Assembly: GCA_035358815.1 (NCBI GenBank) | Contig: DAOPQC010000009.1 | Location: 2,405 to 66,404, forward strand | Direction of reading: 5' to 3' | Source: Thermoanaerobaculales bacterium | Lineage (GTDB): Bacteria > Acidobacteriota > Thermoanaerobaculia > Thermoanaerobaculales > Sulfomarinibacteraceae | DNA: 64,000 nt | Shown: one piece after another, positions 1 through 64,000 of the stretch | How the letters are laid out: each line of letters begins with the position of its first letter | Position numbering within the stretch: the stretch's first letter is position 1 | Notes under the pieces: generated by a model | The model's input: only the letters and a program-made list of their open reading frames with translations | What the model was told of the DNA's origin: nothing | Database searches by the model: none | Program-made: the position numbers and the translations under genes

Positions 1-1
1 C

Positions 2-1492
2 TACGACCCGCACGCCCCCTACGCTCCGCCGCCGGAGCTCGCCGGCGCGAGCGCGCGCGCGCGCTACCTGGGCGAGGTGGCGTTCGTCGACCGCCAGATC
101 GGCCGCCTCCTCGCGGCGGCCGGCCAGCATGCGCCAGCGCTGCTCGTGGCCGCGGTCGGCGACCACGGCGAGGCGCTCGGCGAGCACGGCGAGCGCGGCC
201 ACGGGATCTTCCTGCATGGCGCGACGATCGAGGTGCCGATGATCCTGGCCGGGCCGGGCGTGCCACGGGGACGGGTGGTCGAGGGGCCGGTCGCGATCCG
301 CCGGCTGGCGGCGACCCTGCTCGCCGCCCTCGGTCAGGACGAGGGCCTGCCCGGCCCGCCGTTGCCGGGCGCCTCCGACGCGCCTGCCCCGCCGCCGCTG
401 CCGGTGTTCAGCGAGGCGACCATGCCGGCCGAGGTCTACGGCTGGGCGCCGCTCGCCGCGGTCACGGACGGGCGCTGGCGCCTCATCGCCGCCCCGCGCC
501 CGGAGCTCTACGACGTCGTGGCGGACCCGGGTGAGACCCGCAACCTGATCACCGACCGTCCCGAGGTGGCGGAGCCGCTGCGCGCCGCGCTGGAGGGGCT
601 GGCTTCCCGGCAGCCGGTCGCCGCTGCGGCGGCGGCGCAGCTCGACCGGGGCACTCGCGCCGCCCTGCTCGCCCTCGGCTACCTGGAGGCGGGGCCGGGC
701 TCGCCCACCGATGCCATCGACCCCAAGGACGGGGTCGGCTTGCTCGAGGACTTCGAGCGCGCCAAGAGCCTGCTGGCAACCGGGCGGGCCGCCGAGGCGA
801 GAGCGATCCTGGCAGGGCTGGTCGACCGCAACCCGTCGAACGTGCCGTTCCTGTCGCGGCTGGCAGAGGCCGCGCTGGCGGTCGGCGACGGCGAGGCGGC
901 GCTCGCCACCTGGGGTCGCGCGTCCGAGCTGCAACCGCGGTCGGAGTTCCTGCGGCTCGCGCAGGCCGACGCCTTGCGGCGGCTGGGGCGGGACGACGAG
1001 GCCCGCCGTGCGCTGCGCGGCGTGCTCGAGGTCGACCGGCGCAACGCCCCGGCGTGGCTCGGGCTCGCCGGCCTCGCCGGGGGCGCGGAGGAGGAGCTCG
1101 CGGTGCTGTCCGAGGCGATCGCGGCCGGGACCGACAGCATCGTGGTGCTGCTCCAGGCGGCGCGGCTCGAAGCCGGCCTCGGGCACGCCGCCGCGGCGAG
1201 CTCTCTGCTCGACCGCGCGGCGACCCTGATGCCCGGCGCCGCCGTGGTCTGGCTCGAGCGGGCGCGGCTCGACCAGGCATCGGGCCAGCTCGACGACGCA
1301 CTGGAGGCCTGCCGGCGCGCCGCCGAGGCCGAGCCGGCCGATCCCGAGACGGCCCTGTGCAGCGGACGGGTCTTCATCGCGCGCGGCGAGCCTTCTCGAG
1401 CGCGGCCCCACCTCCTGCGGGCCCAGGTCCTGGGCCGCGGCACTGCGGCCGAGGTCGAGGCGAAGGCCCTCCTCGAGTCGCTGGCCGAGTGA
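2..1492 (+). CDS. Sulfatase-family hydrolase fused to C-terminal TPR-like repeats (5' end cut by window edge)
   Basis: The frame of ORF 77..1492 stays open back to base 2 (YDPHAPYAPPPEL...). Sulfatase C-terminal core motifs DHGEALGEHGERGHGIFL and VPMILAGPG are present. The last ~240 aa are A/L/R-rich helical TPR-like repeats. Confidence 0.8.
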   Translation, partial: YDPHAPYAPPPELAGASARARYLGEVAFVDRQIGRLLAAAGQHAPALLVAAVGDHGEALGEHGERGHGIFLHGATIEVPMILAGPGVPRGRVVEGPVAIRRLAATLLAALGQDEGLPGPPLPGASDAPAPPPLPVFSEATMPAEVYGWAPLAAVTDGRWRLIAAPRPELYDVVADPGETRNLITDRPEVAEPLRAALEGLASRQPVAAAAAAQLDRGTRAALLALGYLEAGPGSPTDAIDPKDGVGLLEDFERAKSLLATGRAAEARAILAGLVDRNPSNVPFLSRLAEAALAVGDGEAALATWGRASELQPRSEFLRLAQADALRRLGRDDEARRALRGVLEVDRRNAPAWLGLAGLAGGAEEELAVLSEAIAAGTDSIVVLLQAARLEAGLGHAAAASSLLDRAATLMPGAAVVWLERARLDQASGQLDDALEACRRAAEAEPADPETALCSGRVFIARGEPSRARPHLLRAQVLGRGTAAEVEAKALLESLAE

Positions 1493-1647
1493 CGGCGCGC
1501 AGGCCGCGCCCCGACGCTGATCATGGCAGGAAGGGGGCTTCCGACCGCGTGGTACAGTCGGCGGGTGCGGACAGACTCCGGGTCTCGGGGCCCCGCCCAG
1601 GCTGGCCGGCGCGCAGTCTGCATCGACGCAGCTGCGCAGGGGCCGCG

Positions 1648-3258
1648 GTGACCGGCGAGCAGCCTTCGACCGGGTGCCAGAGCCCGGGGTCGAGCGGCGG
1701 CCCGAGCCGGCGCATCGCCGACTGGGTGTTCCTCGCCGCCGTCGTTGCGGTCGCCGCCGTGCTCCGCCTGTACCGGCTGGGTGCGGAGGGGCTGTGGTTC
1801 GACGAGGCCAACACGGCGGTGCTTGCCGGGCTCCCGGTGGGCGAGCTGCTCGAGCGGATCACGGTCGACAACCAGGCCCCCCTGTACTTCCTGCTGGTCA
1901 AGGCCGCCACGAGCATCCTGGGATGCTCCGAGTGGGCCGTCAGGTCGGTGTCGGCGGCATCAGGCATCGCGCTGGTGTGCCTGGCCTACGATGTCGGCCG
2001 CCGGTTGCTGTCGAGGGATGCCGCGCGCTGGGCCGCCATCCTGCTCGCCACCAGCCCGATGGCGATTCACTACAGCCAGGAGGCGCGCCCGTACGCGCTG
2101 TTGATGCTGCTCGTGCTGGCCGGTTTCCAGATCGCATGGAGCTTCGACGCGCGGCCGACGTTCGCTCGTGGGCTCGCTCTGGTGGCGGTGTTCCTGGCGG
2201 CGTGCCTGGCGCACAACATCGGACCGTTCTTCGTCGCCGGGCTCGCCCTGGCCAGTGTCTGCTCCGGGCGGCCCGACGCCCGCCGGCTGCGCGCGTGGGG
2301 CGCGGTCCTCGCGGCGACCGCCGTCGGCTACCTCGTCTGGCTCCCCAACCTGCTTCAGCAGGCCACTGGCATGGCTCACTCGTTCGCCTGGGCCCGCGGC
2401 ATCTGGGGCAGCGAGTTCCCGTACCAGATCCCCAGATCGCTGGCCGCGATGACGCACGGGTCGTTGGCGCCGATCCGCAACCGCGTGCCGGACATCGTGT
2501 GGCAGGCCTGGGTCGCCCTCGCGCTGTCGGGGCTGCTCTGGATCGGCGGCCTGCACCGCCGCGCGAGGCTCGCCGATCGGCGTGCGCCCTTGCTGCTGGC
2601 GCTCGCCGGCGTCACGCCACTGCTCGGCATGTGGCTCTACTCCGTCGTCTCCAGGTCGCCGATCTACCTGGTGGGACGAGTCGACAGCCCGGCTCTGCCG
2701 ATGCTCCTGCTGCTCACCGCGAGCGGCGCCGTGGCGATCAAGCCGGGCTGGAGGTGGCTCGGCCCGGGGGCGCTCATCGGCCTCGCCATCCTGCCGCTTC
2801 GGCTGCACCTGGGAATCGATTTCCGGTCGCAGGAACGGACAATGGCCCGCCTGGTCGAGGCCCAGCGTGGGGAAGGTGAGCCACTGATCACCACTGCATT
2901 CGACTGCAGCCTCGTCTACTACACGGATCTCCGGCACGGCGGCACGCTGGTGCTGTACCCGTCCGCGACCGAGCCCTTCCTGGGCTGGGTCGACTGGAGC
3001 AGGTACGACCCGGCAGCGCTCGAGGCGGACGCGGACGCGGTCGCGCTGCAGGCGATGGACCGGGCCCGTCAGAGCGAGTCTGGGAGGGTCTGGCTGCTGC
3101 TCCATCCCGATCCCAGGTACGCCGCGATCGCGACCGCGCTGGCGCGCCGGATGTCGCTGGCCGGCGAGCTGGACTTCGGGTACCTCGGCATCAAGCTGAT
3201 GGTGTACGAGCCGGCCGCGCCGCCCTCCAGGCGCGACGGCACGCTGCCGCAGCGATGA
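1648..3258 (+). CDS. Membrane glycosyltransferase, GT39/ArnT-PMT-like (GT-C fold)
   Basis: Only the C-terminal 536 aa of ORF 1054..3258 look protein-like. In-frame GTG at 1648. Many TM helices. The first loop LYRLGAEGLWFDEANTA carries the acidic DE motif typical of ArnT/PMT-type enzymes. Start is uncertain. Confidence 0.7.
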   Translation: MTGEQPSTGCQSPGSSGGPSRRIADWVFLAAVVAVAAVLRLYRLGAEGLWFDEANTAVLAGLPVGELLERITVDNQAPLYFLLVKAATSILGCSEWAVRSVSAASGIALVCLAYDVGRRLLSRDAARWAAILLATSPMAIHYSQEARPYALLMLLVLAGFQIAWSFDARPTFARGLALVAVFLAACLAHNIGPFFVAGLALASVCSGRPDARRLRAWGAVLAATAVGYLVWLPNLLQQATGMAHSFAWARGIWGSEFPYQIPRSLAAMTHGSLAPIRNRVPDIVWQAWVALALSGLLWIGGLHRRARLADRRAPLLLALAGVTPLLGMWLYSVVSRSPIYLVGRVDSPALPMLLLLTASGAVAIKPGWRWLGPGALIGLAILPLRLHLGIDFRSQERTMARLVEAQRGEGEPLITTAFDCSLVYYTDLRHGGTLVLYPSATEPFLGWVDWSRYDPAALEADADAVALQAMDRARQSESGRVWLLLHPDPRYAAIATALARRMSLAGELDFGYLGIKLMVYEPAAPPSRRDGTLPQR

Positions 3259-3568
3259 GGTCCTCGGGGGCGCTGGTCGCGGTCTGGGGTGCCCCCCCAG
3301 CGGGGCTTGACCCGGTCCTGTCAACCCACTCCAGGCGATGGTAGACTGAGCGGCGGTGGAGGGGAGGAAATTGAGAATCGGCCCGTGTGGACTTCGGCGT
3401 CCCCGGCACGCGTCTTCACGATCGAGCGCTCCAGCCCGGGTCGGCACGGCGGAGCTTCGGTCTTCTCGATGAGGGTCATCGTTGGCTGATGACGGCGGCG
3501 GGTGAACGGCCGCGCGACCGCGATCGGTCCCGTGGCCGCGAAACGCCAACCTTGAAAGGAGGCAGCAC

Positions 3569-6307
3569 ATGTCCGAGCGTCTCACCCTGGACGGCAGGGA
3601 GGTTCCTTTCCGACCGGGACAGACGGTCCTGGAGGTAGCCCGGGAGAACCACGTCAGGATCCCAGCGCTGTGCTACCACCGCAAGACCGGTCCCGCGGGT
3701 CGGTGCCGGGTCTGCGTGGTCGAGGTCGAGGGCCAGCGCGGCCTGGCCACCTCCTGCAACCTTGCCGCCAGGGCGGGGATGGTCGTCCACACCGCCTCCG
3801 AGCGTGTCCTCGAGGTGCGGCGTATGGTCGTCAACCTGCTGCTCTCGAGCGGCGAGCACAACTGCCTCGCCTGCGAGCAGAACGGCCACTGCGAGCTCCA
3901 GGACGCGGCGTACCAGCTCGGCATCGAGACGCCGGCCTTCGTCCTGTCGGGGCCCAAGGCCGAGGTGGACGACTCGAGCGAGATGATCGTCTTCGACCAC
4001 CGCAAGTGCATCCAGTGCGGCCGCTGCATCGCCGCCTGCAACCACGTGGTGGTGAACGAGGTTCTGGGCATGGCCGAGCGGGGCTTCGAGGCCAGGGTCG
4101 TGTGCGACCTCGACCAGCCGATGTCCCGGTCGACCTGCGTCCAGTGCGGCGAGTGCGTTCAGCTCTGCCCGGTGGGCGCGATCATCGACAAGAAGGCCGT
4201 CGGACGGGGCCGCGCCTGGGAGCTCGAGCAGGTCAACACCACCTGCCCCTACTGCGGGGTCGGCTGCCAGGTCACCCTGCACGTGGACCGCGGCGCGAAC
4301 CGGATCGTCCGGGTCACCGGCCGGGAGGTCCCGCCGAACGACGGCATGCTGTGCGTGAAGGGGCGCTTCGGGTACGAGTTTCCGTCGAGCCCCAAGCGGC
4401 TCACCCAGCCGATGGTCCGCAAGAACGGGAAGCTCGAGCCGGTGTCTTGGGACGAGGCGCTCGACTACACGGCGCAGCGGATCGGCGACATCGTCGCCAA
4501 GCACGGGCCCGACGTCTTCTCGGCCTTCGGGTCGGGGCGCATCACCAACGAGAACAACTACGCGATCGCGAAGTTCACGAGGGCGGTCATCAAGACCAAC
4601 AACGTCGATCACTGCGCTCGAACGTGACACGCCCCCACTGTCGCCGGTCTGGCGACAAGCTTCGGCTCGGGCGCGATGACCAACAGCATCCAGGAGCTCC
4701 AGGACGCTGACCTGATCTTCGTGATCGGCTCCAACATGACCGAGGCCCACCCGGTCATCTCGTACTACGTCAAGCGGGCCGTCAACAAGGGGGCGACCCT
4801 GATCGTGAACGATCCGCGGCGGACCGACCTCTGCCGGTGGGCAGCCCACCATGTCCAGATCAAGGTCGGCTCGGACATCGCGTACATCAACGGCCTGATC
4901 AACGAGATCTTCAAGAACGGGTGGGCGAACGAGGACTTCATCAGGGAGCACACCGAGAACCCGGACGAGATGCGCGCCTGGGCCGAGTCGTACCCCGTGG
5001 AGCGCGCCAGCGAGATCTGCGGCGTGCCGGTGGCCAGGATGAAGGAGATCGCCCGGCTGCTCGGCACGGCCAAGTCGGTGAGCGTCTGCTACACCCTGGG
5101 CATCACCGAGCACATCTGCGGCACCGACAACGTGAAGACGCTCGCCAACCTGCAGATGGTCCTGGGCAACCTCGGCAAGCACGGCGCCGGGCTGAACCCG
5201 CTGCGTGGGCAGAACAACGTCCAGGGAGCCTGCGACATGGGCGCCCTGCCCAACGTGTTCCACAACTACCAGCCGGTCACCGACGCCAAGGCGATCGAGA
5301 AGATGGAGAAGGACTGGGGCGTCACCGGCCTGTCGAGGACCGCCGGCTACAAGATGCCCACCATGCTCCACAAGGCGCTCGACGGCGGCACCAGGGTGCT
5401 CTACTGCGTTGCGGACAACACGGTCCAGACCGAGCCGCACATGGCGCACACGATCAAGGAGCTGCAGGCGCTGGAGCTCCTGGTGGTCACCGACATCTTC
5501 CCGAACCTGACCACCGCCCTGGCGCACGTGGTCTTTCCGGACTACAGCTGGGGCGAGGAGGAGGGCACGTTCTCGAACACCGAGCGGCGCGTGCAGCGCG
5601 TGCGCCGGGCCCTCACCCCGCCCGAGGGCTGCCGGCCGAACTGGTGGATCCTCCAGGAGCTCGGCAAGCGGCTGGGCTACGACCTCGGGTTTACGTCGGC
5701 GCGGGCGATCTGGGAGGACATGCGCCGGACCGCGACCAGCTACGCCGGCATCACTCACGAGCGCATCGAGGACGTGGGCCTGCAGTGGCCGTGCCCGACG
5801 CTCGAGCACCCCGGGACGGCGTTCCTGCACAAGGACGGCAAGTTCTCCCGCGGCAAAGGGCTGTTCTGCAAGACCGACTGGATCCCACCGGCCGAGGTCG
5901 TGGACGAGGAGTACCCGCTGGTGCTGTCGACCGGCCGCCGGCTCTGGCACTACCACTCCGGCACGCAGACCCGGAACTCGGTCGGGCTCGAGAACCTCTT
6001 CCCCGAGGAGCTCCTGGAGATGCACCCGACCGATGCCTCTCCGCTCGGGATCGCGAGCGGCGATCTGGTCAAGGCGGTGAGCCGCCGCGGCGAGGTCACG
6101 CTGCGCGCCTGGGTCAACGAGCGCGCGGCGCCCGGCCTGTGCTGGATGGCCTTCCACTTCGAAGAGGCGTGCGCCAACGTGCTCACCATCGATGCGTTCG
6201 ATCCGGTCACCGAGACGGCCGAGTACAAGGTGTGCGCGATCCGGGTCGAGAAGGTCCGGGACGGCGAGGCCCCGATGGAGGACCTCCGACGCCAGGCCCG
6301 GCCCTGA
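3569..6307 (+). CDS. fdhA: Formate dehydrogenase catalytic (alpha) subunit, selenocysteine-containing, NuoG-like N-terminus (912 aa with UGA=Sec at 4625-4627)
   Basis: ORFs 3569..4627 and 4676..6307 share one frame (both start = 2 mod 3). The peptide across the TGA reads [28 protein letters not shown], the conserved Sec/Cys active-site context of FdhF/FdnG. N-terminal 2Fe-2S (CYHRK..CRVC) and 4Fe-4S motifs (CIQCGRCIAAC, CVQCGECVQLCP, CPYCGVGC) are present. RBS is gaaaggagg, 8 nt upstream of the ATG. Confidence 0.9.
4625..4656 (+). promoter_or_regulatory. UGA(Sec) codon plus bacterial SECIS-like hairpin
   Basis: TGA at 4625-4627. A perfect 6-bp stem, gtcgcc (4640-4645) / ggcgac (4651-4656), starts 12 nt downstream. 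Its apical loop GGUCU is the same loop sequence as in the E. coli fdhF SECIS. Confidence 0.75.
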
Positions 6308-6337
6308 GCCGTGCCGGCGGCGGGAAAGGAGACGAAC

Positions 6338-6796
6338 ATGGCAGGCAACCTCGAAATCAAGTCCGTCCTCGACCTGGCGATCGGCCGCGAGGAGGAGGCG
6401 TTCCGCTTCTACTCCGAGGTCTCGGGGCGGGTGGAGAACCCGGGCGTGAAGGAGATCTTCGACCAGCTCGCCAAGGACGAGCTCGGCCACAAGGTGTTTC
6501 TCCAGGCGTGCCTGAAGGACCCGGAGCTCGCCTCCAAGCTCCCGGTGCCGACCGACTACAAGATCGCCGAGGCCACGGCCGAGCCGAGCCTGTCGATCGA
6601 CATGAAGCCGGCCGATGCCCTGGCCGTGGCGATGAAGAAGGAGCTGGGGGCCGCCGAGTTCTACCAGGACCTGGCGAGGTCGGCCTCCGATGCGACGCTC
6701 ACCGCCATGTTCGAGAACCTGGCCCGCATGGAGCTCGGCCACAAGAGCCGGATCGAGCACATGTTCGTGGACATCGGCTACCCGGAGGTCTTCTGA
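6338..6796 (+). CDS. Ferritin-like diiron protein (rubrerythrin N-domain type, no rubredoxin domain)
   Basis: ATG 6338 is preceded by ggaaaggag. Two E...ExxH half-sites (EEEAFRFYSE...DELGHK and ELGAAEFY...MELGHK) typical of four-helix-bundle diiron carboxylate proteins. Confidence 0.7.
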   Translation: MAGNLEIKSVLDLAIGREEEAFRFYSEVSGRVENPGVKEIFDQLAKDELGHKVFLQACLKDPELASKLPVPTDYKIAEATAEPSLSIDMKPADALAVAMKKELGAAEFYQDLARSASDATLTAMFENLARMELGHKSRIEHMFVDIGYPEVF

Positions 6797-6797
6797 C

Positions 6798-8537
6798 ATG
6801 AATCCCCACGCACGAGAGGCGATCCTGGCCCTGGCGGCCTCCTACCCGGCCCCCAAGGCAGCCCTGCTGGGGGCCCTCGAGATCCTGCAGCGGGAGGAGG
6901 GTGGCCACCTCGACGCCGAGGACCTGTCGAACGTCGCGGCCCTGCTGCGGGTGCCGCTGGCGACCGTCTACGCCACCGCCAGCTACTACACCATGCTCAA
7001 CCTCGAGCCGGTGGGCTCCTACCACCTGCAGGTCGACACCAACATCCCGGCCACCCTGGCCGGTGCCGGGGAGCTGCTCGCCCATCTCGAGCGGTCGCTT
7101 GGCATCGGCGTGGGCGAGACCACGCCCGACGGGCTGTTCACGCTCTCGGCCGTGGAGGACCTCGGGTCGTGCGGCACCTGCCCGGTGATCCAGGTCAATG
7201 ACCGGTACTACGAGAACATCACCCCCAAGAAGGCGGACGAGCTGATCGCGAGCCTCCGGCGGGGCGTGATGCCCGACTGGAAGGTCGACGGCAACTGGGC
7301 GAGCGAGTGCAACATCCTGCTCGCCCGCCGCGGCAAGCGCGGCTCGACCGCGCTGGCGGGGTACGTTGCCGACGGCGGCTACCAGGGGCTCGAGAAGGCG
7401 CTCGCGCTGCCGCCGGCCGAGGTCGCCAAGATGGTCCGGGATGCCGTGCTCCGCGGCCGCGGCGGCGCCGGCTTCCCGGCCGGGGTCAAGTGGGGGTTCA
7501 TCCCCAAGGACAACGCCAAGCCGGTCTACCTGATCGCCAACGCGGACGAGGGCGAGCCCGGGACCTTCAAGGACCGCCAGATCATGGAGTTCGACCCGCA
7601 CCTGCTGCTCGAGGGCATGGCGGTGAGCGGCTACGCGGTCGGCGCCCGGCTCGGCTACATCTACATCCGGGGCGAGTTCGCCTGGATCGCCGAGATCCTG
7701 GAGCGGGCGATCGCCGAGGCGCGCGCGGCGGGCAAGCTCGGGACAAACGTCCTCGGACGGGGCGTGGAGTTCGACGTCCGCGTCGTCCGGGGCGCCGGCG
7801 CCTACGTCTGCGGCGAGGAGACCGGGTTGATCGAGTCGCTCGAGGGCAAGCGCGGCAACCCGCGCCTGCGGCCGCCGTACCCGGCGGTCTCGGGCCTGTT
7901 CGGCTGCCCGACCATCGTCAACAACGTCGAGACCCTCGCCTGCGTGCCGTACATCGTCCGCGAGGGCGTCGAGGCATTCCGCAAGATCGGCACGCCCAAC
8001 AACTTCGGTCCCAAGATCTTCGGCGTGTCCGGGCACGTGGCGCGACCGGGGGCCTACGAGTTCCCGCTCGGCGTGCCCCTGGCCAGGGTGATCGAGGCCG
8101 CGGGTGGCGTCGTGGGCGAGCTCAAGGCGGTCATCGTGGGTGGGCTGTCGACGCCGATCCTGACCGCGGAGGAGTCCAGCGGCCTCCTGCTCGACTACGA
8201 CTCGTGTCTGAAGGCCGGCACGGCGCTCGGGTCGGGCGGCGTCATCGTCATGAACGACACGGTCCGGATGCCCGAGATCGCGCTGCGGACCATTCGCTTC
8301 TACGCCCACGAGTCGTGCGGACAGTGCACGCCGTGCCGCCAGGGGTCCGCGGCCATCGAGCAGATGCTCCACCGCGTGGTCCACGGCGGCGGCGCCCCCG
8401 AGGACCTCGAGAACGTCCTCCACCTGTGCAAGAACATCAGAGGGAACACGCTGTGCCCCACGGGCGATGCCCTCGCGATGCCGATCGAGGCCATGATCAG
8501 CAAGTTCCGGCCCGAGTTCGACGCCCTGGTCCGATAG
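6798..8537 (+). CDS. NuoE-like / NuoF fusion: NAD(H)-binding FMN/Fe-S diaphorase subunit of the formate dehydrogenase
   Basis: ATG 6798 overlaps the stop of the upstream gene region (tgacATG). NuoF motifs present: GRGGAGFPAGVKW (FMN), GAGAYVCGEETGLIESLEG (NADH) and ESCGQCTPCRQG...LCPTGD (4Fe-4S). The N-terminal ~160 aa align to the NuoE thioredoxin-like fold. Confidence 0.9.
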   Translation: MNPHAREAILALAASYPAPKAALLGALEILQREEGGHLDAEDLSNVAALLRVPLATVYATASYYTMLNLEPVGSYHLQVDTNIPATLAGAGELLAHLERSLGIGVGETTPDGLFTLSAVEDLGSCGTCPVIQVNDRYYENITPKKADELIASLRRGVMPDWKVDGNWASECNILLARRGKRGSTALAGYVADGGYQGLEKALALPPAEVAKMVRDAVLRGRGGAGFPAGVKWGFIPKDNAKPVYLIANADEGEPGTFKDRQIMEFDPHLLLEGMAVSGYAVGARLGYIYIRGEFAWIAEILERAIAEARAAGKLGTNVLGRGVEFDVRVVRGAGAYVCGEETGLIESLEGKRGNPRLRPPYPAVSGLFGCPTIVNNVETLACVPYIVREGVEAFRKIGTPNNFGPKIFGVSGHVARPGAYEFPLGVPLARVIEAAGGVVGELKAVIVGGLSTPILTAEESSGLLLDYDSCLKAGTALGSGGVIVMNDTVRMPEIALRTIRFYAHESCGQCTPCRQGSAAIEQMLHRVVHGGGAPEDLENVLHLCKNIRGNTLCPTGDALAMPIEAMISKFRPEFDALVR

Positions 8538-8546
8538 GAGAGCGCC

Positions 8547-8930
8547 ATGCCCAAGAAGATCCTGGTGGTTGATGACGACCCGGACATCCAGGAGTTCTGC
8601 CGCACGATCCTCGAGGCGGCGGGCTATCTGGTGGTGTCGGCCGCGAGTGCCCGCGAAGGGCACCAGCAGGTGACAACCGGGAAGCCCGACCTGGTGGTGC
8701 TGGACGTGATCATGGAGGAGGCCGACTCGGGCTTCAAGGTCGCCCAGGACCTGGCCAAGAGCAACCCCGGCCTGCCCATTCTGATGCTGTCCTCGATCGC
8801 CAGCGCGGCGGAGCAGGTGTTCGACACCAGCACCCTGCCGGTGGCGGCGCTGGTCAGCAAGCCGATCACGCCCAGGGAGCTGCTGCAACAGGTCGAGAGG
8901 CTGCTGGCCGCCGGGAAGCGGCCGGCTTGA
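8547..8930 (+). CDS. Single-domain response regulator (CheY-like receiver)
   Basis: VVDDDPD acidic pocket, phospho-acceptor context DLVVLDVIM, LMLSS, and conserved SKPI lysine. Confidence 0.85.
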   Translation: MPKKILVVDDDPDIQEFCRTILEAAGYLVVSAASAREGHQQVTTGKPDLVVLDVIMEEADSGFKVAQDLAKSNPGLPILMLSSIASAAEQVFDTSTLPVAALVSKPITPRELLQQVERLLAAGKRPA

Positions 8931-8992
8931 AGTCAGCCCGCTCCGGTGGGGGCGGGAGCTTGCCCTTCGTCGTAAAGGAAAGGGGGAGAAAC

Positions 8993-10267
8993 ATGGGAAC
9001 CGAGGCACTGGAGAAGAAGCGCTGGGTGATCGCGATCGCCGCCGTCGTCATGCAGCTGTGCCTGGGCACGGTCTACGCGTGGTCGGTGTTCAAGATCCCG
9101 CTCAAGCAGGCCCATGGCTGGGCCGAGACCCCGACCCAGGTCACCTTCATGATCTGCATCGGCATGATCGGCCTCTCCGCCGCCTTCGGCGGGATGCTGG
9201 TCGACAAGAAGGGGCCGCGGTTCGTGGCCACGCTCGGCGGCATCCTGTTCGGGGTCGGCACGCTGCTGGCGGGCCTGGCCGATCAGGTCGGCAACCTGTG
9301 GCTGCTCTACCTCGGCTTCGGCCTGATCGCCGGCCTGGGCAACGGCTTCGGCTACGTCACGCCGATCGCCACCCTGATCCGCTGGTTCCCGGACAAGCGC
9401 GGCCTGGTGACTGGCCTCGCAGTCATGGGCTTCGGCGCCGGCGCGTTCTTCATGGGCCGCATCGCGCCGCAGATGATCGCCAGCCACCAGGTCAAGGACC
9501 AGGCCGGCGCGGTGATCGCCTCCGGCGTCGCTCCCACCTTCTACATCTGGGGCCTCATCTTCCTGGTGGCGGTGACGGCCGCCGCCCAGCTGTTCAAGAA
9601 CCCGCCCGCCGGCTGGCTGCCGGCCGGCTTCACGCCGCCCGCCAAGACGGTGTCGGCGGCCGACTCGCGCAACCTGGCCGAGGCCGTCCGCACGCCGCAG
9701 TGGTGGATGCTGTGGGCCATGCTGTTCCTCAACATCTCGGCCGGGCTCGGGCTGCTGTCGCAGCTGTCGCCCATGGCCCAGGAGTTGCTCAAGGTCAAGA
9801 TCAGCGACCCGGCCAAGCTCGCGATCGCCGGCGGCACCATCCTCGCCATTGCCTCGATCTTCAACGGCCTCGGCCGGCTGTTCTGGGCCTGGCTGTCCGA
9901 CGGCATCGGCCGCAAGGCGGTGTTCGTGACCATGTTCATCACCCAGGCCATCCTCTACGTGTTCCTGCCCCAGGTGGCCACGGCGACGCTGTTCGCGATC
10001 ATCGCCTGCTACCTGCTGGCCTGCTATGGCGGCGGCTTCGCCACCATGCCGGCCTTTGCCGCGGACAGCTTCGGGCCGGCCTGCATCGGCCGGGTCTACG
10101 GCACCATGCTCACCGCCTGGGGCGTGGCCGGGGTGGTCGGGCCCCTGGTCTTCGCCCAGCTCAAGAAGCAGCAGGCCCTGTACGTGGCCGCCGGCCTGCT
10201 GACCGTCGGCCTGGTGATCGCCATCGCCTATCGCCGTCCGGCGCCCAAGCCGGTTGCGGCGACGTAG
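8993..10267 (+). CDS. MFS transporter, oxalate/formate antiporter (OFA) family
   Basis: ATG 8993 follows aaggaaaggggga. 12 TM-type hydrophobic profile. N-terminal LGTVYAWSVF motif characteristic of OFA-family MFS proteins. Confidence 0.8.
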   Translation: MGTEALEKKRWVIAIAAVVMQLCLGTVYAWSVFKIPLKQAHGWAETPTQVTFMICIGMIGLSAAFGGMLVDKKGPRFVATLGGILFGVGTLLAGLADQVGNLWLLYLGFGLIAGLGNGFGYVTPIATLIRWFPDKRGLVTGLAVMGFGAGAFFMGRIAPQMIASHQVKDQAGAVIASGVAPTFYIWGLIFLVAVTAAAQLFKNPPAGWLPAGFTPPAKTVSAADSRNLAEAVRTPQWWMLWAMLFLNISAGLGLLSQLSPMAQELLKVKISDPAKLAIAGGTILAIASIFNGLGRLFWAWLSDGIGRKAVFVTMFITQAILYVFLPQVATATLFAIIACYLLACYGGGFATMPAFAADSFGPACIGRVYGTMLTAWGVAGVVGPLVFAQLKKQQALYVAAGLLTVGLVIAIAYRRPAPKPVAAT

Positions 10268-11471
10268 CGGCCGGCACGGCAGGCTCGCCGTGCCGTCCGG
10301 CTCATGGTCCGGCCCGGAGCCGCCGCGGCCGGGCCCCGTCGAGCGGGGCGAGCGCCCCGCTCGACGGTTGTTCGGGCCAGGGTGGCTGGTGGTCGGCAGC
10401 CGGCAGGATCGGGCCGAACGGGTGGAGCTGGCGGCCGCGGTCCTGCGCCGCCTGGCACCCGGGCGGCGGATCGCCGGGGTGATGGTGACGACAACGGCCG
10501 CCGACGGCGCCGGCGGCCTGCCGGCCGGCGGCTACTCCCTGCTCGAGGACGAGCAGCCGGAACCGGGAACCGCCCCGTTCGCGATGCGGCAGGCCGGAGC
10601 GCAGCGGGTGCTGTCGCTGCGGTCGCACCCCGACGCGCTCGCCGCCGGCTTCGCCGCGGCGGTGGCGCGCCTCGGACCCGGCGCCCTCGTGGTGGCCGCC
10701 TCCAACGCGCTGCGGCGGGTCGTGGACCCCGACCTGTTCCTCATGGTCGGCCGGCCGGGCGATGCCGCGGCCTGGCCGGCGGCAGGGGAGGTCGCGCACC
10801 TGGTCGACCGTTGGGTGGATCGGCGGGCAGCGGCGGCCGAGCTTGCGCCCGCCGGGCTGGCGGTCGCCGGGGGGCGCTGGATCCTGCCGGAGCCGGCCAC
10901 CGCCATCGTCCTCGCCGGCGGGCAGAGCCGCCGCATGGGCGTCGACAAGCGATTCCTGCGGCTTCATGACCGCCCCCTCCTGGAGCGCGTCGTTGCCACC
11001 CTGCGACCGTTGGTGGGCGAGGTCGTGATCGGCGCCAACGACCCCGAGCTCGGCCGTTCCCTCGGCCTGCGCACGATCGCCGACCGGGTGCCGGGCGAGG
11101 GCCCCCTGATGGCGCTCGCCTCGGCGCTCGAGGCCACCACGAGCGACCGCAACCTGCTGGTCGCGTGCGACCTGCCGGAGATCCCGGCATCGCTGGTGAC
11201 GGCCCTGCTCGCCGCCGCCCTGACCGCCGAGGCGGTGGTGCCGGTCGGCGCGGACGGCCTGCGGGAGCCGCTGCTGGCGGTCTACCGGCGGCGCCTGCTC
11301 GGCGACGCGAATGCCCTGCTCGCGGGCGGCGAGCGCCGGCTGTGGTGGCTCGCCGAGGGCTGCCGCACGGCCTTCCTCGAGCTGTCCCGCTTCGGCATCG
11401 ATCGGCTGCCCAACCTCAACACCCGCGACGATTTCGAGCGGTACCTGGAGGGCGGCGACCCGGCCCGCTGA
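10254..11471 (+). CDS. mobA: Molybdenum cofactor guanylyltransferase MobA with ~200-aa N-terminal extension (possible degenerate MobB-like domain)
   Basis: The C-terminal half has AIVLAGGQSRRMGVDKRFL, GPLMAL and LLVACDLP, which are MobA signature blocks. N-terminal half is of unclear function. Start codon uncertain. Confidence 0.7.
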   Translation: MRRRSGRHGRLAVPSGSWSGPEPPRPGPVERGERPARRLFGPGWLVVGSRQDRAERVELAAAVLRRLAPGRRIAGVMVTTTAADGAGGLPAGGYSLLEDEQPEPGTAPFAMRQAGAQRVLSLRSHPDALAAGFAAAVARLGPGALVVAASNALRRVVDPDLFLMVGRPGDAAAWPAAGEVAHLVDRWVDRRAAAAELAPAGLAVAGGRWILPEPATAIVLAGGQSRRMGVDKRFLRLHDRPLLERVVATLRPLVGEVVIGANDPELGRSLGLRTIADRVPGEGPLMALASALEATTSDRNLLVACDLPEIPASLVTALLAAALTAEAVVPVGADGLREPLLAVYRRRLLGDANALLAGGERRLWWLAEGCRTAFLELSRFGIDRLPNLNTRDDFERYLEGGDPAR

Positions 11472-11537
11472 GGCCGGCGGCCACGCCGCCGAGGATCGCT
11501 GCCACGCGCAGGCGCAGGCCGGGAGGGGGCGCGCCGG

Positions 11538-13538
11538 TCAGTCGGGCGGGCCCGCCGCCGGGGCGGGGAGCTCGACCGTGACCAAGGTGCCGCGGCCCTC
11601 CTCGCTCTGGACCCGGACCTGGCCGCCGTGCTTCTCGACCACGTCCTGGACGATGCGCAGGCCGAGCCCGGTGCCGGGCTCGTCGGACCGGCGGGCATTG
11701 CTGGCGCGGAAGAACTCGCTGAACAGCCGGCCCTGCTCCTCCTTGGGGATGCCGATGCCGGTGTCGCGGACGGTGAGCACCACGCCGCCTGCCGGGCTGC
11801 GGTCCAGCGCCACCTCAACCTCGCCGCCAGCGGGCGTGTACTTGAGGGCGTTCGAGACCAGGTTCTCGAGCACCTGCTCGAGCTGGTGCGGGTCGCCGCT
11901 GACCAGCGGGAGGCCGTCGGCTGCCGTCAGGCGAAGCGTGAGCCGGCGCTCGGCGGCCTGCTCGCGGAAGTGGGCATCGACCCGCGCGGCGAGCTCGCCG
12001 AGATCGAGCGGCTCGTGCCGCGTCGACATCCCGGGGAGGCGGTCGCGGGCAAGGGTCAGGACCTCGCCGACCCCCGTGTCGAGGCCGCGCAGGCGGCGGA
12101 TCACCCGATCGAGGTGGTCGACCTGGCGCTGCGTCAGGCTGTCCAGGTAGCCCTCGCGCAGGAGGTGGAGCATGCTCACTCCGGCCGCCAGCGGCGCCCG
12201 CATGTTGTGGGCGACGCGGAACATGAACTGGAGGCGTTCATCCAGCAGCCGCTGCACCTCGGCGTGCCGGCGGGCGTGGTCGATGGCGATCGCCGACAGC
12301 TCGGCCGCCAGGCGGAGGAAGTCGGCATCGGCCGGGCTGAAGCTGTCGGGCCGGTCGGAGTAGGCGCCGAGAATCCCGGTCACGCGGTTGTGGACCTTGA
12401 GCGGCGCCAGCGTCACCGAGCGGATGCCGAGGCGGGCCAGCGCCTCCTGCTCCTGCGACGGGCTGCCGAACCCGATCTCGCCGGTGACCAGGGTCTCGCC
12501 CTCGATGACGCGCCGGTTGAGCGGGTTGCGGGCGATCTCGACCACCCTCTCCGCGAGGAACTCCTGCGGCAGGCCGTGCACCGCCACGTAGCGCAGCGCC
12601 TTGCCGTCCTCGTCCAGCAGCTTGACCGACACTCCGCGAACCTGCATCACCTCCGCCAGGCTCGAGCTCAAGAGGTCGAGGACGCGGCGCAGGTCGGTCT
12701 CGGAGCCGAGGACCGTCAGCACGGTGTAGGTGCTGCTGAGGCGCTGGTTGAGGGCCGCGATCTCGTCCCGGCTCTCCGCCAGCCCGATCACCCGCTTGCG
12801 CAGCGAGGCCATGATCTGGGCGGCGGCGACCGCGACGATGAGCACGGATGCCGCGAAGAAGGTCAGCTGGGCGGCGACGTGGCCCGGGCTGTCGAGGAAG
12901 TTGACGGTCTGGCCGCGGAACAGCAGCGGGTGCGAGTCGATGAAGCCCATGCCCTCCGCGATCGCCTCCAGGGCCATGCCGCCGGCAGCCACGCCGGCGA
13001 ACAGGTAGGCGGTCGACGCACGGAACAGGATCGCCGCGAACACGACATGGGGCAGGAAGAAGAAGATCAGCGGGCTGGCCGCGCCCCCGGTGAAGTGGAC
13101 CAGCAGGAAGACGGCCGCGTAGTCGAGGGCCACCTGGAGCAGGGCGTAGAGGCGGTCGGGAGACGGGACGTCCTCGCCGACCGCCCGCGCCCGCACCGAG
13201 GCGACCGCGAACGGGATGTTGTAGAGCAGGATGCCGACGGCCACGGTCAGGATCGGCCTGACCTCGACTCTGAAGCCGAGCCACCAGGAGACGGCGAGGG
13301 CGAGGACGATCGCCGGCGGCACCCACCAGCGCAGGCTCACCTGCCACAGCGCGCGCCGCGTCCAGGTGCGGCTGATCAGGCGGTCGCCGTAGAGGAGCTC
13401 CGGCCGGCGGGCGCCGCGGCCCGAGCCCGCGGGCGACCCGGCGCCGGCCGGAGAGCCACCCGTCACCGGCACCGGACCCCTCCCCCGAGCCGCTCTGCCC
13501 GGCAGTCGCGATGCCCGTTCACGCCCCCAGGGTAGCAA
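11538..13538 (-). CDS. Membrane sensor histidine kinase with GAF domain
   Basis: 5-6 N-terminal TM helices and a GAF-like middle region. H-box HNMRAPL, N-box NLVSNALKYT, G1 DTGIGI, G2 GTGLGL. The annotated start is a TTG, so the true start is uncertain. Confidence 0.8.
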   Translation of the reverse strand: MLPWGRERASRLPGRAARGRGPVPVTGGSPAGAGSPAGSGRGARRPELLYGDRLISRTWTRRALWQVSLRWWVPPAIVLALAVSWWLGFRVEVRPILTVAVGILLYNIPFAVASVRARAVGEDVPSPDRLYALLQVALDYAAVFLLVHFTGGAASPLIFFFLPHVVFAAILFRASTAYLFAGVAAGGMALEAIAEGMGFIDSHPLLFRGQTVNFLDSPGHVAAQLTFFAASVLIVAVAAAQIMASLRKRVIGLAESRDEIAALNQRLSSTYTVLTVLGSETDLRRVLDLLSSSLAEVMQVRGVSVKLLDEDGKALRYVAVHGLPQEFLAERVVEIARNPLNRRVIEGETLVTGEIGFGSPSQEQEALARLGIRSVTLAPLKVHNRVTGILGAYSDRPDSFSPADADFLRLAAELSAIAIDHARRHAEVQRLLDERLQFMFRVAHNMRAPLAAGVSMLHLLREGYLDSLTQRQVDHLDRVIRRLRGLDTGVGEVLTLARDRLPGMSTRHEPLDLGELAARVDAHFREQAAERRLTLRLTAADGLPLVSGDPHQLEQVLENLVSNALKYTPAGGEVEVALDRSPAGGVVLTVRDTGIGIPKEEQGRLFSEFFRASNARRSDEPGTGLGLRIVQDVVEKHGGQVRVQSEEGRGTLVTVELPAPAAGPPD

Positions 13539-13725
13539 GTGTGGGGGCTGCCGTCACCGCAAGCTCGCCTGGCGTCGCGAGGAAGGTCCGATTCCTGCGA
13601 CGGCTTCGCCGGTGCTAGACTCTGCACCGGATACGGACACGTCCTGCTCGGCGCTCCCCGGCGATGCGCGGCCAGGCGCGCCGCGGGGGCTCACCGAGGG
13701 GGCGTGGATCGAGGGGGAGGTTGGC

Positions 13726-14838
13726 ATGAGTCATCGCGGGACGGCACGGTGGATGCTGGTTGTGGCGGCGGGACTGATGCTGGGTCTGTTCTCGAGCCGG
13801 GCCCAGGCGCAGTGGCAGGTCGCCTCTGCCGACGGCAGCTCGACGCTCAAGCTGGGCGTGCTGCTGCAGCCGCAGGGGGAGATCATCGAGACCGCGGACG
13901 CCGAGGACCACTCGCAGAACCTCTTTCTGCGGCGGGCCCGCATCCTGCTCGGCGGCACCTACTCCGAGCGGTGGTCGTTCTTCCTCGAGACCGACAGCCC
14001 CAACCTGGGCAAGAGCAAGAGCGACGGCAGCAAGACCACCGACCTCTTCATCCAGGACGTGTTCGTGACCTACTCGACCGGGGACAAGTTCAAGATCGAC
14101 GCCGGCATGATGCTGATGCCGCTCTCCCACAACCACGAGACCTCGGCCGGCATGCTGCTGCCGGTGGACTACGGCCCGTACACCTTCGTCCAGTCGGACC
14201 CGCTGACCGAGAAGGTGGGCCGCGACTACGGCATCCAGGCCCGCGGCTACCTTCTCGACAAGCACTTCGAGTACCGGGTCGGCGCCTTCCAGGGCTACCG
14301 CGGCAGCGACCTGGCCGGCGGCAGCGGCGCCGGCACCGAGCCGTTCCGGGTCACCGCCCGGGCCGTGTGGTACCCGTTCGAGGCGGAGACCGGCTACTTC
14401 TACACCGGCGCGAGCCTCGGGGCGAAGAAGATCCTCGCCGTCGGCGCCACCTACGACGTTCAAAGCTCGTACTCGACGATCGCCGCCGACCTGTTCTACG
14501 ACCAGCCCATCGCCAGCGGCGCGGTGACCTTCCAGGCCGACTGGGCCAGCATCGACGGCGACGACTTCCTGCTGTCGCTGCCCGAGCAGGACACCTGGCT
14601 GATCGAGGCGTCGTACTACCACAAGGAGACGCGGCTCGGGCCCTACCTGCAGCTCGCCTCGCGCAGCTACGCGCTCGAGGACGCGTCCCACGCGGACGAG
14701 GAGCGGATGCAGGCCGGCCTGGCCTGGTGGCTGAGCGGCCACAAGATCAACGTCAAGGGCGCCTGGACCAGGATCACCAAGGACGGCGCCCCGGATCGCG
14801 ACCAGGCGCTGCTCCAGCTGCAGGTGTTCTGGTACTGA
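13726..14838 (+). CDS. Outer-membrane beta-barrel porin (phosphate-selective porin O/P-like)
   Basis: ATG 13726 follows gagggggagg. Signal peptide ...SSRAQAQ. Alternating beta-strand pattern. C-terminal aromatic residues ...LQVFWY. Confidence 0.65.
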   Translation: MSHRGTARWMLVVAAGLMLGLFSSRAQAQWQVASADGSSTLKLGVLLQPQGEIIETADAEDHSQNLFLRRARILLGGTYSERWSFFLETDSPNLGKSKSDGSKTTDLFIQDVFVTYSTGDKFKIDAGMMLMPLSHNHETSAGMLLPVDYGPYTFVQSDPLTEKVGRDYGIQARGYLLDKHFEYRVGAFQGYRGSDLAGGSGAGTEPFRVTARAVWYPFEAETGYFYTGASLGAKKILAVGATYDVQSSYSTIAADLFYDQPIASGAVTFQADWASIDGDDFLLSLPEQDTWLIEASYYHKETRLGPYLQLASRSYALEDASHADEERMQAGLAWWLSGHKINVKGAWTRITKDGAPDRDQALLQLQVFWY

Positions 14839-14843
14839 CGGCG

Positions 14844-15437
14844 ATGCCCCACAACCCGGCGCCTGACGCCGACCGAGCCTGGCAGGAGCTGCTGACCGGC
14901 AACCGTCGCTTCGCGGCGGGCGCCCCCCGGCACCCCCGGCAGTCGGTTGCCCGCCGGGCGGAGATCGTGGCCGGGCAGCACCCGTTCGCGGTCGTGGTCG
15001 GTTGCGCGGACTCGCGGGTGCCGCCGGAGATTCTCTTCGACTGCGGCCTCGGCGACCTGTTCGTGCTGCGGGACGCCGGCAACGTTCTCGACGAGGTCGG
15101 GGAGGCCTCTCTCGAGTACGCGGTCGAGCACCTCGCGGTGCGGCTGGTGGTGGTGCTCGGTCACAGCGGCTGCGGCGCGCTCACCGCCGTCATCGAAGGC
15201 GCTCCGGTCGAGGGCCACCTCGTCCGCCTGGTCGAGCACCTGCGGCCGGCGGTGGAGCGGGCGGCGGCGAAGCCCGGGGATCTCCTGGACAACGCCGTGG
15301 TCGAGAACCTCCACAGCGAGGTCGCCCGGCTGCGGCGGCTCGAACCGGTGCTCGCCGGGCGGGTCGCCTCCGGGCAGGTGCGGATCATCGGCGCCCGCTA
15401 CGACCTGGGCAGCGGCCTGGTGACTCAGATCGTGTGA
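14844..15437 (+). CDS. Beta-class carbonic anhydrase
   Basis: ATG lies 5 nt after the porin stop. Zinc-ligand context VVVGCADSRVPPE ... LGHSGCGA (Cys-Asp-Arg / His-x-x-Cys). Confidence 0.85.
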   Translation: MPHNPAPDADRAWQELLTGNRRFAAGAPRHPRQSVARRAEIVAGQHPFAVVVGCADSRVPPEILFDCGLGDLFVLRDAGNVLDEVGEASLEYAVEHLAVRLVVVLGHSGCGALTAVIEGAPVEGHLVRLVEHLRPAVERAAAKPGDLLDNAVVENLHSEVARLRRLEPVLAGRVASGQVRIIGARYDLGSGLVTQIV

Positions 15438-15509
15438 ACGGCCGGCGCGCCGCCCGGGGGCTGGCCTCGGGCGCGCGGCGGCAGCGTGGCCGCGGCTCCC
15501 CGCGAGCGC

Positions 15510-17033
<1,524 letters not shown>

Positions 17034-17172
17034 CCCTTCGCGGACAGTCAGCTCGCGGTCGCCTTCACCCACATGCAGGTGTGTACCCTTTTCAGGTGTT
17101 CCTGTCAACCATATTTGGGTGCTGTTGTTGTGTGCAAATGCCAAAATATTGAAATGAATGATGTTGCGGACC

Positions 17173-17188
17173 TGGCGTGAGTCTTGCT
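17173..17188 (+). promoter_or_regulatory. Candidate sigma-54 (-24/-12) promoter for the USP gene
   Basis: TGGCGT-gagtc-TTGCT has GG-N10-GC spacing matching TGGCAC-N5-TTGCW. It lies in an unusually AT-rich gap, ~68 nt upstream of ATG 17256 and divergent from a sigma-54 activator. Confidence 0.5.
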
Positions 17189-17255
17189 GAAGGCGAGTGC
17201 TGGGCGAGACGAATGACCATCGGAGCACGGCTCGCCGGCAACCGGGAGGTGCACG

Positions 17256-17744
17256 ATGTACGACACAGCACTCATGCCGTTGACCGAAACCGACCGCGAC
17301 GAGGCGACCCTGGCGCATCTGCAGTCGATGCTCGACCACAGGGGCATCGGGAAGGTGGTCCTGGTCAGGGTGGTGCAGCCGCCGCCGGTCACGGCGGTCG
17401 ACTACGCGCTCGATCCGGCGGTGGTCGCCGGGCTCGAGAAGGACCTGCGCCGACGGGCGGCGTCGTACCTGGAGTCGGTCGCCAGGCGGATCGACTGGCG
17501 GGGTGCCGGGCACGCGATCGAGGTCGTGCTCGGTGAGCCGGCCGAGGAGCTGGCACGGCTCGCCGAAGGCCGCGGGGCCGACCTGATCCTGCTCGCGCCC
17601 GATCCGCCGAGCGGCATCCAGCGCTGGTTCCGCGGCAACCTGCTCGACCGCCTGATGGGTTCGGCCCGGGTTCCGATCACCGTGCTGAGCGGACCGGCCC
17701 CCTGGAGGCGGTCGCAGGCCCGCGCCCCGCGCACCGCGGCGTAG
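17256..17744 (+). CDS. Universal stress protein (UspA) family protein
   Basis: RBS gggagg. USP-like layout: ...VLVRVV..., GEPAEELARLAEGRGADLILL, and GSARVPITVL near the C-terminus. Confidence 0.7.
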   Translation: MYDTALMPLTETDRDEATLAHLQSMLDHRGIGKVVLVRVVQPPPVTAVDYALDPAVVAGLEKDLRRRAASYLESVARRIDWRGAGHAIEVVLGEPAEELARLAEGRGADLILLAPDPPSGIQRWFRGNLLDRLMGSARVPITVLSGPAPWRRSQARAPRTAA

Positions 17745-17807
17745 ACAAAGGAATCGGCGTTCGCGGGCGCACCCGGTCTCGGGCGCGCCCGCGACGCGTT
17801 TCCGTGC

Positions 17808-18164
17808 TCAGAGCGCCACGATCTGCTTGAAGCCGCCCCAGAACATCCGCTTGCCGTCGAACGGCATCTTGGACATGTCCATGTTGGCGAACCGGGGGTC
17901 CTTCATGATCTTGGCGTTGACCTGGTCGCGGTGCTTGCGCGAGCGGTAGACGACGTACGCGAAGACCACGGTCTCGTCGCGCTTGAGCTTGACGCTCTGC
18001 GGGAACGAGGTCAGCTTGCCCGGCTTCACGTCGTCGGCGACGCACTCGACGTACTCGAGCGCCCCGTACTCCTTGCAGACGGCGGCCATCTTGCGGGCGA
18101 GGCGGCGATAGGAGTCCAGCTTCGCCTTCTTGACCGGAACCACGAAACCATCGACGTAGTGCAT
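17808..18164 (-). CDS. DUF1428-family small protein
   Basis: MHYVDGFVVPVKKAKLDSYR...MPFDGKRMFWGGF pattern typical of DUF1428. Ordinary amino-acid composition. Confidence 0.7.
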   Translation of the reverse strand: MHYVDGFVVPVKKAKLDSYRRLARKMAAVCKEYGALEYVECVADDVKPGKLTSFPQSVKLKRDETVVFAYVVYRSRKHRDQVNAKIMKDPRFANMDMSKMPFDGKRMFWGGFKQIVAL

Positions 18165-18256
18165 GTTCCCTCCTGGTCGGGCGCCGGCCGTCGATCTGGC
18201 CGGCGCAGTTCATCGACGTGCTGGCACAACGATGTCTCCACTCCGGCTGAGACGGA

Positions 18257-18817
18257 TCAGGCCGGCCACAGCCAGCCGAAGGTGCCGGCGGTCACCAGGG
18301 CGTAGACCAGCCCGTCGGCGACGTGCTTCCAGGTCGTCGCCCAGGACTGTCCCCGCCAGATCGAGTCGGGAAGCTGGCCGATGCCGTAGGCGAGGAAGCT
18401 CGACGCCCCGACGACTCGGAACACCGCCAGGTAGTCGCTGCCGGGCATCAGCGTGCGGCCCGCCAGGTAGCCGGCGAAGAGGCTGATCACCAGGCAGTAG
18501 ATGAACCACATCACGGGCCCCTTCCCCATCTGCGGCGTGCCGGTGGGAAACACCGACATCACCCCGACCGGCCCGCGCTCGAACTTCGCCTTCATCTCGG
18601 GCGAGGAGCAGTCCTTCATGCTCGCCGCGTTCGGAAACATGTAGTCGCCCTTGGCGACCCTGGCGGCGCGCAGGGCCTCGAGGACGGCGTCCTCGTTCGG
18701 CAGCTTCCTGTAGTCGTTGCGGTGGATGGGCAGCACCATGTGGACGATCGCGCTGACGATGAAGACGAACACCGCCGAGAGCACGATCGGGAGCACCAGG
18801 GACATCAACGGCACCAT
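18257..18817 (-). CDS. Hypothetical integral membrane protein (4 predicted TM helices)
   Basis: Hydrophobic N-terminal helix MVPLMSLVLPIVLSAVFVFIVSAIV plus three more helices. Non-biased composition compared with overlapping frames. Confidence 0.5.
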   Translation of the reverse strand: MVPLMSLVLPIVLSAVFVFIVSAIVHMVLPIHRNDYRKLPNEDAVLEALRAARVAKGDYMFPNAASMKDCSSPEMKAKFERGPVGVMSVFPTGTPQMGKGPVMWFIYCLVISLFAGYLAGRTLMPGSDYLAVFRVVGASSFLAYGIGQLPDSIWRGQSWATTWKHVADGLVYALVTAGTFGWLWPA

Positions 18818-19038
18818 GGACGATCTCCTTTCACGGCCGGCAGCTGCCCAGCGGTCACCGCCGCCGGCTCATCCGCGGCGTTCAGCAGACGCGGGCCTTC
18901 GGGGCTTGGTCATCTCCCTTCGAGAATGCCGAGAAGGTCTCGTGGTATTCCGCCGAAGAAGCGATCCGCTCGGTGGTGACCGGCCACGGTCTCGAGGCGG
19001 CCGGGAACTTCGTTCGCCTGGTCCTGTATATTTGGTGG

Positions 19039-19992
19039 GTGATCCTCCAACCGTGCGGAGCGTGGTGGAGCCGTGCCGGCCTCTCGCTGGTGGCGGCGCT
19101 GGCGGTCGGTGCGGCCTGTTCGTCGGCCGCGGACGAGGTGCCCGCCGCGGCCGCCGTGCCGGCCGCGCGGCCGGCGGACCTCGCCGGCTACCAGTGGCGC
19201 GACGTGGACGGGAAGCCGCTTCCCTTCCAGGACCACGGCGCGATCCTCGAGGCGCTGCGCTCGGCAACCGTCATCAGCCAAGAGAAGATTGGACGCGGGG
19301 TCGGTGGCGCGGAGAAGCTGGTGCTGGAGAGCGGGGGACGCCGCTTCCACGCGGCGTTTCGCAGCGTCGACGTGACCAAGCGGCCGCCGCCGACCGGGGG
19401 CACGACGAAGCCGACGATGAAGTACCGGGACGCGGCCGTTTTCGAGGTCGCGGCCTACGAGCTCAGCGAGCTGCTCGGCATGGGCCGGGTGCCGCCCGCG
19501 GTCGCACGCAGCATCGGCGGCAAGGCCGGCACCGTGCAGATCTGGATGGAGGGCACCACTCCAGAGGTGGTGCTGGTCGAGCGCGAGGAGCTGCAGCCGC
19601 CCGACCAGGTGCGCTGGCGCCGCCAGAAGCAGATCATGGTCGTCTTCGACACGCTGATCGCCAACACCGACCGTAACCAGGGAAACCTGCTGATCGACGA
19701 TCGCTGGAACATCTGGCTGATCGACCACACCCGCGCCTTCCGGCGGACTCCGGACCTCCTGTACGTCAAGCGGCTGGACACCTGCGAGCGGCGGCTGTGG
19801 ACCGCGCTCGTCCAGACCGACGAGGACGCGCTCTTGCAGGCCGTCGAGCCGCACCTGGAGCGCGCGGAGATCGTGTCACTGCTGCAGCGCCGGGCGAACC
19901 TGATTCGCCACTTCGAGAGGCTGATCAAGAAGCAGGGCGAAGACGCCGTCCTCTTCGACCTGTCCCCTCCGGGGGTCGGACACGCCGACTGA
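19039..19992 (+). CDS. Exported protein with PI3K/PI4K-like atypical kinase catalytic motifs
   Basis: Signal/lipoprotein-like N-terminus ...RAGLSLVAALAVGAACSS. Catalytic-loop-like NTDRNQGNLLID followed by WLIDHTRAF (DxxxxN ... ID-H/F-x arrangement). Start uncertain (GTG 19039 or ATG 18973). Confidence 0.45.
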   Translation: MILQPCGAWWSRAGLSLVAALAVGAACSSAADEVPAAAAVPAARPADLAGYQWRDVDGKPLPFQDHGAILEALRSATVISQEKIGRGVGGAEKLVLESGGRRFHAAFRSVDVTKRPPPTGGTTKPTMKYRDAAVFEVAAYELSELLGMGRVPPAVARSIGGKAGTVQIWMEGTTPEVVLVEREELQPPDQVRWRRQKQIMVVFDTLIANTDRNQGNLLIDDRWNIWLIDHTRAFRRTPDLLYVKRLDTCERRLWTALVQTDEDALLQAVEPHLERAEIVSLLQRRANLIRHFERLIKKQGEDAVLFDLSPPGVGHAD

Positions 19993-20241
19993 CCGCGCCC
20001 TCGGAGTGGGCGGCCGCTGCGGCAAGGACCCGTTGTGATGGCCATGGAGTCGGCTGATGACTGCTCTGGCACCAAGCAACGTCGAAAGCGTACAGCGTCA
20101 GGGACGCAGCCGACTTCCGGGTCGGCGGTACGTCTTGGGCGCTGTTCGACAGCGCCCATCCGACTGAAAGCGGGCAGGGCAGAGGCCGGCTGAGGAAACC
20201 GGCGTCACGAACGCGCTCAGGGCCCGAATCCCTGACCGCTC

Positions 20242-20760
20242 TCAGTCGGCTGGGTAGCGCTCGTCGTACAGCCGGATGATCGCGTCGGTGATGTTGAGCG
20301 AAGTCGCGAAGTAGGCGACCGGCTGGGCGGCGAGCAGGAAGATCACGTCGAAGTCGTTGGCCTCGGCGTACTCGGTGGCCAGCTTCCCGATCTTGGCGCC
20401 GATGTCGGCGACGATCTTGTCCTGCCTGGCGTTCAGCTCGCGGTTGAAGGCGCGGGCCTGGTCCTCCAGGCCGCGCTGCGCCTGCAGCAGCTCGCGCTCG
20501 AGCGCGGCGAGCGCCTCGGCGGAGGCGACGCTCTGCTGCGTGGCGAGCCGCTGCTTGAGCCCGTTGACCTGCGCCTGCAGCTGCTCGAGCTGGTCGCGGC
20601 GCGGCTTGGCCCAGCTCTCGAGGGCCTGTAGCTGGCTCCTGCCTTCCTGCACCGTCGTGGCCGCACGGTCTCCGTCGAGGAAGCCGATCTTGCCGGCCGT
20701 CGCGGGGACCGCTGCAAGGACCACGATCAGGACCACCGTCAATCGCGCTGCTGCTCGCAC
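20242..20760 (-). CDS. Periplasmic chaperone Skp/OmpH family
   Basis: GTG 20760 follows gggagg. Signal peptide ...AAVPATAG. Long coiled-coil Q/L/A/E-rich arms. Conserved C-terminal block DFDVIF. Confidence 0.7.
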   Translation of the reverse strand: MRAAARLTVVLIVVLAAVPATAGKIGFLDGDRAATTVQEGRSQLQALESWAKPRRDQLEQLQAQVNGLKQRLATQQSVASAEALAALERELLQAQRGLEDQARAFNRELNARQDKIVADIGAKIGKLATEYAEANDFDVIFLLAAQPVAYFATSLNITDAIIRLYDERYPAD

Positions 20761-20983
20761 GGCAACCTCCCAGAAACCCGCGGCAAATTGTAGCGTACGA
20801 GCCAAATGAGGCGCCAGAGCCGGCACCCGGGGAGGGCGGCCAGTGCTGTGGAACCGCCGCCACCGGCAGCCCTTCGGGAACGCCGATCGAGTGGCGCCGC
20901 GCCCGGGGGCTGGACGAAACGCCGTCGCGGATGCAGATTGTCTTTTGAAGACGGCGGTTGGCACGAGACCGAGGAGGTGGGCG

Positions 20984-21691
20984 ATGAAGAAGTTGGCGTT
21001 GATGCTCGCAGCGGCAGTCGCGGCGACGGGCCTCGTCCGCGCCCAGGGAGCGGCTCCCGACGTGGAGGTCACCGGCGCCGACGAGCTGGTCCAGAGGACG
21101 GGTGGGCTGGCATCGACCTGGGTGAGGCCGGATGCCGACATCAGCCGCTACGGCAAGCTCTACCTGTGGGAGCCGGAGTTCTCCTTCCGCGAGGGCGGCG
21201 AGACGACGGCCGGCACGACCGCCAAGCTCGTGCGAGGCGACTCCGGGCCCTACGCCATCCGGCCGGAGGACCAGGAGCGCTTCAAGCAGCTGGTCAGCGA
21301 GCAGTTCGTCGCCGAGCTGGCGCGCGGCAAGCTGTTCGAGGTAGTCAATGAGGTGGGGCCGGGCACCCTGATCGTGCGGGCCGGGTTCCTGGACATCACC
21401 TCCGACGTGCCGCCGAACGTCGAGCGCTACGGCAACGTCCACCTGGCGTCGGTCGGCGAGGCGACGATCGTCTTCGAGCTGATCGACGCCTCGACCGGGG
21501 TCATCCAGGCGCGCGCCGCCGAGCGCCAGGAGATCCAGCCGGAGTTCCGGAAGCGCGGAGTCAACGCCGCGCCGGCCAACTCGGCCACGGTGTGGAGCGA
21601 CGTCGAGCGCTGGGCCCGCGAGCAGGCGCAGGACCTCCGCAAGGCGCTCGAGAAGGCGAAGACGAAGGCGGAGAAGCAGGCGGAGCCATAA
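20984..21691 (+). CDS. Secreted hypothetical protein
   Basis: ATG 20984 follows gaggagg. Signal peptide MKKLALMLAAAVAATGLVRAQG. Balanced composition. Lys/Glu-rich C-terminal tail. Confidence 0.5.
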   Translation: MKKLALMLAAAVAATGLVRAQGAAPDVEVTGADELVQRTGGLASTWVRPDADISRYGKLYLWEPEFSFREGGETTAGTTAKLVRGDSGPYAIRPEDQERFKQLVSEQFVAELARGKLFEVVNEVGPGTLIVRAGFLDITSDVPPNVERYGNVHLASVGEATIVFELIDASTGVIQARAAERQEIQPEFRKRGVNAAPANSATVWSDVERWAREQAQDLRKALEKAKTKAEKQAEP

Positions 21692-21784
21692 GTTTGCGGC
21701 TCGCGCCCCCGGCGCACCGGCGACTTTCGGCAAGAAAAAGGCGGCCCCCGGAGGGGCCGCCCGTCTCAGCCTGCTGGCCGGTGA

Positions 21785-24769
21785 CTAGAAGTCGAAGTGG
21801 ATCGACGCGTGCAGCTGACGGCCGTACGCGTCGTAGAAGCCGTAGAAGCCCGTGCCGTAGTCGTTGTCCTGCATCTCGGTCGCGAACGGCGGCTCCTCGT
21901 CGAGGATGTTGTTGATGCCGAGCACCACCTGGTAGTGGTCGGCGAAGTCCCAGGTCCAGGCGAGGTCGAAGTAGTTGTAGGCGTCAAACTCGTAGACGTC
22001 GTTGATCTGCAGCCAGTCGTCCCCCAGGCTGTTCGAGTTGAGGTCGGGGTCGTCGCTGGTGTCGTCGTTCAAGACGCTCGAGATGTAGCGCCAGCCGAGC
22101 GTGAACACCATGTTGAAGTTGGTCTCCCACGAGATGCGCGCGGTGTGGCGCCACTCGGGGGTGGGGTACGGATCGCACTGCTCGCCGAAGTAGCCGACGC
22201 AGTCGAAGCCGATCAGGGGGTTGTCCAGCGAGTCGGTCAGCATCCAGGTGCCGATCAGCGAGGTGTTGAGGAAGCCGGAGTCGCCGATGCCGATCAGCCA
22301 GGCGTAGTTGAGGTCGACGCCCTCGCCCTCGAGCGTGCCGAGGTTCTGCTGGGTGGTGATGGTGTAGCCGTCGGTGAACAGCCACAGCGTGCCGGCGACG
22401 TCGCGGTGGATCAGGCTGCACAGGCCGGGGTCGCCGTTGGCGATGCACCCGGCGAGCACGCTGTCCGCATCGAAGCTCTGGATGACGTCGTCAATCTGGA
22501 TGTCCCAGTAGTCGACCGCGACCGACAGGCCCGACACCGACGGCGGTGTGATCACGATGCCGGCGGTGATGGTGTCCGCGGTCTCGGGGTCGAGGTTCGG
22601 GTTGCCGCCTTCCCAGGTGTTGTACTGCCCGGCCGGGTTCTCCGGCGAGCTGCCGTACTGGGCGGCGGTCATGCCGGTGAGCAGGCACTGCTCGAGGGTC
22701 GCTGCCGGGTCGGTACCCGCGCACGGGTCGCTGGCGCCATTGAGCCCGAGCCCCTGCGGCCGGTAGAGCTCCTGGACGTTCGGGGCGCGGGTCGCGCTGG
22801 CGATGCCGAGGCGGAGCTTGAAGAGGTCGACCGGCGCCCACGTCGCCTGCGCCTTCCAGGTGTCGGTCCCGCCGACCGAGCTGTAGTCGGAGAAGCGGTA
22901 GCCGAGCTCGAGGCTCAGGTCCTTGAAGCCGGGCGCGTCCTGGACGATCGGCACCAGGCCCTCGAAGTAGTACTCGGCCACGTCGTAGCTGCCGTCCACC
23001 CACACCGTCGGGCCGCCCTGGCCGGAGCCGTTGCCGGCCTCGTAGTTGTCGTCCGGATGGACGTAGAGCATCTCGTTGCGGTAGTCCGCGCCGAGCGCGA
23101 CCTGGATGCCCTCGGTGGCGGTCGGGAACTTGATCCCGTACTCGCCGAGGTCGCCGTTGAGCACGCCGTTGACCATCTCGGTCTTGGTCCCGGAGATCAG
23201 CTCCATGTTGAGCATGATGTAGTCGGCCGCCTCCTGGGTCACGCCGCCGATCTGGAACAGGTTCCAGGGCGCGCAGCCGTCGTTGCCGGAGCGGCACTCC
23301 CAGGTGCTCGGGTCGTCGGGGTCACCGATGACGTCGAGCGCGTCGGTCATCCGGGACACGCTGAGGTCGCCGACGTACATCTGCGGGCTCAGCATCTGGG
23401 CGTACATGGCGTAGACGTCGTAGCTCCAGGCGTCGCTGAGGTCGCCGCGCAGGCCGGCGAGGAAGCGCCACGTGGTGTGGCGCATCTGGCTGGTGCGGGG
23501 CCCGGTCTCGACGCTGCGGCGCCCGATCACCAGGTTCGCGTACTCGTCGGGCTCGAAGCCGTTCTGGGTGCAGATGATGTCGCGCTGCTGCGGCGACATC
23601 ATCGGGTTGTCGCAGTTGATCTGCTGCGTGTTGTTGAAGTTGCCCGAAGGCGCGATCTGGGCGTCGGTGTAGTCGTCCATGAACATCACTTCGGCGTAGA
23701 CGTCGAAGTACTGGTTGAACTCGTAGTTCATGAACGCGCCCGCGGACCACTTCTCGTCCGGCCGCTGCATGAAGTTGTCGGGGGCGTAGTTGTAGACGTC
23801 CCCGGCGCGCGGCCGGAAGGTGTTGCCGGTCGCCTCGTCGAGCACGTAGTCGCCGACCTTGATCCAGTCGCGGTTGAAGACCTGGAAGCGGCCGGTCGGA
23901 ATGGTGCCCGAGCCGCTGCAGGACGGGCCGTCCTCGTTCTGGGCGGTGGCGCAGTTGGTGTAGTCGCGGGCGTCCTTCTTCAGGGCGTCGATGTTGCGGT
24001 AGTCGACGTAGATCGAGGCGTGGCCGCGGCCCTCCCCGAACTTGTGGCCGAGGGCGAGGTTGAAGTTGTACTGCTCGCCGTCGACGCCGCTGCCGGTCGG
24101 GTAGGGGAAGCCGGCGTCCTCGTTGATCCGCGCCGCCAGGCCGTTGTTGTTGTCGTGCTGGTAGCCGTTCCAGGCGAACGTCCCCCGCATGCCCTCGAAG
24201 TCCTCGTCGAGCACGAAGTTGACGACGCCGGTGACGGCGTCCGCGCCGTACACCGACGAGGCGCCGCCGGTCAGCACGTCGACCCGCTTGACCAGCACCG
24301 CCGGGATGAAGTTGAGGTCGGTGGAGGTGCTCCACGCATCACCCGGGGCGGTGCGGCGGCCGTTGATCAGCACCAGGGTGCGGTCCGCGCCCATGTTGCG
24401 CAGGTCGACGGTCGCGGTGCCCGAAGCGCCGTTGGAGATGGTCGAGTTCTGCCCCGAGAAGACCTGCGGCAGCTGCCGGACCACGTCCTCCAGGCGCAGC
24501 GCGCCGGTGTAGGTGATCTCCGTCGGGTCCATCACCGAGACCGGGCTCATGGACTCCAGGGTCGGCCGGGGAATCAGCGATCCGGTGACCGTGATCTCCT
24601 CCTCGAACGACCTCTCCTCGGCCTGCGCGATCGCCTCCTGCTGCTCGGGCGTGAGCTCCGGCTCGGCCTCCTGGGCCAGGGCCGGGGCGCCGTACATGAT
24701 GATCCCTGCGAGGGCGACAAGCATGCCGCCCAACAGGACGATTCGACGCCAGCTCATTGCGTTCGACAT
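21785..24769 (-). CDS. TonB-dependent outer-membrane receptor
   Basis: ATG 24769 follows aaggaggaggaagggg. Signal peptide, plug motifs (ITVTGS, DLRNMGADRTLVLINGRR), and a long beta-barrel ending in the terminal-F motif ...HASIHFDF. Confidence 0.9.
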   Translation of the reverse strand: MSNAMSWRRIVLLGGMLVALAGIIMYGAPALAQEAEPELTPEQQEAIAQAEERSFEEEITVTGSLIPRPTLESMSPVSVMDPTEITYTGALRLEDVVRQLPQVFSGQNSTISNGASGTATVDLRNMGADRTLVLINGRRTAPGDAWSTSTDLNFIPAVLVKRVDVLTGGASSVYGADAVTGVVNFVLDEDFEGMRGTFAWNGYQHDNNNGLAARINEDAGFPYPTGSGVDGEQYNFNLALGHKFGEGRGHASIYVDYRNIDALKKDARDYTNCATAQNEDGPSCSGSGTIPTGRFQVFNRDWIKVGDYVLDEATGNTFRPRAGDVYNYAPDNFMQRPDEKWSAGAFMNYEFNQYFDVYAEVMFMDDYTDAQIAPSGNFNNTQQINCDNPMMSPQQRDIICTQNGFEPDEYANLVIGRRSVETGPRTSQMRHTTWRFLAGLRGDLSDAWSYDVYAMYAQMLSPQMYVGDLSVSRMTDALDVIGDPDDPSTWECRSGNDGCAPWNLFQIGGVTQEAADYIMLNMELISGTKTEMVNGVLNGDLGEYGIKFPTATEGIQVALGADYRNEMLYVHPDDNYEAGNGSGQGGPTVWVDGSYDVAEYYFEGLVPIVQDAPGFKDLSLELGYRFSDYSSVGGTDTWKAQATWAPVDLFKLRLGIASATRAPNVQELYRPQGLGLNGASDPCAGTDPAATLEQCLLTGMTAAQYGSSPENPAGQYNTWEGGNPNLDPETADTITAGIVITPPSVSGLSVAVDYWDIQIDDVIQSFDADSVLAGCIANGDPGLCSLIHRDVAGTLWLFTDGYTITTQQNLGTLEGEGVDLNYAWLIGIGDSGFLNTSLIGTWMLTDSLDNPLIGFDCVGYFGEQCDPYPTPEWRHTARISWETNFNMVFTLGWRYISSVLNDDTSDDPDLNSNSLGDDWLQINDVYEFDAYNYFDLAWTWDFADHYQVVLGINNILDEEPPFATEMQDNDYGTGFYGFYDAYGRQLHASIHFDF

Positions 24770-25482
24770 TTCCCCTTCCTCCTCCTTGTGGTGTTCCCAC
24801 TTCCTCGAACCGGACCGTTCTTTCAGTGAGTCTGATGACACCTCCATCGTGGTCTGCGGCCTCCGAGTTGGTCGACGAAACTGCGACAACGTTGCATTTG
24901 AACTCTCGGAATTGACTGGGTGAAGGCTAGCATCATCGAGTGCCGGCGACAAGCGCCCGCCGCCGGAGACGGCGGCGGCGCGTCGTACTCCGGGGTGCGC
25001 GGGGATTCCGGATGCGGGCTCAAGCTGGCGTTCCGAGTTCAACTGGTGTGACGCAAGATCCGTTCCAGATTGTCGAGGGGGCCGGTTCCGCGGGTGGACG
25101 GGACCGGGAGGCTGCGCGCCCGACCGCCGGCGGCCCGCGACCCTGCGAGCCAAGGCACTGATAAGCCATGTGTTCAAGGGCCGCGCTGCTGACGACTGGG
25201 ACCGCTCATCCCGGCGGCGCGCCCGGGGCGCCACCGGGCGGCGCCTCCCTCACCCGAGAGGGACGCGTTCAAGATTCCGCACATCTTATCCGGCTTCTCG
25301 TAGTCAGGAGTGAAATGCAGTCGCGGAACACCCCACCGCATCGGGACTTCTCAGCTTCGGGCCGGTGCGTCCGGTGGACCACGGAGGCCCGCGGCCTTCC
25401 GGCATCCGTGGGATCCGTGCTGCGCGCAGTCGGCCGCCTCCCCGACGGGCTCCCGGCGCTCGGAGGGCGAACGGCGCCCCGG

Positions 25483-26748
25483 TCAGGGCTTGCTCAGGTA
25501 GTCGAGCAGGTCGCGGGCGGTGGCGGCCTCCGGGCTGCCCGGCGCCAGCGCGAGGAAGCGCTCGAGGTGCGCCATCGCCTCCTCGTTGGCGCCGTCGTTG
25601 ACCGCGATCATGGCCAGCGCGTAGTGGGTCTCCGACTGGTTCGGGTCGACCTCGAGCACCTTGCCGAACAGCTCCTTGGCGCGGACCATGTCGTTGGCGT
25701 CGTAGGCCCCGAAGGCGAGGCGCAGCAGGGTGTCGCGCGCGACGGCGGGCTCGACGACCGCCAGGCCCATCGCCGCCGGCACGAGCACGGCCGGATCGCC
25801 GAGGCCGAGCGCCGCGTTGTAGCGCGCCCGGATCGCCTGCTCGTCGTTTGGATCGTCGTCGAGGATTGCCTCGGCGGCGTCCAGAGCCTCCTGGTAGCGC
25901 TGGAGGTGGAGCCCCTGGGCGGCCACGCCGAGCAGGGCCTCCTCGAGCTGCGGGTCGATGGCGATGGCTTCGTTGAACCTGGCGAAGGCGCCCTCGTGGT
26001 CGCCGGCCTTGGCGAGGGCTACCCCCTCGTTGTACACCTTCCTGGCCTCGGCCGTCGCCCGCCCGGACCGCTCGAGGTCGGCCAGTGCGGCCGCGGTCTT
26101 GGCGTCGTCCCCGAGCTTGCGGTAGGCCTCCCAGCGGCAGCGCAGGGTGGTCTCGTCGGTGGCGCCGAGGGCCATCGCCTTCTCGGCGGCGTCGACCGCC
26201 TCCTGGTAGTGCTCCTGGCCGAGCTCGGCCACGCTCAGGCCGGTCCACGCCGGCCGCAGCTGCGGGTCGTGGGCCGTGGCCTCCTCGAAGGAGGCCTTGG
26301 CTGCCGGGTAGTCCTTGGCGTTGAGGGAGATGACCGCGGCGTTGTAGGCGACGATCGCCGGCTCCGAGCTCGAGGTCGGGACCAGGTCACTGACGGCCAC
26401 CGCCGCTCCACCGGGCTGCATCACGAAGTCGTGGCGGGCCGTGCCCTCCAGGCTCCAGTTCTGCTCGGCGGTGAAGGTCTGGTATCCGGTCTTGTCGAAC
26501 CTGTACTTGTAGGTCACGTTGACGATGTCGAAGTCGAGGATGAAGGTGCCTTTCTTGTCGGTGGTCCTGACCTCGTTGAACGACGAGACCTGGTCCGACG
26601 TGGCGGTGACGGTCACGCCTTCGATCGGGGCCCCCTCCGGGTCGACGACCCGGCCGACGAGCCTGCCCCTCCTCCCGGCGGAGACGAGGCCTGGCACCGC
26701 CACCAGCAGGACCAGGAGCCACAGGATCGCGCGCTGCTTGCTCGACAT
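25483..26748 (-). CDS. CarboxypepD_reg-like domain protein with C-terminal TPR repeats
   Basis: Signal peptide. GRLVGRVVDPEGAPIEGVTVTA...KKGTF (carboxypeptidase-regulatory beta-sandwich). At least 6 TPR-like helical repeats follow. Confidence 0.7.
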   Translation of the reverse strand: MSSKQRAILWLLVLLVAVPGLVSAGRRGRLVGRVVDPEGAPIEGVTVTATSDQVSSFNEVRTTDKKGTFILDFDIVNVTYKYRFDKTGYQTFTAEQNWSLEGTARHDFVMQPGGAAVAVSDLVPTSSSEPAIVAYNAAVISLNAKDYPAAKASFEEATAHDPQLRPAWTGLSVAELGQEHYQEAVDAAEKAMALGATDETTLRCRWEAYRKLGDDAKTAAALADLERSGRATAEARKVYNEGVALAKAGDHEGAFARFNEAIAIDPQLEEALLGVAAQGLHLQRYQEALDAAEAILDDDPNDEQAIRARYNAALGLGDPAVLVPAAMGLAVVEPAVARDTLLRLAFGAYDANDMVRAKELFGKVLEVDPNQSETHYALAMIAVNDGANEEAMAHLERFLALAPGSPEAATARDLLDYLSKP

Positions 26749-26926
26749 CGGGCTGCCTCCCTTGGGTCCCGAGCCGCGCCGCTGCCCCGCATCTGCCGGG
26801 CCACGCAGGCCCGCGCGGCAGCTTCATGCAGGCCGCGGCCGGACATCCGTTGCGCCCGCAAGTATAACGCTGGAGCGGGAAACCGGTTCGCGAACCGGAG
26901 CCCGCGGGCGCGGCGGGCGAGGGTGG

Positions 26927-28075
26927 CTACTCGTGAGGAAGAGGCGGCGCGTCGCTCGCGCCGGTCCACCGGCGCCTGGGGCTGCCGGCGGCGGCCGCCG
27001 CCTGCGCCTTGGCCTGCCAGCGCGCGGCGGCGCGCTCGTTGCCCTTGGCGAGGTAGCAGCGCGCCATCAGCTCGTAGAACCTGTCCTCGTTCCGCTTCCT
27101 GCGGACGGCGAACGTGAGGTGGCTGATCGCTGCGTCCCAGTCGCCGGCCGAGAACGCCTCGCGGGCGCGCTGGTAGCGGTAGTACGGGTTCTGCATGCGG
27201 TGGTCGATCACCCGCTTCCGATAGGCGGCGGCGAGCTTCGGCTCCCCCTGCCGTTCGTAGAGGCCGGCCAGGTTGCTCATCGCGACGACCTCGTCGCGGT
27301 CCGCCTTCAAGGCCTGCAGGTAGGCGGCCTCGGCGTGCTCTGAGCGCCCGTGCCGCATGTAGAGCGTGCCGAGGTTGGTCCAGGCCGGGGCGAAGCCGCG
27401 GTCGTTGTCGGCGATCGCCTTGCGGAAGCAGGCGACGGCAGCCGCCGCGTCCCCCTCCTGCATGCTCTCGACCCCCATGTTGTTGAAGTAGTGGGCCCGC
27501 GCCCGGGTGTCCGGAATCTCGCGCGTGGTGTAGCTCGCCCGGAAGTCGTCGATGTTGAAGTCCACGACGTGGACGCCGAGTCCTCCCAGGTTGACGCGCA
27601 CGTTGACGTGCCGGTTGAGGATGAAGACGTCCCGGTCGAGCGTCCAGTCCGGCGGCAGGTCGACCTCCTGGAAGGACGCGGTGAGGCCGACCTCCCGCGC
27701 CATGGCGATGAACAGGTTGGAGAACGACAGGCAGTTGCCGGTCTGCAGCCGGAAGGCCTCGGCGGCGGTCCGCGTCCGGTCGTTGAAGGTCAGGGAGAAG
27801 CTGTCCTTGGTGATCAGCGCTTCGATCAGCTCGTGCAGCTTGACCTGGTCGGCCGCCTTGCGGTGCACGTGCTGGTCCAGGAAGGCCAGCATCTCGGGGC
27901 TGACGGCCAGGACCTCGGCGTCGCTGATCGGCGCCGACAGCGCGGGCGATGCGCCGAGAGCGGTCCCGGACAGGAGCTCTTCGGGCGAGATGCCGGTGGC
28001 GGCCAGGCTCTCGTGGGCACTCCAGCAGCAGAGTGCGAGGGCCACGATACCGGCGAGGGAGGTGCGGTTCCACAT
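26927..28075 (-). CDS. Transglutaminase-like cysteine peptidase domain protein with TPR repeats
   Basis: Signal peptide. Core Cys context TGNCLSFSNLFIAMAREVG followed by a His/Asp-bearing block (LNRHVNV...VDFN). C-terminal TPR repeats. Confidence 0.7.
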   Translation of the reverse strand: MWNRTSLAGIVALALCCWSAHESLAATGISPEELLSGTALGASPALSAPISDAEVLAVSPEMLAFLDQHVHRKAADQVKLHELIEALITKDSFSLTFNDRTRTAAEAFRLQTGNCLSFSNLFIAMAREVGLTASFQEVDLPPDWTLDRDVFILNRHVNVRVNLGGLGVHVVDFNIDDFRASYTTREIPDTRARAHYFNNMGVESMQEGDAAAAVACFRKAIADNDRGFAPAWTNLGTLYMRHGRSEHAEAAYLQALKADRDEVVAMSNLAGLYERQGEPKLAAAYRKRVIDHRMQNPYYRYQRAREAFSAGDWDAAISHLTFAVRRKRNEDRFYELMARCYLAKGNERAAARWQAKAQAAAAAGSPRRRWTGASDAPPLPHE

Positions 28076-28192
28076 CGTCAGAAGGCCAGTGTTCCCTCCA
28101 AAAGGATCTCACGTCCTCGCGGCTGGCCCCCTGTTGCGGCGGCGGGCCAACGGCATGGTGACCGGCCCGGCAGGCAAGCCGAGCGCGCGGCC

Positions 28193-29020
28193 TCAGTCAG
28201 GTACGTGGGAGACGACGAACGGTTCGTCCCCCTTCATGAAGCTCACCGCCAGCACGGTCATCTGCTCGTCCAGGATCAGGACCTTGGTGGAGAGCTCGCG
28301 GCCGGGAATCGAGACCACGATCCGGTGCTCGCCGGCGGGGACGTGTGAGATGTTCAGGTTCATGGTGGTCTTCTCGCTGGTCTTGCCCAGGAACTTGACG
28401 GTGCAGCGTGAGGGCTTCGAGGTTAACCGCAGCGAGCCCCAGCCCGGGTTGGCGGCCACGATCCTCGCGGTCTTGAGGTTGCCGTGGACCGCGACCGTGG
28501 CCTGGGGCTGGACCGTCACCACCTCGGTCACGGTCTCGTAGCCGGGCTTGGCGAAGCGGACCGTGTGCTCGCCGGCGGCGACCCCGCCGATGGTCAGCTG
28601 CGGGGAGGTCTTGGTGTGGGGCACGCCGTTGACCTCGACGACGCAGTTCTGCGGGGCGGAGGTGACGATCAGGGTGCCGACCGCCTGCGGTGCCTCGGGG
28701 CTCTCGGTCTCGCCGGGGGCGGCGGGCGCGGGCACCGGCACGAACTCGCCGACCGTGACCTCGATCGGGACCTGCCCGACCAGGACCTCGAAGCTCTGCG
28801 GCGCAAAGCCGTCCTTCTCCACCCGCACGGTGTGGAGGCCGCGGGCGACGTCCATCAGGTAGGCGCCGTCGTCCAGCCGGCTCGAGATCCCGGCGAGCTC
28901 GCCGTCGAGGTAGACCCGGAGGCCGGGCTCGCACAGCACCTGGATGTCGCCCGCCACGGCCACCGTGGCTGCCGCCGCGCAGATCATGACGATCAGAGCG
29001 AGCAATCCCCAAGGTCGCAT
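28193..29020 (-). CDS. PEGA-domain protein (three PEGA-like beta-sandwich repeats)
   Basis: Signal peptide MRPWGLLALIVMICAAA. Repeated pattern ...V.VDG...G.TP..L..L..G.H.V...K.GY/F... (for example HTVRVEKDGFAPQSF and HTVRFAKPGYETV). Confidence 0.7.
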   Translation of the reverse strand: MRPWGLLALIVMICAAAATVAVAGDIQVLCEPGLRVYLDGELAGISSRLDDGAYLMDVARGLHTVRVEKDGFAPQSFEVLVGQVPIEVTVGEFVPVPAPAAPGETESPEAPQAVGTLIVTSAPQNCVVEVNGVPHTKTSPQLTIGGVAAGEHTVRFAKPGYETVTEVVTVQPQATVAVHGNLKTARIVAANPGWGSLRLTSKPSRCTVKFLGKTSEKTTMNLNISHVPAGEHRIVVSIPGRELSTKVLILDEQMTVLAVSFMKGDEPFVVSHVPD

Positions 29021-29069
29021 GGGTCCTCCCAAAAGGCGTGGCGCCCCTCAGTGTAGCGCGGCGGCCCCC

Positions 29070-29278
29070 TCGCCCGCACCCGCGTCCGCGCCCGCTTCCG
29101 CGCCCCCGCCGTTGGGATGTCTCTCGTTCCCGTTCCCGTCCCCGTTCCCGTACCCGATGGCCGTTCGGGGTGGATTGAGTTCGTACGTGAAATTTGGAGA
29201 TTGCTGCGACGTCTGGGCGGCGTGCGGCGATCCGGGAACGGGATCGGGGTGGGGCCCTGGACCCTGACCCCGATCCCC
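29070..29278. repeat. Mosaic intergenic repeat locus A (beta C-array, 34-nt alpha module, unique core, G-arm, 11-bp hairpin)
   Basis: CCCGCN-type array at 29070-29110. Alpha module cgttcccgttcccgtccccgttcccgtacccgat at 29125-29158. Inverted partner atccgggaacgggatcggggtgggg at 29230-29254. Perfect hairpin gggatcggggt (29240-29250) / accccgatccc (29267-29277). Confidence 0.85.
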
Positions 29279-29370
29279 CAACTCCTGGTCAGGCGAATGC
29301 GCTGCAGCGACCCGGAAGCCGGAGGGCGACTGACCTCTGAGGATCGTAGACCGCACCGGGAGGGGGCGCG

Positions 29371-31455
29371 CTACTCCTCCTCCTCCTCGCGCTTGCCGGC
29401 GGCGGCGATGATCTTCTCCTGCAGGTGCTTGGGCACCTCGTCGTAGCGGTTGAACTCCATGTGGAAGTCGCCGCGGCCGCCGGTGATCGAACGCAGGGTC
29501 GCCGCGTAGGTCAGCATCTCGGCCAGCGGCACCTGGGCCTTGACGGTGGTGGTGCCGCCTTCGGTGTCCATGCCCTGGACGCGGCCGCGCCGCGAGTTGA
29601 GGTCGCCCATGACGTCGCCCATGCACTCCTCGGGGATGTAGGCCTCGATCTGCATGATCGGCTCGAGCAGGGTCGGGTTGCACTGGGAGGCGCACTCCCG
29701 GAACGCCTTGCGGCCCGCGATCTTGAACGCCATCTCCGAGGAGTCCACCGAGTGCTCCTTGCCGTCGAGCAGGGTGACCTTGAAGTCGACCATCGGGTAG
29801 CCGGCGAGCACGCCGCGCGCCGCGGCCTCCTGGACCCCCTTGTCGACGGCCGGCCGGTAGCCTTGAGAGATCGAGCCGCCGTAGATCTTGTCGACGAACT
29901 CGTAGCCGTTGCCCCGGTTCGGCTCCATGCTGATCCGGCACTCGGCGAACTGGCCCGAGCCGCCGGTCTGCTTCTTGTGGCGCGTCGTCACGTCGGCCGA
30001 GCCGGTGATGGTCTCCCGGTAGGGGACCTTGGGCTGGTGGAGGTTGACGTCCACCTTGTAGCGCTTCTTGAGCCGGCCCACCACCACCTCGACGTGGAGC
30101 TGGCCGGTGCCGGAGATCAGGAGCTCCTTGGTCTGCGGGTCACGGCCGACCGCGATCGTCGGGTCCTCGTCCCGGATCCTGGCCAGCGCGGCCGCCAGCT
30201 TGTCCTCGTCACCCTTCGACTTGGGCTCCAGCGCGAAGCTGATCGAGGCCTCGGGGATCGGCACCGCCGCGACCCGGATCGACTTCTTGGGCGGGCACAG
30301 GGTGTCGCCGGTGTGGGTGTCCTTGAGCTTGGGGACGGCGCCGATGTCGCCGGCCGCGAGCGCCTCCACGTGCTCCAGCTCCTTGCCCTGGACCACCGAC
30401 AGCGCGCCGAGGCGCTCGGAGCCGTCGCGGGTTGCGTTGGCGACGGTGGCGTCGGAGGCGATGCCGCCTGACAGCACCCGCAGCAGCGAGATCCGTCCGG
30501 TGTACGGGTCGGAGATGGTCTTGAAGACGTAGGCGACGAAGGGGGAGTCGGCGGAAACTGCGAGCTCCTGCTCCTCGCCGTCGACGGTGGCGGCGAACCG
30601 GCGCCAGCTCGGGCTCGGCGCGAGGTCGACCAGCGCGTCCATGAGCGGCTGGACGGCGATGTTCTTGCCCCCGGCCAGCGCGAACACCGGACACAGCGCG
30701 CGCGACTCGACGGCCGCCTTCAGCCCCTTGCGGAAGGTCTCCGGTTCGAGGCCGCCGCTCTCGAGGTAGCTCTCCATGAGCGCCTCGTCCTGCTCGGCCA
30801 CCATCTCGAACAGGGCCTCGCGCGCCGCGGCCACGTCGTCGGCCATCGCGGCCGGGATGGCGACCTCGGCGGCCTTGCCGCTCTCGTCGTGCGGCCAGGT
30901 GAAGGCCTTGCCGCTGACCAGGTCGACCACCCCTTCAAACGCTGCCTCCTCGCCGATCGGGAGCTGGACCGGGATCACCTCGCGGCCGTACTTCTGCTGC
31001 AGCGACGCGACCGTGCGCGAGAACGACGCGCGGTCCCGGTCCAGCAGGTTGACGGCGAAGAGCAGCGGCAGCGAGGAGCTGGCGGCCGCCTTCCACAGCT
31101 TGTCGGTCTGGACCTCGGGGCCGGCAACCGCCGACACCAGCATCAGCGCCGCGTCGGCCACCCGCAGCCCCTGCAGCGCGTCGGTGGTGTAGATCCCGTA
31201 CCCGGGCGTGTCGACGAGGTTGACCTTGGTCCCCATGCGGTCGAAGTGGGCGACCGCGGTGTTGATCGTGATCTTGCGCTCCTGCTCGTCCTCGTCGAAG
31301 TCGGTCGTCGTGTTGCCGTCCTCCACCTTGCAGAGCCGATTGACGACGCCCGCGTCGAACAGCATGGCCGACACCAGCGAGGTCTTCCCGGTGTGGGAGT
31401 GCCCGATGACCGCGACGTTGCGGATCGTGTCTGTGGTGTAGGTGTTCGCGCTCAT
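29371..31455 (-). CDS. fusA: Elongation factor G family GTPase (stand-alone paralog, not in an rpsL-rpsG-tuf context)
   Basis: G1 AVIGHSHTGKTS, G3 DTPGY, and EF-G domains II-V throughout (694 aa). Confidence 0.9.
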   Translation of the reverse strand: MSANTYTTDTIRNVAVIGHSHTGKTSLVSAMLFDAGVVNRLCKVEDGNTTTDFDEDEQERKITINTAVAHFDRMGTKVNLVDTPGYGIYTTDALQGLRVADAALMLVSAVAGPEVQTDKLWKAAASSSLPLLFAVNLLDRDRASFSRTVASLQQKYGREVIPVQLPIGEEAAFEGVVDLVSGKAFTWPHDESGKAAEVAIPAAMADDVAAAREALFEMVAEQDEALMESYLESGGLEPETFRKGLKAAVESRALCPVFALAGGKNIAVQPLMDALVDLAPSPSWRRFAATVDGEEQELAVSADSPFVAYVFKTISDPYTGRISLLRVLSGGIASDATVANATRDGSERLGALSVVQGKELEHVEALAAGDIGAVPKLKDTHTGDTLCPPKKSIRVAAVPIPEASISFALEPKSKGDEDKLAAALARIRDEDPTIAVGRDPQTKELLISGTGQLHVEVVVGRLKKRYKVDVNLHQPKVPYRETITGSADVTTRHKKQTGGSGQFAECRISMEPNRGNGYEFVDKIYGGSISQGYRPAVDKGVQEAAARGVLAGYPMVDFKVTLLDGKEHSVDSSEMAFKIAGRKAFRECASQCNPTLLEPIMQIEAYIPEECMGDVMGDLNSRRGRVQGMDTEGGTTTVKAQVPLAEMLTYAATLRSITGGRGDFHMEFNRYDEVPKHLQEKIIAAAGKREEEEE

Positions 31456-31489
31456 GATGTCTCCCTCCGAGAAAGCGATGTCGTCTGGG

Positions 31490-32380
31490 TCAGGTGGCGA
31501 GCTCGATCGAGCTGCCGGTGAGCCGCCGGTACGCCTCGCGGTAGCGCTCGAGGGTCCCGGCGACCACCTCTGCCGGCAGCACCGGCGCCGGCGGCTGCTT
31601 GTTCCAGCCGCTCCTCTCCAGCCAGTCGCGCAGGTACTGCTTGTCGTAGGACGGTTGGCCGCGCCCGGGCTCGTACGAGTCGGCCGGCCAGAAGCGGGAC
31701 GAGTCCGGAGTCAGGGCCTCGTCCATCCACACGATGCGGCCGTCAGGGTCGAGCCCGAACTCGAACTTGGTGTCGGCGATGATGATCCCGCGCTCGAGTG
31801 CATACGCCGCGGCCTCGCGGTAGATCCGCAGGGTCAGGTCGCGCAGCGTCTCGGCAACGCGGCCGCCGACGATGCCGACCATGCTGTCGAAGCCGATGTT
31901 CTGGTCGTGGCCCTCGGTGGCCTTGGTGGCCGGCGTGAAGATCGGCTGCGGGAGCCGCTCCGACTCGCGCAGGCCGGACGGCAGCGCGATGCCGCAGACC
32001 GAGCCGCGCTCACGGTACTCCTGCCATCCCGAGCCCGCGAGGTAGCCCCGGGCGACGCACTCGACCGGGATCGGATCGAGCCGGCGAACCAGCACGCTGC
32101 GGCGGTCGAGCTCGGCGAGGCCGCGAAAGGGCTGCGGGAAGGCCGAGCGCTCGGTCGCCACCAGGTGGTTCGGGACGTCGCCGAACCGGCCGAACCAGAA
32201 GTTCGACAGCTGGGTCAGGATCACGCCGCGTCCGGGGACCCCCGGGGACAGAACGCAGTCGAAGGCGCTGATCCGATCGGTGGCGACCAGCAGCAGGTCG
32301 CCGTCGACGGCGTAGATGTCCCGGACCTTGCCGCGGCTCACCAGCTGTCCCCCCGGGATCGAGGTGGTGAGCAGCGCCAT
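31490..32380 (-). CDS. purC: Phosphoribosylaminoimidazole-succinocarboxamide (SAICAR) synthase
   Basis: GKVRDIY..., LLLVATDRISAFD, and IIADTKFEFG motifs. Confidence 0.9.
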   Translation of the reverse strand: MALLTTSIPGGQLVSRGKVRDIYAVDGDLLLVATDRISAFDCVLSPGVPGRGVILTQLSNFWFGRFGDVPNHLVATERSAFPQPFRGLAELDRRSVLVRRLDPIPVECVARGYLAGSGWQEYRERGSVCGIALPSGLRESERLPQPIFTPATKATEGHDQNIGFDSMVGIVGGRVAETLRDLTLRIYREAAAYALERGIIIADTKFEFGLDPDGRIVWMDEALTPDSSRFWPADSYEPGRGQPSYDKQYLRDWLERSGWNKQPPAPVLPAEVVAGTLERYREAYRRLTGSSIELAT

Positions 32381-32381
32381 T

Positions 32382-32672
32382 TCAGGCTTCCTTGGCCTCG
32401 ATCACCGCCTGGGCCTGCTTGGCCATTCGCGACTTGTAGCGGGAGGCGGTGTTGCGGTGGAGGACGCCCTTCCGCCAGCCGACATCGATGACCGACAGGG
32501 TCGCCGGGAGCAGCGCCTTGACCTGGTCCGCGTCGCCGTCGGCGATTGCGACCCGCATCGCCCGCATCTGCCGCCGCACCCTGGTGCGCACCGACTTGTT
32601 GCGCATGCGCCGCTCGAGTGACTGGCGGTGGTGCTTGCGCGCCTGCCTCTTCGTTCCCTTGATCGTTGCCAT
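32382..32672 (-). CDS. rpsT: 30S ribosomal protein S20
   Basis: Basic 96-aa protein: KRQARKHHRQSLERRMRNKSVRTRVRR...HRNTASRYKSRMAK. Confidence 0.9.
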   Translation of the reverse strand: MATIKGTKRQARKHHRQSLERRMRNKSVRTRVRRQMRAMRVAIADGDADQVKALLPATLSVIDVGWRKGVLHRNTASRYKSRMAKQAQAVIEAKEA

Positions 32673-32758
32673 CTCGGACCTTCTCCTTCAAGCGCCTCCG
32701 GGAGGCGGCACGGGTCGCATATTCTAATCGAAAGTCCGAATCCAGGCTAGTGCCAGGT

Positions 32759-33045
32759 TCAATTCCGGGCTCAATTCCGGGCTCCAGACCCCGTTTCGAT
32801 TCCGGACTCTGGGCCGGTGCCCGTCCCCGCTTCCGCTTCCCCTTCCGCTTCCGCGCCCGGACGGTGCTCAGGACGCGGGAAAGCTGCGGGGGTCTTCGAC
32901 TTGCCACCGTGCTGGGCGGTTCGCTTCCAATGACCTACCCCCCAGGTCATCGGTGACCTTGTCGGCCCACACGGGCCCTGGGGGTGCTCAGAATGACCAC
33001 GGACAGAGTCGGAAGCGGGCGCGGAAGCGGGCGCGGACGCGGGCC
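32759..33045. repeat. Mosaic intergenic repeat locus B (12-nt tandem, C-arm, 150-nt core with hairpin, G-arm)
   Basis: tcaattccgggc x2 at 32759-32782. C-arm CGCTTCC-type at 32818-32858. Core hairpin atgacct/aggtcat at 32930-32950. G-arm at 33011-33045. Its bases 33017-33043 are the exact reverse complement of 29079-29105. Confidence 0.85.
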
Positions 33046-33077
33046 GGTCGGCCGACCCAACCTCCGGCCCCCACGGC

Positions 33078-33908
33078 CTACCGGATGGTCATCCCCAGCG
33101 AGCGCAGCCGCTCCCGAGCGAGGTCGGCCTCGCGGCTGCCCGGGTGCTCGTAGACCACGTACTGCAGGTTGAGCACTCCCTGCCCCTTGTCGCCCAGCTT
33201 GAGGTAGAGCAGGCCCTTCTTGAGCTGGGCGGCGGGCGCCTTGTCGCTCGCCGGGTACTCCTCCAGCACCTGGTCGAAGATCGCGAGCGCCTCCTCGGAC
33301 TTGTCCTGGGCGTCGAGGCACTCGCCGATCCAGTACAGCGCGTTGTCCGACAGCTCGGTCGAGGGCCAGCGCCGCCGGTACTCGCCGAAGCCGTCAGCGG
33401 CGAGGTCGTAGTTGCCGCGCATGTAGTCCTCATAGGCCGCGCGGTAGAGCTCCTCCGGAGATGACGCCGCGGCGGAACCGGCCGCGGCGCCGTCCGGCGG
33501 GACGGCCGCGCCGCCCTCGCCGCCGGGCGCAGGTCCGGCGGCGGTCACCGGCGGCAGGTACTGGCCGGTCGCAGCGGCGGACCGAGCCCTGGCGAGCTCC
33601 TGGGAGATCGCCTCGAGGCGCGTGGTCGTCCGCTCCAGGCTGGCGTCGAGCGCCTCGATCTGCTCCTGGAGCTGCTCGACCCGCATCGCCAGGTCGGCGT
33701 TGGAGCGGGAGGTCTGGGCCGCGCCCTCCTGCAGCTGGCGCTTGATCGCGTCGAGGTCCTGCTTCGCCGGCATCGACTGCGACAGCTGCTCGACCTGAAG
33801 CTGGACGTCGGCGATCTCGCGGTGGAGCAGGGTCATGTCCTCGGACGAGGTGCAGGCTGCAAGCGGCAGCAGCGGGAGAGTCAGGACCAGCGTCCACAGC
33901 ACTCGCAT
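33078..33908 (-). CDS. cpoB: Tol-Pal system protein YbgF/CpoB (coiled coil + TPR)
   Basis: Lipoprotein-like signal LPLLPLAAC. N-terminal coiled coil (QLQVEQLSQ...). C-terminal YbgF TPR block (YRAAYEDYMRGNYDLA...ALYWIGECL). Directly downstream of pal. Confidence 0.8.
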   Translation of the reverse strand: MRVLWTLVLTLPLLPLAACTSSEDMTLLHREIADVQLQVEQLSQSMPAKQDLDAIKRQLQEGAAQTSRSNADLAMRVEQLQEQIEALDASLERTTTRLEAISQELARARSAAATGQYLPPVTAAGPAPGGEGGAAVPPDGAAAGSAAASSPEELYRAAYEDYMRGNYDLAADGFGEYRRRWPSTELSDNALYWIGECLDAQDKSEEALAIFDQVLEEYPASDKAPAAQLKKGLLYLKLGDKGQGVLNLQYVVYEHPGSREADLARERLRSLGMTIR

Positions 33909-33918
33909 CGCGAGCCTC

Positions 33919-34500
33919 CTAGCGCGCGGTGATGACGAAGTGGGCGCGCCGGTTGAGGCGCCACGCCTGTTCGCCGCTGCCGACCTCGAACGGCCTCTCC
34001 TCGCCGTACGAGATCGTGCGCAGGCGCTCGGCCCCGACGCCGAGGAAGATCAGGTAGTCGCGCACCGCCGCCGCCCGGCGCTCACCGAGCGCGAGGTTGT
34101 ACTCGCGTGTGTTGCGTTCGTCGCAGTGGCCCTCGATCAGGATCTGGATCGTGCGGTGCTGCTGCAGCCAGGCCGCGTTGCGGGCCAGCGCATCGCGGTA
34201 CTCGGGCTTGATGTCGTAGAGGTTGGTGTCGAAGAAGATGTCCTCGAGGTAGCCGCCGGCGTTGAGCAGCGCGAGGTCCTCGGGCAGCTCTTCGCGGACC
34301 TCCTCGGAAACCAGGGGCTCGGCAGTCGGCTCGCCGACGATCTCCTCCTCGATGCCCTCGGGCCCCTCACCGGTCCCGGGCGTGGTCGCGGTCGGCGTCG
34401 GAGCGGTCGGGGGCGGCACCTTGGTGCTCTTGCAGGCACCGAGGGTGGCCAGGAGGAGCACGGCGATCAGGGCTGCAGCGAGACGGGAAGTGGGTCTCAT
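33919..34500 (-). CDS. pal: Peptidoglycan-associated lipoprotein Pal (OmpA-like domain)
   Basis: Lipobox LLATLGAC. OmpA-C motifs: IFFDTNLYDIKPEY, IEGHCDERNTREYNLALGERRA, and ISYGEE. Confidence 0.9.
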   Translation of the reverse strand: MRPTSRLAAALIAVLLLATLGACKSTKVPPPTAPTPTATTPGTGEGPEGIEEEIVGEPTAEPLVSEEVREELPEDLALLNAGGYLEDIFFDTNLYDIKPEYRDALARNAAWLQQHRTIQILIEGHCDERNTREYNLALGERRAAAVRDYLIFLGVGAERLRTISYGEERPFEVGSGEQAWRLNRRAHFVITAR

Positions 34501-34627
34501 TCGAGGCCTCCTTGACGGTCACTCTACCAGCCCGGATCCGGGCTCACAAGCTCTTGAGAGCTGGTCTCGGCGGGGCGGTGTGGAATCGACGCGCGATGTG
34601 CCCGATGTCACTGGAGGAGAGGATATA

Positions 34628-34768
34628 GGGGATAGGGAATAGGGGATAGGGGAGAGGGGAGAGGGGAGAGGGAACAGGGGATAGGGGAGAGGGAGTAGGG
34701 GAGAGGGCCTAGCTGCCTTGTGGGGTAGCCATCCTGGCTGCCTTGTGGGGTAGCCATCCTGGCTGCCC
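34628..34768. repeat. Mosaic intergenic repeat locus C (12 G-tracts in GGGGA(T/G)A heptamer array + 25-nt tandem repeat)
   Basis: 34628-34707 holds 12 runs of G3-4 separated by 3-4 nt. 34713-34762 is ctgccttgtggggtagccatcctgg x2 (period 25) plus a partial third unit. Confidence 0.9.
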
Positions 34769-34770
34769 AG

Positions 34771-35358
34771 CTACGGGTTCGCGTCGTCATCCGCGAGGAG
34801 CCCGCCGCCGGGACGGTCGAGCCGGCCGGCCCGGTGGAGCTTGGCGAGGTAGTCGTAGACGACGATCGAGCCGGCCACCGCGAGGTTGAGGGAGGGCACG
34901 AGGCCCCACTGCGGGATCTGGACGACGGTCGCCGCGGTCGCGACCAGCTCCTCGGGGATGCCGCCGAGCTCGGCCCCGACCAGGAAGCACGGGCGATCCG
35001 GGTAGCTCGCCTCGAACAGGCCGACCGCGCGCCGGTGCAGCTCCACCGCCACCAGCTGCCAGCCACGCTGCTCGAGGTGCGACCGGAAGGCGCCGGCGTC
35101 GCGAAGGTGGAGAACGGTGGTGTAGAGCTCGGCGGTGCGCGCGGCCTCGACGTTCCAGTCACGCTCCCCGACCAGCAGCACCTCGGTCGCGGCGGTGGCG
35201 TGGGCGGTGCGCACCAGCGAGCCGACGTTGTGCTCCTTGGAGATGTTCCAGGCCGCGATGGCGAACGGCCGCAGCCCGTCGCGGTAGTCCTGGCGGCGGC
35301 GCTGCCGGCGGTCGGCGCGGCGCGCGGCGGTCCACGCGGCCTTCTTGGGATCCACCAT
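34771..35358 (-). CDS. TrmH/SpoU-family RNA 2'-O-methyltransferase
   Basis: SpoU motifs: NVGSLVRTA, FLVGAELGGIPEE, and IPQWGLVPSLNLAVAGSIVVYD. Confidence 0.75.
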   Translation of the reverse strand: MVDPKKAAWTAARRADRRQRRRQDYRDGLRPFAIAAWNISKEHNVGSLVRTAHATAATEVLLVGERDWNVEAARTAELYTTVLHLRDAGAFRSHLEQRGWQLVAVELHRRAVGLFEASYPDRPCFLVGAELGGIPEELVATAATVVQIPQWGLVPSLNLAVAGSIVVYDYLAKLHRAGRLDRPGGGLLADDDANP

Positions 35359-35398
35359 CGGACCCAGGGTAGAGCATGCGGCCGCCGCCGGGAACCAC

Positions 35399-35434
35399 AG
35401 AAAAAACGAAACCCCGCGCGCGGCGGGATTTCGT
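35399..35434 (-). terminator. Rho-independent terminator
   Basis: The minus strand reads acgaaatcccgcc-gcgc-gcggggtttcgt followed by TTTTTT. That is a ~12-bp GC-rich stem and a 6-T run. Confidence 0.75.
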
Positions 35435-35514
35435 CATGGTGGGTATCCCCACCCGGACTTCTTCAGTGGGTTTCGCGGCCGTAAAGTCCGTTGAACACCC
35501 GCGGTCCGAAGGGA
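35400..35514 (-). ncRNA. Candidate ~115-nt structured RNA or attenuating leader (family unknown)
   Basis: Bracketed by the promoter and terminator above. Internal helices: gtcc/ggac, cggactt/aagtccg (7 bp), and ggtggg-gata-cccacc. No convincing ORF. Confidence 0.35.
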
Positions 35515-35521
35515 CACCTCC

Positions 35522-35550
35522 AATATGTGTGCACGCCGCGGCTGTGTCAA
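35522..35550 (-). promoter_or_regulatory. Candidate sigma-70-type promoter
   Basis: On the minus strand: TTGACA (35550-35545), a 17-nt spacer, then CATATT (35527-22). Located inside the cdd/trmH-like gap. Confidence 0.45.
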
Positions 35551-35652
35551 GGGGGCGTGGGAGCTCGTCTTCGGGAGCGAATCCGACCGCGCCGACGGTG
35601 AGACTCCCGGCCGCTGGATGAGCTTGGCTGCAGGCCTCGATCTGCCCGGGGA

Positions 35653-36063
35653 TCAGCCGCGCTCGAGCGTCCGCCCGTCGAAGGCGTGGGGCAGCAGCTG
35701 GGACACCGAGGTGACGACCCGTTCACCGGCCGGGTTGGCCAGGATGACCGGGAAGTCACCGAACTCCGACAGCACCTGCCGGCAGGCGCCGCACGGCGAG
35801 GCCGGCGGCACGGAGTCCGTGACCACGGCGAGCGCCTGGAAGCGGCGAGCGCCGGCGGCCACGGCCGCCGCCACCGCGTTCCGCTCGGCGCAGACCGAGA
35901 GGCCGAACGAGGCGTTCTCGACGTTGCAGCCGCTGCTCAACCGTCGGTCCGGCAGCAGCAGCGCCGCTCCGACCCGAAACTGCGAGTAGGGGGCGTAGGC
36001 GTGGTCCCGCGCCGCGGTGGCCGCTGCGACCAGGCGGTCGATGTCATCAGAAGAGAAATCCAT
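35653..36063 (-). CDS. cdd: Cytidine deaminase
   Basis: ATG 36063. Zinc motifs CAERNA and PCGACRQ. The upstream 46 codons of the track ORF run through repeat DNA. Confidence 0.85.
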   Translation of the reverse strand: MDFSSDDIDRLVAAATAARDHAYAPYSQFRVGAALLLPDRRLSSGCNVENASFGLSVCAERNAVAAAVAAGARRFQALAVVTDSVPPASPCGACRQVLSEFGDFPVILANPAGERVVTSVSQLLPHAFDGRTLERG

Positions 36064-36125
36064 GGCTCCATGATACCGAGCCGAATGAGGTGCGGAGCGC
36101 CCGTTGTCGATTCTGACCTTCTCTC

Positions 36126-36278
36126 GGGAACGGGAACGGGGACGGGAACGACAGCTGGCCGTTGTGGGGTCGCCATCCTGGCTGCCTTGTGGGGTAGCCA
36201 TCCTGGCTGCCCGGAAGCGGGCGCGGGCGAGGGGGCGGGCGGGGGCCCTACCCCCTATTCCCTACATCCCATCCCCTC
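36126..36278. repeat. Mosaic intergenic repeat locus D (alpha G-array, 25-nt tandem, beta G-array, inverted gamma array)
   Basis: gggaacgggaacggggacgggaac at 36126-36149. 36153-36212 is ~95% identical to 34711-34768. ggaagcgggcgcgggcgagggggcgggcggggg at 36213-36245. C-rich ccctaccccctattccctacatcccatcccctc at 36246-36278. Confidence 0.9.
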
Positions 36279-36281
36279 AAG

Positions 36282-36307
36282 AAAAAGGTGACCGCCCGAA
36301 GGCGGTC
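36282..36307 (-). terminator. Probable Rho-independent terminator of the FecR-like gene
   Basis: The minus strand reads gaccgcc-ttcg-ggcggtc, then acc and TTTTTCTT. It lies 40 nt past the stop at 36347. Confidence 0.55.
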
Positions 36308-36346
36308 GATGGAGACGTGTGATGTCGCTTGAGGATCTGGCTGTCG

Positions 36347-38491
36347 TCACCGCCGGTGAGAACCGGACGACGGTCGCGAGCTCGTCGCCCCGCCGCCGGA
36401 GCTCCCCGCGTGCGATCGGGAGGTCGCGCCGCTCCCGGCCGAGCGGGGCGCTGACGAGGAACCGCGAGCCGAGGCCGTCGGGTTGCGAGGCGCGGGCCGG
36501 CTCGAGCTGACGGTCGGGCCGGTGCGGGACGGCGCGGAGCGCGGCACGATCACCGGGCTCTGCGATCCGCCGCCACCTGCCGGCCCCGGCATCACCCGGC
36601 TGCTCGGCGCTCGGTAGCGGGAGCCCAGGTCGACCGGCTGCCGGGCGAGGCTGCCGCCCCTCAGGTAGGGGGACGCAGCCTGCGCGCCTGACGGGCTCCC
36701 GGCCGACGCCGGCCGTGACCGCGGAACGAAGGGGTTGCTGGCGACGGACCCGCTGTGGACCCGGCTGTTCGTCCCCCCGCCGGTGGACGGGCGAGCCGTG
36801 CCTGCTGCCGGCTGCCCGGAACCCCCGTGCAGGGGCGACGACGGCGACGTGGTCAGCACGCGCCGGTCGGTGGCCGTCTCCGCGGCCCGGGGGGCCGCGG
36901 TCCCGCGCGCCGCGGTTGAGCCGGCCGCCGTCTCGCGAGGCGCGTTGGTGCGGACCGTCGTGCTCCGCGATCCGGCCGAGCGCCGCGTGACCGCCTCGAG
37001 GGTCGTCGGCTCGACGAGCCGCAGCGCGTCCTCGCCGCGCAGGCTCGCGTCGCGCGCCATGACCGGTGTGATGTCGCGGGTGGTGCCGCGCTCGACGTCG
37101 CGGAAGACCCGCTCGAGCTCGGCTGACGGGCGCGCCATCGACGGCGGCGCGGTGGCCAGGGCATCGGACATGACGACGCCCATGGCGTCCTGGCCGCGCA
37201 GCGCGCTCTCGCCCGGCTGCACGAGCCGGGACAGGTGCGGGCTCGCGAAGTCCCGGGTCGAGATGACGTTCCAACCGGCGCGGTCGATCCCGGCCACGCG
37301 CACCCGGCCCTTGAGATCGAGCGCCACCTCGTTCGGCCGGGTGATCGCGGCGCGATGGACGTCTCTCGCGGACCCGCCTTCGCCCCCGCTGCCCGGGCGC
37401 GGAATCGCGTCCCGCCGCGGCGGCTGGCCTCCCCCGCCGCCGGGGTGGCCGGGGTAAGGATCGTAGGGGTAGCCGTAGTAGTAGCCGTAGCTCGGCCAGT
37501 ACCATCCCCAGTAGTAGCCGCACGGGGCCCAGCCGACGTAGCCGGGCCACCAGCACCAGCTCACCCAGGCCGGGCTCCAGTAGGGCTGCCAGCCCCAGAC
37601 CCAGCCGAAGCCGGCAGCGAAGTACCACGAGCCGTAGTGGTACGGCAGCCAGCCCCAGGGCTCGTAGGAGATCCACGACCATCCGGGCTCGGTCCAGTAC
37701 CAGCGCCCGGCGGTGTAGGGACGCCACGAGTCGTCCACGGTCGGCTGCCAGGCCCAGGTGTTGTACTCGGAGACGTAGACCCAGTTGCCGTAGTTGTCGA
37801 GCTGGGCGGCCTGGCGGTCGTAGCGGGCGTCGACGTGGACCGCGCTCTCGCCGCGGATGACCTGCCGGCGCTGCTCGACCCAGCTTGCGAAGTCGTCGCC
37901 GATGTTCAGCACGGACTCGGAGCCGACCACCTCGCCGCCGCTCACCAGGGTCGCTGACTGGGCGCGCACGAGCACGCCGCCCGCGATGGTGGAGGCCTCG
38001 GCGAGCCCTTCCCACACCTCGACCCGGAGGCCCTCGGAGGGCAGCGCCTCCACCCGGTAAAGCCCGGTGTCGTTGAGGTAGACGGTGGCGGACCGGCCAT
38101 CGATGCGGACCGGCTGGTTGGTCAACCGATGGGGGCCGACCTCGACCACGATCGTGCCCTCGCCGAGGAACAGCACGGTCTGCTCGGCGTTGACGTCGCG
38201 GCTGAACGCCACGGCGTCGAGGCTAAGGGTCGTGTACTCGTCGATCCAGACCGCGTTCCCGTCGGCGAGCATGACCTCCATCCGCGCCTCGCGGGCGGTG
38301 TCGATGCGGTCCCCCGGAGCGAGCGGCATGTTGATGACGGCCTCGATGCTGTCCTGCTGGGTCGCCGGCTGGACGGTGGCGTAGCGCTCGAGGTAGGAGA
38401 TGTAGCTCAGCGAGGTCAGCTCGTCCCCTTCGGAGGCCAGCAGCGGCCCCGCGACCCCGGCCAGGAGTGCCGTCAGTAGGAGCTTCCTCAT
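36347..38491 (-). CDS. FecR-like domain protein with extreme W/Y-rich segment and ~330-aa low-complexity tail
   Basis: ATG 38491 follows gggaggtgg. Signal peptide MRKLLLTALLAGVAGPLLA. FecR-like beta-rich N-terminal domain. A W/Y/G-rich block (WYWTEPGWSWISYEPWGWLPYHYGSWY...GYYWGWYWPSYGYYYGYPYDPYPG), then an S/P/R/A-rich tail. Confidence 0.6.
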   Translation of the reverse strand: MRKLLLTALLAGVAGPLLASEGDELTSLSYISYLERYATVQPATQQDSIEAVINMPLAPGDRIDTAREARMEVMLADGNAVWIDEYTTLSLDAVAFSRDVNAEQTVLFLGEGTIVVEVGPHRLTNQPVRIDGRSATVYLNDTGLYRVEALPSEGLRVEVWEGLAEASTIAGGVLVRAQSATLVSGGEVVGSESVLNIGDDFASWVEQRRQVIRGESAVHVDARYDRQAAQLDNYGNWVYVSEYNTWAWQPTVDDSWRPYTAGRWYWTEPGWSWISYEPWGWLPYHYGSWYFAAGFGWVWGWQPYWSPAWVSWCWWPGYVGWAPCGYYWGWYWPSYGYYYGYPYDPYPGHPGGGGGQPPRRDAIPRPGSGGEGGSARDVHRAAITRPNEVALDLKGRVRVAGIDRAGWNVISTRDFASPHLSRLVQPGESALRGQDAMGVVMSDALATAPPSMARPSAELERVFRDVERGTTRDITPVMARDASLRGEDALRLVEPTTLEAVTRRSAGSRSTTVRTNAPRETAAGSTAARGTAAPRAAETATDRRVLTTSPSSPLHGGSGQPAAGTARPSTGGGTNSRVHSGSVASNPFVPRSRPASAGSPSGAQAASPYLRGGSLARQPVDLGSRYRAPSSRVMPGPAGGGGSQSPVIVPRSAPSRTGPTVSSSRPAPRNPTASARGSSSAPRSAGSGATSRSHAGSSGGGATSSRPSSGSHRR

Positions 38492-38564
38492 CGTCCACCT
38501 CCCGTTCCGCCAACAGGCAGTGCAACCGACGTGCCAGCGGGATTTCGGGAACGCGGTGCGTTCA

Positions 38565-38940
38565 CCCGTTTCCGTTTCCGTCTCCGCGCCCCTGCCCGAG
38601 ATGGCGCTCGTGCACCGTGCGGTCTCATCGGGGACGGAGACGGGCACGGAGACGGGCAGGGAGACGGGCAGGGACGCGGGCGGCGGCCATTTGACCTGTC
38701 ACCGGTCACCGATCACTCTCCCGGAGGCGGGAACGGGAACGGGAATCCGGCTTCGCCTTCCGGCTCCGTTCGGCGAACTCCGCCGTGACGAGTCGGCTCC
38801 GCCGTGACAAGCGGGGACGGGCACCCTTCGACTCGCGGCGCTGCGGCGCCGCTCGCTCAGGGCAGGCCCCTCGGGCTCGGAAGCGGAAGCGGGCGGGCGC
38901 CCAATCCCCCAGATCCCAGATCCTGGCCGGGTGGGGGCGG
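38565..38940. repeat. Mosaic intergenic repeat locus E
   Basis: C-arm cccgtttccgtttccgtctccgcgcccctgcccg at 38565-38598. 31-nt core. G-arm (GGAGACGGGCA-type) at 38630-38686. gggaacgggaacgggaat at 38729-38746. ggaagcggaagcgggcgggcgc at 38879-38900. cccagat x2 at 38908-38921. Confidence 0.8.
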
Positions 38941-38941
38941 A

Positions 38942-39646
38942 TCACCGAGGGTGGAGGCGGGAGATCTCGACGAGCTGCTGGGACTGGCGGACCTTGACCA
39001 GGGTGCCGGCGGGGTAGCAGCCGCCGCGCAGGGTCGCGTTGGGGTAGGTCACGCTGCCCGGCCCGAGCAGCACGCCGGGGTTGAGAACGGTGTTGCAGCC
39101 GGTCTTGCAGCCGTCGCCGAGCACCGCGCCGAACTTGCGCAATCCGGTGTGGACGATCTCGCCCCGGTGGTGGAAGGTGACCTCGCGGCCGACGTTCTTG
39201 ACGTTGGACAGGATGGTGCCGGCGCCGAGGTTGACGTCCCGGCCGAGCACCGAGTCGCCGACGTAGTTCTGGTGCGGGGCCTTGGCCCCGGGCAGCAGCA
39301 CCGAGCCCTTGACCTCGGTGTGGGCGCCGACCAGGCTGCCGCTGCCGAGCACCACGTGCTCGCGAACGTAGGCGCCGGTCCGCACCGTCACCCCGGCCTC
39401 GAGGACCGCGGGGCCGACGATGACCGCGCCCGGCTCGATCCGGCAGCCGGCGGCGATCGCGATCCGGTCGCCGAGGAGGTGCACCCCGACCGGCACCTCG
39501 ATCTCGACGTCCCATCGCGACCAGTCTTCGAGATACGCCCGGAGACGGTCGCCGAGGGCGCTCCACACCGGCGCGTCGAGGCCGAACAGGTCGCGGTGCG
39601 GGAATCCCTCGAGGTCGAAGAACTGGCTGGCGCTCAGCTCGTTCAT
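38942..39646 (-). CDS. Left-handed beta-helix (hexapeptide-repeat) transferase, GlmU C-terminal-domain-like
   Basis: Continuous [LIV]-G-x4 hexapeptide periodicity (IEPGAVIVGPAVLEAGVTVRTGAYVREHVVLGSGSLVGAHTEVKGSVLL...). Confidence 0.7.
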   Translation of the reverse strand: MNELSASQFFDLEGFPHRDLFGLDAPVWSALGDRLRAYLEDWSRWDVEIEVPVGVHLLGDRIAIAAGCRIEPGAVIVGPAVLEAGVTVRTGAYVREHVVLGSGSLVGAHTEVKGSVLLPGAKAPHQNYVGDSVLGRDVNLGAGTILSNVKNVGREVTFHHRGEIVHTGLRKFGAVLGDGCKTGCNTVLNPGVLLGPGSVTYPNATLRGGCYPAGTLVKVRQSQQLVEISRLHPR

Positions 39647-40875
39647 GCCGGAGCCTCCTCGAGCTCCTCGGCTCGGCGCTTGACCACGACCACCGTCTGG
39701 TCGTCGGTGGGGTGCGACGTCTGGCTGAACTCTGCGAGATCGGCGATCACCCGCTCGACGATCGCCACCGGGTCGCGCCGGCGCGCCGTGTGCACGACGT
39801 GCAGCAGCCGGTCCTCGCCGTACTCCTCGGTCGACCCTGGAGCCCTGGCCTCGATGACGCCGTCGGTGTACAGGACGAGCAGCTCACCCGGATCGATCTG
39901 GGTGATGCCGATCTCGTAGGTGGCTGACGGCGTCGGGCCGATGATCATGCCGCCCGTCTGCAGCCGGTCGGTGAGCCCGTCGTCGTGGATCAGCAGGGCC
40001 GGCGGGTGCCCGGCGTTGCAGTAGAGCACGGTGCCGTTGGCGTGAAGCTCGGCGAGGAACAGGGAGACGAACTTGGTGGCGAGGCGGCTGCGGTGGATGA
40101 TCGTGTTGAGTCGCTCGACGGTGGCGGTCAGCTTGAACTCCCGCGACAGGCCCATGCGCAGGCCGGTGAAGACGTCGCGAACCTGGAGGGCGGCGGGCAG
40201 GCCGTGGCCGGTGGCGTCGGCGACCACCACCACGAAGAGGTCCTCGGCGAGGGTGATGACGTCGTAGAAGTCGCCGCCGACGACCTCGGCGGTCACGCTG
40301 CGGGCGGCGATCTCGAAATCGCCGGTGCGAGGGAGGTGGCGCGGCAGGATCGAGCTCTGGATGAGCCGGGCCTCCTCCATGACCTCCTGCATTTGCTCGT
40401 CGCGCAGCTTCTGGTTGATCGCGAGGCGGATGATGTTGAGGGTCGCGATCAGGTCGTCGCGGACCTCGATGCCCTGCAGGATGTCGAAGGACAGCACGAA
40501 CCTGCCGTCGGCCACCGACACCGCGGCGAACCAGTCGCGCGTTCCGAGGTCGGCCTCGAGGCGCTGGTCGAGCCGTGCGTCGTCCCGGGACATGACCAGC
40601 GACCCGGTGTCGAGCAGCTGCTCGAAAGGCGGGTAGGTCCGCCAGATCCGCAAGCCGAGCGGCGCCTTGGCGACGTCGCCGAAGGTGGTCACCAGCTCGT
40701 AGCTGCCGTTGTCCTGCGAGTAGATCCGACCGCCGCGGATTCCGAGGTCCTCGGCGAAGACCCGCGCCAGGAGCTGCGCGGTGTCGTGGATGGTCTCGAG
40801 CGGCGTCGAACCCAGCGCGATCGTCTCCAGCGCCTGCTCGATGCGCCGGAAGAGGGAGATGGAACGACGCGGCAT
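39643..40875 (-). CDS. PP2C/SpoIIE-family serine phosphatase with N-terminal GAF-like sensor domain
   Basis: ATG 40875. Motifs GDFYDV, VVADATGHG, and LVLYTDGVIEA...DDQTVVVV. Its stop overlaps the start of the LbH gene by 4 nt. Confidence 0.8.
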   Translation of the reverse strand: MPRRSISLFRRIEQALETIALGSTPLETIHDTAQLLARVFAEDLGIRGGRIYSQDNGSYELVTTFGDVAKAPLGLRIWRTYPPFEQLLDTGSLVMSRDDARLDQRLEADLGTRDWFAAVSVADGRFVLSFDILQGIEVRDDLIATLNIIRLAINQKLRDEQMQEVMEEARLIQSSILPRHLPRTGDFEIAARSVTAEVVGGDFYDVITLAEDLFVVVVADATGHGLPAALQVRDVFTGLRMGLSREFKLTATVERLNTIIHRSRLATKFVSLFLAELHANGTVLYCNAGHPPALLIHDDGLTDRLQTGGMIIGPTPSATYEIGITQIDPGELLVLYTDGVIEARAPGSTEEYGEDRLLHVVHTARRRDPVAIVERVIADLAEFSQTSHPTDDQTVVVVKRRAEELEEAPA

Positions 40876-40942
40876 GACCGGATCATGCCACGGGACCGAG
40901 CGCCAGCACAAGAACGCCGGTCCCCGAGAGCCAGGTGGTATC

Positions 40943-41461
40943 ATGCGCGCCGGCGTTCGCGCCGCAGGAGGTCGAGTGTCGCGAGCTCTGGCGCTCGGTT
41001 CGGTCGTGCTCGTGGTGGCTGTCGCAGCCGGCTGCGGCGGTCGCCGGGACGGCGCGCCGTCCCCGCAGGTCGATCAGGCGGTGACCTCGCACGCCCGCGC
41101 CGAGGTCAAGTGGGAGACCGATTGGAGCCGCGCCTTCGAGCGAGCGCGACGCGAAGGCAAGCCGGTGCTGGTGAACTTCTACGCGGAGTGGTGCGTCTGG
41201 TGCAAGCACCTCGAGACGATCACCTTTCGCGATCAGAAGGTCGCGGCCCTGCTCGCGGAGCGGGTGGTGCCGCTCAGCGTCGACATCGACGGCGACGTCC
41301 AGCAGCTGATCCGCGATCACCGCATCGAGGCCCCGCCGACGATCGTGGTGTTCGACCCGGCCGGGGCGGAGCTGGGGCGCATCCCCGGCTACCTGCCGCC
41401 CACCGGCTTCCTCGGCACCGTCGAGCGGATGCTGGCGGCCCCGCCGCCCGCCTCGAGCTGA
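40943..41461 (+). CDS. Exported thioredoxin-fold protein (CxxC)
   Basis: Lipoprotein-like signal VVAVAAGCGG. Active site FYAEWCVWCK. cis-Pro region APPTIVVFD. Confidence 0.75.
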   Translation: MRAGVRAAGGRVSRALALGSVVLVVAVAAGCGGRRDGAPSPQVDQAVTSHARAEVKWETDWSRAFERARREGKPVLVNFYAEWCVWCKHLETITFRDQKVAALLAERVVPLSVDIDGDVQQLIRDHRIEAPPTIVVFDPAGAELGRIPGYLPPTGFLGTVERMLAAPPPASS

Positions 41462-41596
41462 TCGGCGCCGGCCGAGGCCGCGCCGGGTGCGGGCGCCCGG
41501 CGGCGGCACGAACCGGTCAGAATGCGCGCAGCGCCCTCCGAGCACCGTGCGGGGCCACGCCAGCCACGACGACCCCGCTCGGAGCCCGTCCAGCGG

Positions 41597-44041
41597 CTAA
41601 TCGTCGTCCGATTCGGAGCGCCGGTTCGCGACCTCGACGGCTGCCGGGCTCGGCATCGGCTCTCCGGGCCGCGGCGTGTAGAAGGCGAGCTGGAAGGGCC
41701 ACGGCATCTCGGTAAGGTTCGCCGGCCGCGCGCCGCACTCGCTCGGAGCCGGCTCGGTGCTGTCCAGGAAGGCCTCGAGAACCACGGCGCCGTGGTTCGG
41801 GCACGGCGGGATCGCGCTCTCTCCGGTGGCATAGTCCACCGGGGTGAAGACGATCCCCGAGGGGATCGGAAAGGTCTCGGTCCGGGCGCCGGCGTCGACG
41901 GTTGCGAGGTAGGCCTTGATGAAGTCGTTCCACAGCGGCTGCGCCGCGACCGCGCCGGTCATGTTGCGGCCGATCGGCTGCTTGAGGTCCCTGCCGACCC
42001 AGACCCCGACCGTCAGCCGCGGGGTGAACCCGACGAACCAGGCGTCCGAGAACTTGTCGGTGGTTCCGGTCTTGCCGGCCAGATTGGCCTCGATGGCCTG
42101 CGCCGACACACCGGTGCCGCGGTCGATCACCCCCTCGAGCACGCTCAGGGCGAGGTAGGCGGCAGGCGCCGAGATGGCGCGCTGGCTGCGCGGGAAGAAG
42201 CGCTCGACCTGCCGGCCGTCACGGTCGTAGACCGCGGTGATCGCGTAGGGCTCCGGGACCTCCCCCAGGTTGGCGATCCCGGCGTAGGCACGGACCAGGT
42301 CGACGAGCCGCACCTCGAGGGCGCCGAGGGCGAGTGACGGGAAGGGATGCAGCTCGGTGCTGACGCCGAAGCGCTTGGCCATCGCCACCACCGCATCACC
42401 GCCGACCAGCTGCTGGAGCTTGACCGCCGATGCGTTGTAGCTGTGCTCGAGCGCCCGGCGGAGTGTGGTGACGCCGTAGTACCTGTTGTAGTAGTTCCTC
42501 GGGCAGTAGGCGAGCTGGCCGGTCGAGTCGGGGAGCAGAAACGGTGCGTCGAAGATGGTGTCCGCCGGGGTGAATCCCTGCTCGAACGCGGTCAGATAGA
42601 CGAACGGCTTGAAGGCCGAGCCGCACTGCAGGGTCGACTGGACCGCGCGGTTGAACTCGGAGCGCTCGAAGTCGAAGCCCCCGACCATGGCCAGGATCGC
42701 CCCGGTGCTGTTGTCCATGGCGACGAGCGCGCCCTCGACCTTCGGCTCCTGGAGCAGCTCGACCGGGATCGGCGCCGCCGGGTCCGCCGGAAGCTCCTCC
42801 GGCAGGCCGACCAGCACGAGGCTCCCCGGCCGGAGGATCCGGATCAGCGAGCTGGTGCCGGTCCAGCGGGCGCCGGCGAGGTCCAGCGTCGCCTGCCGGC
42901 CCGCGACTCGCAGGGCCGCCCGGTCGCTCGAGACTCGCTGGACCACGGCACGGACGATGGCGCTCGGCTGCAGCTCGAGGTGGGACCACGAAGGGTCCCG
43001 GTAGGCATCGGGAGACTCCGCGAGGCCCTGGTCGACGACGTTGGGTGGCGTTCGATAGCCGGCCACCCTCTTCTCGAGGTTGACGAGCCCGCGGCGCACG
43101 ACGCGCTCCGCGATCGCCTGCAGCTCCGGGTCCATGGTGACGTGGACCCGTAGGCCGCCGGTGTAGAGCTCGCTGGTGCCGTACCTCTCCCCGACCTCCT
43201 TGCGCACCATCTCGAGGAAGTAGGCGCCGTTCGCGATGTACTCCCGGTGCAGCCCCACGTTGAGCGGCGTCGCGACCGCGGCGGCGTGCTCCTGCCGGTC
43301 GATGAAACCGAGCTCCCGCATCCGGTCGAGCACCTTGTTGCGGCGCTGCAGCGCCGCCTCGGGGCGGGTGAACGGGTTGTAGAGGTTGTTGGCGCTCGGG
43401 ATGATGCCCGCGAGCAGCGCCGCCTCCGGCAGCGTCAGCTCGAGCGCCGGCTTGGCGAAGTAGAGCCGCGCCGCCGCCTCGACCCCGTAGGCGCCGTGCC
43501 CGAAGAAGATCTGGTTGGCGTAGAAGGTCAGGATCTGTTCCTTGGTGTAGCGCTTCTCGATGTCGATCGCGAGCAGCGCCTCCTTGATCTTGCGCTGCAG
43601 GGTGTTCTCCCGCTCCAGGAACAGGTTGAGCGCGAGCTGCTGGGTGAGGGTCGAGCCGCCCTGGGTGATGACCCGGTCGCGCCCGGACACCAGGTTGCGC
43701 AGGATCACGGCCGCCGCCCGGACGATCGCCTTGGGGTCGACGCCCCCGTGATCGAAGAACTCGGCGTCCTCGATGGCGACGATGGCCAGCTTGAGATGCT
43801 CGGGGATCTGGTCGGCGGTGAGCTCGATGCGCTGCTCGATGGCGTAGGAGGCCAGCTTCTGACCGTCCGGCCCGATGACCTCGGTGGTCACCGCCGGACG
43901 GAAGGTGGCGAGCTCATCGACCTGCGGCAGATGCACGAACTGGGCGAGGATCCAGCCCACGACCGCCCCGGCCGCGACCCCGGCAGCGGCCACCGCGGCG
44001 ACCTTCATCAGCAGGGGTTTCGACCGCTCCAGCGCGCCCAC
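41597..44041 (-). CDS. mrcA: Class A penicillin-binding protein 1A (glycosyltransferase + transpeptidase)
   Basis: GT51 motifs EDAEFFDHGGVD, GGSTLTQQ and RKIKEA. Transpeptidase motifs SAFKPF (SxxK) and KTGTT. Confidence 0.9.
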   Translation of the reverse strand: MGALERSKPLLMKVAAVAAAGVAAGAVVGWILAQFVHLPQVDELATFRPAVTTEVIGPDGQKLASYAIEQRIELTADQIPEHLKLAIVAIEDAEFFDHGGVDPKAIVRAAAVILRNLVSGRDRVITQGGSTLTQQLALNLFLERENTLQRKIKEALLAIDIEKRYTKEQILTFYANQIFFGHGAYGVEAAARLYFAKPALELTLPEAALLAGIIPSANNLYNPFTRPEAALQRRNKVLDRMRELGFIDRQEHAAAVATPLNVGLHREYIANGAYFLEMVRKEVGERYGTSELYTGGLRVHVTMDPELQAIAERVVRRGLVNLEKRVAGYRTPPNVVDQGLAESPDAYRDPSWSHLELQPSAIVRAVVQRVSSDRAALRVAGRQATLDLAGARWTGTSSLIRILRPGSLVLVGLPEELPADPAAPIPVELLQEPKVEGALVAMDNSTGAILAMVGGFDFERSEFNRAVQSTLQCGSAFKPFVYLTAFEQGFTPADTIFDAPFLLPDSTGQLAYCPRNYYNRYYGVTTLRRALEHSYNASAVKLQQLVGGDAVVAMAKRFGVSTELHPFPSLALGALEVRLVDLVRAYAGIANLGEVPEPYAITAVYDRDGRQVERFFPRSQRAISAPAAYLALSVLEGVIDRGTGVSAQAIEANLAGKTGTTDKFSDAWFVGFTPRLTVGVWVGRDLKQPIGRNMTGAVAAQPLWNDFIKAYLATVDAGARTETFPIPSGIVFTPVDYATGESAIPPCPNHGAVVLEAFLDSTEPAPSECGARPANLTEMPWPFQLAFYTPRPGEPMPSPAAVEVANRRSESDDD

Positions 44042-44153
44042 GTTGACAGGGTAGCAGAGGAAGCATGACCCGCTCGAGGCACGATCGTGGCGAAGCCGAG
44101 GCGGCGGTCGCTGGGTCGGAGGGGGCGGATCAGGTCGGCTGCATCGTGCTGCC

Positions 44154-45944
44154 TCAGGGGCGCACGAGCCAGCCGGCGGCGGTCCCGTCCTCGAACCCGC
44201 TGCCGAAGATCAGCGAGCCCGGGCCGGAGGGAGTCGGAGTCGGCGGCGGGGTGGGCGTGGCCACCGGCGTGCTGGTCGGCGTGGCGGTGGGCGGTACGGG
44301 CGTCGTCGTCGGAGTCGGGGTGGGAGTGTGGGTCGGCGGCGGCGGGGTGAGTGTGGGTGTGCTGGTCGGCGGCACCGGCGTCGCGGTGTCAGTGGCGGTG
44401 GCAGTGGGTGTCGGGGTGCTGGTCGGCGGCAGCGGCGTCGCCGTGGCGCTTGGGGTCGGCGTGCGGGTCGGTGTGGCGGTCGCGCTGCTGGTCGAGGTCG
44501 GGGTGCGGGTCGGTGTGGCGGTCGGCGGCACCGGCGTCGCTGTGGGGCTCGGCGTCGCCGTGCGGGTGGGCGTCGCCGTGGCGGTCGCGGTGTTGCTCGG
44601 GGTGCGGGTCGGCGTGGGCGTCGCGGTCCGGGTGGGCGTCGGCGTGCTGGTGCGAGTGGGCGTCGCCGTCGGCCCGCTGGTCACCGACAGCTCGAGCCGG
44701 TAGAGCTGGGCGCTGTCGGTGGCGTCGCCGGCGAGCTCGACGAAGTAGGTTCCCGGCCCGCTGGGCAGTGGCACGCTCGGCAGCGCCTCGGGCAGGCCGG
44801 CGCCGTTGGCGTCCGCGAACGCGAGCTCGGTGGTCCCGTTGACGTCGAGCACCCGCAGCGACAGGTCGTGGATGGCGAGCGAGTCGAACGAGCTCCCCGC
44901 GGTGCAGCTGCCGTTCGGGTTCTGGGGGCCGCTCAAGTAGGTCCAGCCGGTCGGCGTGACGGTGATCGAGAGCGAGGCGCCGCTGCCGACGGTGAGGCTG
45001 TAGTCGTCGTAGTCGGAGTCGTCGTCGACCGACAGGTTGTCGATGGTGAGCAGGCCCGTCGGCGTCCCCAGGGGGTACGCCGTGGACGGGTCGTCGTCGT
45101 GCTCGGCGCCGTCGCCGTAGCCGCGGTTGGCGGCCAGGATGTCGTCGTGCTGGGGCCCGTCGAAGGCGCTCGAGTAGTAGGGCTCCATCAGCTTGGTCTG
45201 GTTGACCGGGCAGACATGCTGCAGCCCGAGACCGTGGCCGTGCTCGTGGGCGACCACGTTGCGCAGCCGCAGCGAGTTGCCGGTGGTCACGGAGTAGAAC
45301 GAGTCGCCGGTGTCGATGACCATGTCCCCGACGTCGGGGTAGAAGTTGTAGCCGAGGATGCCGGAGTTGCCGTCGATGGTATGGCCGCCGAAGCGCACGT
45401 CGCCCCGCACGCCGAGTGATCCCGCCGAGTTGACGAAGGCCGCGCCGTCATCGCTCGGCTGGTAGAGGTAGCTGATGCCGGTCAGCTCGCCCCAGCGATC
45501 CAGCACCTGCTGGAGCAGCGCCAGCCAGGTGGCCTCGTCGCCGTAGATCCCGGTCAGGAAGGCGCGCAGGTTGCTTGGCGAGCTCGGCTCACCGGCGTAG
45601 CCGGGGATCGCGGTGCCGTCGGGGACGACGCTCCAGGTCAGGGTGGTGGGGTCGCCCTGGCCGAGCCCGCTGCCGTTGCTGGCCGTGCTCGACCAGCGGT
45701 TGGAGTCCGGGAACTGGTACTCGCCGAGCGGCGGGGCGGAGAGCGAGTGGGTCACCCGGGCCAGGGCGGCCTTCGCGATCGCCTGCTCGACGTACCACTG
45801 CGGGGTGCCGTCCTTGAAGCACAGCGCCGGCGCGGGCGGGGGGCCCGGCTGGGCCGGCGGGCGGTCCGCTGCGGCAGCGCAGGCGGCCGCGAGGAGCATC
45901 GCGATTCCGAGCGCCGCGGGCGCCCCGGGGCGTGCCGTGCTCAT
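44154..45944 (-). CDS. Secreted metzincin (matrixin/M10-like) zinc protease with PPC-like domain and ~150-aa Pro/Thr linker
   Basis: ATG 45944. Signal peptide ...[10 protein letters not shown]. Zinc site [13 protein letters not shown] (HExxHxxGxxH). Pro/Thr repeats. C-terminal tail [19 protein letters not shown]. Confidence 0.8.
44229..44680 (-). repeat. Intragenic low-complexity Pro/Thr (TPTxT) repeat-coding region
   Basis: Encodes [55 protein letters not shown]... The mirror-frame ORF 44065..44703 (GV-rich) is its artefact. Confidence 0.85.
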
Positions 45945-45979
45945 GCGCCCTGTCTCCCCAATGCCGTGCGCCGACGCCC

Positions 45980-47353
45980 TCACGGGCTGGTGACGGACCA
46001 CGCGGTGGTGGTGCCGGACTCGAAGCCGTCGGAGAACAGCGGCTCGCCGCCGCCCTCGAAGATGCAGACGCCGATCGCCTGCGGGACGTAGTTGGTCAGG
46101 ATGTTCTCGATCACCCGGTCGTGGAACTCCATCAGGTTGTCGCCGCAGCCGGCGATGTGGCAGTAGCTCATCACCGTCCCGGGCCCGCCCGGGCACGAGA
46201 TCGGGCCCTGGTAGCAGCCGGCCTCGCCCGAGTAGCACTCGTCGATCGGCGGCTCGTAGCAGTGGGTGTGTCGGGACCCGAAGTTGTGGCCGAGCTCGTG
46301 GCCAACGATGAAGGCGTCGCCGGCGAGGTAGTCGATCTTGAACACCTTGTTGAAGCTGTAGCCGTAGGAGTGCGAGCACAGCCCGCCGAGCCAGGCGATG
46401 CCGGAGGCCGAGTAATCGGACGGCGACTTGCCCGAGAGCATCGCCGCCAGGGCGCGGTCGACGTTGCCGTAGTGGGCGCTCCAGTACGAGGAGAACTCGC
46501 TCAGCTCGGCGGCCGACGCCGCTCCGCCGCTGTTCTGGTTGTAGGGGTCCGATCCGACTCGCAGGATGGTGTCGCCCTGGAGGAGCGTCACGTCGAGGTC
46601 GCGCTCGTACATCACGTTCATCGCCGCCACCAGGTCGGCGATGTAGTCGAGCGCGGCGGCCTGGTTGTTGCCGAACTTGAGCTGCATGAGCTCGGTGTCG
46701 GTGTCGAACGCGATGACGGCCTCGAGGCCGGCGGAGGACACCGCCTCCGCCGGCGCCCGGTCCCCGGGCGGCAACGGCTCGAGTGGGGCCTCGAGCGTCG
46801 CGTCCCCGGCGGAGCAGGTCCACGGCTGCACCGTCCAGCCCTCGGCGGCCAGGCGCTCGGCCGCGGACACGACCAGCAGATCGGCGCCGGCTGGGATCAG
46901 GTCGTAGACCGTGCCGTCGGCGATCACGAACCCGCGCAGGCTGCGGGTGGCCGGATCGAGCGAGAGCAGGATCCGGCCCTCCCCGCCGGCGAGCTCGCCC
47001 CACAGGTGGATGCGGGACGAAGCGGCCAGGGGCGTGACCCCGGCCGGGCTCACCAGGAGCCGGAGCGCCATGAGGTCGACGATCTGGTGGCGGGCGACGA
47101 TGACCGGACGGCGCTGTCCGGGGGCGACCGGCCACGCCTCGATGGTCACCTGCGCGCCCGGGGCTGCCGCCGCGAGCCGGTCGAGCACCGTGGCCGGGAC
47201 GACGACGCGCTCCCGAAGGACGCCGCCGGGCGAGACCTCGAGGCGGCCGGGGATCGCCTCTGCGATCGTGATGCCAGCGGCTGCCGAGGCGCCGCTCAGC
47301 GCCGACAGCAGGACCAGCCAGACCGCGGTCGCGGTACGGCATCGAGATGACAT
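45980..47353 (-). CDS. Secreted reprolysin-like (M12B-like) zinc metalloprotease
   Basis: ATG 47353. Signal peptide ...[11 protein letters not shown]. Zinc site [13 protein letters not shown]. Met-turn region TVMSYC. C-terminal tail [19 protein letters not shown]. Confidence 0.75.
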
Positions 47354-47454
47354 CTCAACGCTGGAGATGCTCCTGGCGATGGGGTCCTCCGTCCTCCGAG
47401 GAACCGGTTCCCGGGGCGGTTGAAGTTCGGAGTGACCCCCCTCACAATCACCCG

Positions 47455-47964
47455 GTGCAGGTGGTTCTCGGCCTCGGCGGCAACCTGGGTGACGTGCCGG
47501 CCGCGCTCGTCGCCGCGCGTGCGCAGCTCGGAGCATGGACGCAGGTGCTGGCCGCGTCGCGGCTCTACCGGACGGCGCCGGTGGGCCCGGTCGCGCAGCC
47601 GCCCTTCCTCAACGCGGCGCTGCTCGTCGGCGTCGACCTCGGCCTCGGCGAGCTGCTCGAGCGGTGTCACGAGCTGGAGGCCGCGGCCGGCCGGAACCGT
47701 GCGGGCGAGCCGCGCTGGGGCCCGCGGCCGCTCGACATCGACCTGCTGGCTGCGCGTGACATCGTCCACCGCGGACCGCGGCTCGAGCTGCCCCACCCCC
47801 GCCTCCACGACCGCGCGTTCGCGCTCGTGCCGGCGGCGGAGGTGGTGGGCGGCTGGATCCACGCGCCGTTCGGCCGGACCCTCGACGCGCTGGCAGCGGA
47901 CGCGCTGGGGCGCGACCCCGCCGCGATCCTCGAGGTCGTCCCGGACGATCGCTGGCGGACCTGA
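47455..47964 (+). CDS. folK: 2-amino-4-hydroxy-6-hydroxymethyldihydropteridine diphosphokinase (HPPK)
   Basis: LGLGGNLGD, SRLYRTAPVG, PRPLDIDLL, and LPHPRLHDRAFAL. GTG start at 47455 (or 47461). Confidence 0.8.
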   Translation: MQVVLGLGGNLGDVPAALVAARAQLGAWTQVLAASRLYRTAPVGPVAQPPFLNAALLVGVDLGLGELLERCHELEAAAGRNRAGEPRWGPRPLDIDLLAARDIVHRGPRLELPHPRLHDRAFALVPAAEVVGGWIHAPFGRTLDALAADALGRDPAAILEVVPDDRWRT

Positions 47965-48046
47965 GCGGCGCCGGCCGAGGCTTGGCAGGTCTCGGGGCGC
48001 GCGCTACACTGCCCGACCGCGGCGACGCGCCGCAGGAGGTTTCGAC

Positions 48047-49621
48047 ATGAGTGCGAAGCGTGGGGGCACCAGGAAGAACGCGAAGGCCACGGCGACGGCT
48101 CTCGACAAGCTGGGGATCGGTCCCCTGCTCGGGCTCCAGCCGGTCAATCAGGGCGCGTGCACCGGGAAGTGGATCTCGTGTGCGGGCGGCCAGGAGCTGA
48201 TCTCGGTCAGCCCGGCGGACGGCTCGCCGATCGCCGCTGTGCGGCAGGCCGACGAGGCCGCGTACGAAAAGGTCGTTGCGGAGGCTGTGGCCGCGTTCCC
48301 GGCCTGGCGGATGACGCCGGCACCGGCGCGCGGCGAGGTCGTCCGCGACCTGGGCAACGAGCTCCGCGCGGTCAAGGAGCCGCTCGGCAAGCTGGTGTCG
48401 CTCGAGATGGGGAAGATCCTCTCCGAAGGGCTCGGCGAGGTCCAGGAGATGATCGACATGTGCGACTTCGCGGTCGGGCTGTCGCGCCAGCTCTCCGGTC
48501 CGACGATGGCCTCCGAGCGCCCGCGCCACCGGATGTACGAGCAGTGGCATCCGCTGGGGGTGGTCGGCATCATCACCGCCTTCAACTTCCCGGTGGCGGT
48601 CTGGGCGTGGAACGCGGCGCTGGCCGCGGTGTGCGGCGACACCATGGTCTGGAAGCCGTCGTCCGACACCCCGCTGACCGCGATCGCGGTCCAGAACATC
48701 TGCAACCGGGTGATGGAGCGGCACAATCTCTCCGGGATCTTCAACCTGGTGATCGGCCCCGGCCGCACCGTTGGCGAGCGGATGATCAACGACCGGCGGG
48801 TGCCGCTGGTCTCGTTCACCGGCTCGACCGCGATGGGCCGGCGCGTGTCCCAGGCCACGGCCACCCGCTTCGGGCGCAGCATCCTCGAGCTCGGCGGCAA
48901 CAACGCGATCCTGGTCGAGCCGGACGCCGATCTCGACCTGACGCTGCGCGCCGTCCTGTTCGCCGCGGTCGGCACCGCCGGCCAGCGCTGCACCTCCCTG
49001 CGCCGGCTGTTCCTGCACAAGAAGATCGCGAAGCAGTTCCTGGCCCGTCTGGTCAAGGCCTACGGCAGCATCACGATCGGCAACCCACTCGAGAAGGGCG
49101 TGCTGATGGGTCCGCTGGTCAACGCGGCCGCGGTCGAGGACTACCTCGCGGCACTCGCCACGGCCCGCAAGCAAGGCGGCAAGATCCTGTACGGTGGCGG
49201 CGTGGTCGACCGGCGTGGATTCTTCGTCGAGCCGGCCATCGTCAAGCTCTCGTCGCAGGTCCCGATCGCCCGCGAGGAGACGTTCGCGCCGATCCTCTAC
49301 GTCATGGAGTACGACGACCTCGAGCAGGCGATCGCGGTCCACAACTCGGTCGACCAGGGCCTGTCCTCCGCGGTCTTCACCTCGAGCATGTACTCGGCGG
49401 AGAAGTTCCTCTCCCACGAGGGCTCGGACTGCGGCATCGCCAACGTCAACATCGGCACCTCCGGTGCCGAGATCGGCGGCGCCTTCGGCGGCGAGAAGGA
49501 GACTGGCGGCGGGCGCGAGGCGGGATCGGACGCCTGGAAGGCCTACATGCGGCGCCAGACCTGCACCATCAACTGGAGCAGTCAGCTGCCGCTCGCGCAG
49601 GGCGTGAAGTTCGACGTCTAG
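48047..49621 (+). CDS. Aldehyde dehydrogenase, ALDH7/alpha-aminoadipic (piperideine-6-carboxylate) semialdehyde dehydrogenase-like
   Basis: FTGSTAMGR, ELGGNNA, and catalytic Cys GTAGQRCTS. ALDH7-type C-terminus: NVNIGTSGAEIGGAFGGEKETGGGREAGSDAWKAYMRR. Confidence 0.85.
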   Translation: MSAKRGGTRKNAKATATALDKLGIGPLLGLQPVNQGACTGKWISCAGGQELISVSPADGSPIAAVRQADEAAYEKVVAEAVAAFPAWRMTPAPARGEVVRDLGNELRAVKEPLGKLVSLEMGKILSEGLGEVQEMIDMCDFAVGLSRQLSGPTMASERPRHRMYEQWHPLGVVGIITAFNFPVAVWAWNAALAAVCGDTMVWKPSSDTPLTAIAVQNICNRVMERHNLSGIFNLVIGPGRTVGERMINDRRVPLVSFTGSTAMGRRVSQATATRFGRSILELGGNNAILVEPDADLDLTLRAVLFAAVGTAGQRCTSLRRLFLHKKIAKQFLARLVKAYGSITIGNPLEKGVLMGPLVNAAAVEDYLAALATARKQGGKILYGGGVVDRRGFFVEPAIVKLSSQVPIAREETFAPILYVMEYDDLEQAIAVHNSVDQGLSSAVFTSSMYSAEKFLSHEGSDCGIANVNIGTSGAEIGGAFGGEKETGGGREAGSDAWKAYMRRQTCTINWSSQLPLAQGVKFDV

Positions 49622-49700
49622 GTGTTCGCGCCGCGTTGGCCTCTTCGGAGCACGGCGTAGCCCGCAGTGCTGGCGATCGGCCTCCGCGGCGCGAACACCT
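49620..49700 (+). other. 16-bp perfect inverted repeat (long stem-loop) abutting the ALDH stop codon
   Basis: aggtgttcgcgccgcg (49620-49635) pairs with cgcggcgcgaacacct (49685-49700). 49-nt loop with internal gcac/gtgc helix. No T-run. Confidence 0.7.
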
Positions 49701-49786
49701 CGGGATGCGCTGCGCGCATCCAATTGCGGTGCGGGGCGGAGGCCGGCGTCAAGCACCTCGACAGCGGGCGCGCATCGGGTTTGGTA

Positions 49787-49924
49787 CGTTCCCGTTCCCG
49801 TGCCCGCTCCCGTACCCGATGGCGGATTCCTGCCCACTATTGCGCGGAGCCGTGGGAGCCAAGCCGGTTTCACCTCCGTCCTCTTCTGCAATCGGGAACG
49901 GGGACGGGAACGGGAGCGGGAACG
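49787..49924. repeat. Mosaic intergenic repeat locus F (34-nt alpha module, 70-nt core, inverted 34-nt alpha module)
   Basis: cgttcccgttcccgtgcccgctcccgtacccgat at 49787-49820 is 32/34 identical to 29125-29158. atcgggaacggggacgggaacgggagcgggaacg at 49891-49924. The arms are ~85% complementary. Confidence 0.9.
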
Positions 49925-50033
49925 ATCAGGAGACAGCCGTCGGGATGAACGGTCGGCGCGGCTGTGGGCGACCTCGTTGATCATGCGGTGGCGGCGTCCG
50001 GCGAGTTTTCATTCGTCGACTGAATTGAATAGT

Positions 50034-51386
50034 ATGGGCGGCATGGAAGGCCGCATTCTGATCGTCGATGACGACGCCTCGGTCCGCACCGTGCTGCGCC
50101 GGATCCTGGGCTCTGCCGGGTACAGCGTGCAGGAGGCGGGTGACGCGTTCCAGGCCCTCGACCTGCTCGATGCCCAGCCCCCGGACGCCGCCCTGCTCGA
50201 CCTCAAGATGCCCGGCATGGACGGGCTCGGGCTGATCGCCAACCTGCGCCAGCGCGGCCTCGAGATCCCGGTCGTGGTGCTGACCGGTCACGGCGACGAG
50301 TTCACCTCCCAGCAGGTGCTCGACGCCGGGGCCGCCGCCTACCTCACCAAGCCGCCCGACCGGGCCGACCTCCTGCTCGCGGTGCGCGGCGCGGTCGCCC
50401 AGGGCCGGGTGGCCCGGGAGCTGGCCGAGGCGGAGGAGCCGCCGCCGCTGCTCGGCACGAGTGTCGCCGTCGAGCTGGTCCGGCAGCAGATCGCCAGGGT
50501 CGCGCCGTCCCACGCCACGGTCCTCATCCAGGGCGAGTCGGGGACCGGCAAGGAGCTGGTGGCCCGCCGCCTGCACCACCTCTCGGAGCGGGCCCGGCGG
50601 CCGTTCGTCCGTGTCAACTGCGCGGCGATCCCGAGCGAGCTCATCGAGTCCGAGCTGTTCGGCCACGAGAAGGGATCGTTCACCGGCGCCCACCGCCGGC
50701 AGATCGGCAAGTTCGTCCAGGCCGACAGCGGCACCATCTTCCTCGACGAGGTCGGCGACATGAGCCTGAGCACCCAGGCCAAGGTGCTGCGGGTGCTGCA
50801 GGACGGCGAGGTCGAGCCGGTCGGCGCCGGCCGTCCGTTCCAGGTCGACGTGCGGGTGGTGGCGGCCACCAACAAGGACCTGCCGGCCAACGTCCGCGAG
50901 GCCACCTTCCGCGAGGACCTCTACTACCGGCTGGCGGTGGTGGTGCTGGTGACCCCGCCGCTGCGCGACCACCTGGACGACATTCCGCTCCTGGTCGACC
51001 ACTTCACCGCCCACTACTGCCGCGAGTACAACCGCCGCCCCAAGCGGTGGAGCCCGGCGGCGCTTGAGCAGCTGCGCCGGCACCGCTGGCCGGGGAACGT
51101 CCGCGAGCTGAAGAACGTCGTCGAGCGGGCCGTCATCATGGAGCTCGAGGACACCATCGACCGGGTCGCGATCGCCGGCGCTCCGGGCGCGGCCGCGGGC
51201 GCCGAGAGCCTGCTCGATGCGTCGACGCTGGCCGCGTTCCAGCAGGCGTCCGAGATCGCCTACCTGCGCCACCAGCTCGACCGCCACGGCTGGAACGTCG
51301 CCGCGACGGCACGGGCCATCGACACCCCGCGCTCGAACCTCTACAAGAAGCTCCAGGCGTATGGGATCAGCCGGGAGGACACGTGA
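50034..51386 (+). CDS. NtrC-family sigma-54-dependent response regulator
   Basis: Receiver domain (ILIVDDD...[11 protein letters not shown]). AAA+ domain with GESGTGKE and [16 protein letters not shown]-terminal Fis-type HTH. Start ATG 50034 or 50043. Confidence 0.9.
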
Positions 51387-51967
51387 TCAACTGCATCACC
51401 CTCGCCGATCTGGCGGTCCATGGCGCCCACCAGAAGGGCCACTTTCGCCTCTCCTCCGGGCTCCACTCGTCCGACTACCTGCAGTGCGCCCTCTACCTCG
51501 CCAACCCGGTGCGCGCCGAGCGCGCCGGCCAGGAGCTGGCGCAGTCGATCACCGCGGCGATGGTCGAGCCGGGTGCGATCGTCGCACCAGCCCTCGGCGG
51601 GCTGATCATCGGGCACGAGACCGCGCGAGCGTTCAGGGTGCCGTTCTTCTTCACCGAGCGGGTGGAGGGGAAGATGGCGCTGCGCCGGGGCTTCGGGGTC
51701 GATCCCAAGCAGGCGATCGTGGTCGTCGAGGACGTGGTGACGACCGGCGGCTCGTCGAACGAGGTCATCGACCTGCTCGAGGGCCTCGGCGCCTGCGTCA
51801 TCGGCGTCGCGTCGCTGGTGAACCGCTCGGACGCTGACAACCCCTTCGACCCTCGGCCCTACACCGCCCTGCTGCGGGCCTCGTTCCCGACCTGGAAGCC
51901 CACCGCATGCCCGCTCTGCCGGCAGGGCAGGCCGCTCGTCAAGCCGGGGTCGAGGCCGGTCAAGTAG
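51383..51967 (+). CDS. pyrE: Orotate phosphoribosyltransferase
   Basis: GHFRLSSGLHS and the PRPP loop VVVVEDVVTTGGS. The GTG start overlaps the stop of the upstream regulator (gtga). Confidence 0.85.
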   Translation: MINCITLADLAVHGAHQKGHFRLSSGLHSSDYLQCALYLANPVRAERAGQELAQSITAAMVEPGAIVAPALGGLIIGHETARAFRVPFFFTERVEGKMALRRGFGVDPKQAIVVVEDVVTTGGSSNEVIDLLEGLGACVIGVASLVNRSDADNPFDPRPYTALLRASFPTWKPTACPLCRQGRPLVKPGSRPVK

Positions 51968-51973
51968 CGCTCA

Positions 51974-52410
51974 GGGGATAGCGATGAGGGGATAGGGGCT
52001 AGGGCCCCTGCCCGCCCGCTGCCGGCTGCACGGACGGCTTCGTTCCCGTTCCCGTTCCCGTGCCCGCGCCGATCCGCCTCCGCGCGCGACGTCGTTCCCG
52101 TTCCCGTTCCCGTTCCCGAACCCGCGCCCGCTTCCGCGCCCGGTTCCGAGCGACGTTTCGCTCCCCTTCCCGTTCCCGTCCCCGTTCCCGATCCCGTGTC
52201 CGCTCCCGCTCGTTCGCTCCGTCCTCGAGAGCGCTTCGCGCCGATTCTCTGGAAGCGCTCCCCGAGGGTGCCACCTTTGGCGATTTCGGGTCCTGAGCAA
52301 TTTGTCAGGAGCATCGTCGTCCCGAAATCGCCAAAGATGGCACGCCCGCGGGAGGCGCTTCCCTCGCTCTCTCCTCGTCCCCGGGGAGCGGAAGCGGGTG
52401 CGGGCGCAGC
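51974..52410. repeat. Mosaic intergenic repeat locus G (gamma G-array, three C-rich hexamer arrays, 113-nt imperfect palindrome, beta G-array)
   Basis: Gamma array at 51974-52004. C-arrays at 52041-52070, 52093-52147 and 52164-52212. Palindrome at 52251-52363 with 23-nt arms (52268-52290 / 52321-52343, 1 mismatch) and apical hairpin tcctga/tcagga. gagcggaagcgggtgcgggcgc at ~52385-52410. Confidence 0.9.
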
Positions 52411-52426
52411 CAGGTTCGCCCTGGCC

Positions 52427-52879
52427 TTACGAATCGTCCTTGCGGCCGCGCGTGAAGACCTCCTGCCACGCGGCGACCTCGCTCGACGACAGCTTGGCCT
52501 CGGCGCGGGCCCTCGGCGGCGTGGGCCGAGGGCGCGTGCTCCACTCGGCCAGCGTACGGACAGTGGCCCCGCGTTCGCGGGCGCGTCCCGCGAGGCCGCG
52601 GTCGTCGGTCACCACGACCCACTCACGGGCCCTCCGCCCGGCCGGGATCCTGCTGATGATCACGTCGTCGGCGGAGGCGGCGCCGGAGTGGACGATGGTC
52701 ACCCGGCCCAGCGCCTCCTGGGCCGGCGCGCCGGCGGCCGGCGGACCGTCGAACACCACCACCACCGACATCCGCTCGTGTCGGGTCGCCTCCAGCACCA
52801 GCGCGCGAACGGCCGGGCGCGACCGGGCCGATCGCGGGAGACTGTGGAGGAGGTTGGTGCCGTCGACGAGGAGCGGCAT
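52427..52879 (-). CDS. NYN/YacP-like (PIN-fold) predicted RNA-binding nuclease domain protein
   Basis: ATG 52879 overlaps the upstream stop (ATGA). MPLLVDGTNLLH..., VVVFDG, and DDVIISRI...VVVTDDRGL resemble the YacP/NYN layout. Confidence 0.6.
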   Translation of the reverse strand: MPLLVDGTNLLHSLPRSARSRPAVRALVLEATRHERMSVVVVFDGPPAAGAPAQEALGRVTIVHSGAASADDVIISRIPAGRRAREWVVVTDDRGLAGRARERGATVRTLAEWSTRPRPTPPRARAEAKLSSSEVAAWQEVFTRGRKDDS

Positions 52880-54432
52880 CAGCCGCGCTGCTGCTGGGCG
52901 CGGCGCAGCAGGCGCTCGAGCTCGCGCTTGCCGGCCAGCTCCTTGTACATCTGCTTGGCGCGCGGGTTGTCGGGATCCGCGGCGAGAGCCTTCTCGAGCG
53001 CCTTGCGCTCGCGCTCCTGGTTGCGGCGGCGGCGCCAGAACAGCGCCAGCTCGAGCCACGCCTCGACGTGCTCGGGGTCGACCTCGATGGCGCGGCGCAT
53101 CGCCGCCAGGGCGCGATTGGTCCACAGCGGGTTGCGGAGCAGGAGCTGGGCCAGCTTCACCAGCTCTGTGGGTCGGGGGTCGAGCTTGCAGGCGTGCTCG
53201 AGGAGCTGGATCGCGAGGTAGAACTCGCCCTCGCGGACCAGCTCGTCGGCCCGCTTGAGGTTGGCCTCGACGACGGCGCTGCGCGCGCCGACGTCGGCGG
53301 CGGCTCGCTGGGCCGGCTCGGCGAGCCGCTCGCGCTCCTTCTGCACCTCCTGGAGGATCTTGTCGTAGCGCTCACGGCTTCGCCAGTCGGACAGCACCTG
53401 GTGCGCCTCCGTGGCGCGCTCGCAGATCGCCTCCAGCTCGGCGCCGAGGTCCTTGAGGTGTCGCTCCGAAACACGGGCCGGCGAGTACCGCTCCTTGATC
53501 CGCTGCAGGGCCCGATTCACCTCGTCGCGGTCGGCGCCGGGCCGGAGCCCGAGCGCTCCGTAGTGGTCGACGCGCCGGCCTTCCTCGGCAAGCCGCCGGA
53601 TGCTCTGCCGTTCCTGGCGCTGGATCTCGGCGAGCGTCTCCTCCTTCACCGACGGGGTCGCGGCCGGCTGCTCGCCCGGTGCCTGCGGCCGCGCCGGGGC
53701 GGCACGCCGGGTCGCGTCACCGACCGAGACCACGCCGGCCGCGATCAGGGGGTAGAGGGTGGCGATCGCCTGCTCGTCGGGCAGCGCCGAGACCTGGAAC
53801 AGGTCCGAGATCGTCCGCGTGCCCTCGAGGCGGCTCAGCAGGAAGCCCTCGGTCGGGGTGAGGTTGAAGTCCTGCAGCAGGAGGTCGAACTCGCGGGAGC
53901 GCCACACCGTGCGTTCGAGGGAGCCGAGCGCCGCGAGCTTCGCTCGATGGTCGTCGCAGGCGCGGGCCGCGATCAGGATGATCTGCGCGGTGAACAGGTC
54001 GGGCAGGGTGTCAGGCTGTCCCGAGCCCTCCTCGGCGACGTACTCGTAGAACAGGGCCGGCTCCGCCGCCGCTCTCCGGATGATCGCCAGCGTCAGCTCC
54101 TGGAGCTCGCGCTGCAGCACCGCCGCTTCGAGGCTGCCGCGCGCCACCAGGAGATGGCCGAGTGGCGGGGCCTCCTCCCCGCCCTGCGAGAGCAGCGACA
54201 GGGCGCGGTCGTCCTCGCTGATGATGCCGCGGTCCACAAGCCACATCCCGAGCTTTTCGTCCTCGATGCTCGAGCGGGCCGCCCGGATCTCTCCCTTGAC
54301 GAACATGATCTCGCGCCGCGTCCGACTGGTGGCGACGGCGAGGATTCCGGTTGCGGCCTCTCTGGCCAGCCGCGCGAGGTGGTCCGGCAGCGCCGTGCTC
54401 AGCTCGAGCCGCACCACGGAGTCGCCGCTCAT
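52879..54432 (-). CDS. DUF4388-like N-domain / J-domain (DnaJ-like) / TPR protein
   Basis: ATG 54432. N-terminal GILAV....REIMFVKGEIRAA (DUF4388/PATAN-like). The J-domain-like helix pair DHYGALGLRPGADRDEVNRALQRIKERYSP lacks a canonical HPD (has YSP). C-terminal TPR helices. Confidence 0.65.
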   Translation of the reverse strand: MSGDSVVRLELSTALPDHLARLAREAATGILAVATSRTRREIMFVKGEIRAARSSIEDEKLGMWLVDRGIISEDDRALSLLSQGGEEAPPLGHLLVARGSLEAAVLQRELQELTLAIIRRAAAEPALFYEYVAEEGSGQPDTLPDLFTAQIILIAARACDDHRAKLAALGSLERTVWRSREFDLLLQDFNLTPTEGFLLSRLEGTRTISDLFQVSALPDEQAIATLYPLIAAGVVSVGDATRRAAPARPQAPGEQPAATPSVKEETLAEIQRQERQSIRRLAEEGRRVDHYGALGLRPGADRDEVNRALQRIKERYSPARVSERHLKDLGAELEAICERATEAHQVLSDWRSRERYDKILQEVQKERERLAEPAQRAAADVGARSAVVEANLKRADELVREGEFYLAIQLLEHACKLDPRPTELVKLAQLLLRNPLWTNRALAAMRRAIEVDPEHVEAWLELALFWRRRRNQERERKALEKALAADPDNPRAKQMYKELAGKRELERLLRRAQQQRG

Positions 54433-54437
54433 CGCCG

Positions 54438-55580
54438 TCAACCCCCTCCGCTGCCCGCCGCCGCGTCCTCGGTGGGCGACAGCTCGACGGGATGGGGCGT
54501 GAAGCCCTCGAGCATCAGGTGCGCGGGGACGCTGGCGACCGCGCGAGCAGCGGCCTCGCGGCTCGGGAAGTGCCCCCAGATCAGCCGCCAGCACGGGCTG
54601 CCCTCGGCCCCCTCGCTGGCCACTGGTCGCAGGACGTCGGGGTACTGTCGCGCCTTGTTGAGGACGCGCTGCAGCTCTTGCGGCTCGCAGCCCATGTCGA
54701 CCACCAGGCCCCAGTCGCCGGCTGTCGAGGGCGCCTGGGCGGCGCGGTTGGAGCGCAGCCACAGCGCGGTCGCCCCGATGACGATCGCGAGCACCGCTGC
54801 CAGGGCGGCGAGCAGGGCCCAAGCCGGGACGCGCCGGCGCCGGCGCTCCGGGGCGGAAGGAAGCGGCTCCCGCTCCTGCTTCCGCACCGGCTCCGGCACC
54901 GCAGGCTCGGCCGGCGACGCCACCGGGGCCGGCTCGAGCATGCCGGCGGCAACCAGGGCCGCGAGCAGGCTGACAACCTCGCCCTGCCCCTGGGGTGAGC
55001 GACCGGCGATCTCGGCGGCGGTGCGCTGGCCGTTGACCTTGGCAACGATCAGGTCCGCCTCCTCCGACAGCCGAAGCGGCGAGTACAGCTCGAGGAAGTC
55101 GGCGGCCCGGCGCAGCCGGATGTCGAGGTCGGGGAGGATTGCCCGCGTCAGCTGCGGGTCCTGGCTCGACAGCACCAGCTCCACGACCGCGTGGGCGGCA
55201 GAGATGGTCGGCGCATCGGTGCCGGCGACCTCCGAGTCGCTGATCTCGAGCCGGTGCTCGGGGTCGAGCAGCCACGCCGCGAGGGCCTCCTGGACGAGCT
55301 CCTTGACGGTCCCGATCGCGACGGTCTGTGACAGGCCCGGGGCGGCGGCGAGCGCAAGGGCTTCCGCGACGAGGTCGGGGCGTCCAACCGGGCGGCAGCC
55401 GAGGCGGCGGGCAAGCAGGGCCGGGTCCGGTCCCTCGACCGACACGATCTTGCCGCGGGCCAGGCGCAGCACGAGCTCGCCGGTCGAGCCGGAGAGCCGG
55501 ACCTCGCCGGCAGGCCGTCGGGCGAGCCATCGCCCGAGGCGCCAGATCAGCTCGGGATCCCGCATGTCGGACTCCATCAT
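54438..55580 (-). CDS. DUF4388-like N-domain membrane protein with C-terminal SPOR-like domain
   Basis: N-terminal GEVRLSGSTGELVLRLARGKIVSV. Single TM helix (WALLAALAAVLAIVIGATALW). C-terminal beta-alpha-beta block WGLVVDMGCEPQELQRVLNKA...WRLIWGHFPSREAAARA. Confidence 0.5.
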   Translation of the reverse strand: MMESDMRDPELIWRLGRWLARRPAGEVRLSGSTGELVLRLARGKIVSVEGPDPALLARRLGCRPVGRPDLVAEALALAAAPGLSQTVAIGTVKELVQEALAAWLLDPEHRLEISDSEVAGTDAPTISAAHAVVELVLSSQDPQLTRAILPDLDIRLRRAADFLELYSPLRLSEEADLIVAKVNGQRTAAEIAGRSPQGQGEVVSLLAALVAAGMLEPAPVASPAEPAVPEPVRKQEREPLPSAPERRRRRVPAWALLAALAAVLAIVIGATALWLRSNRAAQAPSTAGDWGLVVDMGCEPQELQRVLNKARQYPDVLRPVASEGAEGSPCWRLIWGHFPSREAAARAVASVPAHLMLEGFTPHPVELSPTEDAAAGSGGG

Positions 55581-55631
55581 AAACGGTCTAACGGGCAGGA
55601 GGTATTGCCGGCCTCGTGGCCGGGCGCCTCC

Positions 55632-55660
55632 TTGACAGTCTCGGCAAAGCTTTCTACCAT
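55632..55660 (+). promoter_or_regulatory. Candidate sigma-70 promoter for the tRNA-Val/tRNA-Asp pair
   Basis: TTGACA (55632-37), a 17-nt spacer, then TACCAT (55655-60), ~25 nt upstream of tRNA-Val. Confidence 0.5.
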
Positions 55661-55684
55661 GACCTTCCCAACGGCCAGCCGTTC

Positions 55685-55759
55685 GGGAGGTTAGCTCAGG
55701 GGTAGAGCACCTGCCTTACACGCAGGGAGTCGTGGGTTCAAATCCCCCACCTCCCACCA
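55685..55759 (+). tRNA. tRNA-Val (anticodon TAC)
   Basis: Cloverleaf: acceptor gggaggt/acctccc, D-arm gctcaggggtagagc, anticodon stem cctgc/gcagg with loop ctTACac, T-arm gtggg-ttcaaat-cccac region, encoded CCA. Confidence 0.9.
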
Positions 55760-55780
55760 CCCCTGAGACGGCACGATTGC

Positions 55781-55857
55781 GGGGTCGTAGTTCAGCTGGT
55801 TAGAACGCCGGCCTGTCACGCCGGAGGTCGAGGGTTCGAGTCCCTTCGGCCCCGCCA
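55781..55857 (+). tRNA. tRNA-Asp (anticodon GTC)
   Basis: Acceptor ggggtcg/cggcccc, D-arm gttcagctggttagaac, anticodon stem ccggc/gccgg with loop ctGTCac, T-arm gaggg-ttcgagt-ccctt, discriminator G, encoded CCA. Confidence 0.9.
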
Positions 55858-55872
55858 ACCCAGCCAAACCGA

Positions 55873-55900
55873 GCCGCCCTTCGGGCGGCTTTTCGTTTGT
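55873..55900 (+). terminator. Rho-independent terminator after tRNA-Asp
   Basis: gccgccc-ttc(g)-gggcggc followed by ttttcgtttgt. Confidence 0.75.
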
Positions 55901-56006
55901 CTGGTGGCGGGGCCGAAGGGACTCGGTCACCGCGGAGCCAGCGGGCGGACGTACGCCGCCCACCGCCCTCTCCGGCCCGGCTGACGCCGGGCCTGCGACC
56001 CCCACG
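55886..56006. repeat. 121-nt direct repeat, copy 1 (contains inverted copy of tRNA-Asp 3' end)
   Basis: Base-for-base identical to 56234-56354 (checked by eye over all 121 nt). 55905-55925, tggcggggccgaagggactcg, is the reverse complement of tRNA-Asp 55837-55857. Confidence 0.95.
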
Positions 56007-56078
56007 GCTACGTCCGCACTCCGCTGCCTATCGCGGTGTGCAAGTCCCTTCCCTCGTGACCCCGGCGACCCTGGCGGG

Positions 56079-56130
56079 CGGCTGTTTTCGTTCCGTGGCG
56101 GGGCCTTCGGGACTCGCAGCACCGTCACCT
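56079..56130. repeat. Degenerate middle copy of the tRNA-Asp-derived repeat
   Basis: cggctgttttcgttccgtggcggggccttcgggactcg matches the start of the 121-nt unit, with gaag replaced by ttcg and a different continuation. Confidence 0.7.
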
Positions 56131-56233
56131 GCGCGCTGTCACGGGCAGCCCGCGTTGCGGCCTGCCGGTTCCAGCCTGCGCAGCTGCCGGCGGTGTCGAG
56201 CCCTTCCCTCGTGACCCCGGCGACCCTGGCGGT

Positions 56234-56354
56234 CGGCTTTTCGTTTGTCTGGTGGCGGGGCCGAAGGGACTCGGTCACCGCGGAGCCAGCGGGCGGACGT
56301 ACGCCGCCCACCGCCCTCTCCGGCCCGGCTGACGCCGGGCCTGCGACCCCCACG
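56234..56354. repeat. 121-nt direct repeat, copy 2
   Basis: Identical to 55886-56006 at an offset of 348 nt. Preceded by the 32-nt block 56201-56232, identical to 56046-56077. Confidence 0.95.
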
Positions 56355-56579
56355 CCCTCTGAAACTGCGAATGTGTCCATGTCGGCCCCGGCACGCAATT
56401 GGCGCGAAGGCCCCAGCGATCCACAGGGTCAAGAATCACCGGGTGCGCGAACGCGGCGCAGACCTCCGCCCAAGCCTCCGCACGCACGATCGGGGTCCTC
56501 CTCAACTGTCCGTTCACGGTGTGAGGTCGAGATACCTGAGAATCTCACACTTCAGCCAGACACTCCTTCTGGGGGTGCC

Positions 56580-56939
56580 TCAGGGCTCGCGGCGGAGGCC
56601 GAGCTGGATCGAGATCGCGCGGTCGAGGGCTTCGAGCTCGCCGGCTTCGAGGAGGCCAAGGCGCTTGCTGATGCGGTGCCGGGCAACCGTGCGAAGCTGG
56701 TTGGCGACCGCACGGGAGGGCTTGGCGAGGCCGCTCGACGTCGGGCCGACGCGGCTTTCGTAGGGTCGGAGGGGGCGGTCGGGCAGCGATGTCACGGGCA
56801 CGATCTGGAGCACCGCGTCGAGCCGGCAGGCGACGTCGTTCGAGACGACGACCGCCGGGCGGGTCTTCCGGATCTCTCGACCCTCTGCCGGGTCGAAGCG
56901 GACCAGGACGACGTCGCCTCGGCGGAGCTCGGGGGTCAC
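56580..56939 (-). CDS. mazF: Type II toxin, PemK/MazF-family endoribonuclease
   Basis: RGDVVLVRFDPAEGREIRKTRPAVVVS... and the QIVPVTS pattern. The GTG start overlaps the antitoxin stop (GTGA). Confidence 0.8.
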   Translation of the reverse strand: MTPELRRGDVVLVRFDPAEGREIRKTRPAVVVSNDVACRLDAVLQIVPVTSLPDRPLRPYESRVGPTSSGLAKPSRAVANQLRTVARHRISKRLGLLEAGELEALDRAISIQLGLRREP

Positions 56940-57178
56940 TCGTCGACCTCCGCGTCAGCCGCTTCCCACTCGGCGGCCAGCTCTGCCGCTTCGTCCCGGT
57001 CCTCGGTGTACGCCACCTCGAGCTGTCGCTCGAGCAGCCGGGCGCGGTACTCGCGGACCGCCTCGCACACGACGGCACTGGTGTTCGGGACCTCGTACAA
57101 GAACGTCGCCACATCAGGGTCGACCGTCACGGTGATGCGCTTCTTGCCCACTGCCGGATCCTCCGGTGAGATGATCAT
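56936..57178 (-). CDS. Putative MazE-like/RHH antitoxin
   Basis: 80-aa acidic-tailed protein (KKRITVTVDPDVATFLYE... then a DE-rich C-terminus) translationally coupled to mazF. Start ATG 57178 is uncertain. Confidence 0.6.
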   Translation of the reverse strand: MIISPEDPAVGKKRITVTVDPDVATFLYEVPNTSAVVCEAVREYRARLLERQLEVAYTEDRDEAAELAAEWEAADAEVDE

Positions 57179-57343
57179 AGCATACGAAATGTCATATGAA
57201 CAATACGCACACTGCGATTCCAGCGACGCCATCTGTCCGCCGGCGGGATCGAATGTGAATCGTGGCTGAGGTTCGGCCGGACGGTGGAATGGTCCGAGGC
57301 CGGTACAATGGCCGGGTTTCGAGCCCGTCGTATCGGAGAGGAC

Positions 57344-58837
57344 ATGGAGAAGACCGGTTTCCTGCGCTCGTTCCCCCGCACCTTCTGGGTCGCCAACGTC
57401 ATGGAGCTGTTCGAGCGGGCCGCCTACTACGGCCTCAACTCGGTGTTGGCTGTCTACCTCACGTTGAAGGTCGCCGAGGGCGGGCTCGGGTTCGGCCAGC
57501 AGGCGGTCGGCTTCCTGCAGGGGATCGTCTATGCCGCCACTTACGTGCTGCCGATCCTCGGCGGCGCGCTCGCCGACCGTTACGGCTACCGCAAGATGCT
57601 GATCGTCGCCTTCTCCTTGCTGGCGACCGGTTACTTCGCCGCCGGCCACATGTCGAGCTACGCCCTGGTGTTCCTGTCGCTGCTCGTGATGGCGACCGGC
57701 TCGGGACTGTTCAAGCCGATCATCTCGGGGACCATCGCCCGCACCACCAACGAGAAGACGTCCTCGTTCGGGTTCGGCATCTACTACTGGATGATCAACC
57801 TCGGCGCCTTCCTGGCGCCGCTGGTGGTGAGCTGGCTCAAGGGGTTCTCGTGGCGGTACGTGTTCACCGCCTCGGCGGCCTACTGCGCGGCGATGCTGCT
57901 GCCCGCCCTGTTCGTCTACACCGAGCCGCCGAAGCCGGAGAGCCGCAAGACCTTGAAGGAGGTGCTCGGCGGCGCCGCCGAGGTGCTGGGCGATGCCCGC
58001 TTCATGCTCATGATCGTGGTCTACTCCGGGTTCTGGATCCTCTACTTCCAGAACTTCGGGTCGGTGCTGTGGTACCTGCGCGACTTCGTCGACCGCGAGC
58101 CGGTGAGCGCCGCGGTGACCGGGTTGCTCGCCGCGATCGGGCTCGACGTCCGCTTCACCTTTGACGCCGAGCACGTCACCGTCATCAACGCCGGCACCAT
58201 CATCCTGCTCCAGGTGCTGGTGAGCCGCCTGGTCGCCAACCGCAAGGCGCTGCCGACCATGGTGACCGGCATGGCGATGGGAGCCGTGGGCTTCGTTCTG
58301 CTCGCGAGCTCCTTCAACCCGTGGGTGTTCATCCTCGGCATCGCGGTGTTCTCGATCGGCGAGATGACCGCCCACCCCAAGTACTACAGCTTCGTCGGGC
58401 TGGTGGCGCCCGCCGACCGCAAGGCGGTCTACATGGGCTACGCCTTCCTCTACGGCGTGTTCGGCTCGTTGCTCGGCTCGAACCTCGGCGCCTTCCTCTA
58501 CGAGCGGATGCTGGCCCCGGTGGTCGGGACCGAGGCGGCGGCCGGCCGCACCACCCTGTTCTGGACCTTGTTCGCCGTGCTCGACGTGATCGCAGTGGTG
58601 GGGCTGATCCTGTTTGCGCGGGCCTTCGGCGAGGACACCCCCGACACCCGGCGACGGGCGCGCAGCGCCATGTTCGGCGTCTACGGGCTGATCCTGCTGC
58701 TCGGCCTCGCATTCGCAGTCTTCGCCTTCACCTCGGACCCGATCCAGGTCCGCACTGCGGTGCAGTCCCTGATCTTCCTCGCCCTGGGCGGCGGCGGGCT
58801 CGCGGTGAACGCCCGCGGCGGTCGCAGCGCGAGCTGA
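57344..58837 (+). CDS. Proton-dependent oligopeptide transporter (POT/PTR2) family MFS
   Basis: ATG 57344 follows ggagagg. Signature ELFERAAYYG (ExxERFxYY). GGALADRYGYRK. 12-14 TM profile. Confidence 0.85.
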   Translation: MEKTGFLRSFPRTFWVANVMELFERAAYYGLNSVLAVYLTLKVAEGGLGFGQQAVGFLQGIVYAATYVLPILGGALADRYGYRKMLIVAFSLLATGYFAAGHMSSYALVFLSLLVMATGSGLFKPIISGTIARTTNEKTSSFGFGIYYWMINLGAFLAPLVVSWLKGFSWRYVFTASAAYCAAMLLPALFVYTEPPKPESRKTLKEVLGGAAEVLGDARFMLMIVVYSGFWILYFQNFGSVLWYLRDFVDREPVSAAVTGLLAAIGLDVRFTFDAEHVTVINAGTIILLQVLVSRLVANRKALPTMVTGMAMGAVGFVLLASSFNPWVFILGIAVFSIGEMTAHPKYYSFVGLVAPADRKAVYMGYAFLYGVFGSLLGSNLGAFLYERMLAPVVGTEAAAGRTTLFWTLFAVLDVIAVVGLILFARAFGEDTPDTRRRARSAMFGVYGLILLLGLAFAVFAFTSDPIQVRTAVQSLIFLALGGGGLAVNARGGRSAS

Positions 58838-59025
58838 GAGAGCGGGTCACGCGTGCTCACCCGAGCTCGGAACGATGGCGCCCAGCGGGGAGAGCGGCGC
58901 CGCCGGGAATGGCCGGTCGCCGAGGGCTGGTTGAGTGAGCGATGAGAAGTCGTCGCGATCGCCCCGCGTGGTCCGATCCCGACGTCGACCTCCCACCCGC
59001 CCCGGGTGGCCCATCGAGGACGTGA

Positions 59026-59382
59026 ATGGTCGAGCCGCAGCAAACAGCGCACGACGCCCGCCCGGCGCCCCGCCGCCTCGCGCTCCTCGCGCTGGCGGTG
59101 GTGATGGCCGGGCTTGTCGCTGCAGCTCCGTACTGGGGCGCGAGCGCCGCGCACGCGGAGGAAACCGAGGCGACGCCCTGCCCCGACCCGGGGGATGACG
59201 GCTCGCCTTGCGGTCCGAGCTGCCCGTGCGCCTGCTGCCCCGGGCATGCGCCGACTCCGGCGGTGGTGGTCGCGCAGTGCTCGGTCGCCGCCCCGTCGCC
59301 GAGCACGCTCGAGACCACTCCCCACAGGGCCCTGCAGTCGACGGACCTTCGTCTCCGCATCTTCCACCCTCCTCGCACCTGA
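59026..59382 (+). CDS. Small exported Cys-rich protein (possible metal-binding accessory of the czc operon)
   Basis: Signal/TM segment LALLALAVVMAGLVAAA, then CPDPGDDGSPCGPSCPCACCPGH (7 Cys + His in 23 aa). Coding status is not proven. Confidence 0.45.
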   Translation: MVEPQQTAHDARPAPRRLALLALAVVMAGLVAAAPYWGASAAHAEETEATPCPDPGDDGSPCGPSCPCACCPGHAPTPAVVVAQCSVAAPSPSTLETTPHRALQSTDLRLRIFHPPRT

Positions 59383-59487
59383 CCTCGAATCGACAGCTGG
59401 GTTCGGTCCGCTCGCGGCGCGCGAGCTGCCCGAGTTGGCGTTTCTGACGCCCATACATGGGCGTCGTGGGAAGGCAGGTGTTCGACG

Positions 59488-60795
59488 ATGTGGTGCCCTC
59501 GTACGCGCGCCCCTCGCTGGCGGCGCACTCAGATCGCTTTGGTCGCCCTGCTGGTGGCCGGTTCGGTGGCGGCTCGCTCGGTGCCGGCGGAGACCGAGAC
59601 TTCGGCTTCAGGGAAGGGACTGCCGGCCGGCCAGGTGATCAGGGTGAGCTGGCCGGAGCTGGTCCGCCTAGTCGACCAGCACCCGCTGGTCGCCGCCGGC
59701 GCCTTCGGCATCGACGCCGCCCGCGGAGCGGTCACCGCCGCCGGCGCCGCCCCCAACCCCTCGCTCGCGGCAACCGCCGGCCGGGGAGAGGCGGTGGTCG
59801 GGGACGAGTCCGACGACGAGTGGGCGCTGGAGCTGGAGCTTCCGCTCGGCTGGCTCGCCCTGCGCGGCTCGCGGGTGGCGGCCGCCGAGGCCGATCTCGA
59901 GGCCACCGAGGCCGAGAGCGAGCTGCTGCGGCGGGAGGTCCTGCTCGAGCTCAGGACCCTGTTCTGGAGCCTGGTCTCCGAGCAGGAGCGGGTCGCCGCG
60001 CTCGAGGCGCTCGAGCAGCAGACCGCGGCGCTGGTGGCCACGGTCCGGAAGCGGGTCGAGGTCGGCGAGGTCCGGCCGGTGGACGGCCCGCGGTCGGAGA
60101 TCGAGCTCGAGAAGGTCGCCGCCGAGCTCGCGGCGGCGCACGTCGCGCTCGGGGCGCGCCAGGCGCAGCTCGCGCTGTGGCTGGCTCCCCCGGCGGAGGG
60201 CACCATCGTGGCGGTGGGAGATCTCGGCGCGCTGCCGCATGCGATCGACCTCGACGCCGCGCGAGCGAGGCTGCGCGCCTCTCACCCGGCGCCGGCGGCC
60301 GCCCAGGCGCGTATCCGCTCGCTCGAGGCCACGCTCGCGACCGAGAAGCGGGCGCGGATCCCGGACTTCTCGCTGGCCGCGTTCCAGTCCCACGAGCTCG
60401 ACCGGGACGCATACGGTATCGGCCTCACCGTGGGTCTGCCGCTCCTGAGCTGGAACGGCGGCCGGATTGCGCAGGCCGAGGCCGAGCTCGAGGCCGGCCG
60501 GCTCGAGGCCGAGGCCGTGAGCCGGGAGCTCGAATCCAGGGTCATCGAGGCCGAAGCGGCGTGCCGCGCCGCGGTCGAGACCGCGGCCCGCTTCGGCAGC
60601 GCCGTGGTCCCGCGCTCCGAGGCCGCGGCCGCGACCATGGAGCGGACCTACGAGCTCGGCGAGGCCAGCCTGCTCGAGCTGATCGACGCCCGCCGCACCC
60701 TGCTCGACACGCGCCGGCTGCACCTCGGCGCGCTCGCCGCGGCCCAGATCGAGTGCAGTCGTCTCGGCAGCCTGGTCGGAGAGGAGATCCCATGA
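59488..60795 (+). CDS. czcC: TolC-like outer-membrane efflux protein (CzcC family)
   Basis: Signal peptide. Two OEP-type coiled-coil repeats. Directly coupled (ATGA overlap) to the adaptor gene. Confidence 0.75.
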   Translation: MWCPRTRAPRWRRTQIALVALLVAGSVAARSVPAETETSASGKGLPAGQVIRVSWPELVRLVDQHPLVAAGAFGIDAARGAVTAAGAAPNPSLAATAGRGEAVVGDESDDEWALELELPLGWLALRGSRVAAAEADLEATEAESELLRREVLLELRTLFWSLVSEQERVAALEALEQQTAALVATVRKRVEVGEVRPVDGPRSEIELEKVAAELAAAHVALGARQAQLALWLAPPAEGTIVAVGDLGALPHAIDLDAARARLRASHPAPAAAQARIRSLEATLATEKRARIPDFSLAAFQSHELDRDAYGIGLTVGLPLLSWNGGRIAQAEAELEAGRLEAEAVSRELESRVIEAEAACRAAVETAARFGSAVVPRSEAAAATMERTYELGEASLLELIDARRTLLDTRRLHLGALAAAQIECSRLGSLVGEEIP

Positions 60796-62141
60796 GCAGC
60801 CACAGCATCCTTCGCGCCCTCGCGGTCCTGGCCCTGACCCTCGCCTGGGCGGCATGCGGCAGGGGCGAGTCGCAGGCGCCCGGGGCCGCAGCCCAGGCGC
60901 CGCCGGTCGAGCAGGCACTCGCCGGGCGCGGCGCCGCCGCAGGCGTCGAGCACGAGGCCGAACCCGAGGAGCCCTCTGACCTCGACCGGCCGGTCGACGA
61001 GCTGTTCCGCGCGGCCTGCGAGCACGGACGGCAGACCTTCGCCTGCGACGAGTGCCGCTGGGAGGTCGGGGTCGTCCGGGTGCCGGCGAGCCTGGTCGAC
61101 GGCGGGCTCGTCGAGACCGCCGGGGTGGGACGCCGGGCGATCGCGGTCCCCCTGACCCTGACCGGCGAGGTCCGCTTCGACGAGCGCCGGGTCGCTCACT
61201 GCAGCTCCCAGGTCGAGGGGATCATCCGCGCGGTGCACGTCGCGCCCGGCGACATGGTCCGGCGCGGGCAGCCCCTGCTCGAGATCGAGTCGGTGGTGGT
61301 CGGCGAGGCGCAGGCAGCCTACCTCGAGGCCCGCGGCCTGCTCGACATCGCGCGCCGCAACTTCGAGCGGGTGTCGGCGCTCAAGCAGGAGGCCATCGCC
61401 TCGGAGAAGGAGTACCTGCAGGCGAGACAGGAGCTGGAGGCGGCCGAGATCCGGTCGGAGGGCGCGCTGGGCACGCTTTCGCGGCTCGGCGCGGGCGCCG
61501 GCGAGGCGGGCCCCAACGCTGGCGGCAACGCCCGCGGCCGTTTCGTGCTGCGCGCCCCGGCGTCGGGCACCGTGCTCACGATGCACGCGGTCCCGGGCGA
61601 GGTGGCCAGGACCGAGGAGTCGCTGGTGACGGTCGGCGACAGCTCGACGGTCTGGGTGTGGGCCGACCTCTACGAGCGCGACATCGCCGCGGTCAGCCGG
61701 GCGCACGCGGCGCAGCCGCTCGCCGCCGCCGTCGCCGTGAAGGCGTACCCCGGCGAGCAGTTCCCGGGCGTCGTCGACCTGATCAGCCCGGCGATGGACG
61801 AGTCCTCGCGAACGGTGAAGGTGCGGGTCGCGGTCGCGAACCCCGATCGCCGGCTGCTGGCCGGGATGTTCGCCTCGGTCGAGGTTTTCCTGCCGGGCTC
61901 GCAGGAGGTGCTCGCCGTCCCGCGGGAGGCGCTGCTCGAGGACGAGGGGCGGTCGTTCGTCTTCGTCCACCATCACGACGACTACTTCGTGCGCCGCCCG
62001 GTCGAGGCGGGACGCACCTGGGACCGGTGGATCGAGGTGACTTCGGGGCTCGAGGCGGGCCAGACCGTGGTCGCCGAGGGCGCCTTTCTCCTGAAGTCGG
62101 ACGTGCTGCGCTCGAAGATGGGCGCCGGGTGCGCGGACTGA
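60792..62141 (+). CDS. czcB: RND efflux periplasmic adaptor (HlyD/CzcB family)
   Basis: Lipoprotein signal LTLAWAACG. Lipoyl/beta-barrel motifs (GIIRAVHVAPGDMVRRGQPLLEIES, FVLRAPASGTV, VKVRVAVANPDRRLLAGMF). N-terminal CxxxxxxxCxxC motif. Confidence 0.8.
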   Translation: MSSHSILRALAVLALTLAWAACGRGESQAPGAAAQAPPVEQALAGRGAAAGVEHEAEPEEPSDLDRPVDELFRAACEHGRQTFACDECRWEVGVVRVPASLVDGGLVETAGVGRRAIAVPLTLTGEVRFDERRVAHCSSQVEGIIRAVHVAPGDMVRRGQPLLEIESVVVGEAQAAYLEARGLLDIARRNFERVSALKQEAIASEKEYLQARQELEAAEIRSEGALGTLSRLGAGAGEAGPNAGGNARGRFVLRAPASGTVLTMHAVPGEVARTEESLVTVGDSSTVWVWADLYERDIAAVSRAHAAQPLAAAVAVKAYPGEQFPGVVDLISPAMDESSRTVKVRVAVANPDRRLLAGMFASVEVFLPGSQEVLAVPREALLEDEGRSFVFVHHHDDYFVRRPVEAGRTWDRWIEVTSGLEAGQTVVAEGAFLLKSDVLRSKMGAGCAD

Positions 62142-62155
62142 AAGGGGAGGACGCC

Positions 62156-64000
62156 ATGAAGCTCGCGACCTTCCTGCTCGGCAACCGCTTTCTCGTGCTG
62201 CTCGCCTCGGCGATGCTGATCGCGGGCGGCGTCGTCGCGTGGCTGCACCTGCCGATCGACGCCTTCCCCGATGTGACCAACACCCAGGTCATGATCCTCT
62301 CGACCGCGCCCGGCCTCGCCGCCGTCGACGTCGAGCAGCGGGTGAGCTACCCGATCGAGCAGGTGATGCGCGGCCTGCCCCGGGTGACGGAGGTGCGCTC
62401 ACTGTCGAGGGCCGGCCTGTCCCAGGTCGTCATCGTCTTCGAGGACGGCGCCGACACCTACTGGACGCGGCAGGTGGTGTTCGAGCGCCTCGCCATGGCC
62501 CGGGAGCAGCTCCCGCCCGGCGTCGAGCCCGAGCTCGGCCCGATCTCGACCGGCCTCGGGGAGATCTTCCAGTACACCCTGGAAGGGGACGGCGCGAGCG
62601 CGATGGAGCTGCGGACCATCCAGGACTGGCTCGTCGCCCCGCTGCTCGAGCCGATCCCGGGGGTCAACGAGGTCAACAGCTTCGGCGGCGAGGTCAAGCA
62701 GTACCAGGTGCTGGTGTCACCGGAGAAGCTCGTCAAGTACGGCCTCAACGTCAACGACGTCGTCGAGGCGGTCGAGCAGGGCAACGCCAACGCCGGGGGT
62801 GGCGTGGTGGTGCGCGGATGGGAGCAGCTCTACCTGCGCGGCGTCGGCCTGCTCGAGGACATCCCGGACATCGAGCGCATCGTGCTCCGGGCCGAGGACG
62901 GCGCGCCGATCTACCTGCGCGACGTCGCCGAGGTCGTCATCGGCGCCGAGCCGCGCCAGGGCGCGGTGAGCCGCGACGGCAGCGGCGAGGTCGTGGCCGG
63001 CATGATCATCATGCTCAAGGGCGAAAACTCGAAGGAGGTGGTCAGCCGGGTCAAGGAGGCGATCGAGAGGATCCGCTCGATCCTCCCGGAGGGGGTCCGG
63101 ATCAACGTCTTCTACGACCGCACCTCGCTGATCGAGGCCTGCATCTCAACCGTGGTCAACGCCCTGCTCGAGGGCGGGATCTTCGTCATCCTGGTGCTGT
63201 TCCTGTTCGTCGCCGAGCTGCGGACCTCGCTGATCGTGGTCTTCTCGCTGCCGTTCACCTTCCTGGTCAGCTTCATCGTCATGGGCGCGACGGGGTTGAC
63301 GTCGAACCTGATGAGCGTCGGCGGCCTCGCGTTCTCGGTCGGCATGGTGGTCGACGCGTCGATCGTGGTGGTCGAGAACATCCGGCGCCACCTCGCGCAG
63401 CGGCCCGCGGGCGAGCACCGGCGCCGCATCGTGGCCGACGCCCTGGCCGAGGTGGCGAGGCCGGTCGGCTTCTCGGTGGTCATCATCGCCATCATCCTGG
63501 TGCCGCTGTTCACGCTGCAGGGGATCGAGGGCAAGATGTTCGCGCCGCTCGCCGCGACCATGCTGATCGCGCTCCTGGTCTCGCTGGTCGTGGCGCTGAC
63601 CGTCGTGCCGGTGCTGTCGGAGATGTTCCTGAAGGAGGGCCCCGAGAAGGAGTTCTCCTTCATCCGGCGCTTCCACCGCGGCTACCTGCGGCTCCTCGAC
63701 CGCGCCGTCCGCCGGCCGGGCGTGACCCTCGGCCTCTCGGGCGCCGTGCTGGTGGCGTCGCTGGCGCTGCTGCCCCTGGTCGGCACCGAGTTCATGCCGC
63801 CGCTCGACGAGGGCTCGATCGCGATCAACGTCGTACGCCTGCCCAACGCCTCCCTCGACGGCTCGGTGAAGGTCGCGACGTTCATCGAGGAGCGCCTGCG
63901 CGCGTTCCCGGAGGTCGGGACCGTGGTCAGCAAGACCGGCCGCGCCGAGATCTCCGAGGACCCGATGGGCCCCGAGCAGACCGACGTCTTCATCATGCTC
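62156..64000 (+). CDS. czcA: Heavy-metal-efflux RND inner-membrane pump (CzcA/CusA family), 3' end beyond the window
   Basis: Not in the ORF track because there is no stop before the window end. ATG 62156 follows aaggggagg. MKLATFLLGNRFLVLLASAMLIAGGVVAWLHLPIDAFPDVTNTQVMILS... The frame is open for 615 codons to base 64000. Confidence 0.85.
   Translation, partial: MKLATFLLGNRFLVLLASAMLIAGGVVAWLHLPIDAFPDVTNTQVMILSTAPGLAAVDVEQRVSYPIEQVMRGLPRVTEVRSLSRAGLSQVVIVFEDGADTYWTRQVVFERLAMAREQLPPGVEPELGPISTGLGEIFQYTLEGDGASAMELRTIQDWLVAPLLEPIPGVNEVNSFGGEVKQYQVLVSPEKLVKYGLNVNDVVEAVEQGNANAGGGVVVRGWEQLYLRGVGLLEDIPDIERIVLRAEDGAPIYLRDVAEVVIGAEPRQGAVSRDGSGEVVAGMIIMLKGENSKEVVSRVKEAIERIRSILPEGVRINVFYDRTSLIEACISTVVNALLEGGIFVILVLFLFVAELRTSLIVVFSLPFTFLVSFIVMGATGLTSNLMSVGGLAFSVGMVVDASIVVVENIRRHLAQRPAGEHRRRIVADALAEVARPVGFSVVIIAIILVPLFTLQGIEGKMFAPLAATMLIALLVSLVVALTVVPVLSEMFLKEGPEKEFSFIRRFHRGYLRLLDRAVRRPGVTLGLSGAVLVASLALLPLVGTEFMPPLDEGSIAINVVRLPNASLDGSVKVATFIEERLRAFPEVGTVVSKTGRAEISEDPMGPEQTDVFIML

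Follow-up and report, generated by a model that had tools for sequence, protein, structure and literature searches.

A twelve-tract G-rich heptanucleotide array at the edge of the pal control region in a Thermoanaerobaculales bacterium: a probable lineage-specific expansion of a known microsatellite type

The short tandemly repeated repetitive (STRR) sequences of cyanobacteria are heptanucleotides with units such as CCCCAAT, and the REP/BIME mosaics of enterobacteria are built from short dispersed palindromic units combined with other short motifs. The closest counterpart to the locus described here is the set of G-rich heptamer simple sequence repeats (SSRs) reported by Rehm, Wurmthaler, Li, Frickey, and Hartig (PLoS One, 2015; PMC4692102), with units GGGAATC in Xanthomonas and GGGGA(C/T)T in Nostoc PCC7120; cyanobacterial heptanucleotide repeats had first been seen in Calothrix PCC7601 (PMC4692102). 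These arrays run head-to-tail for 2–26 units, are strongly intergenic with a preference for spacers between co-oriented ORFs, and occur singly or as inverted pairs; their position is constant between relatives, and their length and sequence change. They are unlinked to surface or virulence genes or to mobile elements, and no function was identified for them, nor a regulatory role found even with transcriptomes (PMC4692102). Heptanucleotide promoter SSRs of the Haemophilus influenzae hmw genes are reported to be phase-variable (PMC8262952, PMC12721329), and TAACTGA intergenic heptamer direct repeats are reported in Beggiatoaceae and cyanobacteria (PMC4679880).

The window—the whole 64,000-nt stretch of DNA analyzed, from a member of the Thermoanaerobaculales (Acidobacteriota; GCA_035358815.1, DAOPQC010000009.1:2405-66404) with a GC content of ~70%—contains a G-rich heptamer array in a 270-nt spacer between the stop codon of a trmH-like gene and the start codon of pal, both on the minus strand, as a preliminary description of this DNA had proposed. 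The features of the spacer and its flanking genes are as follows, with positions counted from the first letter of the window:

34771–35358, minus strand: TrmH/SpoU-family RNA methyltransferase gene (Pfam PF00588, E 6e-24; so named by NCBI), its stop codon 63 nt from the array
34708–34767, plus strand: REP-like 25-mer TTGTGGGGTAGCCATCCTGGCTGCC in 2.4 tandem copies, immediately downstream of the trmH stop
34705–34717, no strand assigned: junction GGGCCTAGCTGCC, the local form of a GG(G/C)CC junction seen beside heptamer arrays elsewhere in the lineage
34628–34707, plus strand: core heptanucleotide array, 12 units of GGG(G/A)A(T/G/C)A, giving 12 G3–4 tracts
34614–34627, plus strand: two decayed units, GAGGAGA and GGATATA, at the promoter-proximal end of the array
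34501–34611, minus strand: conserved pal upstream block (five-lineage alignment, 86% mean column identity)
34611–34607, minus strand: GTGAC, an invariant island in the pal upstream block
34549–34544, minus strand: predicted −35 element TTGTGA (consensus and conservation), an invariant island, with a 17-nt spacer to the −10
34526–34521, minus strand: predicted −10 element TAGAGT (consensus and conservation), an invariant island
34511–34507, minus strand: ribosome binding site GGAGG, an invariant island; the pal ATG is at 34500
33919–34500, minus strand: pal, OmpA-family peptidoglycan-associated lipoprotein (Pfam PF00691, E 1.8e-19; the identical protein is named Pal in NCBI)

The core array comprises 8 GGGG and 4 GGG tracts with one start per 7 nt. 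The 80 nt and 12 G-tracts given in the preliminary description match exactly at 34628–34707 on the plus strand; the two decayed units lie outside the span it described. The loops, characterized there as 3–4 nt of A, T, and G, do have that length, and their composition is as stated with the exception of one loop (AACA), which contains a C. The units of the array are GGGGATA, GGGGAGA, GGGAATA, GGGAACA, and GGGAGTA (short form GGGGAKA); positions 1–3 are G and position 7 is A in 12/12 units, and positions 4–6 are variable. Tandem Repeats Finder places the repeat at 34625–34707 with a period of 7, 11.9 copies, and 81% matches, and additionally recovers longer registers of 14 nt (83% matches) and 35 nt (87% matches), both of which reach 34616.

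G4Hunter scores the array at 2.11 over its 80 nt, the top-scoring and longest match in the window. The pattern GGGGAKAGGGGAKA, allowing up to two mismatches, was matched 14 times in the window as compared with 2.1 ± 1.3 times in shuffled sequence. The longest chain of G3+ or C3+ tracts separated by loops of at most 7 nt contained 12 tracts, versus 7 in 100 dinucleotide shuffles of the window, and chains of at least four tracts numbered 18, versus 10.0 ± 2.9 expected from these shuffles. The array is also the longest in ~305 kb of lineage sequence, where the runner-up has 6 tracts. The description of the array as extreme therefore holds locally; it does not hold among bacteria, where GGGGAKA arrays of 13–34 tracts occur. 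A coding reading was rejected: the G strand meets TAG in all frames, and the sole ORF spanning the array (34608–35162, minus strand) is an out-of-frame shadow of trmH. A CRISPR array was likewise rejected, as the 7-nt units abut directly without spacers, whereas CRISPRs consist of 23–50-nt repeats with unique spacers of similar length. An Rfam search across the whole window reached the gathering score for two tRNAs only, with no RNA family at the array. An assembly artefact was rejected on the basis of the same array length in four independent assemblies (SPAdes, MEGAHIT; different samples).

The array shares with the Xanthomonas and Nostoc heptamers a 7-nt unit composed of a G3–4 tract and a 3–4-nt A/T-rich loop, head-to-tail repetition, at least four consecutive G-tracts with short loops, and an intergenic location between co-oriented ORFs with many copies per genome. 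The other traits of that class given above, including occurrence both singly and as inverted pairs and the lack of a link to surface or virulence genes or to mobile elements, are seen here as well. Its units do not match the consensus sequences of that class (GGGNATC or GGGGA(C/T)T), and it is best described as a sequence variant with the same architecture, having an A(T/G)A loop rather than ATC, A(C/T)T, or ATT. It differs further in its host, an uncultured member of the Thermoanaerobaculales (Acidobacteriota) outside that study; in its distance from the start codon (128 nt, as compared with within 50 nt); and in that heptamers of this lineage are usually joined to C-rich hexamers via GGGCCCC, though the pal-upstream array itself is without that arm. 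Like STRR sequences, it consists of tandem C4/G4-tract heptanucleotides of a kind dispersed in intergenic DNA without known function, and (GGGGATA)n arrays of cyanobacteria such as Chamaesiphon account for many of the matches listed in a cross-genome scan (below); STRR sequences, however, are defined for cyanobacteria, whereas this host is an acidobacterium of 70% GC and the units are degenerate and mixed. The whole spacer, with 25-mer clusters and short motifs arranged past a stop codon between co-oriented genes, resembles a REP/BIME mosaic, but the heptamer array is not palindromic and has no Watson–Crick fold, and the hairpin-forming 25-mer is a separate neighbor. As in hmw, a heptanucleotide tandem repeat lies upstream of an envelope-protein gene; unlike hmw, the array has imperfect units, shows no unit-number polymorphism between strains, and is located far upstream of the core promoter. 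The TAACTGA repeats, for which a regulatory role is only speculative (PMC4679880), also form lineage-wide intergenic heptamer sets of few to many copies, but are unrelated in sequence and without G-tracts or G4 potential. The locus thus adds an uncultured acidobacterial lineage and an A(T/G)A loop variant to the carriers of G4-capable heptamer microsatellites.

Read along the minus (sense) strand, the spacer proceeds from the trmH stop through 2.4 copies of the 25-mer and a GGCCC junction to the array, which shows its C-rich face on this strand, and then through a block of 113 nt to the pal ATG; ybgF/cpoB, rpsT, and purC follow downstream of pal. Conservation of the pal upstream block ends precisely at the start of the array. 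The G-rich face is the plus strand and hence the template strand for both trmH and pal, and the C-rich face is the sense strand, in agreement with the preliminary description. Its proposal that the C-rich strand forms part of the pal mRNA was not borne out: the array is located 79–158 nt upstream of the phylogenetically conserved −35/−10 pair, a promoter assigned from consensus and conservation, which places it outside the predicted pal 5′UTR, where it could be transcribed only by read-through from trmH. The trmH–pal spacer contains no terminator-like hairpin with a T-run, only REP-like hairpins. Terminator-like hairpins with T-runs were observed at 36307–36290 (minus strand), after a FecR/DUF6600 gene, and at 35435–35405 (minus strand), upstream of trmH.

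The orthologous spacer was compared between the window and four related lineages whose flanking genes are 81%–97% identical at the nucleotide level; two close relatives in which trmH–pal synteny is lost (L006–L008 and L012) were left out of this comparison. As in the Xanthomonas and Nostoc class, the orthologous position is kept and length and sequence have changed: a heptamer-periodic C-rich tract is present at the site in all five lineages, and the distance from the junction to GTGAC is 98 nt in the window versus 43 nt (L135/L136), 36 nt (L010/L011), 29 nt (L133/L134), and 20 nt (L009), three of these lengths being exactly 7 nt apart. The relatives carry 2–5 degenerate heptamer units each. 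Tract counts fall below four in two of the four related lineages (three in L009 and two in L133), and L135 has at least four tracts with loops of 8–10 nt; G4 capability is thus not conserved at the orthologous site. The order of elements is collinear across the lineages—REP-like element, GG(G/C)CC, heptamer-periodic tract, and conserved GTGAC block—which suggests that the array grew in place in the window species rather than arriving by insertion. The preliminary description would have counted against its reading a lack of strand or position bias together with absence of such arrays from related genomes; the outcome goes halfway against it, in that the relatives have no array at the orthologous site, where they show only 2–5 degenerate units.

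At the strain level, five independently assembled contigs from different samples (L001–L005; 3.7–6.6 kb each, 99.86%–100% identical) were compared with the window; the locus is present in GCA_035417745.1 and in several metagenome assemblies, and NCBI lists proteins identical to those of the window under Thermoanaerobaculales bacterium MAGs. No indels were found in these contigs over the parts of spacers that they cover. Four of them (L001–L004) span the array and all keep 12 units, and the fifth stops within the array at window position 34676. The absence of indels and the constant unit number argue against a contingency locus. A 6.6-kb alignment of L001 (MAG GCA_035417745.1) to the window contains four differences, three of them A>G substitutions in array loops (34660, 34667, and 34683). 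Together with the end of the L005 contig, this clustering could reflect local hypermutation, or else sequencing or assembly error caused by a repeat prone to G4 formation; in the cross-genome scan, too, many arrays lie at contig ends. The contig break in the array and the clustered A>G changes in one MAG provide a practical warning to assemblers and annotators.

The array has the 12 tracts, 3–4-nt loops, and G4Hunter score expected of an intramolecular G4 former, which supports the G4-forming capacity claimed in the preliminary description; the special status that was attached to it did not hold up. When G4s are allowed, ViennaRNA predicts two G4 blocks in the array at −40.6 kcal/mol (0 without G4), and the same G4-aware minimum free energy averages −34 ± 11 kcal/mol in mononucleotide shuffles of the 80 nt, placing the observed value within one standard deviation. 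A special arrangement favoring G4 formation was rejected on these grounds; because the predicted energy is similar to that of shuffles, the G4 potential is due to composition and not to arrangement. The Watson–Crick fold of the array offers no competing structure (MFE −0.9 kcal/mol, z 0.03). Published (GGGGATT)3GGGG and (GGGGACT)3GGGG oligonucleotides fold into G4s in a K+-dependent manner, their T1/2 in KCl exceeding 95°C, and the C-rich complements of GGGGA(C/T)T oligonucleotides form i-motifs up to pH 6.5 (PMC4692102). These Nostoc-type units differ from those of the array only in the final loop base, and in vitro G4 folding of the array is very likely by analogy, since near-identical oligonucleotides fold. 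When single-stranded, the G-rich strand would be expected to fold into as many as three three-tetrad G4s in tandem. Support for the G4 reading extends to physical potential and no further. A mirror-symmetric tract of pure purine/pyrimidine, 26 nt in length, is also present mid-array (34649–34674; GGGGAGAGGGGAGAGGGGAGAGGGAA).

The preliminary description had further noted recurrence of the heptamer elsewhere in the window, and both of these additional arrays are real. They and related features in the window are as follows:

36246–36278, minus strand: second heptamer array, five tracts, G-rich on the sense strand, after the FecR/DUF6600 terminator-like hairpin; followed by GGGCCCCC and C-rich hexamers
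51972–52004, plus strand: third heptamer array, ~4 units, G-rich on the sense strand, starting 5 nt past a stop codon; followed by GGGCCCC and long (CGTTCC)n arrays
38898–38924, minus strand: variant (GGGATCT)n array, G-rich on the sense strand, 18 nt past a stop codon; followed by C-rich hexamers
36162–36211: second site of the REP-like 25-mer
29064–29290, 36122–36279, 38563–38925, 49787–49924, and 51972–52240: composite spacers, as defined below

The window arrays occupy both strands and both orientations relative to transcription, and the common strand or transcription bias raised in the preliminary description was not found; the window's GC skew is too slight to indicate a direction of replication. 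The 64-kb window has four heptamer arrays; lineage sequence totaling ~305 kb has 14, of which 11 are intergenic by rough gene calls. More broadly, most window spacers carry G3-tract repeats on either strand, including (GGGAAC)n, (CGGAAGCGGGCG)n, (GCGGGC)n, and heptamers, and spacers of the lineage are mosaics of 6-, 7-, and 12-nt G-tract repeats and the REP-like 25-mer. Each 25-mer contains a hairpin, GGTAGCCA-TCC-TGGCTGCC (z −1.65). Its exact 22-mer core was identified in 28 metagenome contigs (L137–L164), where the 25-mer forms tandem or inverted clusters, with a variant TTGTAGCGCAGCCATCCTGGCTGCC; these are always surrounded by arrays of (GGGAAC)n and (CGGAAGCGGGCG)n, and they often terminate in GGGCCCTA and C-rich heptamers. 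The combination of the 25-mer with G-tract repeats is a BIME-like mosaic.

In the usual composite of this lineage, an ORF end is followed by (GGGGNNN)n, GGGCCCC, and C-rich hexamer arrays, in that order, both in the window (as listed above) and outside it (L137, L140, L143, L146, L156, and L160). Several spacers have a unique core that, on the sense strand leading up to the start codon, follows a C-rich array and precedes a G-rich one. By rough gene calls, the 5′ end of the G strand faces the nearest ORF boundary in 11/12 heptamer arrays; the 12-tract array upstream of pal has this polarity but lacks the C-hexamer arm, and its spacer contains no complementary arm. A terminator-like hairpin between G-heptamer and C-hexamer arms was tried and rejected: folded as DNA, six composites gave z-scores of −0.9 to +2.0, no better than shuffles.

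Considering the above, the array is probably a lineage-specific slippage expansion of a known type of heptamer microsatellite, in an unconstrained spacer at the edge of the pal control region and with no specific function. At the distal edge of the Thermoanaerobaculales pal regulatory region, a short stretch of heptamer-periodic sequence, already old, would have served as the starting point; the intergenic DNA of the genome is widely colonized by 6-, 7-, and 12-nt G-tract repeats. Growth most likely proceeded in registers of 7, 14, and 35 nt, through slippage during replication or unequal exchange, for which the weakly constrained spacer between the trmH stop with its REP-like hairpins and the conserved pal promoter block would have provided room. 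The locus would then represent a clean case of in-place expansion, from 2–5 to 14 units, beside a conserved promoter block. Nothing points to a cellular use of the array: its length is not conserved across lineages and does not vary among strains, and neither the core promoter nor the 5′UTR includes it. Any effect would likeliest be non-specific, such as template-strand structure hindering trmH read-through into pal or absorption of negative supercoiling upstream of the pal promoter. Some observations sit less easily with neutral expansion. The persistence of the tract, though not of its length, in five lineages could mean that it is maintained. The GGG cores are intact at 36/36 positions—a count from which decayed edge units are left out by definition—while unit positions 4–6 vary, and the L001 changes fall in loops only, which mildly suggests preservation of G-tracts. 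The polarity of the lineage's arrays toward ORF boundaries is not predicted by a purely neutral model.

Among the alternatives to slippage expansion, it is unlikely that the array functions through folding in vivo, with a G4 on the template strand and an i-motif on the sense strand regulating pal by a read-through block or via promoter supercoiling. The high G4 potential, the in vitro folding of close analogues, the C-rich heptamer tract kept at this site in five lineages, and the intact GGG cores are all consistent with such a role. Set against these are the failure of relatives to conserve at least four tracts with loops of at most 7 nt (L009, L133, and L135), the location of the array, which lies 5′ of the −35 and is not part of the pal transcript, the occurrence of the window's heptamer arrays in both orientations relative to transcription, a predicted energy no better than that of same-composition shuffles, and the fact that no regulatory role could be identified for the Xanthomonas and Nostoc heptamers even where transcriptomes were available (PMC4692102). 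We consider it rather improbable that the array belongs to a REP/BIME-like mobile or recombining mosaic, having arrived with, or spreading along with, the adjacent 25-mers and other modules. Both REP-like clusters in the window do lie within 35 nt of a heptamer array, the 25-mer of the 28 metagenome contigs is embedded in G-tract arrays and often terminates in C-rich heptamers, the composite of G-heptamers, GGGCCCC, and C-hexamers is recurrent, and other spacers carry species-specific inserts between inverted SSR arms. Yet every relative has the heptamer seed at this position, irrespective of REP content, with the collinear order pointing to in-place expansion; the two window loci differ in how the 25-mer is oriented with respect to the heptamers; and no target-site duplication or transposase was seen. 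A related and broader proposal, which we regard as a long shot, is that the array is one oversized module of an undescribed, lineage-wide gene-boundary "punctuation" in Thermoanaerobaculales. Such a cassette may consist of an ORF end, (GGGGNNN)n, GGGCCCC, (CCCGNN)n, and often the REP-like 25-mer, with the G-rich 5′ end nearly always facing the ORF; a specific RAYT-like, recombination, or repair activity could deposit or preserve these cassettes, or selection could favor them as G4/i-motif insulators separating transcription units. The Xanthomonas and Nostoc arrays show the same polarity, reported without explanation (PMC4692102), and if the punctuation proposal is true, this would imply a mechanism shared across phyla.

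Other non-B or protein-binding roles are very improbable, whether as H-DNA triplex at 34649–34674 or as an array for cooperative binding of a nucleoid or regulatory protein to GGGGA iterations. The mirror-symmetric purine/pyrimidine tract is visible in the sequence, and intrastrand triplex repeats are reported as abundant in prokaryotes (PMC4666352); however, the homopurine stretch reflects this species' own AGA units, and relatives and other arrays have ATA, TCA, and CTA loops that break its purity. For a bound protein, the 7-nt period is not in helical phase, and no known candidate presents itself. Least probable of all, and very much so, is a contingency locus in which changes in unit number tune pal expression as a phase switch or rheostat. 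Here, an SSR does lie upstream of a cell-envelope gene, and heptanucleotide promoter SSRs reportedly act in this manner in the Haemophilus hmw genes (PMC8262952); but 12 units are found in 4/4 spanning populations and no indel in five aligned strain contigs, the array lies neither between −35 and −10 nor in a 5′UTR or coding sequence, heterogeneous units suppress slippage, and pal is a housekeeping component of the Tol–Pal system. Phase variation is essentially excluded. Slippage expansion thus remains the preferred reading of the 12-tract array, which on its own matters little; the wider pattern of spacers saturated with 6-, 7-, and 12-nt G-tract repeats and REP-like units and showing consistent polarity toward ORF ends could be of greater interest.

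A scan of one genome per species with the pattern (GGGGAKA)3GGGG indicates that this type of array is taxonomically widespread, with at least 120 loci in at least 14 phyla and, among the matches listed, arrays of up to 34 tracts. The matches listed come from cyanobacteria (especially Chamaesiphon), Planctomycetota, Gemmatimonadota, Chloroflexota, several proteobacterial classes, Acidobacteriota (including a Thermoanaerobaculaceae MAG), Actinomycetota, Verrucomicrobiota, Myxococcota, and others. Inverted pairs were also observed in other lineages, in which (GGGGATA)n is followed by a GC-rich palindromic core (e.g., GGCCGGCGCGCCGGCC) and (TATCCCC)n. Such pairs occur at L027, L116, and L119 (one gammaproteobacterial MAG) and at L021, L104, and L121; each arm has up to 22 units, the pairs often follow directly on a stop codon, and very long hairpins or terminator-like structures could result.

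Several further repeats were observed in the window. The ybgF–rpsT spacer (32673–33077) contains a species-specific segment of ~190 nt that is missing from the orthologous spacer of four relatives, the promoter-proximal part of the spacer being conserved. The arms of this segment are inverted SSRs at 32812–32859 (C-rich) and 33010–33045 (G-rich) that are 78%–85% complementary, and the segment looks MITE-like; the repeat arrays of this spacer are likewise confined to the window species. On the minus strand at 44154–44700, tandem repeats with a 99-nt period and strong local GC skew correspond to a Thr/Pro-rich C-terminal linker; the long minus-strand ORF that encodes it has a metalloprotease-like HEXXH region, and the repeats are ordinary low-complexity coding sequence. 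Two direct repeats lie directly 3′ of the tRNA-Val and tRNA-Asp genes (55685–55857): one of 125 nt, whose copies (55882–56006 and 56230–56354) are 348 nt apart and share 99% identity, and one of 41 nt (56046–56086 and 56201–56241). These could be a tandem duplication or the att-like repeats of an integrated element.

Follow-up and report, generated by a model that had tools for sequence, protein, structure and literature searches.

A tandem 25-nt hairpin unit in a Holophagae-like genome is probably a mobile REP of the RAYT-associated kind

The 25-nt unit that recurs at two sites in the window, by which we mean the whole 64-kb stretch of DNA analysed here (GC ~70%), is probably, judging from its sequence, a REP (repetitive extragenic palindrome) associated with the RAYT/TnpA(REP) HuH-Y1 transposases, and the REPs of subclass 2.7 are its closest counterparts. 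The units are real and mobile, and the class into which they fall (REP/RAYT) is a known and not a novel one. Nothing found here overturns the accepted picture of these systems. A little-studied REP family of the subclass-2.7 type is extended to another acidobacterial lineage, and its core sequence is near-identical in three phyla.

Results

A scan of the window found the exact 25-mer CTGCCTTGTGGGGTAGCCATCCTGG at 34713-34737, 34738-34762 and 36182-36206, and no exact match occurred in dinucleotide-preserving shuffles. TRF reported a period of 25 at 34708-34767 (2.4 copies) and at 36162-36211 (2.0 copies). The observation in an earlier note on this DNA, that a tandem 25-nt unit is present at two loci and that the first of these holds two exact units and a partial third, was thereby confirmed. 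The natural phase of the unit is TTGTGGGGTAGCCATCCTGGCTGCC, which consists of TT, a GTGG foot and an imperfect 8-bp stem, GGTAGCCA/TGGCTGCC, closed by a TCC loop of 3 nt; it folds as ......((((((((...)))))))). This anatomy is characteristic of REPs. Locus C contains two identical units on the plus strand, C1 (34718..34742) and C2 (34743..34767). Directly to the left of C1 lies AGCTGCC (34711..34717, +), read from the sequence as a remnant of another unit's 3′ end (…GGCTGCC). Locus D, on the same strand, contains one variant unit, D1 (36162..36186), followed by a perfect one, D2 (36187..36211), identical to C1 and C2. Its left remnant, AGCTGGCCG (36153..36161, +), reads as that of locus C with two 1-nt insertions. 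In D1, which has the sequence GGTCGCCA, an A to C change produces a C·T mismatch in the stem. This type of variant, GTGGGGTCGCCATCCTGGCTGCC, is also present in four fetched loci (L022, L040, L042 and L047; L numbers denote loci retrieved from other genomes and metagenomes), which indicates a lineage of copies and not random decay.

The two blocks had been described as sharing 58 nt with three substitutions in the first unit. Three differences do exist and all fall in, or just before, the first unit, but one of them alone is a substitution, GGT(C)GCC, the other two being insertions of one base each, AGCTG(G)CC(G)TT (bases concerned in brackets), and the block of locus D measures 60 nt against 58 nt for locus C. 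Both blocks terminate in GGCTGCCC and both directly follow a short tandem array, as had been noticed before. At locus C this is a heptamer array, GGGGAKA, of ~12 units (34616..34707, +; TRF), which belongs to the mosaic spacer and lies outside the REP itself. Locus D is placed between (CGGGAA)4 (36125..36150, +; TRF) and (GCGGGC)n (36217..36246, +), beyond which C-rich heptamers continue to ~36280. The flanks of the two loci are unrelated, and the statement that they are not duplicated was correct.

All genes neighbouring both loci are housekeeping genes on the minus strand. They encode a YbgF-like TPR protein (33078-33908), OmpA/Pal (33919-34500), a SpoU methylase (34771-35358), cytidine deaminase (cdd, 35653-36063, with its true start at 36063) and a FecR/DUF6600 protein (36347-38647). 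Locus C starts 3 nt past the SpoU stop codon, C2 ending 3 nt before that codon (34771-34773, minus strand). Locus D is found between the start of cdd and the intrinsic terminator of the upstream FecR-like gene, GACCGCC-TTCG-GGCGGTC with a T-run (36290..36307, minus strand; terminator scan), which forms the far end of the mosaic spacer and is conserved in L008, L057, L058 and L059. The MATPQGSQDG… readings, rightly called spurious in the earlier note, are minus-strand translations of the units. They make up the N-terminus of ORF 35653..36201(-) and also occur inside ORF 34608..35162(-).

A hairpin with a GT[AG]G foot is the common design of the family. All four units in the window begin with TT-GTGG, and related units have either GTGG or GTAG. 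At one stem position the foot strand forms a T·G pair and the complementary strand an A·C mismatch. When folded as DNA, a single unit reached -6.2 kcal/mol on the foot strand (z = -2.6 vs shuffles), whereas the complementary strand performed no better than shuffles (z = -0.8); the hairpin is short, and its foot-strand stability is modestly above that of shuffled sequence. In the window and the fetched loci, 114 of 179 GT[AG]G + 8/3/8 hairpins had a TCC or TCT loop, and shuffled sequence yielded ~64 GT[AG]G + 8/3/8 hairpins with any loop. Of 100 non-redundant units, 86-92% had TT before the foot, and the commonest spacing of units on the same strand was 25 nt. Across loci the same design is found with other arms, namely GGTAGGCT/AGCCTGCC, GGTGGGCA/TGCCTGCC, CGCAGCCA/TGGCTGCC (GTAG foot) and, in Moorena, AACAGGCA/TGCCTGTT (GTAG foot), with a TCC or TCT loop throughout. 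Among 23 distinct variants 94.6% of cells were paired, a figure inflated because the variants had been pre-selected for at least 7/8 pairs. Changes on both sides were seen in 5/8 pairs, and the covariation score was reached in 0/500 shuffles. The variety of fully compensated stems (GCCA/TGGC, GGCT/AGCC, GGCA/TGCC, GGCC/GGCC) is nevertheless real.

A search for the 23-nt core (exact match, one N allowed) returned 53 loci, 14 in genomes and 39 in metagenomes from activated sludge, wetland and similar samples. The earlier note had named occurrence at the two sites alone, by a simple segmental duplication including the flanks, as the finding that would speak against its reading, and this was not what the search produced. 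The genome loci belong to three Holophagae MAGs, two Bythopirellula MAGs and Moorena producens 3L; of two related MAGs, one has exact copies at 5 separate loci and the other at 7. Identity to the core is 23/23 in Bythopirellula (L005/L035, L011) and 22/23 in Moorena producens 3L (L009). The flanks have a GC content of 0.54-0.56 in Bythopirellula and 0.44 in Moorena, and such low-GC native flanks indicate that the copies are native there and not contamination. An inverted partner of the core with a GTAG foot accompanies it in both (GTAGTATAGGCTTCTAGCCTGTT in Bythopirellula, GTAGAACAGGCATCTTGCCTGTT in Moorena), and at the Moorena locus relatives lie inside tandem repeats. One locus from a Holophagae MAG, L008, is syntenic with 35900-44058 of the window at 79-86% nucleotide identity, and the window thus comes from an organism related to that of L008.

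The units are nearly always extragenic, and many lie 3-60 nt beyond a stop codon; with respect to the genes beside them, both orientations occur. Within the 64-kb window they are dispersed over two loci and lie outside good ORFs. A composite of stereotyped order, (GGGAAC)n-gaNatccgggcg-REP-cgcggaagcgggcg, recurs in L001, L008, L018, L043 and L048 and at locus D, so that REPs are combined with other short motifs in a BIME-like manner. A search of viral contigs gave no hits. A plasmid search with REP triplets gave scattered intergenic matches on Nostocales plasmids with no RAYT nearby, and searching the literature for the motif and related strings brought up nothing relevant.

Other types of element were not detected at the units. 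There is no T-run, and the terminator scan called only 36307-36290 and 35435-35405. The units abut without spacers and repeat with a period of 25 nt, the length of one unit, at variance with a CRISPR array. Rfam at gathering score, run on the window and five loci, matched no unit and found only two tRNAs, and at E <= 1 it found nothing in 34480-36360; ARAGORN reported only tRNA-Val and tRNA-Asp, both far off.

Mobility was assessed by locating SpoU orthologues on contigs and comparing the SpoU to Pal and FecR to cdd spacers. The SpoU to Pal spacer holds two units in the window and three in L054 (90% protein identity), where the subtypes are different ones and one unit is inverted; in L058/L059 (81%) it holds none, despite conservation of the pal promoter and leader. 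In the FecR to cdd spacer the two units of the window correspond to one intact and two degenerate copies in L008, where they are part of a duplicated composite of ~95 nt, and to no units in L057, L058 and L059. Arrays built of different, internally compensated subtypes were found in L041 (four), L039 (five) and L049 (three), and among 17 non-redundant adjacent head-to-tail pairs 8 had different inner stems and 4 were identical. Such mixing of compensated subtypes within arrays rules out slippage as their source and fits successive insertion beside an existing unit, although slippage may have produced the two identical units at locus C. BIME-like arrays of alternating orientation are present in L019, L020, L021 and L039. 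The comparison of sequences therefore supports the proposal of the earlier note that the unit would be a discrete mobile module and not a product of slippage in situ; the 53 other loci, presence and absence at orthologous sites and the arrays of mixed subtype all point the same way.

Discussion

The assignment to RAYT-associated REPs builds on the near-identity of the unit to published REPs and on a link between a sister subtype and a RAYT gene. REPs were defined by Quentin et al. 2018 as hairpins with a 5′ GT[AG]G foot that flank tnpA(REP)/RAYT genes, and genes of subclasses 2.7 and 2.8 are flanked by REPs with this foot (PMC6006769). Among the subclass 2.7 entries of Table S1 in that study are AcylA01 (AFZ59732.1), with the REPs GTGGGGTAGGCATCCTGCCTGCC and GTGGGGTGGGCATCCTGCCCGCC, and SusiA01 (ABJ86258.1), with GTGGGGCAGCCATTCCTGGCTGTC and GTGGGGCAGCCAATCCTGGCTG. 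The window core agrees with the first AcylA01 REP at 21/23 positions, and both differences amount to the swap of one compensatory pair. The two SusiA01 REPs are likewise close to the window core, the common part being GTGGGG-CAGCCA…TGGCTG. From its abbreviation only, AcylA01 is presumably Anabaena cylindrica. Window unit and published REPs alike have a GTGG foot, an 8-bp stem, a TCC loop and a length of 23 nt (PMC6006769). They differ in that the window host is Holophagae-like with ~70% GC, that the window units form pure head-to-tail tandems of 25 nt within hexamer and heptamer mosaics, and that no RAYT gene is seen in the available DNA.

The second line of evidence is provided by the RAYT P0148 (PF01797; DHLH, WQ and YILQNP motifs). 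In L067 its gene is preceded by the inverted pair GTAGCGCAGCCCTCCG[C/T]GGCTGCG, which has the foot and both arms in common with the GTAGCGCAGCCATCCTGGCTGCC subtype. In L003 and L054 that subtype and the window subtype form tandems, and the L041 array includes a variant of the GTAGCGCAGCCATCCTGGCTGCC subtype differing by 1 nt (…GCT). The RAYTs recovered here carry DHLH and not the [ND]HVH motif of subclass 2.7 (PMC6006769); the subclass assignment accordingly rests on the REP sequences and not on a protein from the Holophagae-like lineage.

We infer that a cognate RAYT in the genome of the window moves the units. Neither a HuH…Y regular expression nor tblastn with two RAYTs detected a Y1/RAYT gene in the 64-kb window or the ~430 kb of REP-bearing loci. 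A RAYT profile search yielded 6762 relatives; no RAYT gene flanked by exactly the window REP was recovered, and the relatives P0269 and P0246 were flanked by other REPIN families. Several candidates were considered and rejected. Class-3 TnpA(Y1), known from Planctomycetes and Acidobacteria, has REPs with a CnGA foot and not GT[AG]G (PMC6006769). In the same study the acidobacterium Solibacter usitatus is a class-3 host in the main text, and SusiA01 also has class-3 rows in Table S1. The gene between the REP clusters of L006 is signal peptidase I, and the neighbours of the Moorena units are not RAYTs. Between the two REP clusters of L021, 1 kb apart, lies a MazF-toxin/antitoxin pair (10311-10855, minus strand), which is bracketed over 10176-11222 by REP arrays of alternating orientation; these clusters may mark a hotspot of insertion or recombination.

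A plasmid search with E. coli RayT led to subclass-2.2-like genes. The plasmid RAYT of Candidatus Chlorohelix allophototropha was rejected as the cognate type, being related to the Pseudomonas type. As an observation in its own right, this annotated RAYT-like transposase gene (L064, 1330-2140; DHLH…YIENNP) is flanked by TCT-containing hairpins with GTGG or GTGT feet and by tandemly repeated 16-mers, (ctggagcagcctctca)n, and represents another RAYT adjoining short tandem arrays.

The family shares several traits with the REP/BIME system of E. coli and its RayT (YafM), in which hairpins with a GTAG-type foot are likewise extragenic and often just past stop codons, and are combined with other short motifs; alternating arrays comparable to BIMEs are seen in the related loci L020, L021 and L039. 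E. coli REPs differ in being ~35 nt long with a bulged stem. E. coli RayT is a member of subclass 2.2 and, as a tblastn query, had no match in the window or the fetched loci. REPINs (Bertels & Rainey 2011, PMC3116915) are similar in that short REP families exist as populations of variants. They are tied to a single-copy RAYT, and the same would be expected of the window REP family. The classical replicative unit of REPINs is an inverted doublet that forms a hairpin, in contrast to the direct head-to-tail copies of the window; REPIN-like inverted pairs were found only elsewhere, in Bythopirellula (L005) and in L021 and L067.

Three other explanations of the units have to be weighed against RAYT-driven REPs. 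It is unlikely that they are small mobile repeats of the cyanobacterial SDR (small dispersed repeat) kind that spread without a RAYT, either through hexamer and heptamer arrays recombining or undergoing gene conversion with one another, or along a route mediated by RNA or another enzyme. SDRs are reportedly hairpins of 21-27 nt that are inserted in heptamer (STRR) arrays and show insertion polymorphism, their mobilising agent being unknown. The units described here are 25-nt hairpins embedded in short tandem arrays and present or absent at orthologous sites, their relatives in Moorena are located inside tandem repeats, and no RAYT was seen near any of ~100 units. A RAYT is nevertheless indicated by the GT[AG]G foot and by the close agreement, near-identity, with REPs flanking RAYT genes. 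It may also be that SDRs are RAYT REPs in their own right, which would leave no true separation between the two explanations. Passages in PMC5861425 and PMC3116915 cite Elhai et al. 2008 (Genome Res 18:1484) for SDRs in the sense given above; as far as the passages concerned go, SDRs are reported only in Nostocaceae, which sets them apart from the window units.

Less probable still is that the units are kept by selection for a host role, as hairpins at the 3′ end that stabilise or attenuate mRNA or as repeated protein-binding sites. E. coli REPs stabilise upstream mRNA and bind gyrase and IHF, and these known roles lend the idea some appeal, as do the position of many units 3-60 nt beyond a stop codon (3 nt in the case of locus C and SpoU) and a sequence nearly unchanged over three phyla. 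The orientation of the units relative to flanking genes is mixed, however, and on this ground a strand-specific RNA function was rejected. The transcribed strand at both loci has the A·C stem mismatch and folds no better than shuffles (block z = -0.25 and 0.13, single unit -0.8). Mixed orientation, the lack of a T-run or a called terminator at either block and the lack of an Rfam match together make a strand-specific RNA role unlikely; the 25-50-nt small RNA product or DNA-binding periodicity envisaged by the earlier note gained no support from the mixed orientation and the Rfam result. In close relatives, moreover, the orthologous spacers are without units and the adjacent promoter and leader are conserved. 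That the two loci are a local accident of replication slippage and a small segmental duplication, with no wider meaning, is hardly credible. C1 and C2 are indeed identical and directly adjacent, and the left remnant AGCTG(G)CC(G) is common to both loci, but this account is contradicted by the core in 53 loci of other genomes and metagenomes, and the unrelated flanks of C and D, the D1 variant found again in other genomes and the mixing of compensated subtypes in arrays elsewhere all speak against it.

If the units are RAYT-associated REPs, their spread may be pictured as follows. While the DNA is single-stranded, e.g. during replication, a unit would fold into its small hairpin, and the RAYT would recognise the foot and hairpin, and cut and rejoin the single strand beside it. 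Units could in this way reach new intergenic sites, preferentially beside existing units, and head-to-tail or alternating arrays would be the outcome. In the Holophagae-like chromosome the units reside inside fast-evolving hexamer and heptamer mosaic spacers between housekeeping genes. The mixed-subtype head-to-tail arrays hint at such insertion beside existing copies.

One may speculate further, in a reading that we regard as possible but doubtful, that one REP-RAYT pair has crossed Acidobacteriota, Planctomycetota and Cyanobacteria with its recognition sequence of ~23 nt near-unchanged, living inside short tandem arrays. The arrays would grow by the enzyme inserting any compatible stem subtype beside an existing unit, and the same activity on single-stranded DNA would either target the surrounding hexamer and heptamer arrays or give rise to them as by-products. 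The array settings that can be cited for this reading are the hexamers and heptamers of the window, the STRR-like repeats of Moorena and the 16-mer beside a different RAYT in Chlorohelix. If it is true, the intergenic spacers described here, unusually modular and quick to change, are products of one transposase.

The window units have no demonstrated host function, and their visible effect is the creation of spurious ORF starts. The false start codons and ORFs (MATPQGSQDG…) that they generate should be masked when Holophagae-like genomes are annotated. The units also mark spacers that turn over much faster than genes, which is of use in strain typing and a hazard in assembly.

Many of the window's intergenic spacers are composed, mosaic-like, of hexamer arrays (CGGGAA, CGGAAG, CGGGCG…), heptamer arrays (GGGGATA…) and a few longer modules. 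Further mosaic spacers with (CGGNNN)n hexamer and heptamer arrays lie at 29067-29156, 32759-33044, 38566-38923, 49787-49924 and 51965-52239. The hexamer arrays are often inverted pairs around a centre of 70-150 nt, as at 49787-49818 vs 49893-49924 and at 32827-32854 vs 33010-33044. Heptamer copy number shifts between near-identical contigs, with 10 vs 17 units in the FecR to cdd spacers of L058 and L059. A palindromic module of ~50 nt, cccttcgactcgcggcgctgNggcgccgctcgctcagggcaggc, is found at 38823-38870 and in L006, L008, L010, L012 and L025; it adjoins hexamer arrays and REPs in several genomes and resembles a second family of dispersed repeats. At 38745-38815 and in L001, L007, L013, L015 and L032 lies a third module that recurs, tccggcttcg…cgccgtgacgag, which is sometimes duplicated. 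Its reverse complement contains GAGCCGGAAG, which by eye is reminiscent of the class-3 TnpA(Y1) REPs of Planctomycetes and Acidobacteria (PMC6006769 Table S1).

A stretch of ~125 nt on the minus strand between cdd and SpoU (within 35400-35550) is a candidate for an unannotated small RNA or a tiny ORF. A sigma-70-like promoter, TTGACA-17-CATATT (35550-35522), precedes by ~85 nt a strong intrinsic terminator (35435-35405, with a T6 run). Rfam gave no match to it at E <= 1. The stretch is almost invariant in four orthologous loci, and its flanks vary.

Follow-up and report, generated by a model that had tools for sequence, protein, structure and literature searches.

The locus raises the question of what a compact unit on the minus strand, made up of a promoter, a run of predicted hairpins and a terminator, does in the gap between a cytidine deaminase gene and an RNA methyltransferase gene. 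The sequence-only reading offered two answers, an independent small RNA or a transcription-attenuating leader or riboswitch that controls the methyltransferase, and it noted that the terminator might serve only as the 3′ end of the deaminase gene. From the window (the whole 64-kb stretch of DNA that was analyzed) and a set of homologous loci, we conclude that the unit is probably a stand-alone small RNA gene of ∼115 nt that comprises a promoter of its own, a core with a pseudoknot, and a terminator, and that it is conserved across Thermoanaerobaculia. This assignment draws on comparative sequence analysis, and the evidence for it is set out below together with the readings that compete with it.

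The unit begins with a single promoter-like site. A promoter scan scores TTGACA-17-CATATT on the minus strand at 10 of 12 consensus positions, and within the scanned range, 33000–38000, this is the one sigma-70-like site returned, versus 0.2 ± 0.5 sites in shuffled sequence. Its hexamers, its spacing within 16–18 nt and its conserved position among homologues are those expected of a sigma-70 promoter. At the other end, the terminator scan reports a stem at 35435–35405 with 13 pairs (7 of them G-C), a 5-nt loop, and then a T run; a count by hand gives a 12-pair stem at 35434–35406 followed by T6 at 35406–35401. Both describe a G+C-rich stem-loop with a U-tract, consistent with an intrinsic terminator, and from the end of the T run it is 40 nt to the ATG of the SpoU-family ORF at 35358. 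The 12-bp stem, the T6 run, and the distance to the ATG given by the sequence-only reading are all recovered here. The 122-nt transcript folds better than 200 of 200 dinucleotide shuffles (z = −3.07).

The flanking genes had been called cdd and trmH-like. The first name stands, since the gene upstream of the RNA encodes a tetrameric-type cytidine deaminase (NCBIfam equivalog, 145 bits vs a cutoff of 74). The second has to be loosened: the 195-aa protein encoded downstream is a SpoU-family methyltransferase (Pfam SpoU_methylase, 85 bits) that reaches 62 bits against the NCBIfam TrmH equivalog cutoff of 227 and is also under the equivalog cutoffs of RlmB, TrmL, and TrmJ. Judged by its sequence, it is merely TrmH-like, a SpoU-family methyltransferase below every equivalog cutoff tested. 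Beyond spoU lie pal, cpoB/ybgF, and rpsT. The same neighborhood contains several repeats. Tandem copies of a 25-nt unit, TTGTGGGGTAGCCATCCTGGCTGCC, occur in two intergenic regions, spoU-pal and fecR-cdd (within 34602–34777 and 36162–36246), which bracket the block of cdd, RNA, and spoU, and G-rich tandem repeats of 7 or 14 nt (GGGGATAGGG...) are found at 34602–34721. On the minus strand, another hairpin of terminator type (GACCGCCTTCGGGCGGTC with a weak T-tract) is located at 36290–36307, close to the 3′ end of FecR/DUF6600.

Comparison with known RNA families gave no identity for the unit. Rfam 15 has no match there at gathering thresholds, and a cmscan search of 35250–35700 with its 4227 models at E ≤ 10 returned chance matches alone (E > 1); the top one is the Pseudomonas rnk leader RF01772, at 18.2 bits vs a gathering threshold of 55 (E = 1.3). 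When 10 divergent homologous loci were searched at E ≤ 1, the one family returned was RsmY, matching at the level of the terminator (20 bits vs 57). We therefore set aside the permissive matches to the rnk leader, RsmY, and istR as chance or terminator-level. No family threshold in Rfam 15 is reached, whether for Acido-1, Acido-Lenti-1, SRP, 6S, or any riboswitch or ribozyme class, which agrees with the earlier failure to place the unit with SRP, 6S, or a known riboswitch. The only matches at gathering thresholds in the window are two adjacent tRNA genes on the plus strand (55685–55854), and ARAGORN finds no tRNA or tmRNA gene in 35200–35750. Full-text searching of the literature yielded no description of the RNA, and no lineage-specific noncoding RNA for Thermoanaerobaculia was found described in the literature searched. 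The RNA family appears to be new and undescribed.

Homologous loci were gathered from genomes and from metagenomes. A first set of 56 genome loci, reached via relatives of the SpoU protein, comes from MAGs of the Acidobacteriota class Thermoanaerobaculia (labeled Sulfomarinibacteraceae, Thermoanaerobaculales, or “Holophagae”); the exceptions are two outgroup loci from Sumerlaeota and a handful that bear other labels. When the 171-nt unit was used as an nhmmer query, 43 of the 56 loci proved to contain it, promoter included, with E-values down to 1e-41. Metagenomes were scanned with a degenerate core pattern that excluded P1, the 5′ strand of P2, and the terminator; this returned at least 120 loci, and the full unit is present in 115 of 120 among the matches listed. 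In total, at least 160 homologous loci were collected from Thermoanaerobaculia genomes and metagenomes. The core pattern matched no viral contig, and thus nothing points to a mobile or phage origin. A covariance model built for the RNA, R1, has a single match in the window, at 35399–35521 (127 bits).

Of the ∼88 homologues for which the upstream region is available, essentially all carry the promoter at an unchanging distance from the RNA, whatever the genomic setting. The −10 hexamer is NANATT-like in nearly all of them (CATATT, GATATT, TACATT, GAGATT, GACATT), with two exceptions that read GAAACT or GAGACT. The 17-nt spacer is fixed in length and unconserved in sequence, and all sequence upstream of the promoter is unconserved as well. 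The transcript itself is ∼81% identical per column in the alignment of homologues, and the mean identity of core columns is 91% where paired vs 80% where unpaired. With the core at ∼90% identity vs 55–75% amino-acid identity for the flanking proteins, the RNA is, in these alignments, conserved more tightly than its protein-coding neighbors. One relative (L038) carries a degenerate second copy at 1982–2093 (54.8 bits, containing an N run), ∼75 nt downstream of the intact copy at 1785–1906, which is either a local tandem duplication or an assembly artifact. Contigs that start inside the RNA (L057, L078, L156, L173) were considered as possible transcript ends and rejected, since the breaks fall on both sides, as expected from assembly.

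Two alignments were used to establish the structure, A2 (a MAFFT alignment of 43 sequences) and A3 (88 distinct sequences), and the resulting elements are listed in Table 1. In A2, 98.2% of cells are paired and 12 pairs show double changes, values reached by none of 500 shuffles, and slid controls are just 35–48% paired. In A3, 96.5% of cells are paired and 23 pairs show double changes, again matched by none of 500 shuffles. The covariation in homologous regions that the earlier reading had suggested looking for is thus present. RNAalifold independently gives P1, P2 (three pairs longer), P4, and P5. Three helices had been predicted before the terminator; the conserved ones are P1, P2, and P4, together with the pseudoknot helix P3, which had been missed.

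Table 1. Predicted elements of the small RNA gene in the window, with the evidence for each
Feature	Position	Strand	Evidence
−35 hexamer TTGACA	35545–35550	−	promoter scan; same position in essentially all ∼88 homologues with upstream sequence
−10 hexamer CATATT, 17-nt spacer	35522–35527	−	promoter scan; homologues
Predicted transcription start, ∼35515	35513–35517	−	inferred: 6–8 nt past the −10, P1 begins at 35515
Predicted mature RNA, ∼115 nt	35400–35515	−	covariance model R1 match
P1 hairpin, GUCC-CUUC-GGAC	35504–35515	−	compensatory changes in 4 of 4 pairs; paired cells 97.7% (A2), 95.6% (A3)
P2 5′ strand, CGCGG + GUG	35496–35503	−	pairs with 35474–35483; covariation
P2 3′ strand	35474–35483	−	covariation
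P3 5′ strand, CGGACUU, inside P2 loop	35484–35490	−	pseudoknot with 35454–35460
P3 3′ strand, AAGUCCG	35454–35460	−	covariation
J2/3, conserved unpaired AAACCCACUGAAG, consensus RNA-CCMACUGMA	35461–35473	−	unpaired core columns, mean identity 0.80
P4 hairpin, GGUGGG-GAUA-CCCACC	35438–35453	−	97.7–100% of cells paired
P5 terminator hairpin, ACGAAAUCCCGC-loop-GCGGGGUUUCGU + U6	35401–35434	−	terminator scan; covariation

The core of the RNA is an H-type pseudoknot. P3 is a pseudoknot helix because its 5′ strand sits in the loop of P2, and both P2 (A2 columns 23–30/45–54) and P3 (38–44/69–75) covary. The changes in P2 include CGUGG/CCACG in L005 and an exchange at A3 columns 36–54 (UA in 50 sequences, CG in 28). 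P3, which is absent from the covariance model, has double changes in 5 of its 7 pairs in A2 and in 6 of 7 in A3, with compensatory replacement of GC by AU, CG by UA, and AU by UA or GC; one position tolerates A·C in 12–18 sequences. The third pair of P4 switches between U-A and C-G (CG 72, UA 16). In P5, the base of the stem, CGAAA/UUUCG, is almost invariant, with base pairs unchanged in 82–87 of the 88 sequences of A3, and the upper stem covaries in Thermoanaerobaculaceae, where CCCGC/GCGGG becomes CCCGG/CCGGG or CCCUG/CAGGG. U·G pairs occur in P5 at A3 columns 109–126 in 21 sequences. The U·G pairs of P5 and P2 fix the transcribed strand, because they would be C·A on the other one. In Thermoanaerobaculaceae the U-tract is degenerate (UUUCGCUGUG), the 3′ end there has the features of an intrinsic terminator only in part, and termination may consequently be weak, to judge from its sequence.

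Several other interpretations of the transcript were discarded. The single-sequence minimum-energy fold pairs the 5′ end with 35440–35460 through a long-range helix that is unconserved, and the comparative model is preferred. A box C/D-like kink-turn formed by CUGA in J2/3 and GNGANGA before P5 was rejected because many members have CUGC in place of CUGA. CsrA-type GGA motifs were likewise dismissed: the conserved ACGGAC sits inside P3 and varies (ACGGUC, ACGAAC). As for a short ORF within the RNA, the AUG at 35437–35435 is unconserved and a GUG frame ends after 8 codons.

The block fecR/DUF6600, cdd, RNA, spoU, pal, cpoB, rpsT is syntenic over much of the class, so that adjacency of the RNA and spoU alone says little and the exceptions decide. 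Among the at least 160 loci listed, 18 of 160 were left unclassified, their contigs ending within 400 nt of the RNA, which leaves 142 with determinable context. A same-strand spoU follows the RNA in 116 of these, across a gap that ranges from ∼20 to ∼1000 nt, and in the other 26 of the listed loci the RNA lies elsewhere than upstream of spoU. In seven of the loci listed, the RNA is directly followed by a convergent PAS/GAF sensor gene (Pfam), whose stop codon in L065 (the same genome as L011) is 4 nt from the RNA 3′ end. In L100 this arrangement is found with cdd still upstream, which argues that it arose by insertion between the RNA and spoU. The RNA had seemed to be absent from L011, L023, L025, L041, and L048; this was an artifact of the 3-kb flank, which the same PAS/GAF gene fills. 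At 18 Thermoanaerobaculaceae loci among those listed (assigned to the family from NCBI protein names of close homologues; for example, L181, GCA_035517415.1), the RNA lies between a Gfo/Idh/MocA oxidoreductase gene and a gene for a membrane protein of ∼150–170 aa. In L105, L148, and L107, a TTGACC-N16-18-TAGCAT-like site is located between the RNA and the membrane-protein ORF, and the product of that ORF has no Pfam match in these three loci. They also have a small PGPGW-family gene convergent to the membrane-protein gene. At one locus (L149), the RNA diverges from spoU. The three genomic settings of the RNA have no neighboring gene in common. Joint inversion of the RNA and spoU relative to pal-cpoB is seen in L058/L142 and in L151. 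Finally, three genomes of the class (L028, L043, L177) have the usual locus without the RNA, and in these either cdd lies next to spoU or there is an overlap between the oxidoreductase gene and the membrane-protein gene.

A reading in which a promoter-like site happens to precede a cdd terminator, without any RNA function, can be taken as refuted. High-GC sequence does form hairpins readily, and no other cdd terminator is visible; nevertheless, at least 160 loci conserve the unit, compensatory changes are seen in it, and it also occurs at loci that lack cdd. A more specific alternative is a leader that acts in cis (riboswitch or protein-mediated attenuator), in which the pseudoknot would sense a ligand or SpoU and P5 would gate spoU-pal-cpoB. 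A conserved pseudoknot followed by a terminator resembles an aptamer with its expression platform; the same-strand spoU that adjoins the RNA in the 116 listed loci, the joint inversions in L058, L142, and L151, and the 40-nt gap in the window, which has no obvious spoU promoter, fit such a leader, and GCGGG is present in both the 5′ strand of P2 and the 3′ strand of P5, so that the 5′ strand of P5 could pair with either. Yet a convergent PAS/GAF gene comes next at seven loci, at 18 others the RNA precedes an unrelated membrane-protein gene, with its own promoter-like site where inspected, and in L149 the RNA points away from spoU. The variable gap to spoU is a further difficulty, as is the fixed promoter distance, which is typical of small-RNA genes. 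Consistent placement in the 5′ UTR of related same-strand genes is not observed, with 26 of 142 listed loci elsewhere, and conservation of the “platform” equals that of the “aptamer”, which is not the pattern of riboswitches. Inspection of the alignments, short of an exhaustive search, revealed no conserved, mutually exclusive aptamer-terminator pairing; the candidate anti-terminator formed by GCGGG of P2 and CCCGC of P5 was rejected because P5 covaries (to CCCGG/CCGGG) and P2 does not follow. We consider a cis-acting leader improbable, and control of the methyltransferase by such a leader finds no support as a general function of the unit. The stand-alone gene is favored over a switch dedicated to spoU because the promoter is kept in all settings, P5 is conserved, and the anti-terminator partner does not follow its changes. 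The other half of the earlier proposal, an independent small RNA, is supported by the conserved promoter and 3′ hairpin and by the loci where no same-strand gene follows or where the next gene has a separate promoter-like site.

Two further readings accept a stand-alone RNA and differ in what it does. In one, a leaky terminator would let the RNA promoter also supply spoU (and pal-cpoB) transcripts, with no sensing involved. The RNA promoter is the only sigma-70-like site found in 5 kb. No sigma-70-like promoter was found between the RNA and spoU in the window or in most cdd-RNA-spoU loci by a simple, crude scan in a class whose promoters are uncharacterized, and spoU may therefore depend on read-through from the RNA promoter. 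The joint inversions hold the RNA and spoU together, and the U-tracts are often interrupted (UUAUUUC or UAUGUC, for example). Against this, the terminator in the window is strong (12–13 bp stem, U6), six relatives have a promoter-like TTGACG/C-N17-CAnnnT site before spoU, the PAS/GAF-insertion loci and L149 indicate that expression of spoU does not require an upstream copy of the RNA, and the crudeness of the scan weakens the argument from missing promoters. We regard such dual use as possible although somewhat unlikely; in this lineage, read-through into spoU may be a secondary role that does not exclude the stand-alone one. In the other reading, the RNA would be a classical base-pairing small RNA of the Hfq/ProQ type that represses or activates mRNAs through a seed such as ACCCACUGAA in J2/3. 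In favor of this are a promoter belonging to the RNA itself, a conserved single-stranded stretch, and a terminator hairpin that ends in a U-tail, the module to which chaperones usually bind. However, near-invariance extends over stems, junctions, and the terminator stem although neutral positions have reached saturation, and the candidate seed is inside the pseudoknot, where it is probably structural. A partial antisense match of J2/3 to spoU start regions (UGCAGUGG) was rejected as inconsistent among species. No consistent base-pairing target was found in the loci examined, and conservation is spread over the whole RNA. Action by base pairing seems to us unlikely.

For the stand-alone small RNA gene that we prefer, the course of events would be as follows. 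Transcription would start at ∼35515 from the strong housekeeping-type sigma-70 promoter, and the transcript would fold into the 5′ hairpin P1, the H-type pseudoknot (P2 and P3, linked by a conserved strand rich in A and C), P4, and P5. P5 and its U-tract would then act as an intrinsic terminator and release an RNA of ∼115 nt near 35400, which probably accumulates as an abundant species. Because conservation extends to nearly every core nucleotide, inside and outside the helices alike, and the 3′ hairpin keeps both its sequence and its shape, we infer that the RNA acts in trans through its three-dimensional fold and not by means of a short antisense seed. RNAs that bind proteins or ligands typically have pseudoknotted cores. 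The partner would most likely be a protein, and less likely a small ligand; recognition by a protein through the RNA fold is our best guess, which we put forward tentatively. A bolder version, and to our minds a long shot, makes the RNA a functional partner of the adjacent SpoU-family 2′-O-methyltransferase (a cofactor, a guide-like specificity factor, or a substrate mimic) or, more broadly, the RNA subunit of a class-specific ribonucleoprotein or trans-acting sensor. Here, the Arg-rich N-terminal extension of SpoU would bind the pseudoknot, inversions in at least two lineages would have left the pair intact, and the loci where the two are separated would be secondary.

Among characterized RNAs, the closest parallels in kind are the lineage-restricted orphan structured RNAs that came from comparative genomics, such as Acido-1 (RF01686), Acido-Lenti-1 (RF01687), Bacteroidales-1, and Dictyoglomi-1 (Weinberg et al. 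2010, PMC2864571). Like these, the RNA described here is a stand-alone noncoding RNA of one lineage, supported by covariation and not bound to one downstream gene; it differs from them in its H-type pseudoknot, in an unusually invariant promoter and terminator, and in having no Rfam similarity. Acido-1 and Acido-Lenti-1 themselves (PMC2864571) were ruled out as its identity, since both are in Rfam, were tested, and are different families. The RNA is thus of a familiar kind, a lineage-restricted, stand-alone structured small RNA that is unusually well conserved. With the transcription-terminating riboswitches whose aptamers are H-type pseudoknots (SAM-II/V, preQ1-II, and fluoride) it has in common a compact, highly conserved pseudoknot core and, after it, an intrinsic terminator; in the window it also stands upstream of a gene for a SAM-dependent enzyme. 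Unlike those riboswitches, it is not consistently located in a 5′ UTR, its terminator is conserved in sequence, its promoter distance is fixed, and neither a conserved alternative pairing nor a covariance model match was found. The resemblance to the rnk leader RF01772 comes from the terminator AAAcCCCGC..GCGGGgUUU plus U-tract, which is similar to P5, but the terminator alone aligns.

A strong conserved sigma-70 promoter, a class-wide distribution, and probable protein binding recall 6S and 4.5S/SRP RNA, and the size is near the 100 nt of SRP RNA. The RNA nevertheless lacks the long interrupted hairpin, the SRP domain IV motif, and the 6S central bubble, and it has no Rfam match to either family at E ≤ 10. 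The octamer AGGUCCGG, common to this RNA and E. coli 4.5S RNA, was considered as a sign of SRP resemblance and rejected, as its structural context is not equivalent and there is no covariance model match.

Members of Thermoanaerobaculia abound in sediments and soils, and hardly any of them have been cultured. The alignment is ready for submission to Rfam, and the RNA can serve as a target for metatranscriptome mapping and as a candidate for protein pull-down or ligand screening. Were it to be linked to the neighboring SpoU enzyme, it would represent a new type of bacterial RNA-enzyme partnership; otherwise, it adds one more well-supported orphan to the bacterial structured RNAs.

The sequence between the RNA and spoU holds some minor features of its own. 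The TTGACG/C-N17-CAnnnT sites of L049, L039, L017, L009, L024, and L005 end 6–17 nt before the spoU start; as read from sequence, they would be spoU’s own promoters and would give leaderless or near-leaderless mRNAs. The window itself has a TACCCT that stops 7 nt short of the spoU ATG, with no −35 partner. Directly 3′ of the RNA, many relatives carry a perfect palindrome of 20–33 bp, GCAATTC...GAATTGC, which is absent from the window; carriers include L014 (∼2874–2922), L030, L031, L016, L010, L022, L006, and L032. Its interior differs by species and is always perfectly complementary, with the apex GTTTCGC-N3-GCGAAAC in Sulfomarinibacteraceae, and 110-nt stretches that contain it have predicted fold energies of about −44 to −69 kcal/mol. 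The palindrome ends 1–3 nt before the spoU GTG or ATG, and it could hide the ribosome-binding site or act as a palindrome at the DNA level.

What the first reader, a model, noticed from the sequence alone, without database searches (positions are those of the whole stretch)
36126..36278. Locus D: all four module types packed into 153 nt (alpha-delta-beta-inverted gamma)
The order is GGGAAC array (36126-36149), delta tandem (36153-36212), beta array (36213-36245), then C-rich gamma in the opposite polarity (36246-36278). A terminator hairpin for the upstream minus-strand gene follows immediately (36282-36307).

The G-rich to C-rich switch at 36245/36246 (gggggccc) creates a long imperfect fold-back. 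This locus is the best template for defining module boundaries.
Basis: seen in the sequence. Interest (0 to 1): 0.55.

Follow-up and report, generated by a model that had tools for sequence, protein, structure and literature searches.

The report
Mosaic intergenic repeat in an acidobacterium
Locus D is one copy of a lineage-specific patchwork of short non-coding repeats (G-rich 6-base arrays, a REP-like hairpin, a C-rich 7-base cap) in the untranscribed gap between one gene's terminator and the next gene's promoter; it resembles the REP/BIME repeats of E. coli in an unstudied group, and its function is unproven.

Summary
All four blocks and the minus-strand terminator sit at the stated coordinates and are far beyond chance. 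The locus is identical in six independent assemblies.

The interpretation needs revision.
- Alpha and beta are one class: G-rich hexamer arrays with CGG every 6 nt.
- Delta is a different kind of thing: a GTGG/GTAG-tagged REP-like hairpin, 8 bp, with compensatory changes across 39 variants.
- Gamma is a C-rich heptamer cap.
- At least two more modules (epsilon, zeta) exist.
- The "long fold-back" is only a ~10-bp hairpin, no better than shuffles.

Delta's junctions recur in 8-10 other sources. The same spacer in seven close relatives keeps the design: a G-rich arm antisense to cdd, its head near the cdd promoter, its cap at the terminator. The content differs in each (delta x0, 1 or 2; epsilon; zeta; an IS3-like insertion). 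A more distant relative has an empty site.

The element lies downstream of a terminator and upstream of a probably leaderless promoter, so it acts, if at all, as DNA.

Best reading: a BIME-like mosaic that evolves by slippage, insertion and conversion. An insulator or G-quadruplex role is unproven. No RAYT was found in the little DNA held. Interest is moderate.

The parts
35653..36063 (-). cdd (cytidine deaminase), the gene downstream of the element
   Evidence: Pfam dCMP_cyt_deam_1 at 8.4e-18. The identical protein lies on 23 contigs, and NCBI names it as from a Thermoanaerobaculales bacterium.
36070..36075 (-). -10-like hexamer TATCAT ending 6 nt before the cdd ATG; probable leaderless promoter (inferred)
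   Evidence: TATCAT, TATGAT, TATAGT or GATAGT sits at the same 6-nt distance in all 10 orthologous loci. cdd has terminators on both sides, so its promoter must lie between 36064 and 36290.
36064..36125 (.). unique 62-nt segment between the cdd start and the head of the element
   Evidence: It is 31-62 nt long in relatives.
36126..36149 (+). alpha: (GGGAAC)x4 hexamer array, the head of the G-rich arm
   Evidence: G4Hunter score 1.62. Relatives carry 2-5 copies at the same place.
36150..36161 (+). linker GACAGCTGGCCG, a degenerate 3' half of a delta unit
   Evidence: GCCAGCTGGCCG in L180 and GACATCCGGGCG in L001, L009, L026 and L044.
36162..36211 (+). delta: two head-to-tail 25-nt REP-like units, each TT-GTGG-[8-bp stem GGTAGCCA/TGGCTGCC, loop TCC]
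   Evidence: The covariance model gives 43.4 and 40.1 bits. The hairpin is 94.3% paired across 39 distinct variants, and 5 of 8 pairs show compensatory changes.
36212..36245 (+). beta: G-rich hexamer array (CGGAAG CGGGCG ...) ending in GGGGG
   Evidence: G4Hunter score 2.06.
36246..36278 (+). gamma', the cap: C-rich ~7-nt units, the reverse complement of the GGGGATA-type arrays at 34616-34707 and 51972-52005
   Evidence: G4Hunter score -1.97. It is replaced by (TCACCTA)n at the orthologous site in L009, L175, L180 and L181.
36282..36307 (-). intrinsic terminator of the upstream FecR/DUF6600 gene
   Evidence: 7-bp stem (6 of them GC), loop of 4, then ACCTTTTTCT. It is conserved in L009, L175, L176, L177, L180 and L181.
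36347..38491 (-). FecR/DUF6600 gene upstream (714 aa)
   Evidence: Pfam. A 714-aa product is called in six assemblies.

Best explanation
Locus D is one copy of a lineage-specific family of mosaic non-coding DNA repeats in an acidobacterial lineage. The source MAG is labelled Thermoanaerobaculales; related MAGs are labelled Holophagae.

Anatomy. The scaffold is a polar 'arm':
- G-rich hexamer arrays with CGG every 6 nt (alpha and beta are two flavours of this);
- a switch through GGGGG|CCC;
- a short C-rich heptamer array (the gamma' cap).
Embedded in the hexamer scaffold is 'cargo'. Here the cargo is two head-to-tail copies of delta, a GTGG-tagged stem-loop of the REP (repetitive extragenic palindrome) type. 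At other copies it is epsilon or zeta modules.

Position. At this locus the arm fills the gap between the intrinsic terminator of the FecR-like gene and the core promoter of cdd. The cdd mRNA is probably leaderless. The element is therefore DNA that is normally not transcribed. It is not an RNA gene, a UTR or a coding sequence.

How it evolves:
- Shown: replication slippage changes unit number (+35 bp, five heptamers, between strains at locus C).
- Shown: cargo modules are present or absent between species.
- Shown: whole cassettes are replaced between strains.
- Inferred: delta spreads like other REPs, through a Y1/RAYT-type transposase acting on the hairpin with insertion into the hexamer arrays.

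Effect on the cell. The most likely effect, inferred at low confidence, is the one proposed for REP/BIME: structure-prone DNA (cruciform, G-quadruplex, H-DNA) that buffers or insulates the promoter from the upstream transcription unit. It may equally be tolerated selfish DNA in a safe site.
For: - Repeats are real and non-random and identical in six assemblies.
- Delta matches the GTAG/GTGG-tagged REP definition of Di Nocera et al. 2013 (PMC3733652): a tag, then a 6-9-bp stem.
- The delta hairpin is kept by compensatory changes: 94.3% paired, 36 double-change cells, 0 of 500 shuffles as good, and slid controls collapse.
- The conserved context CGGGCG|delta|CGCGGAAGCGG occurs in about 20 of 61 distinct delta sites across several MAGs, always with the G-rich strand on delta's TTGTGGGG strand.
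- The orthologous FecR>cdd spacer in seven close relatives (cdd 83-85% aa identity, or 80-86% nt identity in the flanks) keeps head, polarity, cap and terminator. Content varies: delta x2, x1 or x0; epsilon; zeta; duplication of alpha-delta-beta; an IS3-like insertion.
- L176 (73% identity) has only 40 nt between the cdd start and the terminator (an empty site). L175 lacks locus C altogether.
- Strain polymorphism at locus C: +35 bp, and delta-delta replaced by an inverted beta array.
- Position: a terminator at 36290-36307 upstream and another at 35405-35435 downstream of cdd, plus a conserved -10-like hexamer 6 nt before the ATG.
- No Rfam family matches.
- No Pfam hit for the overlapping plus-strand ORF.
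Against: - No RAYT/Y1 transposase was found, although only 0.41 Mb was searched, with a distant E. coli query.
- Delta copies are head-to-tail at a fixed 25-nt period. That arrangement is rare for REPs (PMC3733652).
- No insertion event of delta was caught between near-identical strains. Locus D is invariant in all six.
- No clear 'before and after' target-site pair was obtained.
- Retention of the same architecture at the same site in at least seven species could mean selection for a function. This explanation leaves that open.
- Nothing here shows that G-quadruplexes, cruciforms or protein binding occur.
- The promoter and leaderless assignment is sequence inference only.
Confidence: 0.6

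Rival explanations
1. The arm is a selected DNA-level regulatory or insulating device. G-quadruplex/H-DNA-prone arrays plus cruciform-prone hairpins sit between a terminator and the next promoter. They absorb supercoiling, block read-through or set promoter activity. The sequence is free to drift as long as the G-rich polar design is kept.
For: - Architecture, polarity and position are kept in at least seven species while the sequence turns over.
- More distant relatives carry different arrays, (AATTCGA)n then (GGGT)n, at the same place next to the terminator.
- G4Hunter scores are 1.62, 2.06 and -1.97. Isolated modules prefer G4 folds in ViennaRNA.
- In the window, 4 of 5 caps abut the 3' end of the upstream gene and heads face the downstream gene.
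- Regular (G3N3)4 motifs are about 190-fold over expectation.
Against: - Empty or short spacers in L176 and L178, and loss of locus C in L175, show the element is dispensable.
- The distance from head to ATG varies (31-62 nt).
- The cap-to-3'-end rule fails at about a third of the other loci with crude gene calls.
- Many hexamer units have only GG (CGGAAG, CGGAGA), so G3 runs are not the conserved feature.
- In the whole-locus fold, Watson-Crick pairing beats G4.
- The genome as a whole has fewer G4-prone windows than shuffles (55 against 176).
- There are no expression or structure data.
Confidence: 0.22
2. The element works as RNA: a 3'-UTR stabiliser, a Rho-loading (C-rich rut) site, or a small RNA, as proposed for REPs at the ends of E. 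coli transcripts.
For: - The delta hairpin shows covariation.
- The minus-strand RNA of the locus folds better than shuffles (z = -3.0).
- At locus C the delta hairpins and a 92-nt C-rich, G-poor tract directly follow the spoU stop codon, where no intrinsic terminator is found. That would suit Rho loading.
Against: - At locus D the element lies downstream of a canonical intrinsic terminator and upstream of the -10 of a probably leaderless gene, so little transcription should cross it.
- No Rfam hit even at E<=1.
- Content differs between close species.
- The orientation of G-rich against C-rich strands relative to transcription differs between loci (locus A against locus D).
Confidence: 0.1
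3. It is nothing more than independent local microsatellite growth in GC-rich spacers. There is no family, no mobility, and the shared order arose by chance.
For: - (GGGAAC)3 alone is a generic simple repeat, found in more than 120 viral contigs.
- Slippage demonstrably occurs.
- Relatives have other unit types.
Against: - Non-repetitive junction and linker sequences recur at unrelated loci and in different MAGs: GACATCCGGGCG, CGCGGAAGCGG, and the 50-nt zeta module.
- The delta 25-mer is identical at dozens of sites.
- Arrays are 14-fold over a Markov expectation and confined to spacers.
Confidence: 0.05

Closest known systems
BIMEs (bacterial interspersed mosaic elements) of E. coli and other enterobacteria
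   Same: - Extragenic mosaics that combine a REP hairpin with other short conserved motifs in variable numbers and orders.
- Found between genes, often after terminators.
- Variable between strains.
- Thought to act on DNA topology or transcript ends.
   Different: - BIME REPs alternate in orientation (Y/Z). Here delta is head-to-tail at a fixed 25 nt.
- The partner motifs here are polar G-rich hexamer arrays and a C-rich heptamer cap, not the A/B/L/S/l/r motifs.
- Different phylum.
- No IHF, gyrase or Pol I binding is known.
- The sequences are unrelated.
GTAG-tagged REP superfamily / REPIN-RAYT systems (Di Nocera et al. 2013, PMC3733652; Bertels and Rainey 2011, PMC3116915)
   Same: - Delta has a GT(G/A)G tag, then a 7-8-bp GC-rich stem and a 3-nt loop.
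- Variant stems are kept by compensatory changes.
- Several sequence types coexist.
- Inverted doublets (REPIN-like) occur in a related metagenome contig (L028).
- The GTGG tag variant is reported for the Opitutus terrae GTAG-20 family.
   Different: - No RAYT gene has been found so far.
[quoted passage not shown]
- That survey does not list GTAG REP families in Acidobacteria.
- Delta sits inside hexamer arrays with conserved flanks.
Bacterial G-quadruplex motifs in intergenic or promoter regions (e.g. Paracoccus nas promoter, PMC5123632; survey PMC12563890)
   Same: - Alpha, beta and gamma are textbook (G3N3-4)4 or longer runs.
- They are intergenic and close to gene starts.
   Different: - Here they are dispersed, polar, copy-number-variable arrays that form part of a mosaic.
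- G3 is not strictly conserved.
- No function has been shown.
BoxC / G/C-rich intrastrand-triplex motif TM of E. coli (Holder et al. 2015, PMC4666352)
   Same: A G/C-rich, non-B-prone repeated motif, abundant in many bacterial genomes, whose loci are unusually rearranged between strains.
   Different: TM is a single short motif. It is not an array-plus-hairpin mosaic, and the sequences are not similar.

Membership tests
GTAG-tagged REP (delta only) | Short (20-40 bp) extragenic stem-loop with a 6-9-bp stem | tested here: met
   8-bp stem (one G.T), 3-nt loop, 25-nt unit. All four copies in the window are intergenic.
GTAG-tagged REP (delta only) | Unpaired GTAG (or GTRG/GTGG) tag at one end | tested here: met
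   TT-GTGG- precedes the stem. GTAG occurs in variants from L028, L043 and L049. The GTGG variant is accepted in PMC3733652.
GTAG-tagged REP (delta only) | High copy number in the genome | tested here: inconclusive
   4 copies in 64 kb, and 84 model hits in 321 kb of loci that were selected for containing delta. The whole genome is not available.
REPIN-RAYT system | A cognate single-copy RAYT (Y1/HUH transposase) gene, usually flanked by the REPs | tested here: inconclusive
   tblastn with E. coli RayT against 412 kb gave a best E of 0.18. The query is distant and covers a small part of the genome. A proper test needs the whole MAG.
REPIN-RAYT system | REPs paired in inverted orientation (REPIN) | tested here: not met
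   Both delta arrays in the window are head-to-tail. Inverted doublets are seen only in another organism's contig, L028.
BIME | REPs of alternating orientation combined with the defined extra-REP motifs; binds IHF or gyrase | tested here: not met
   The orientation is direct and the partner motifs differ. Protein binding is not testable here. This is an analogy only.
MITE | Terminal inverted repeats and target-site duplication | tested here: not met
   The ends (alpha against gamma') pair only over about 10 bp with a bulge. No direct duplication flanks 36126-36278.
G-quadruplex-forming sequence | At least four G3+ runs with loops of 1-7 nt | tested here: met
   Real formation in DNA is not testable with these tools.
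CRISPR array | Direct repeats separated by unique spacers of similar length | tested here: not met
   Delta units abut with no spacer.
Rfam RNA family | Match to a curated covariance model | tested here: not met
   No hit at gathering thresholds in the window, and none at E<=1 in 34400-36500.
Phase-variable (contingency) SSR | Unit-number change between close strains, located inside a coding sequence or between -35 and -10 | tested here: not met
   Locus D is invariant in six strains. The change at locus C (+35 bp) lies upstream of the -35 of the ompA-like promoter.

The most novel reading that the evidence does not exclude
The polar arm (a G-rich CGG-phased hexamer scaffold ending in a C-rich heptamer cap) is a previously undescribed kind of bacterial terminator-to-promoter spacer. 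On this reading it is maintained by selection for its design rather than its sequence across a whole acidobacterial order, with lineage-specific units such as (AATTCGA)n-(GGGT)n in more distant members. It would serve both as an insulator made of non-B DNA and as the preferred landing pad for REP-like hairpins.
Probability: 0.15. Interest if true: 0.7.

Novelty: new variant of a known kind. Interest (0 to 1): 0.42.

Why it matters
REP/BIME-type repeats are well studied only in Proteobacteria. Their origin and use are still debated.

This is an uncultured acidobacterial lineage, common in activated-sludge and digester metagenomes. It fills the longer gene spacers across half of this window (29-52 kb) with a different mosaic that has clear rules: polarity, a cap, and conserved junctions.

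The element persists at one orthologous site across species while its content turns over. That gives a natural series for measuring gain, loss and slippage of such elements. It also allows a test of whether G4-prone arrays next to promoters matter in bacteria.

In practice, these arrays create spurious ORFs (for example 'GSQDGYPT' peptides). They are also likely break points in short-read assemblies of these MAGs.

Tried and rejected
- Rfam, at gathering thresholds and at E<=1: nothing at the locus.
- Viral contigs scanned with the delta 21-mer: 0 hits, so there is no sign of phage origin.
- Viral contigs scanned with (GGGAAC)3: more than 120 hits. The hexamer alone is a generic simple repeat, this was uninformative, and loci L055-L134 were not used.
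- RAYT search by tblastn: no hit. ORFs next to delta clusters are lipA/tmk, a MazF-type toxin-antitoxin pair and ordinary genes, not transposases.
- The long fold-back at the G/C switch: rejected (z = -0.36).
- G4 as the conserved constraint: weakened. Many units carry only GG. The whole-locus minimum-energy fold is Watson-Crick. The genome as a whole is depleted in G4-prone windows compared with shuffles.
- The rule 'cap always faces a gene's 3' end': holds for 4 of 5 cases in the window but is mixed elsewhere.
- Coding potential: the overlapping plus-strand ORF has no Pfam hit, and 25-nt unit changes between species break any reading frame.
- Literature searches for these sequences or for such repeats in Holophagae, Thermoanaerobaculia or Acidobacteria found no description.

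Full report
**1.

- (GGGAAC)x4 at 36126-36149;
- a 12-nt linker at 36150-36161;
- two full 25-nt units TTGTGGGGT(C/A)GCCATCCTGGCTGCC at 36162-36211;
- G-rich hexamers at 36212-36245;
- a switch GGGGG|CCC at 36245/36246;
- C-rich ~7-nt units at 36246-36278;
- a minus-strand intrinsic terminator, with its stem at 36290-36307 and the tail ACCTTTTTCT.

Tandem Repeats Finder reports all three arrays. None of this is chance:
- the delta unit gives 4 matches against 0 expected;
- GGGAACGGGAAC gives 26 against 0.43;
- (G3N3)3G3 gives 17 against 0.09;
- arrays of at least three CGGRNN units give 18 against 1.3, all inside seven intergenic spacers between 29 and 52.4 kb.

The 286-nt spacer is identical in six contigs from independent assemblies.

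**2. Setting**

- The window has 70.8% G+C.
- The cdd protein is named by NCBI as from a Thermoanaerobaculales bacterium MAG.
- The closest genomes that carry delta are MAGs labelled Holophagae/Acidobacteriota.
- Both flanking genes are on the minus strand: a FecR/DUF6600 gene (36347-38491) and cdd (35653-36063).
- cdd has an intrinsic terminator upstream (36290-36307) and another downstream (35405-35435). Its promoter must therefore lie between 36064 and 36290.
- A -10-like hexamer (TATCAT; TATGAT, TATAGT or GATAGT in relatives) ends exactly 6 nt before the ATG in all ten orthologous loci examined. This suggests a leaderless mRNA. That is inference from sequence.
- The element then lies from about -63 to -215 relative to the start. 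It is downstream of a terminator and upstream of a core promoter, so it is DNA that should rarely be transcribed.

**3. What the modules are**

*Alpha and beta* are one class: G-rich hexamer arrays with CGG every six bases (CGGGAA, CGGAAG, CGGGCG, CGGGCA, CGGAGA ...). They run into one another at 52095-52148.

*Gamma* is a heptamer array (GGGGATA/GGGGAGA at 34616-34707). At locus D it appears as its reverse complement and forms a C-rich cap.

*Delta* is different in kind.
- Its layout is TT-GTGG-[GGTAGCCA]-TCC-[TGGCTGCC]: a tag followed by an 8-bp stem and a 3-nt loop.
- This is the layout of the GTAG-tagged REP superfamily. The survey of that superfamily explicitly accepts GTRG and GTGG tags and 6-9-bp stems (PMC3733652).
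- I built a covariance model from 15 variants. It found 84 copies, 39 of them distinct, in 39 sources.
- The stem is paired in 94.3% of cells. Five of eight pairs show changes on both sides (for example C-G 20 / G-C 16, and A-U 24 / U-A 10). No shuffle out of 500 reaches this, and sliding the partners destroys the pairing.
- One caveat: the alignment was fitted to the model.

*Two further modules* recur in the same spacers, so 'four module types' is incomplete:
- epsilon: ..GGCTTCG..GCCGTGACGAG;
- zeta: CCCTTCGACTCGCGGCGC-N-CGCTCGCTCAGGGCAGGC.

**4. Are the junctions reproduced?**

Yes. The exact 21-mer of delta was found in 15 stretches of GTDB genomes and 31 metagenome stretches. It was found in no viral contig.

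The flanks were not part of the search pattern, yet:
- about 20 of 61 distinct sites read ...CGGGCG | delta | CGCGGAAGCGG...;
- the G-rich strand of the arrays is always on the strand that reads TTGTGGGG.

Counts over a non-redundant 326 kb:
- linker->delta in 8 sources (0.0 in shuffles);
- delta->beta in 10 sources (0.2 in shuffles);
- alpha->linker in 5 sources (1.2 in shuffles);
- zeta->beta in 5 sources (0.0 in shuffles).

The junction beta-GGGCGGGG(G)CCC-cap is seen by eye at about ten loci, in either orientation. My regex for that junction was not specific.

**5. The fold-back claim fails**

- The 76 nt around the G/C switch fold at -19.7 kcal/mol, against -18.9 +/- 2.2 for shuffles (z = -0.36). 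They form only a ~10-bp hairpin.
- The whole locus folds somewhat better than shuffles: z = -2.1 as plus-strand DNA and -3.0 as minus-strand RNA.
- That is due to the terminator, the delta hairpins, and a weak pairing of alpha with the cap.

**6. Comparative evidence: the most informative part**

*Between strains (99.5-100% identical flanks).*
- Locus D does not vary.
- Locus C (34616-34767) does. One strain has five extra heptamers (+35 bp). Another has a short gamma array followed by an inverted beta array in place of the two delta units.

*Between species.* L009 is syntenic with 36.2-44.1 kb of the window at 80-86% nt identity. The FecR>cdd spacer in relatives reads as follows, with cdd amino-acid identity to the window in brackets:
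- L180 [84%]: alpha5 - linker - delta1 - beta - epsilon - (CCACTGCC)n - beta8 - (TCACCTA)n - terminator.
- L044: alpha2 - linker - delta1 - beta, then an IS3-like transposase inserted where the cap should begin.
- L009: (alpha3 - linker - delta - beta) x2 - zeta - beta - (TCACCTA)n - terminator.
- L175 [83%]: alpha4 - epsilon x3 - beta - (TCACCTA)n - terminator. No delta.
- L181 [84%]: twelve beta-type hexamers - (TCACCTA)5 - terminator. No alpha and no delta.
- L179 [85%]: beta ... beta - cap.
- L177 [74%]: (AATTCGA)4 - (GGGT)n - terminator.
- L176 [73%]: 40 nt, then the terminator. This is an empty site.
- L178 [65%]: 51 nt.

Locus C is absent from L175, where the spacer is 108 nt.

Close relatives therefore keep the design: a G-rich arm antisense to cdd, its head 31-62 nt from the ATG, and a C-rich cap against the terminator. 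The content is different every time. Delta, epsilon and zeta behave as cargo inside a hexamer scaffold. The element as a whole is dispensable.

**7. How it most likely works**

Shown:
- it is a repeated, extragenic mosaic;
- delta is a structure-constrained hairpin of REP type;
- arrays change by whole units;
- modules come and go between species;
- the locus lies between a terminator and a promoter.

Inferred:
- delta spreads as REPs do, through a Y1/RAYT-type enzyme acting on the hairpin, with the hexamer arrays as preferred targets;
- the arrays grow and homogenise by slippage and conversion.

I could not find a RAYT. tblastn with E. coli RayT against the 412 kb held gave nothing, and genes next to delta clusters are ordinary. 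This is a weak test.

A cellular role is possible. The candidates are buffering of supercoils, insulation of the promoter, or G4/H-DNA formation. G4Hunter gives 1.62, 2.06 and -1.97, and isolated modules prefer G4 folds. The conserved design speaks for such a role. Against it:
- empty sites exist;
- spacing is variable;
- many units have only GG;
- the genome as a whole is depleted in G4-prone windows relative to shuffles (55 against 176).

An RNA-level role is unlikely at this locus because of its position and the lack of any Rfam match. At locus C, however, the delta hairpins and a 92-nt C-rich tract directly follow the spoU stop codon and could load Rho.

**8. Comparison with what is known**

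- It works like a BIME (a REP hairpin plus other motifs in variable mosaics). It is not a member: delta is head-to-tail and the partner motifs are simple-sequence arrays.
- Delta fits the sequence definition of a GTAG/GTGG-tagged REP. The REPIN-RAYT criteria are unmet (inverted pairing) or inconclusive (cognate transposase).
- Head-to-tail dimers are described as rare among REPs.
- That survey lists GTAG REP families in Proteobacteria, Cyanobacteria, Chloroflexi and the PVC group, but not in Acidobacteria.
- A 2025 tool counts generic REP-like palindromes in three Acidobacteriota genomes (PMC12306157).
- I found no description of this mosaic.

**9. Verdict**

This is a real, well-delimited, ordinary-in-kind but undescribed repeat family. 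I file it as a new variant of a known kind, of moderate interest. The module taxonomy and the fold-back idea are not.

Noticed in passing
window 35400-35551, minus strand: Candidate small RNA or 5' leader between cdd and the SpoU-family methyltransferase gene. It has a promoter CTTGACA-N17-CATATT, a transcript of about 115 nt, and an intrinsic terminator (35435-35405) with a T6 tail. Promoter, body and terminator are conserved in relatives with 65-100% cdd identity. RNAalifold gives 4 helices and 34 pairs, 3 of them with compensatory changes. There is no Rfam hit at E<=1.
   Followed up: partly
window 36061-36075 (-) and orthologues in L009, L044, L175-L181: cdd appears to be leaderless. A -10-like hexamer ends exactly 6 nt before the ATG in all ten loci.
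   Followed up: partly
window 34517-34545 (-): Promoter TTGTGA-N17-TAGAGT upstream of the OmpA-family gene (33919-34500). It is conserved in L175-L178, and the 17-nt spacer contains a palindrome AGCCCGGATCCGGGCT.
   Followed up: partly
L176 and L177 (spacers around cdd, spoU and ompA): More distant relatives (cdd 73-74% identity) carry a different set of short arrays in the same spacers: (AATTCGA)n or (GAATTCG)n, followed by (GGGT)n G-runs. Filling spacers with short arrays may be a trait of the whole order.
   Followed up: no
L005, L011, L040 (Bythopirellula MAGs and a metagenome contig): The exact delta 21-mer occurs in planctomycete DNA of 56% G+C, next to another REP-like hairpin (AGGCTAGAAGCCTATAC). 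The same hairpin sequence therefore occurs in two phyla. Hits in L006, L023 and L048 look like chance matches inside coding sequence (..GVAILAA..).
   Followed up: no
L028 10170-11230: A MazF/PemK-type toxin-antitoxin pair is bracketed by clusters of delta-type hairpins arranged as inverted (REPIN-like) doublets.
   Followed up: no
L044 about 1-520: An IS3-family-like transposase (integrase-core-like translation, read by eye, no domain search run) is inserted at the beta/cap junction of the orthologous locus D.
   Followed up: no
window loci A (29071-29285), B (32818-33045), E (38563-38925), F (49789-49922): Many spacers hold two arms head-to-head: C-rich hexamers on the left and G-rich hexamers on the right, around a unique centre of 40-150 nt. 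At loci A and F, (GTTCCC)n GTACCCGATGGC ... about 75 nt ... (GGGAAC)n. At locus F the right-hand (GGGAAC)5 ends 6 nt before the ribosome-binding site of the next gene.
   Followed up: partly
window 44239-44671: Complex G/T-rich tandem repeat with periods of 12, 24, 42, 57 and 99 nt. The plus-strand frame reads (GV/AV)n. It was not established whether it is coding.
   Followed up: no
window 1-29000 and 52500-64000: There are no CGGRNN arrays at all outside 29-52.4 kb. I did not check whether this reflects operon density or regional differences.
   Followed up: no
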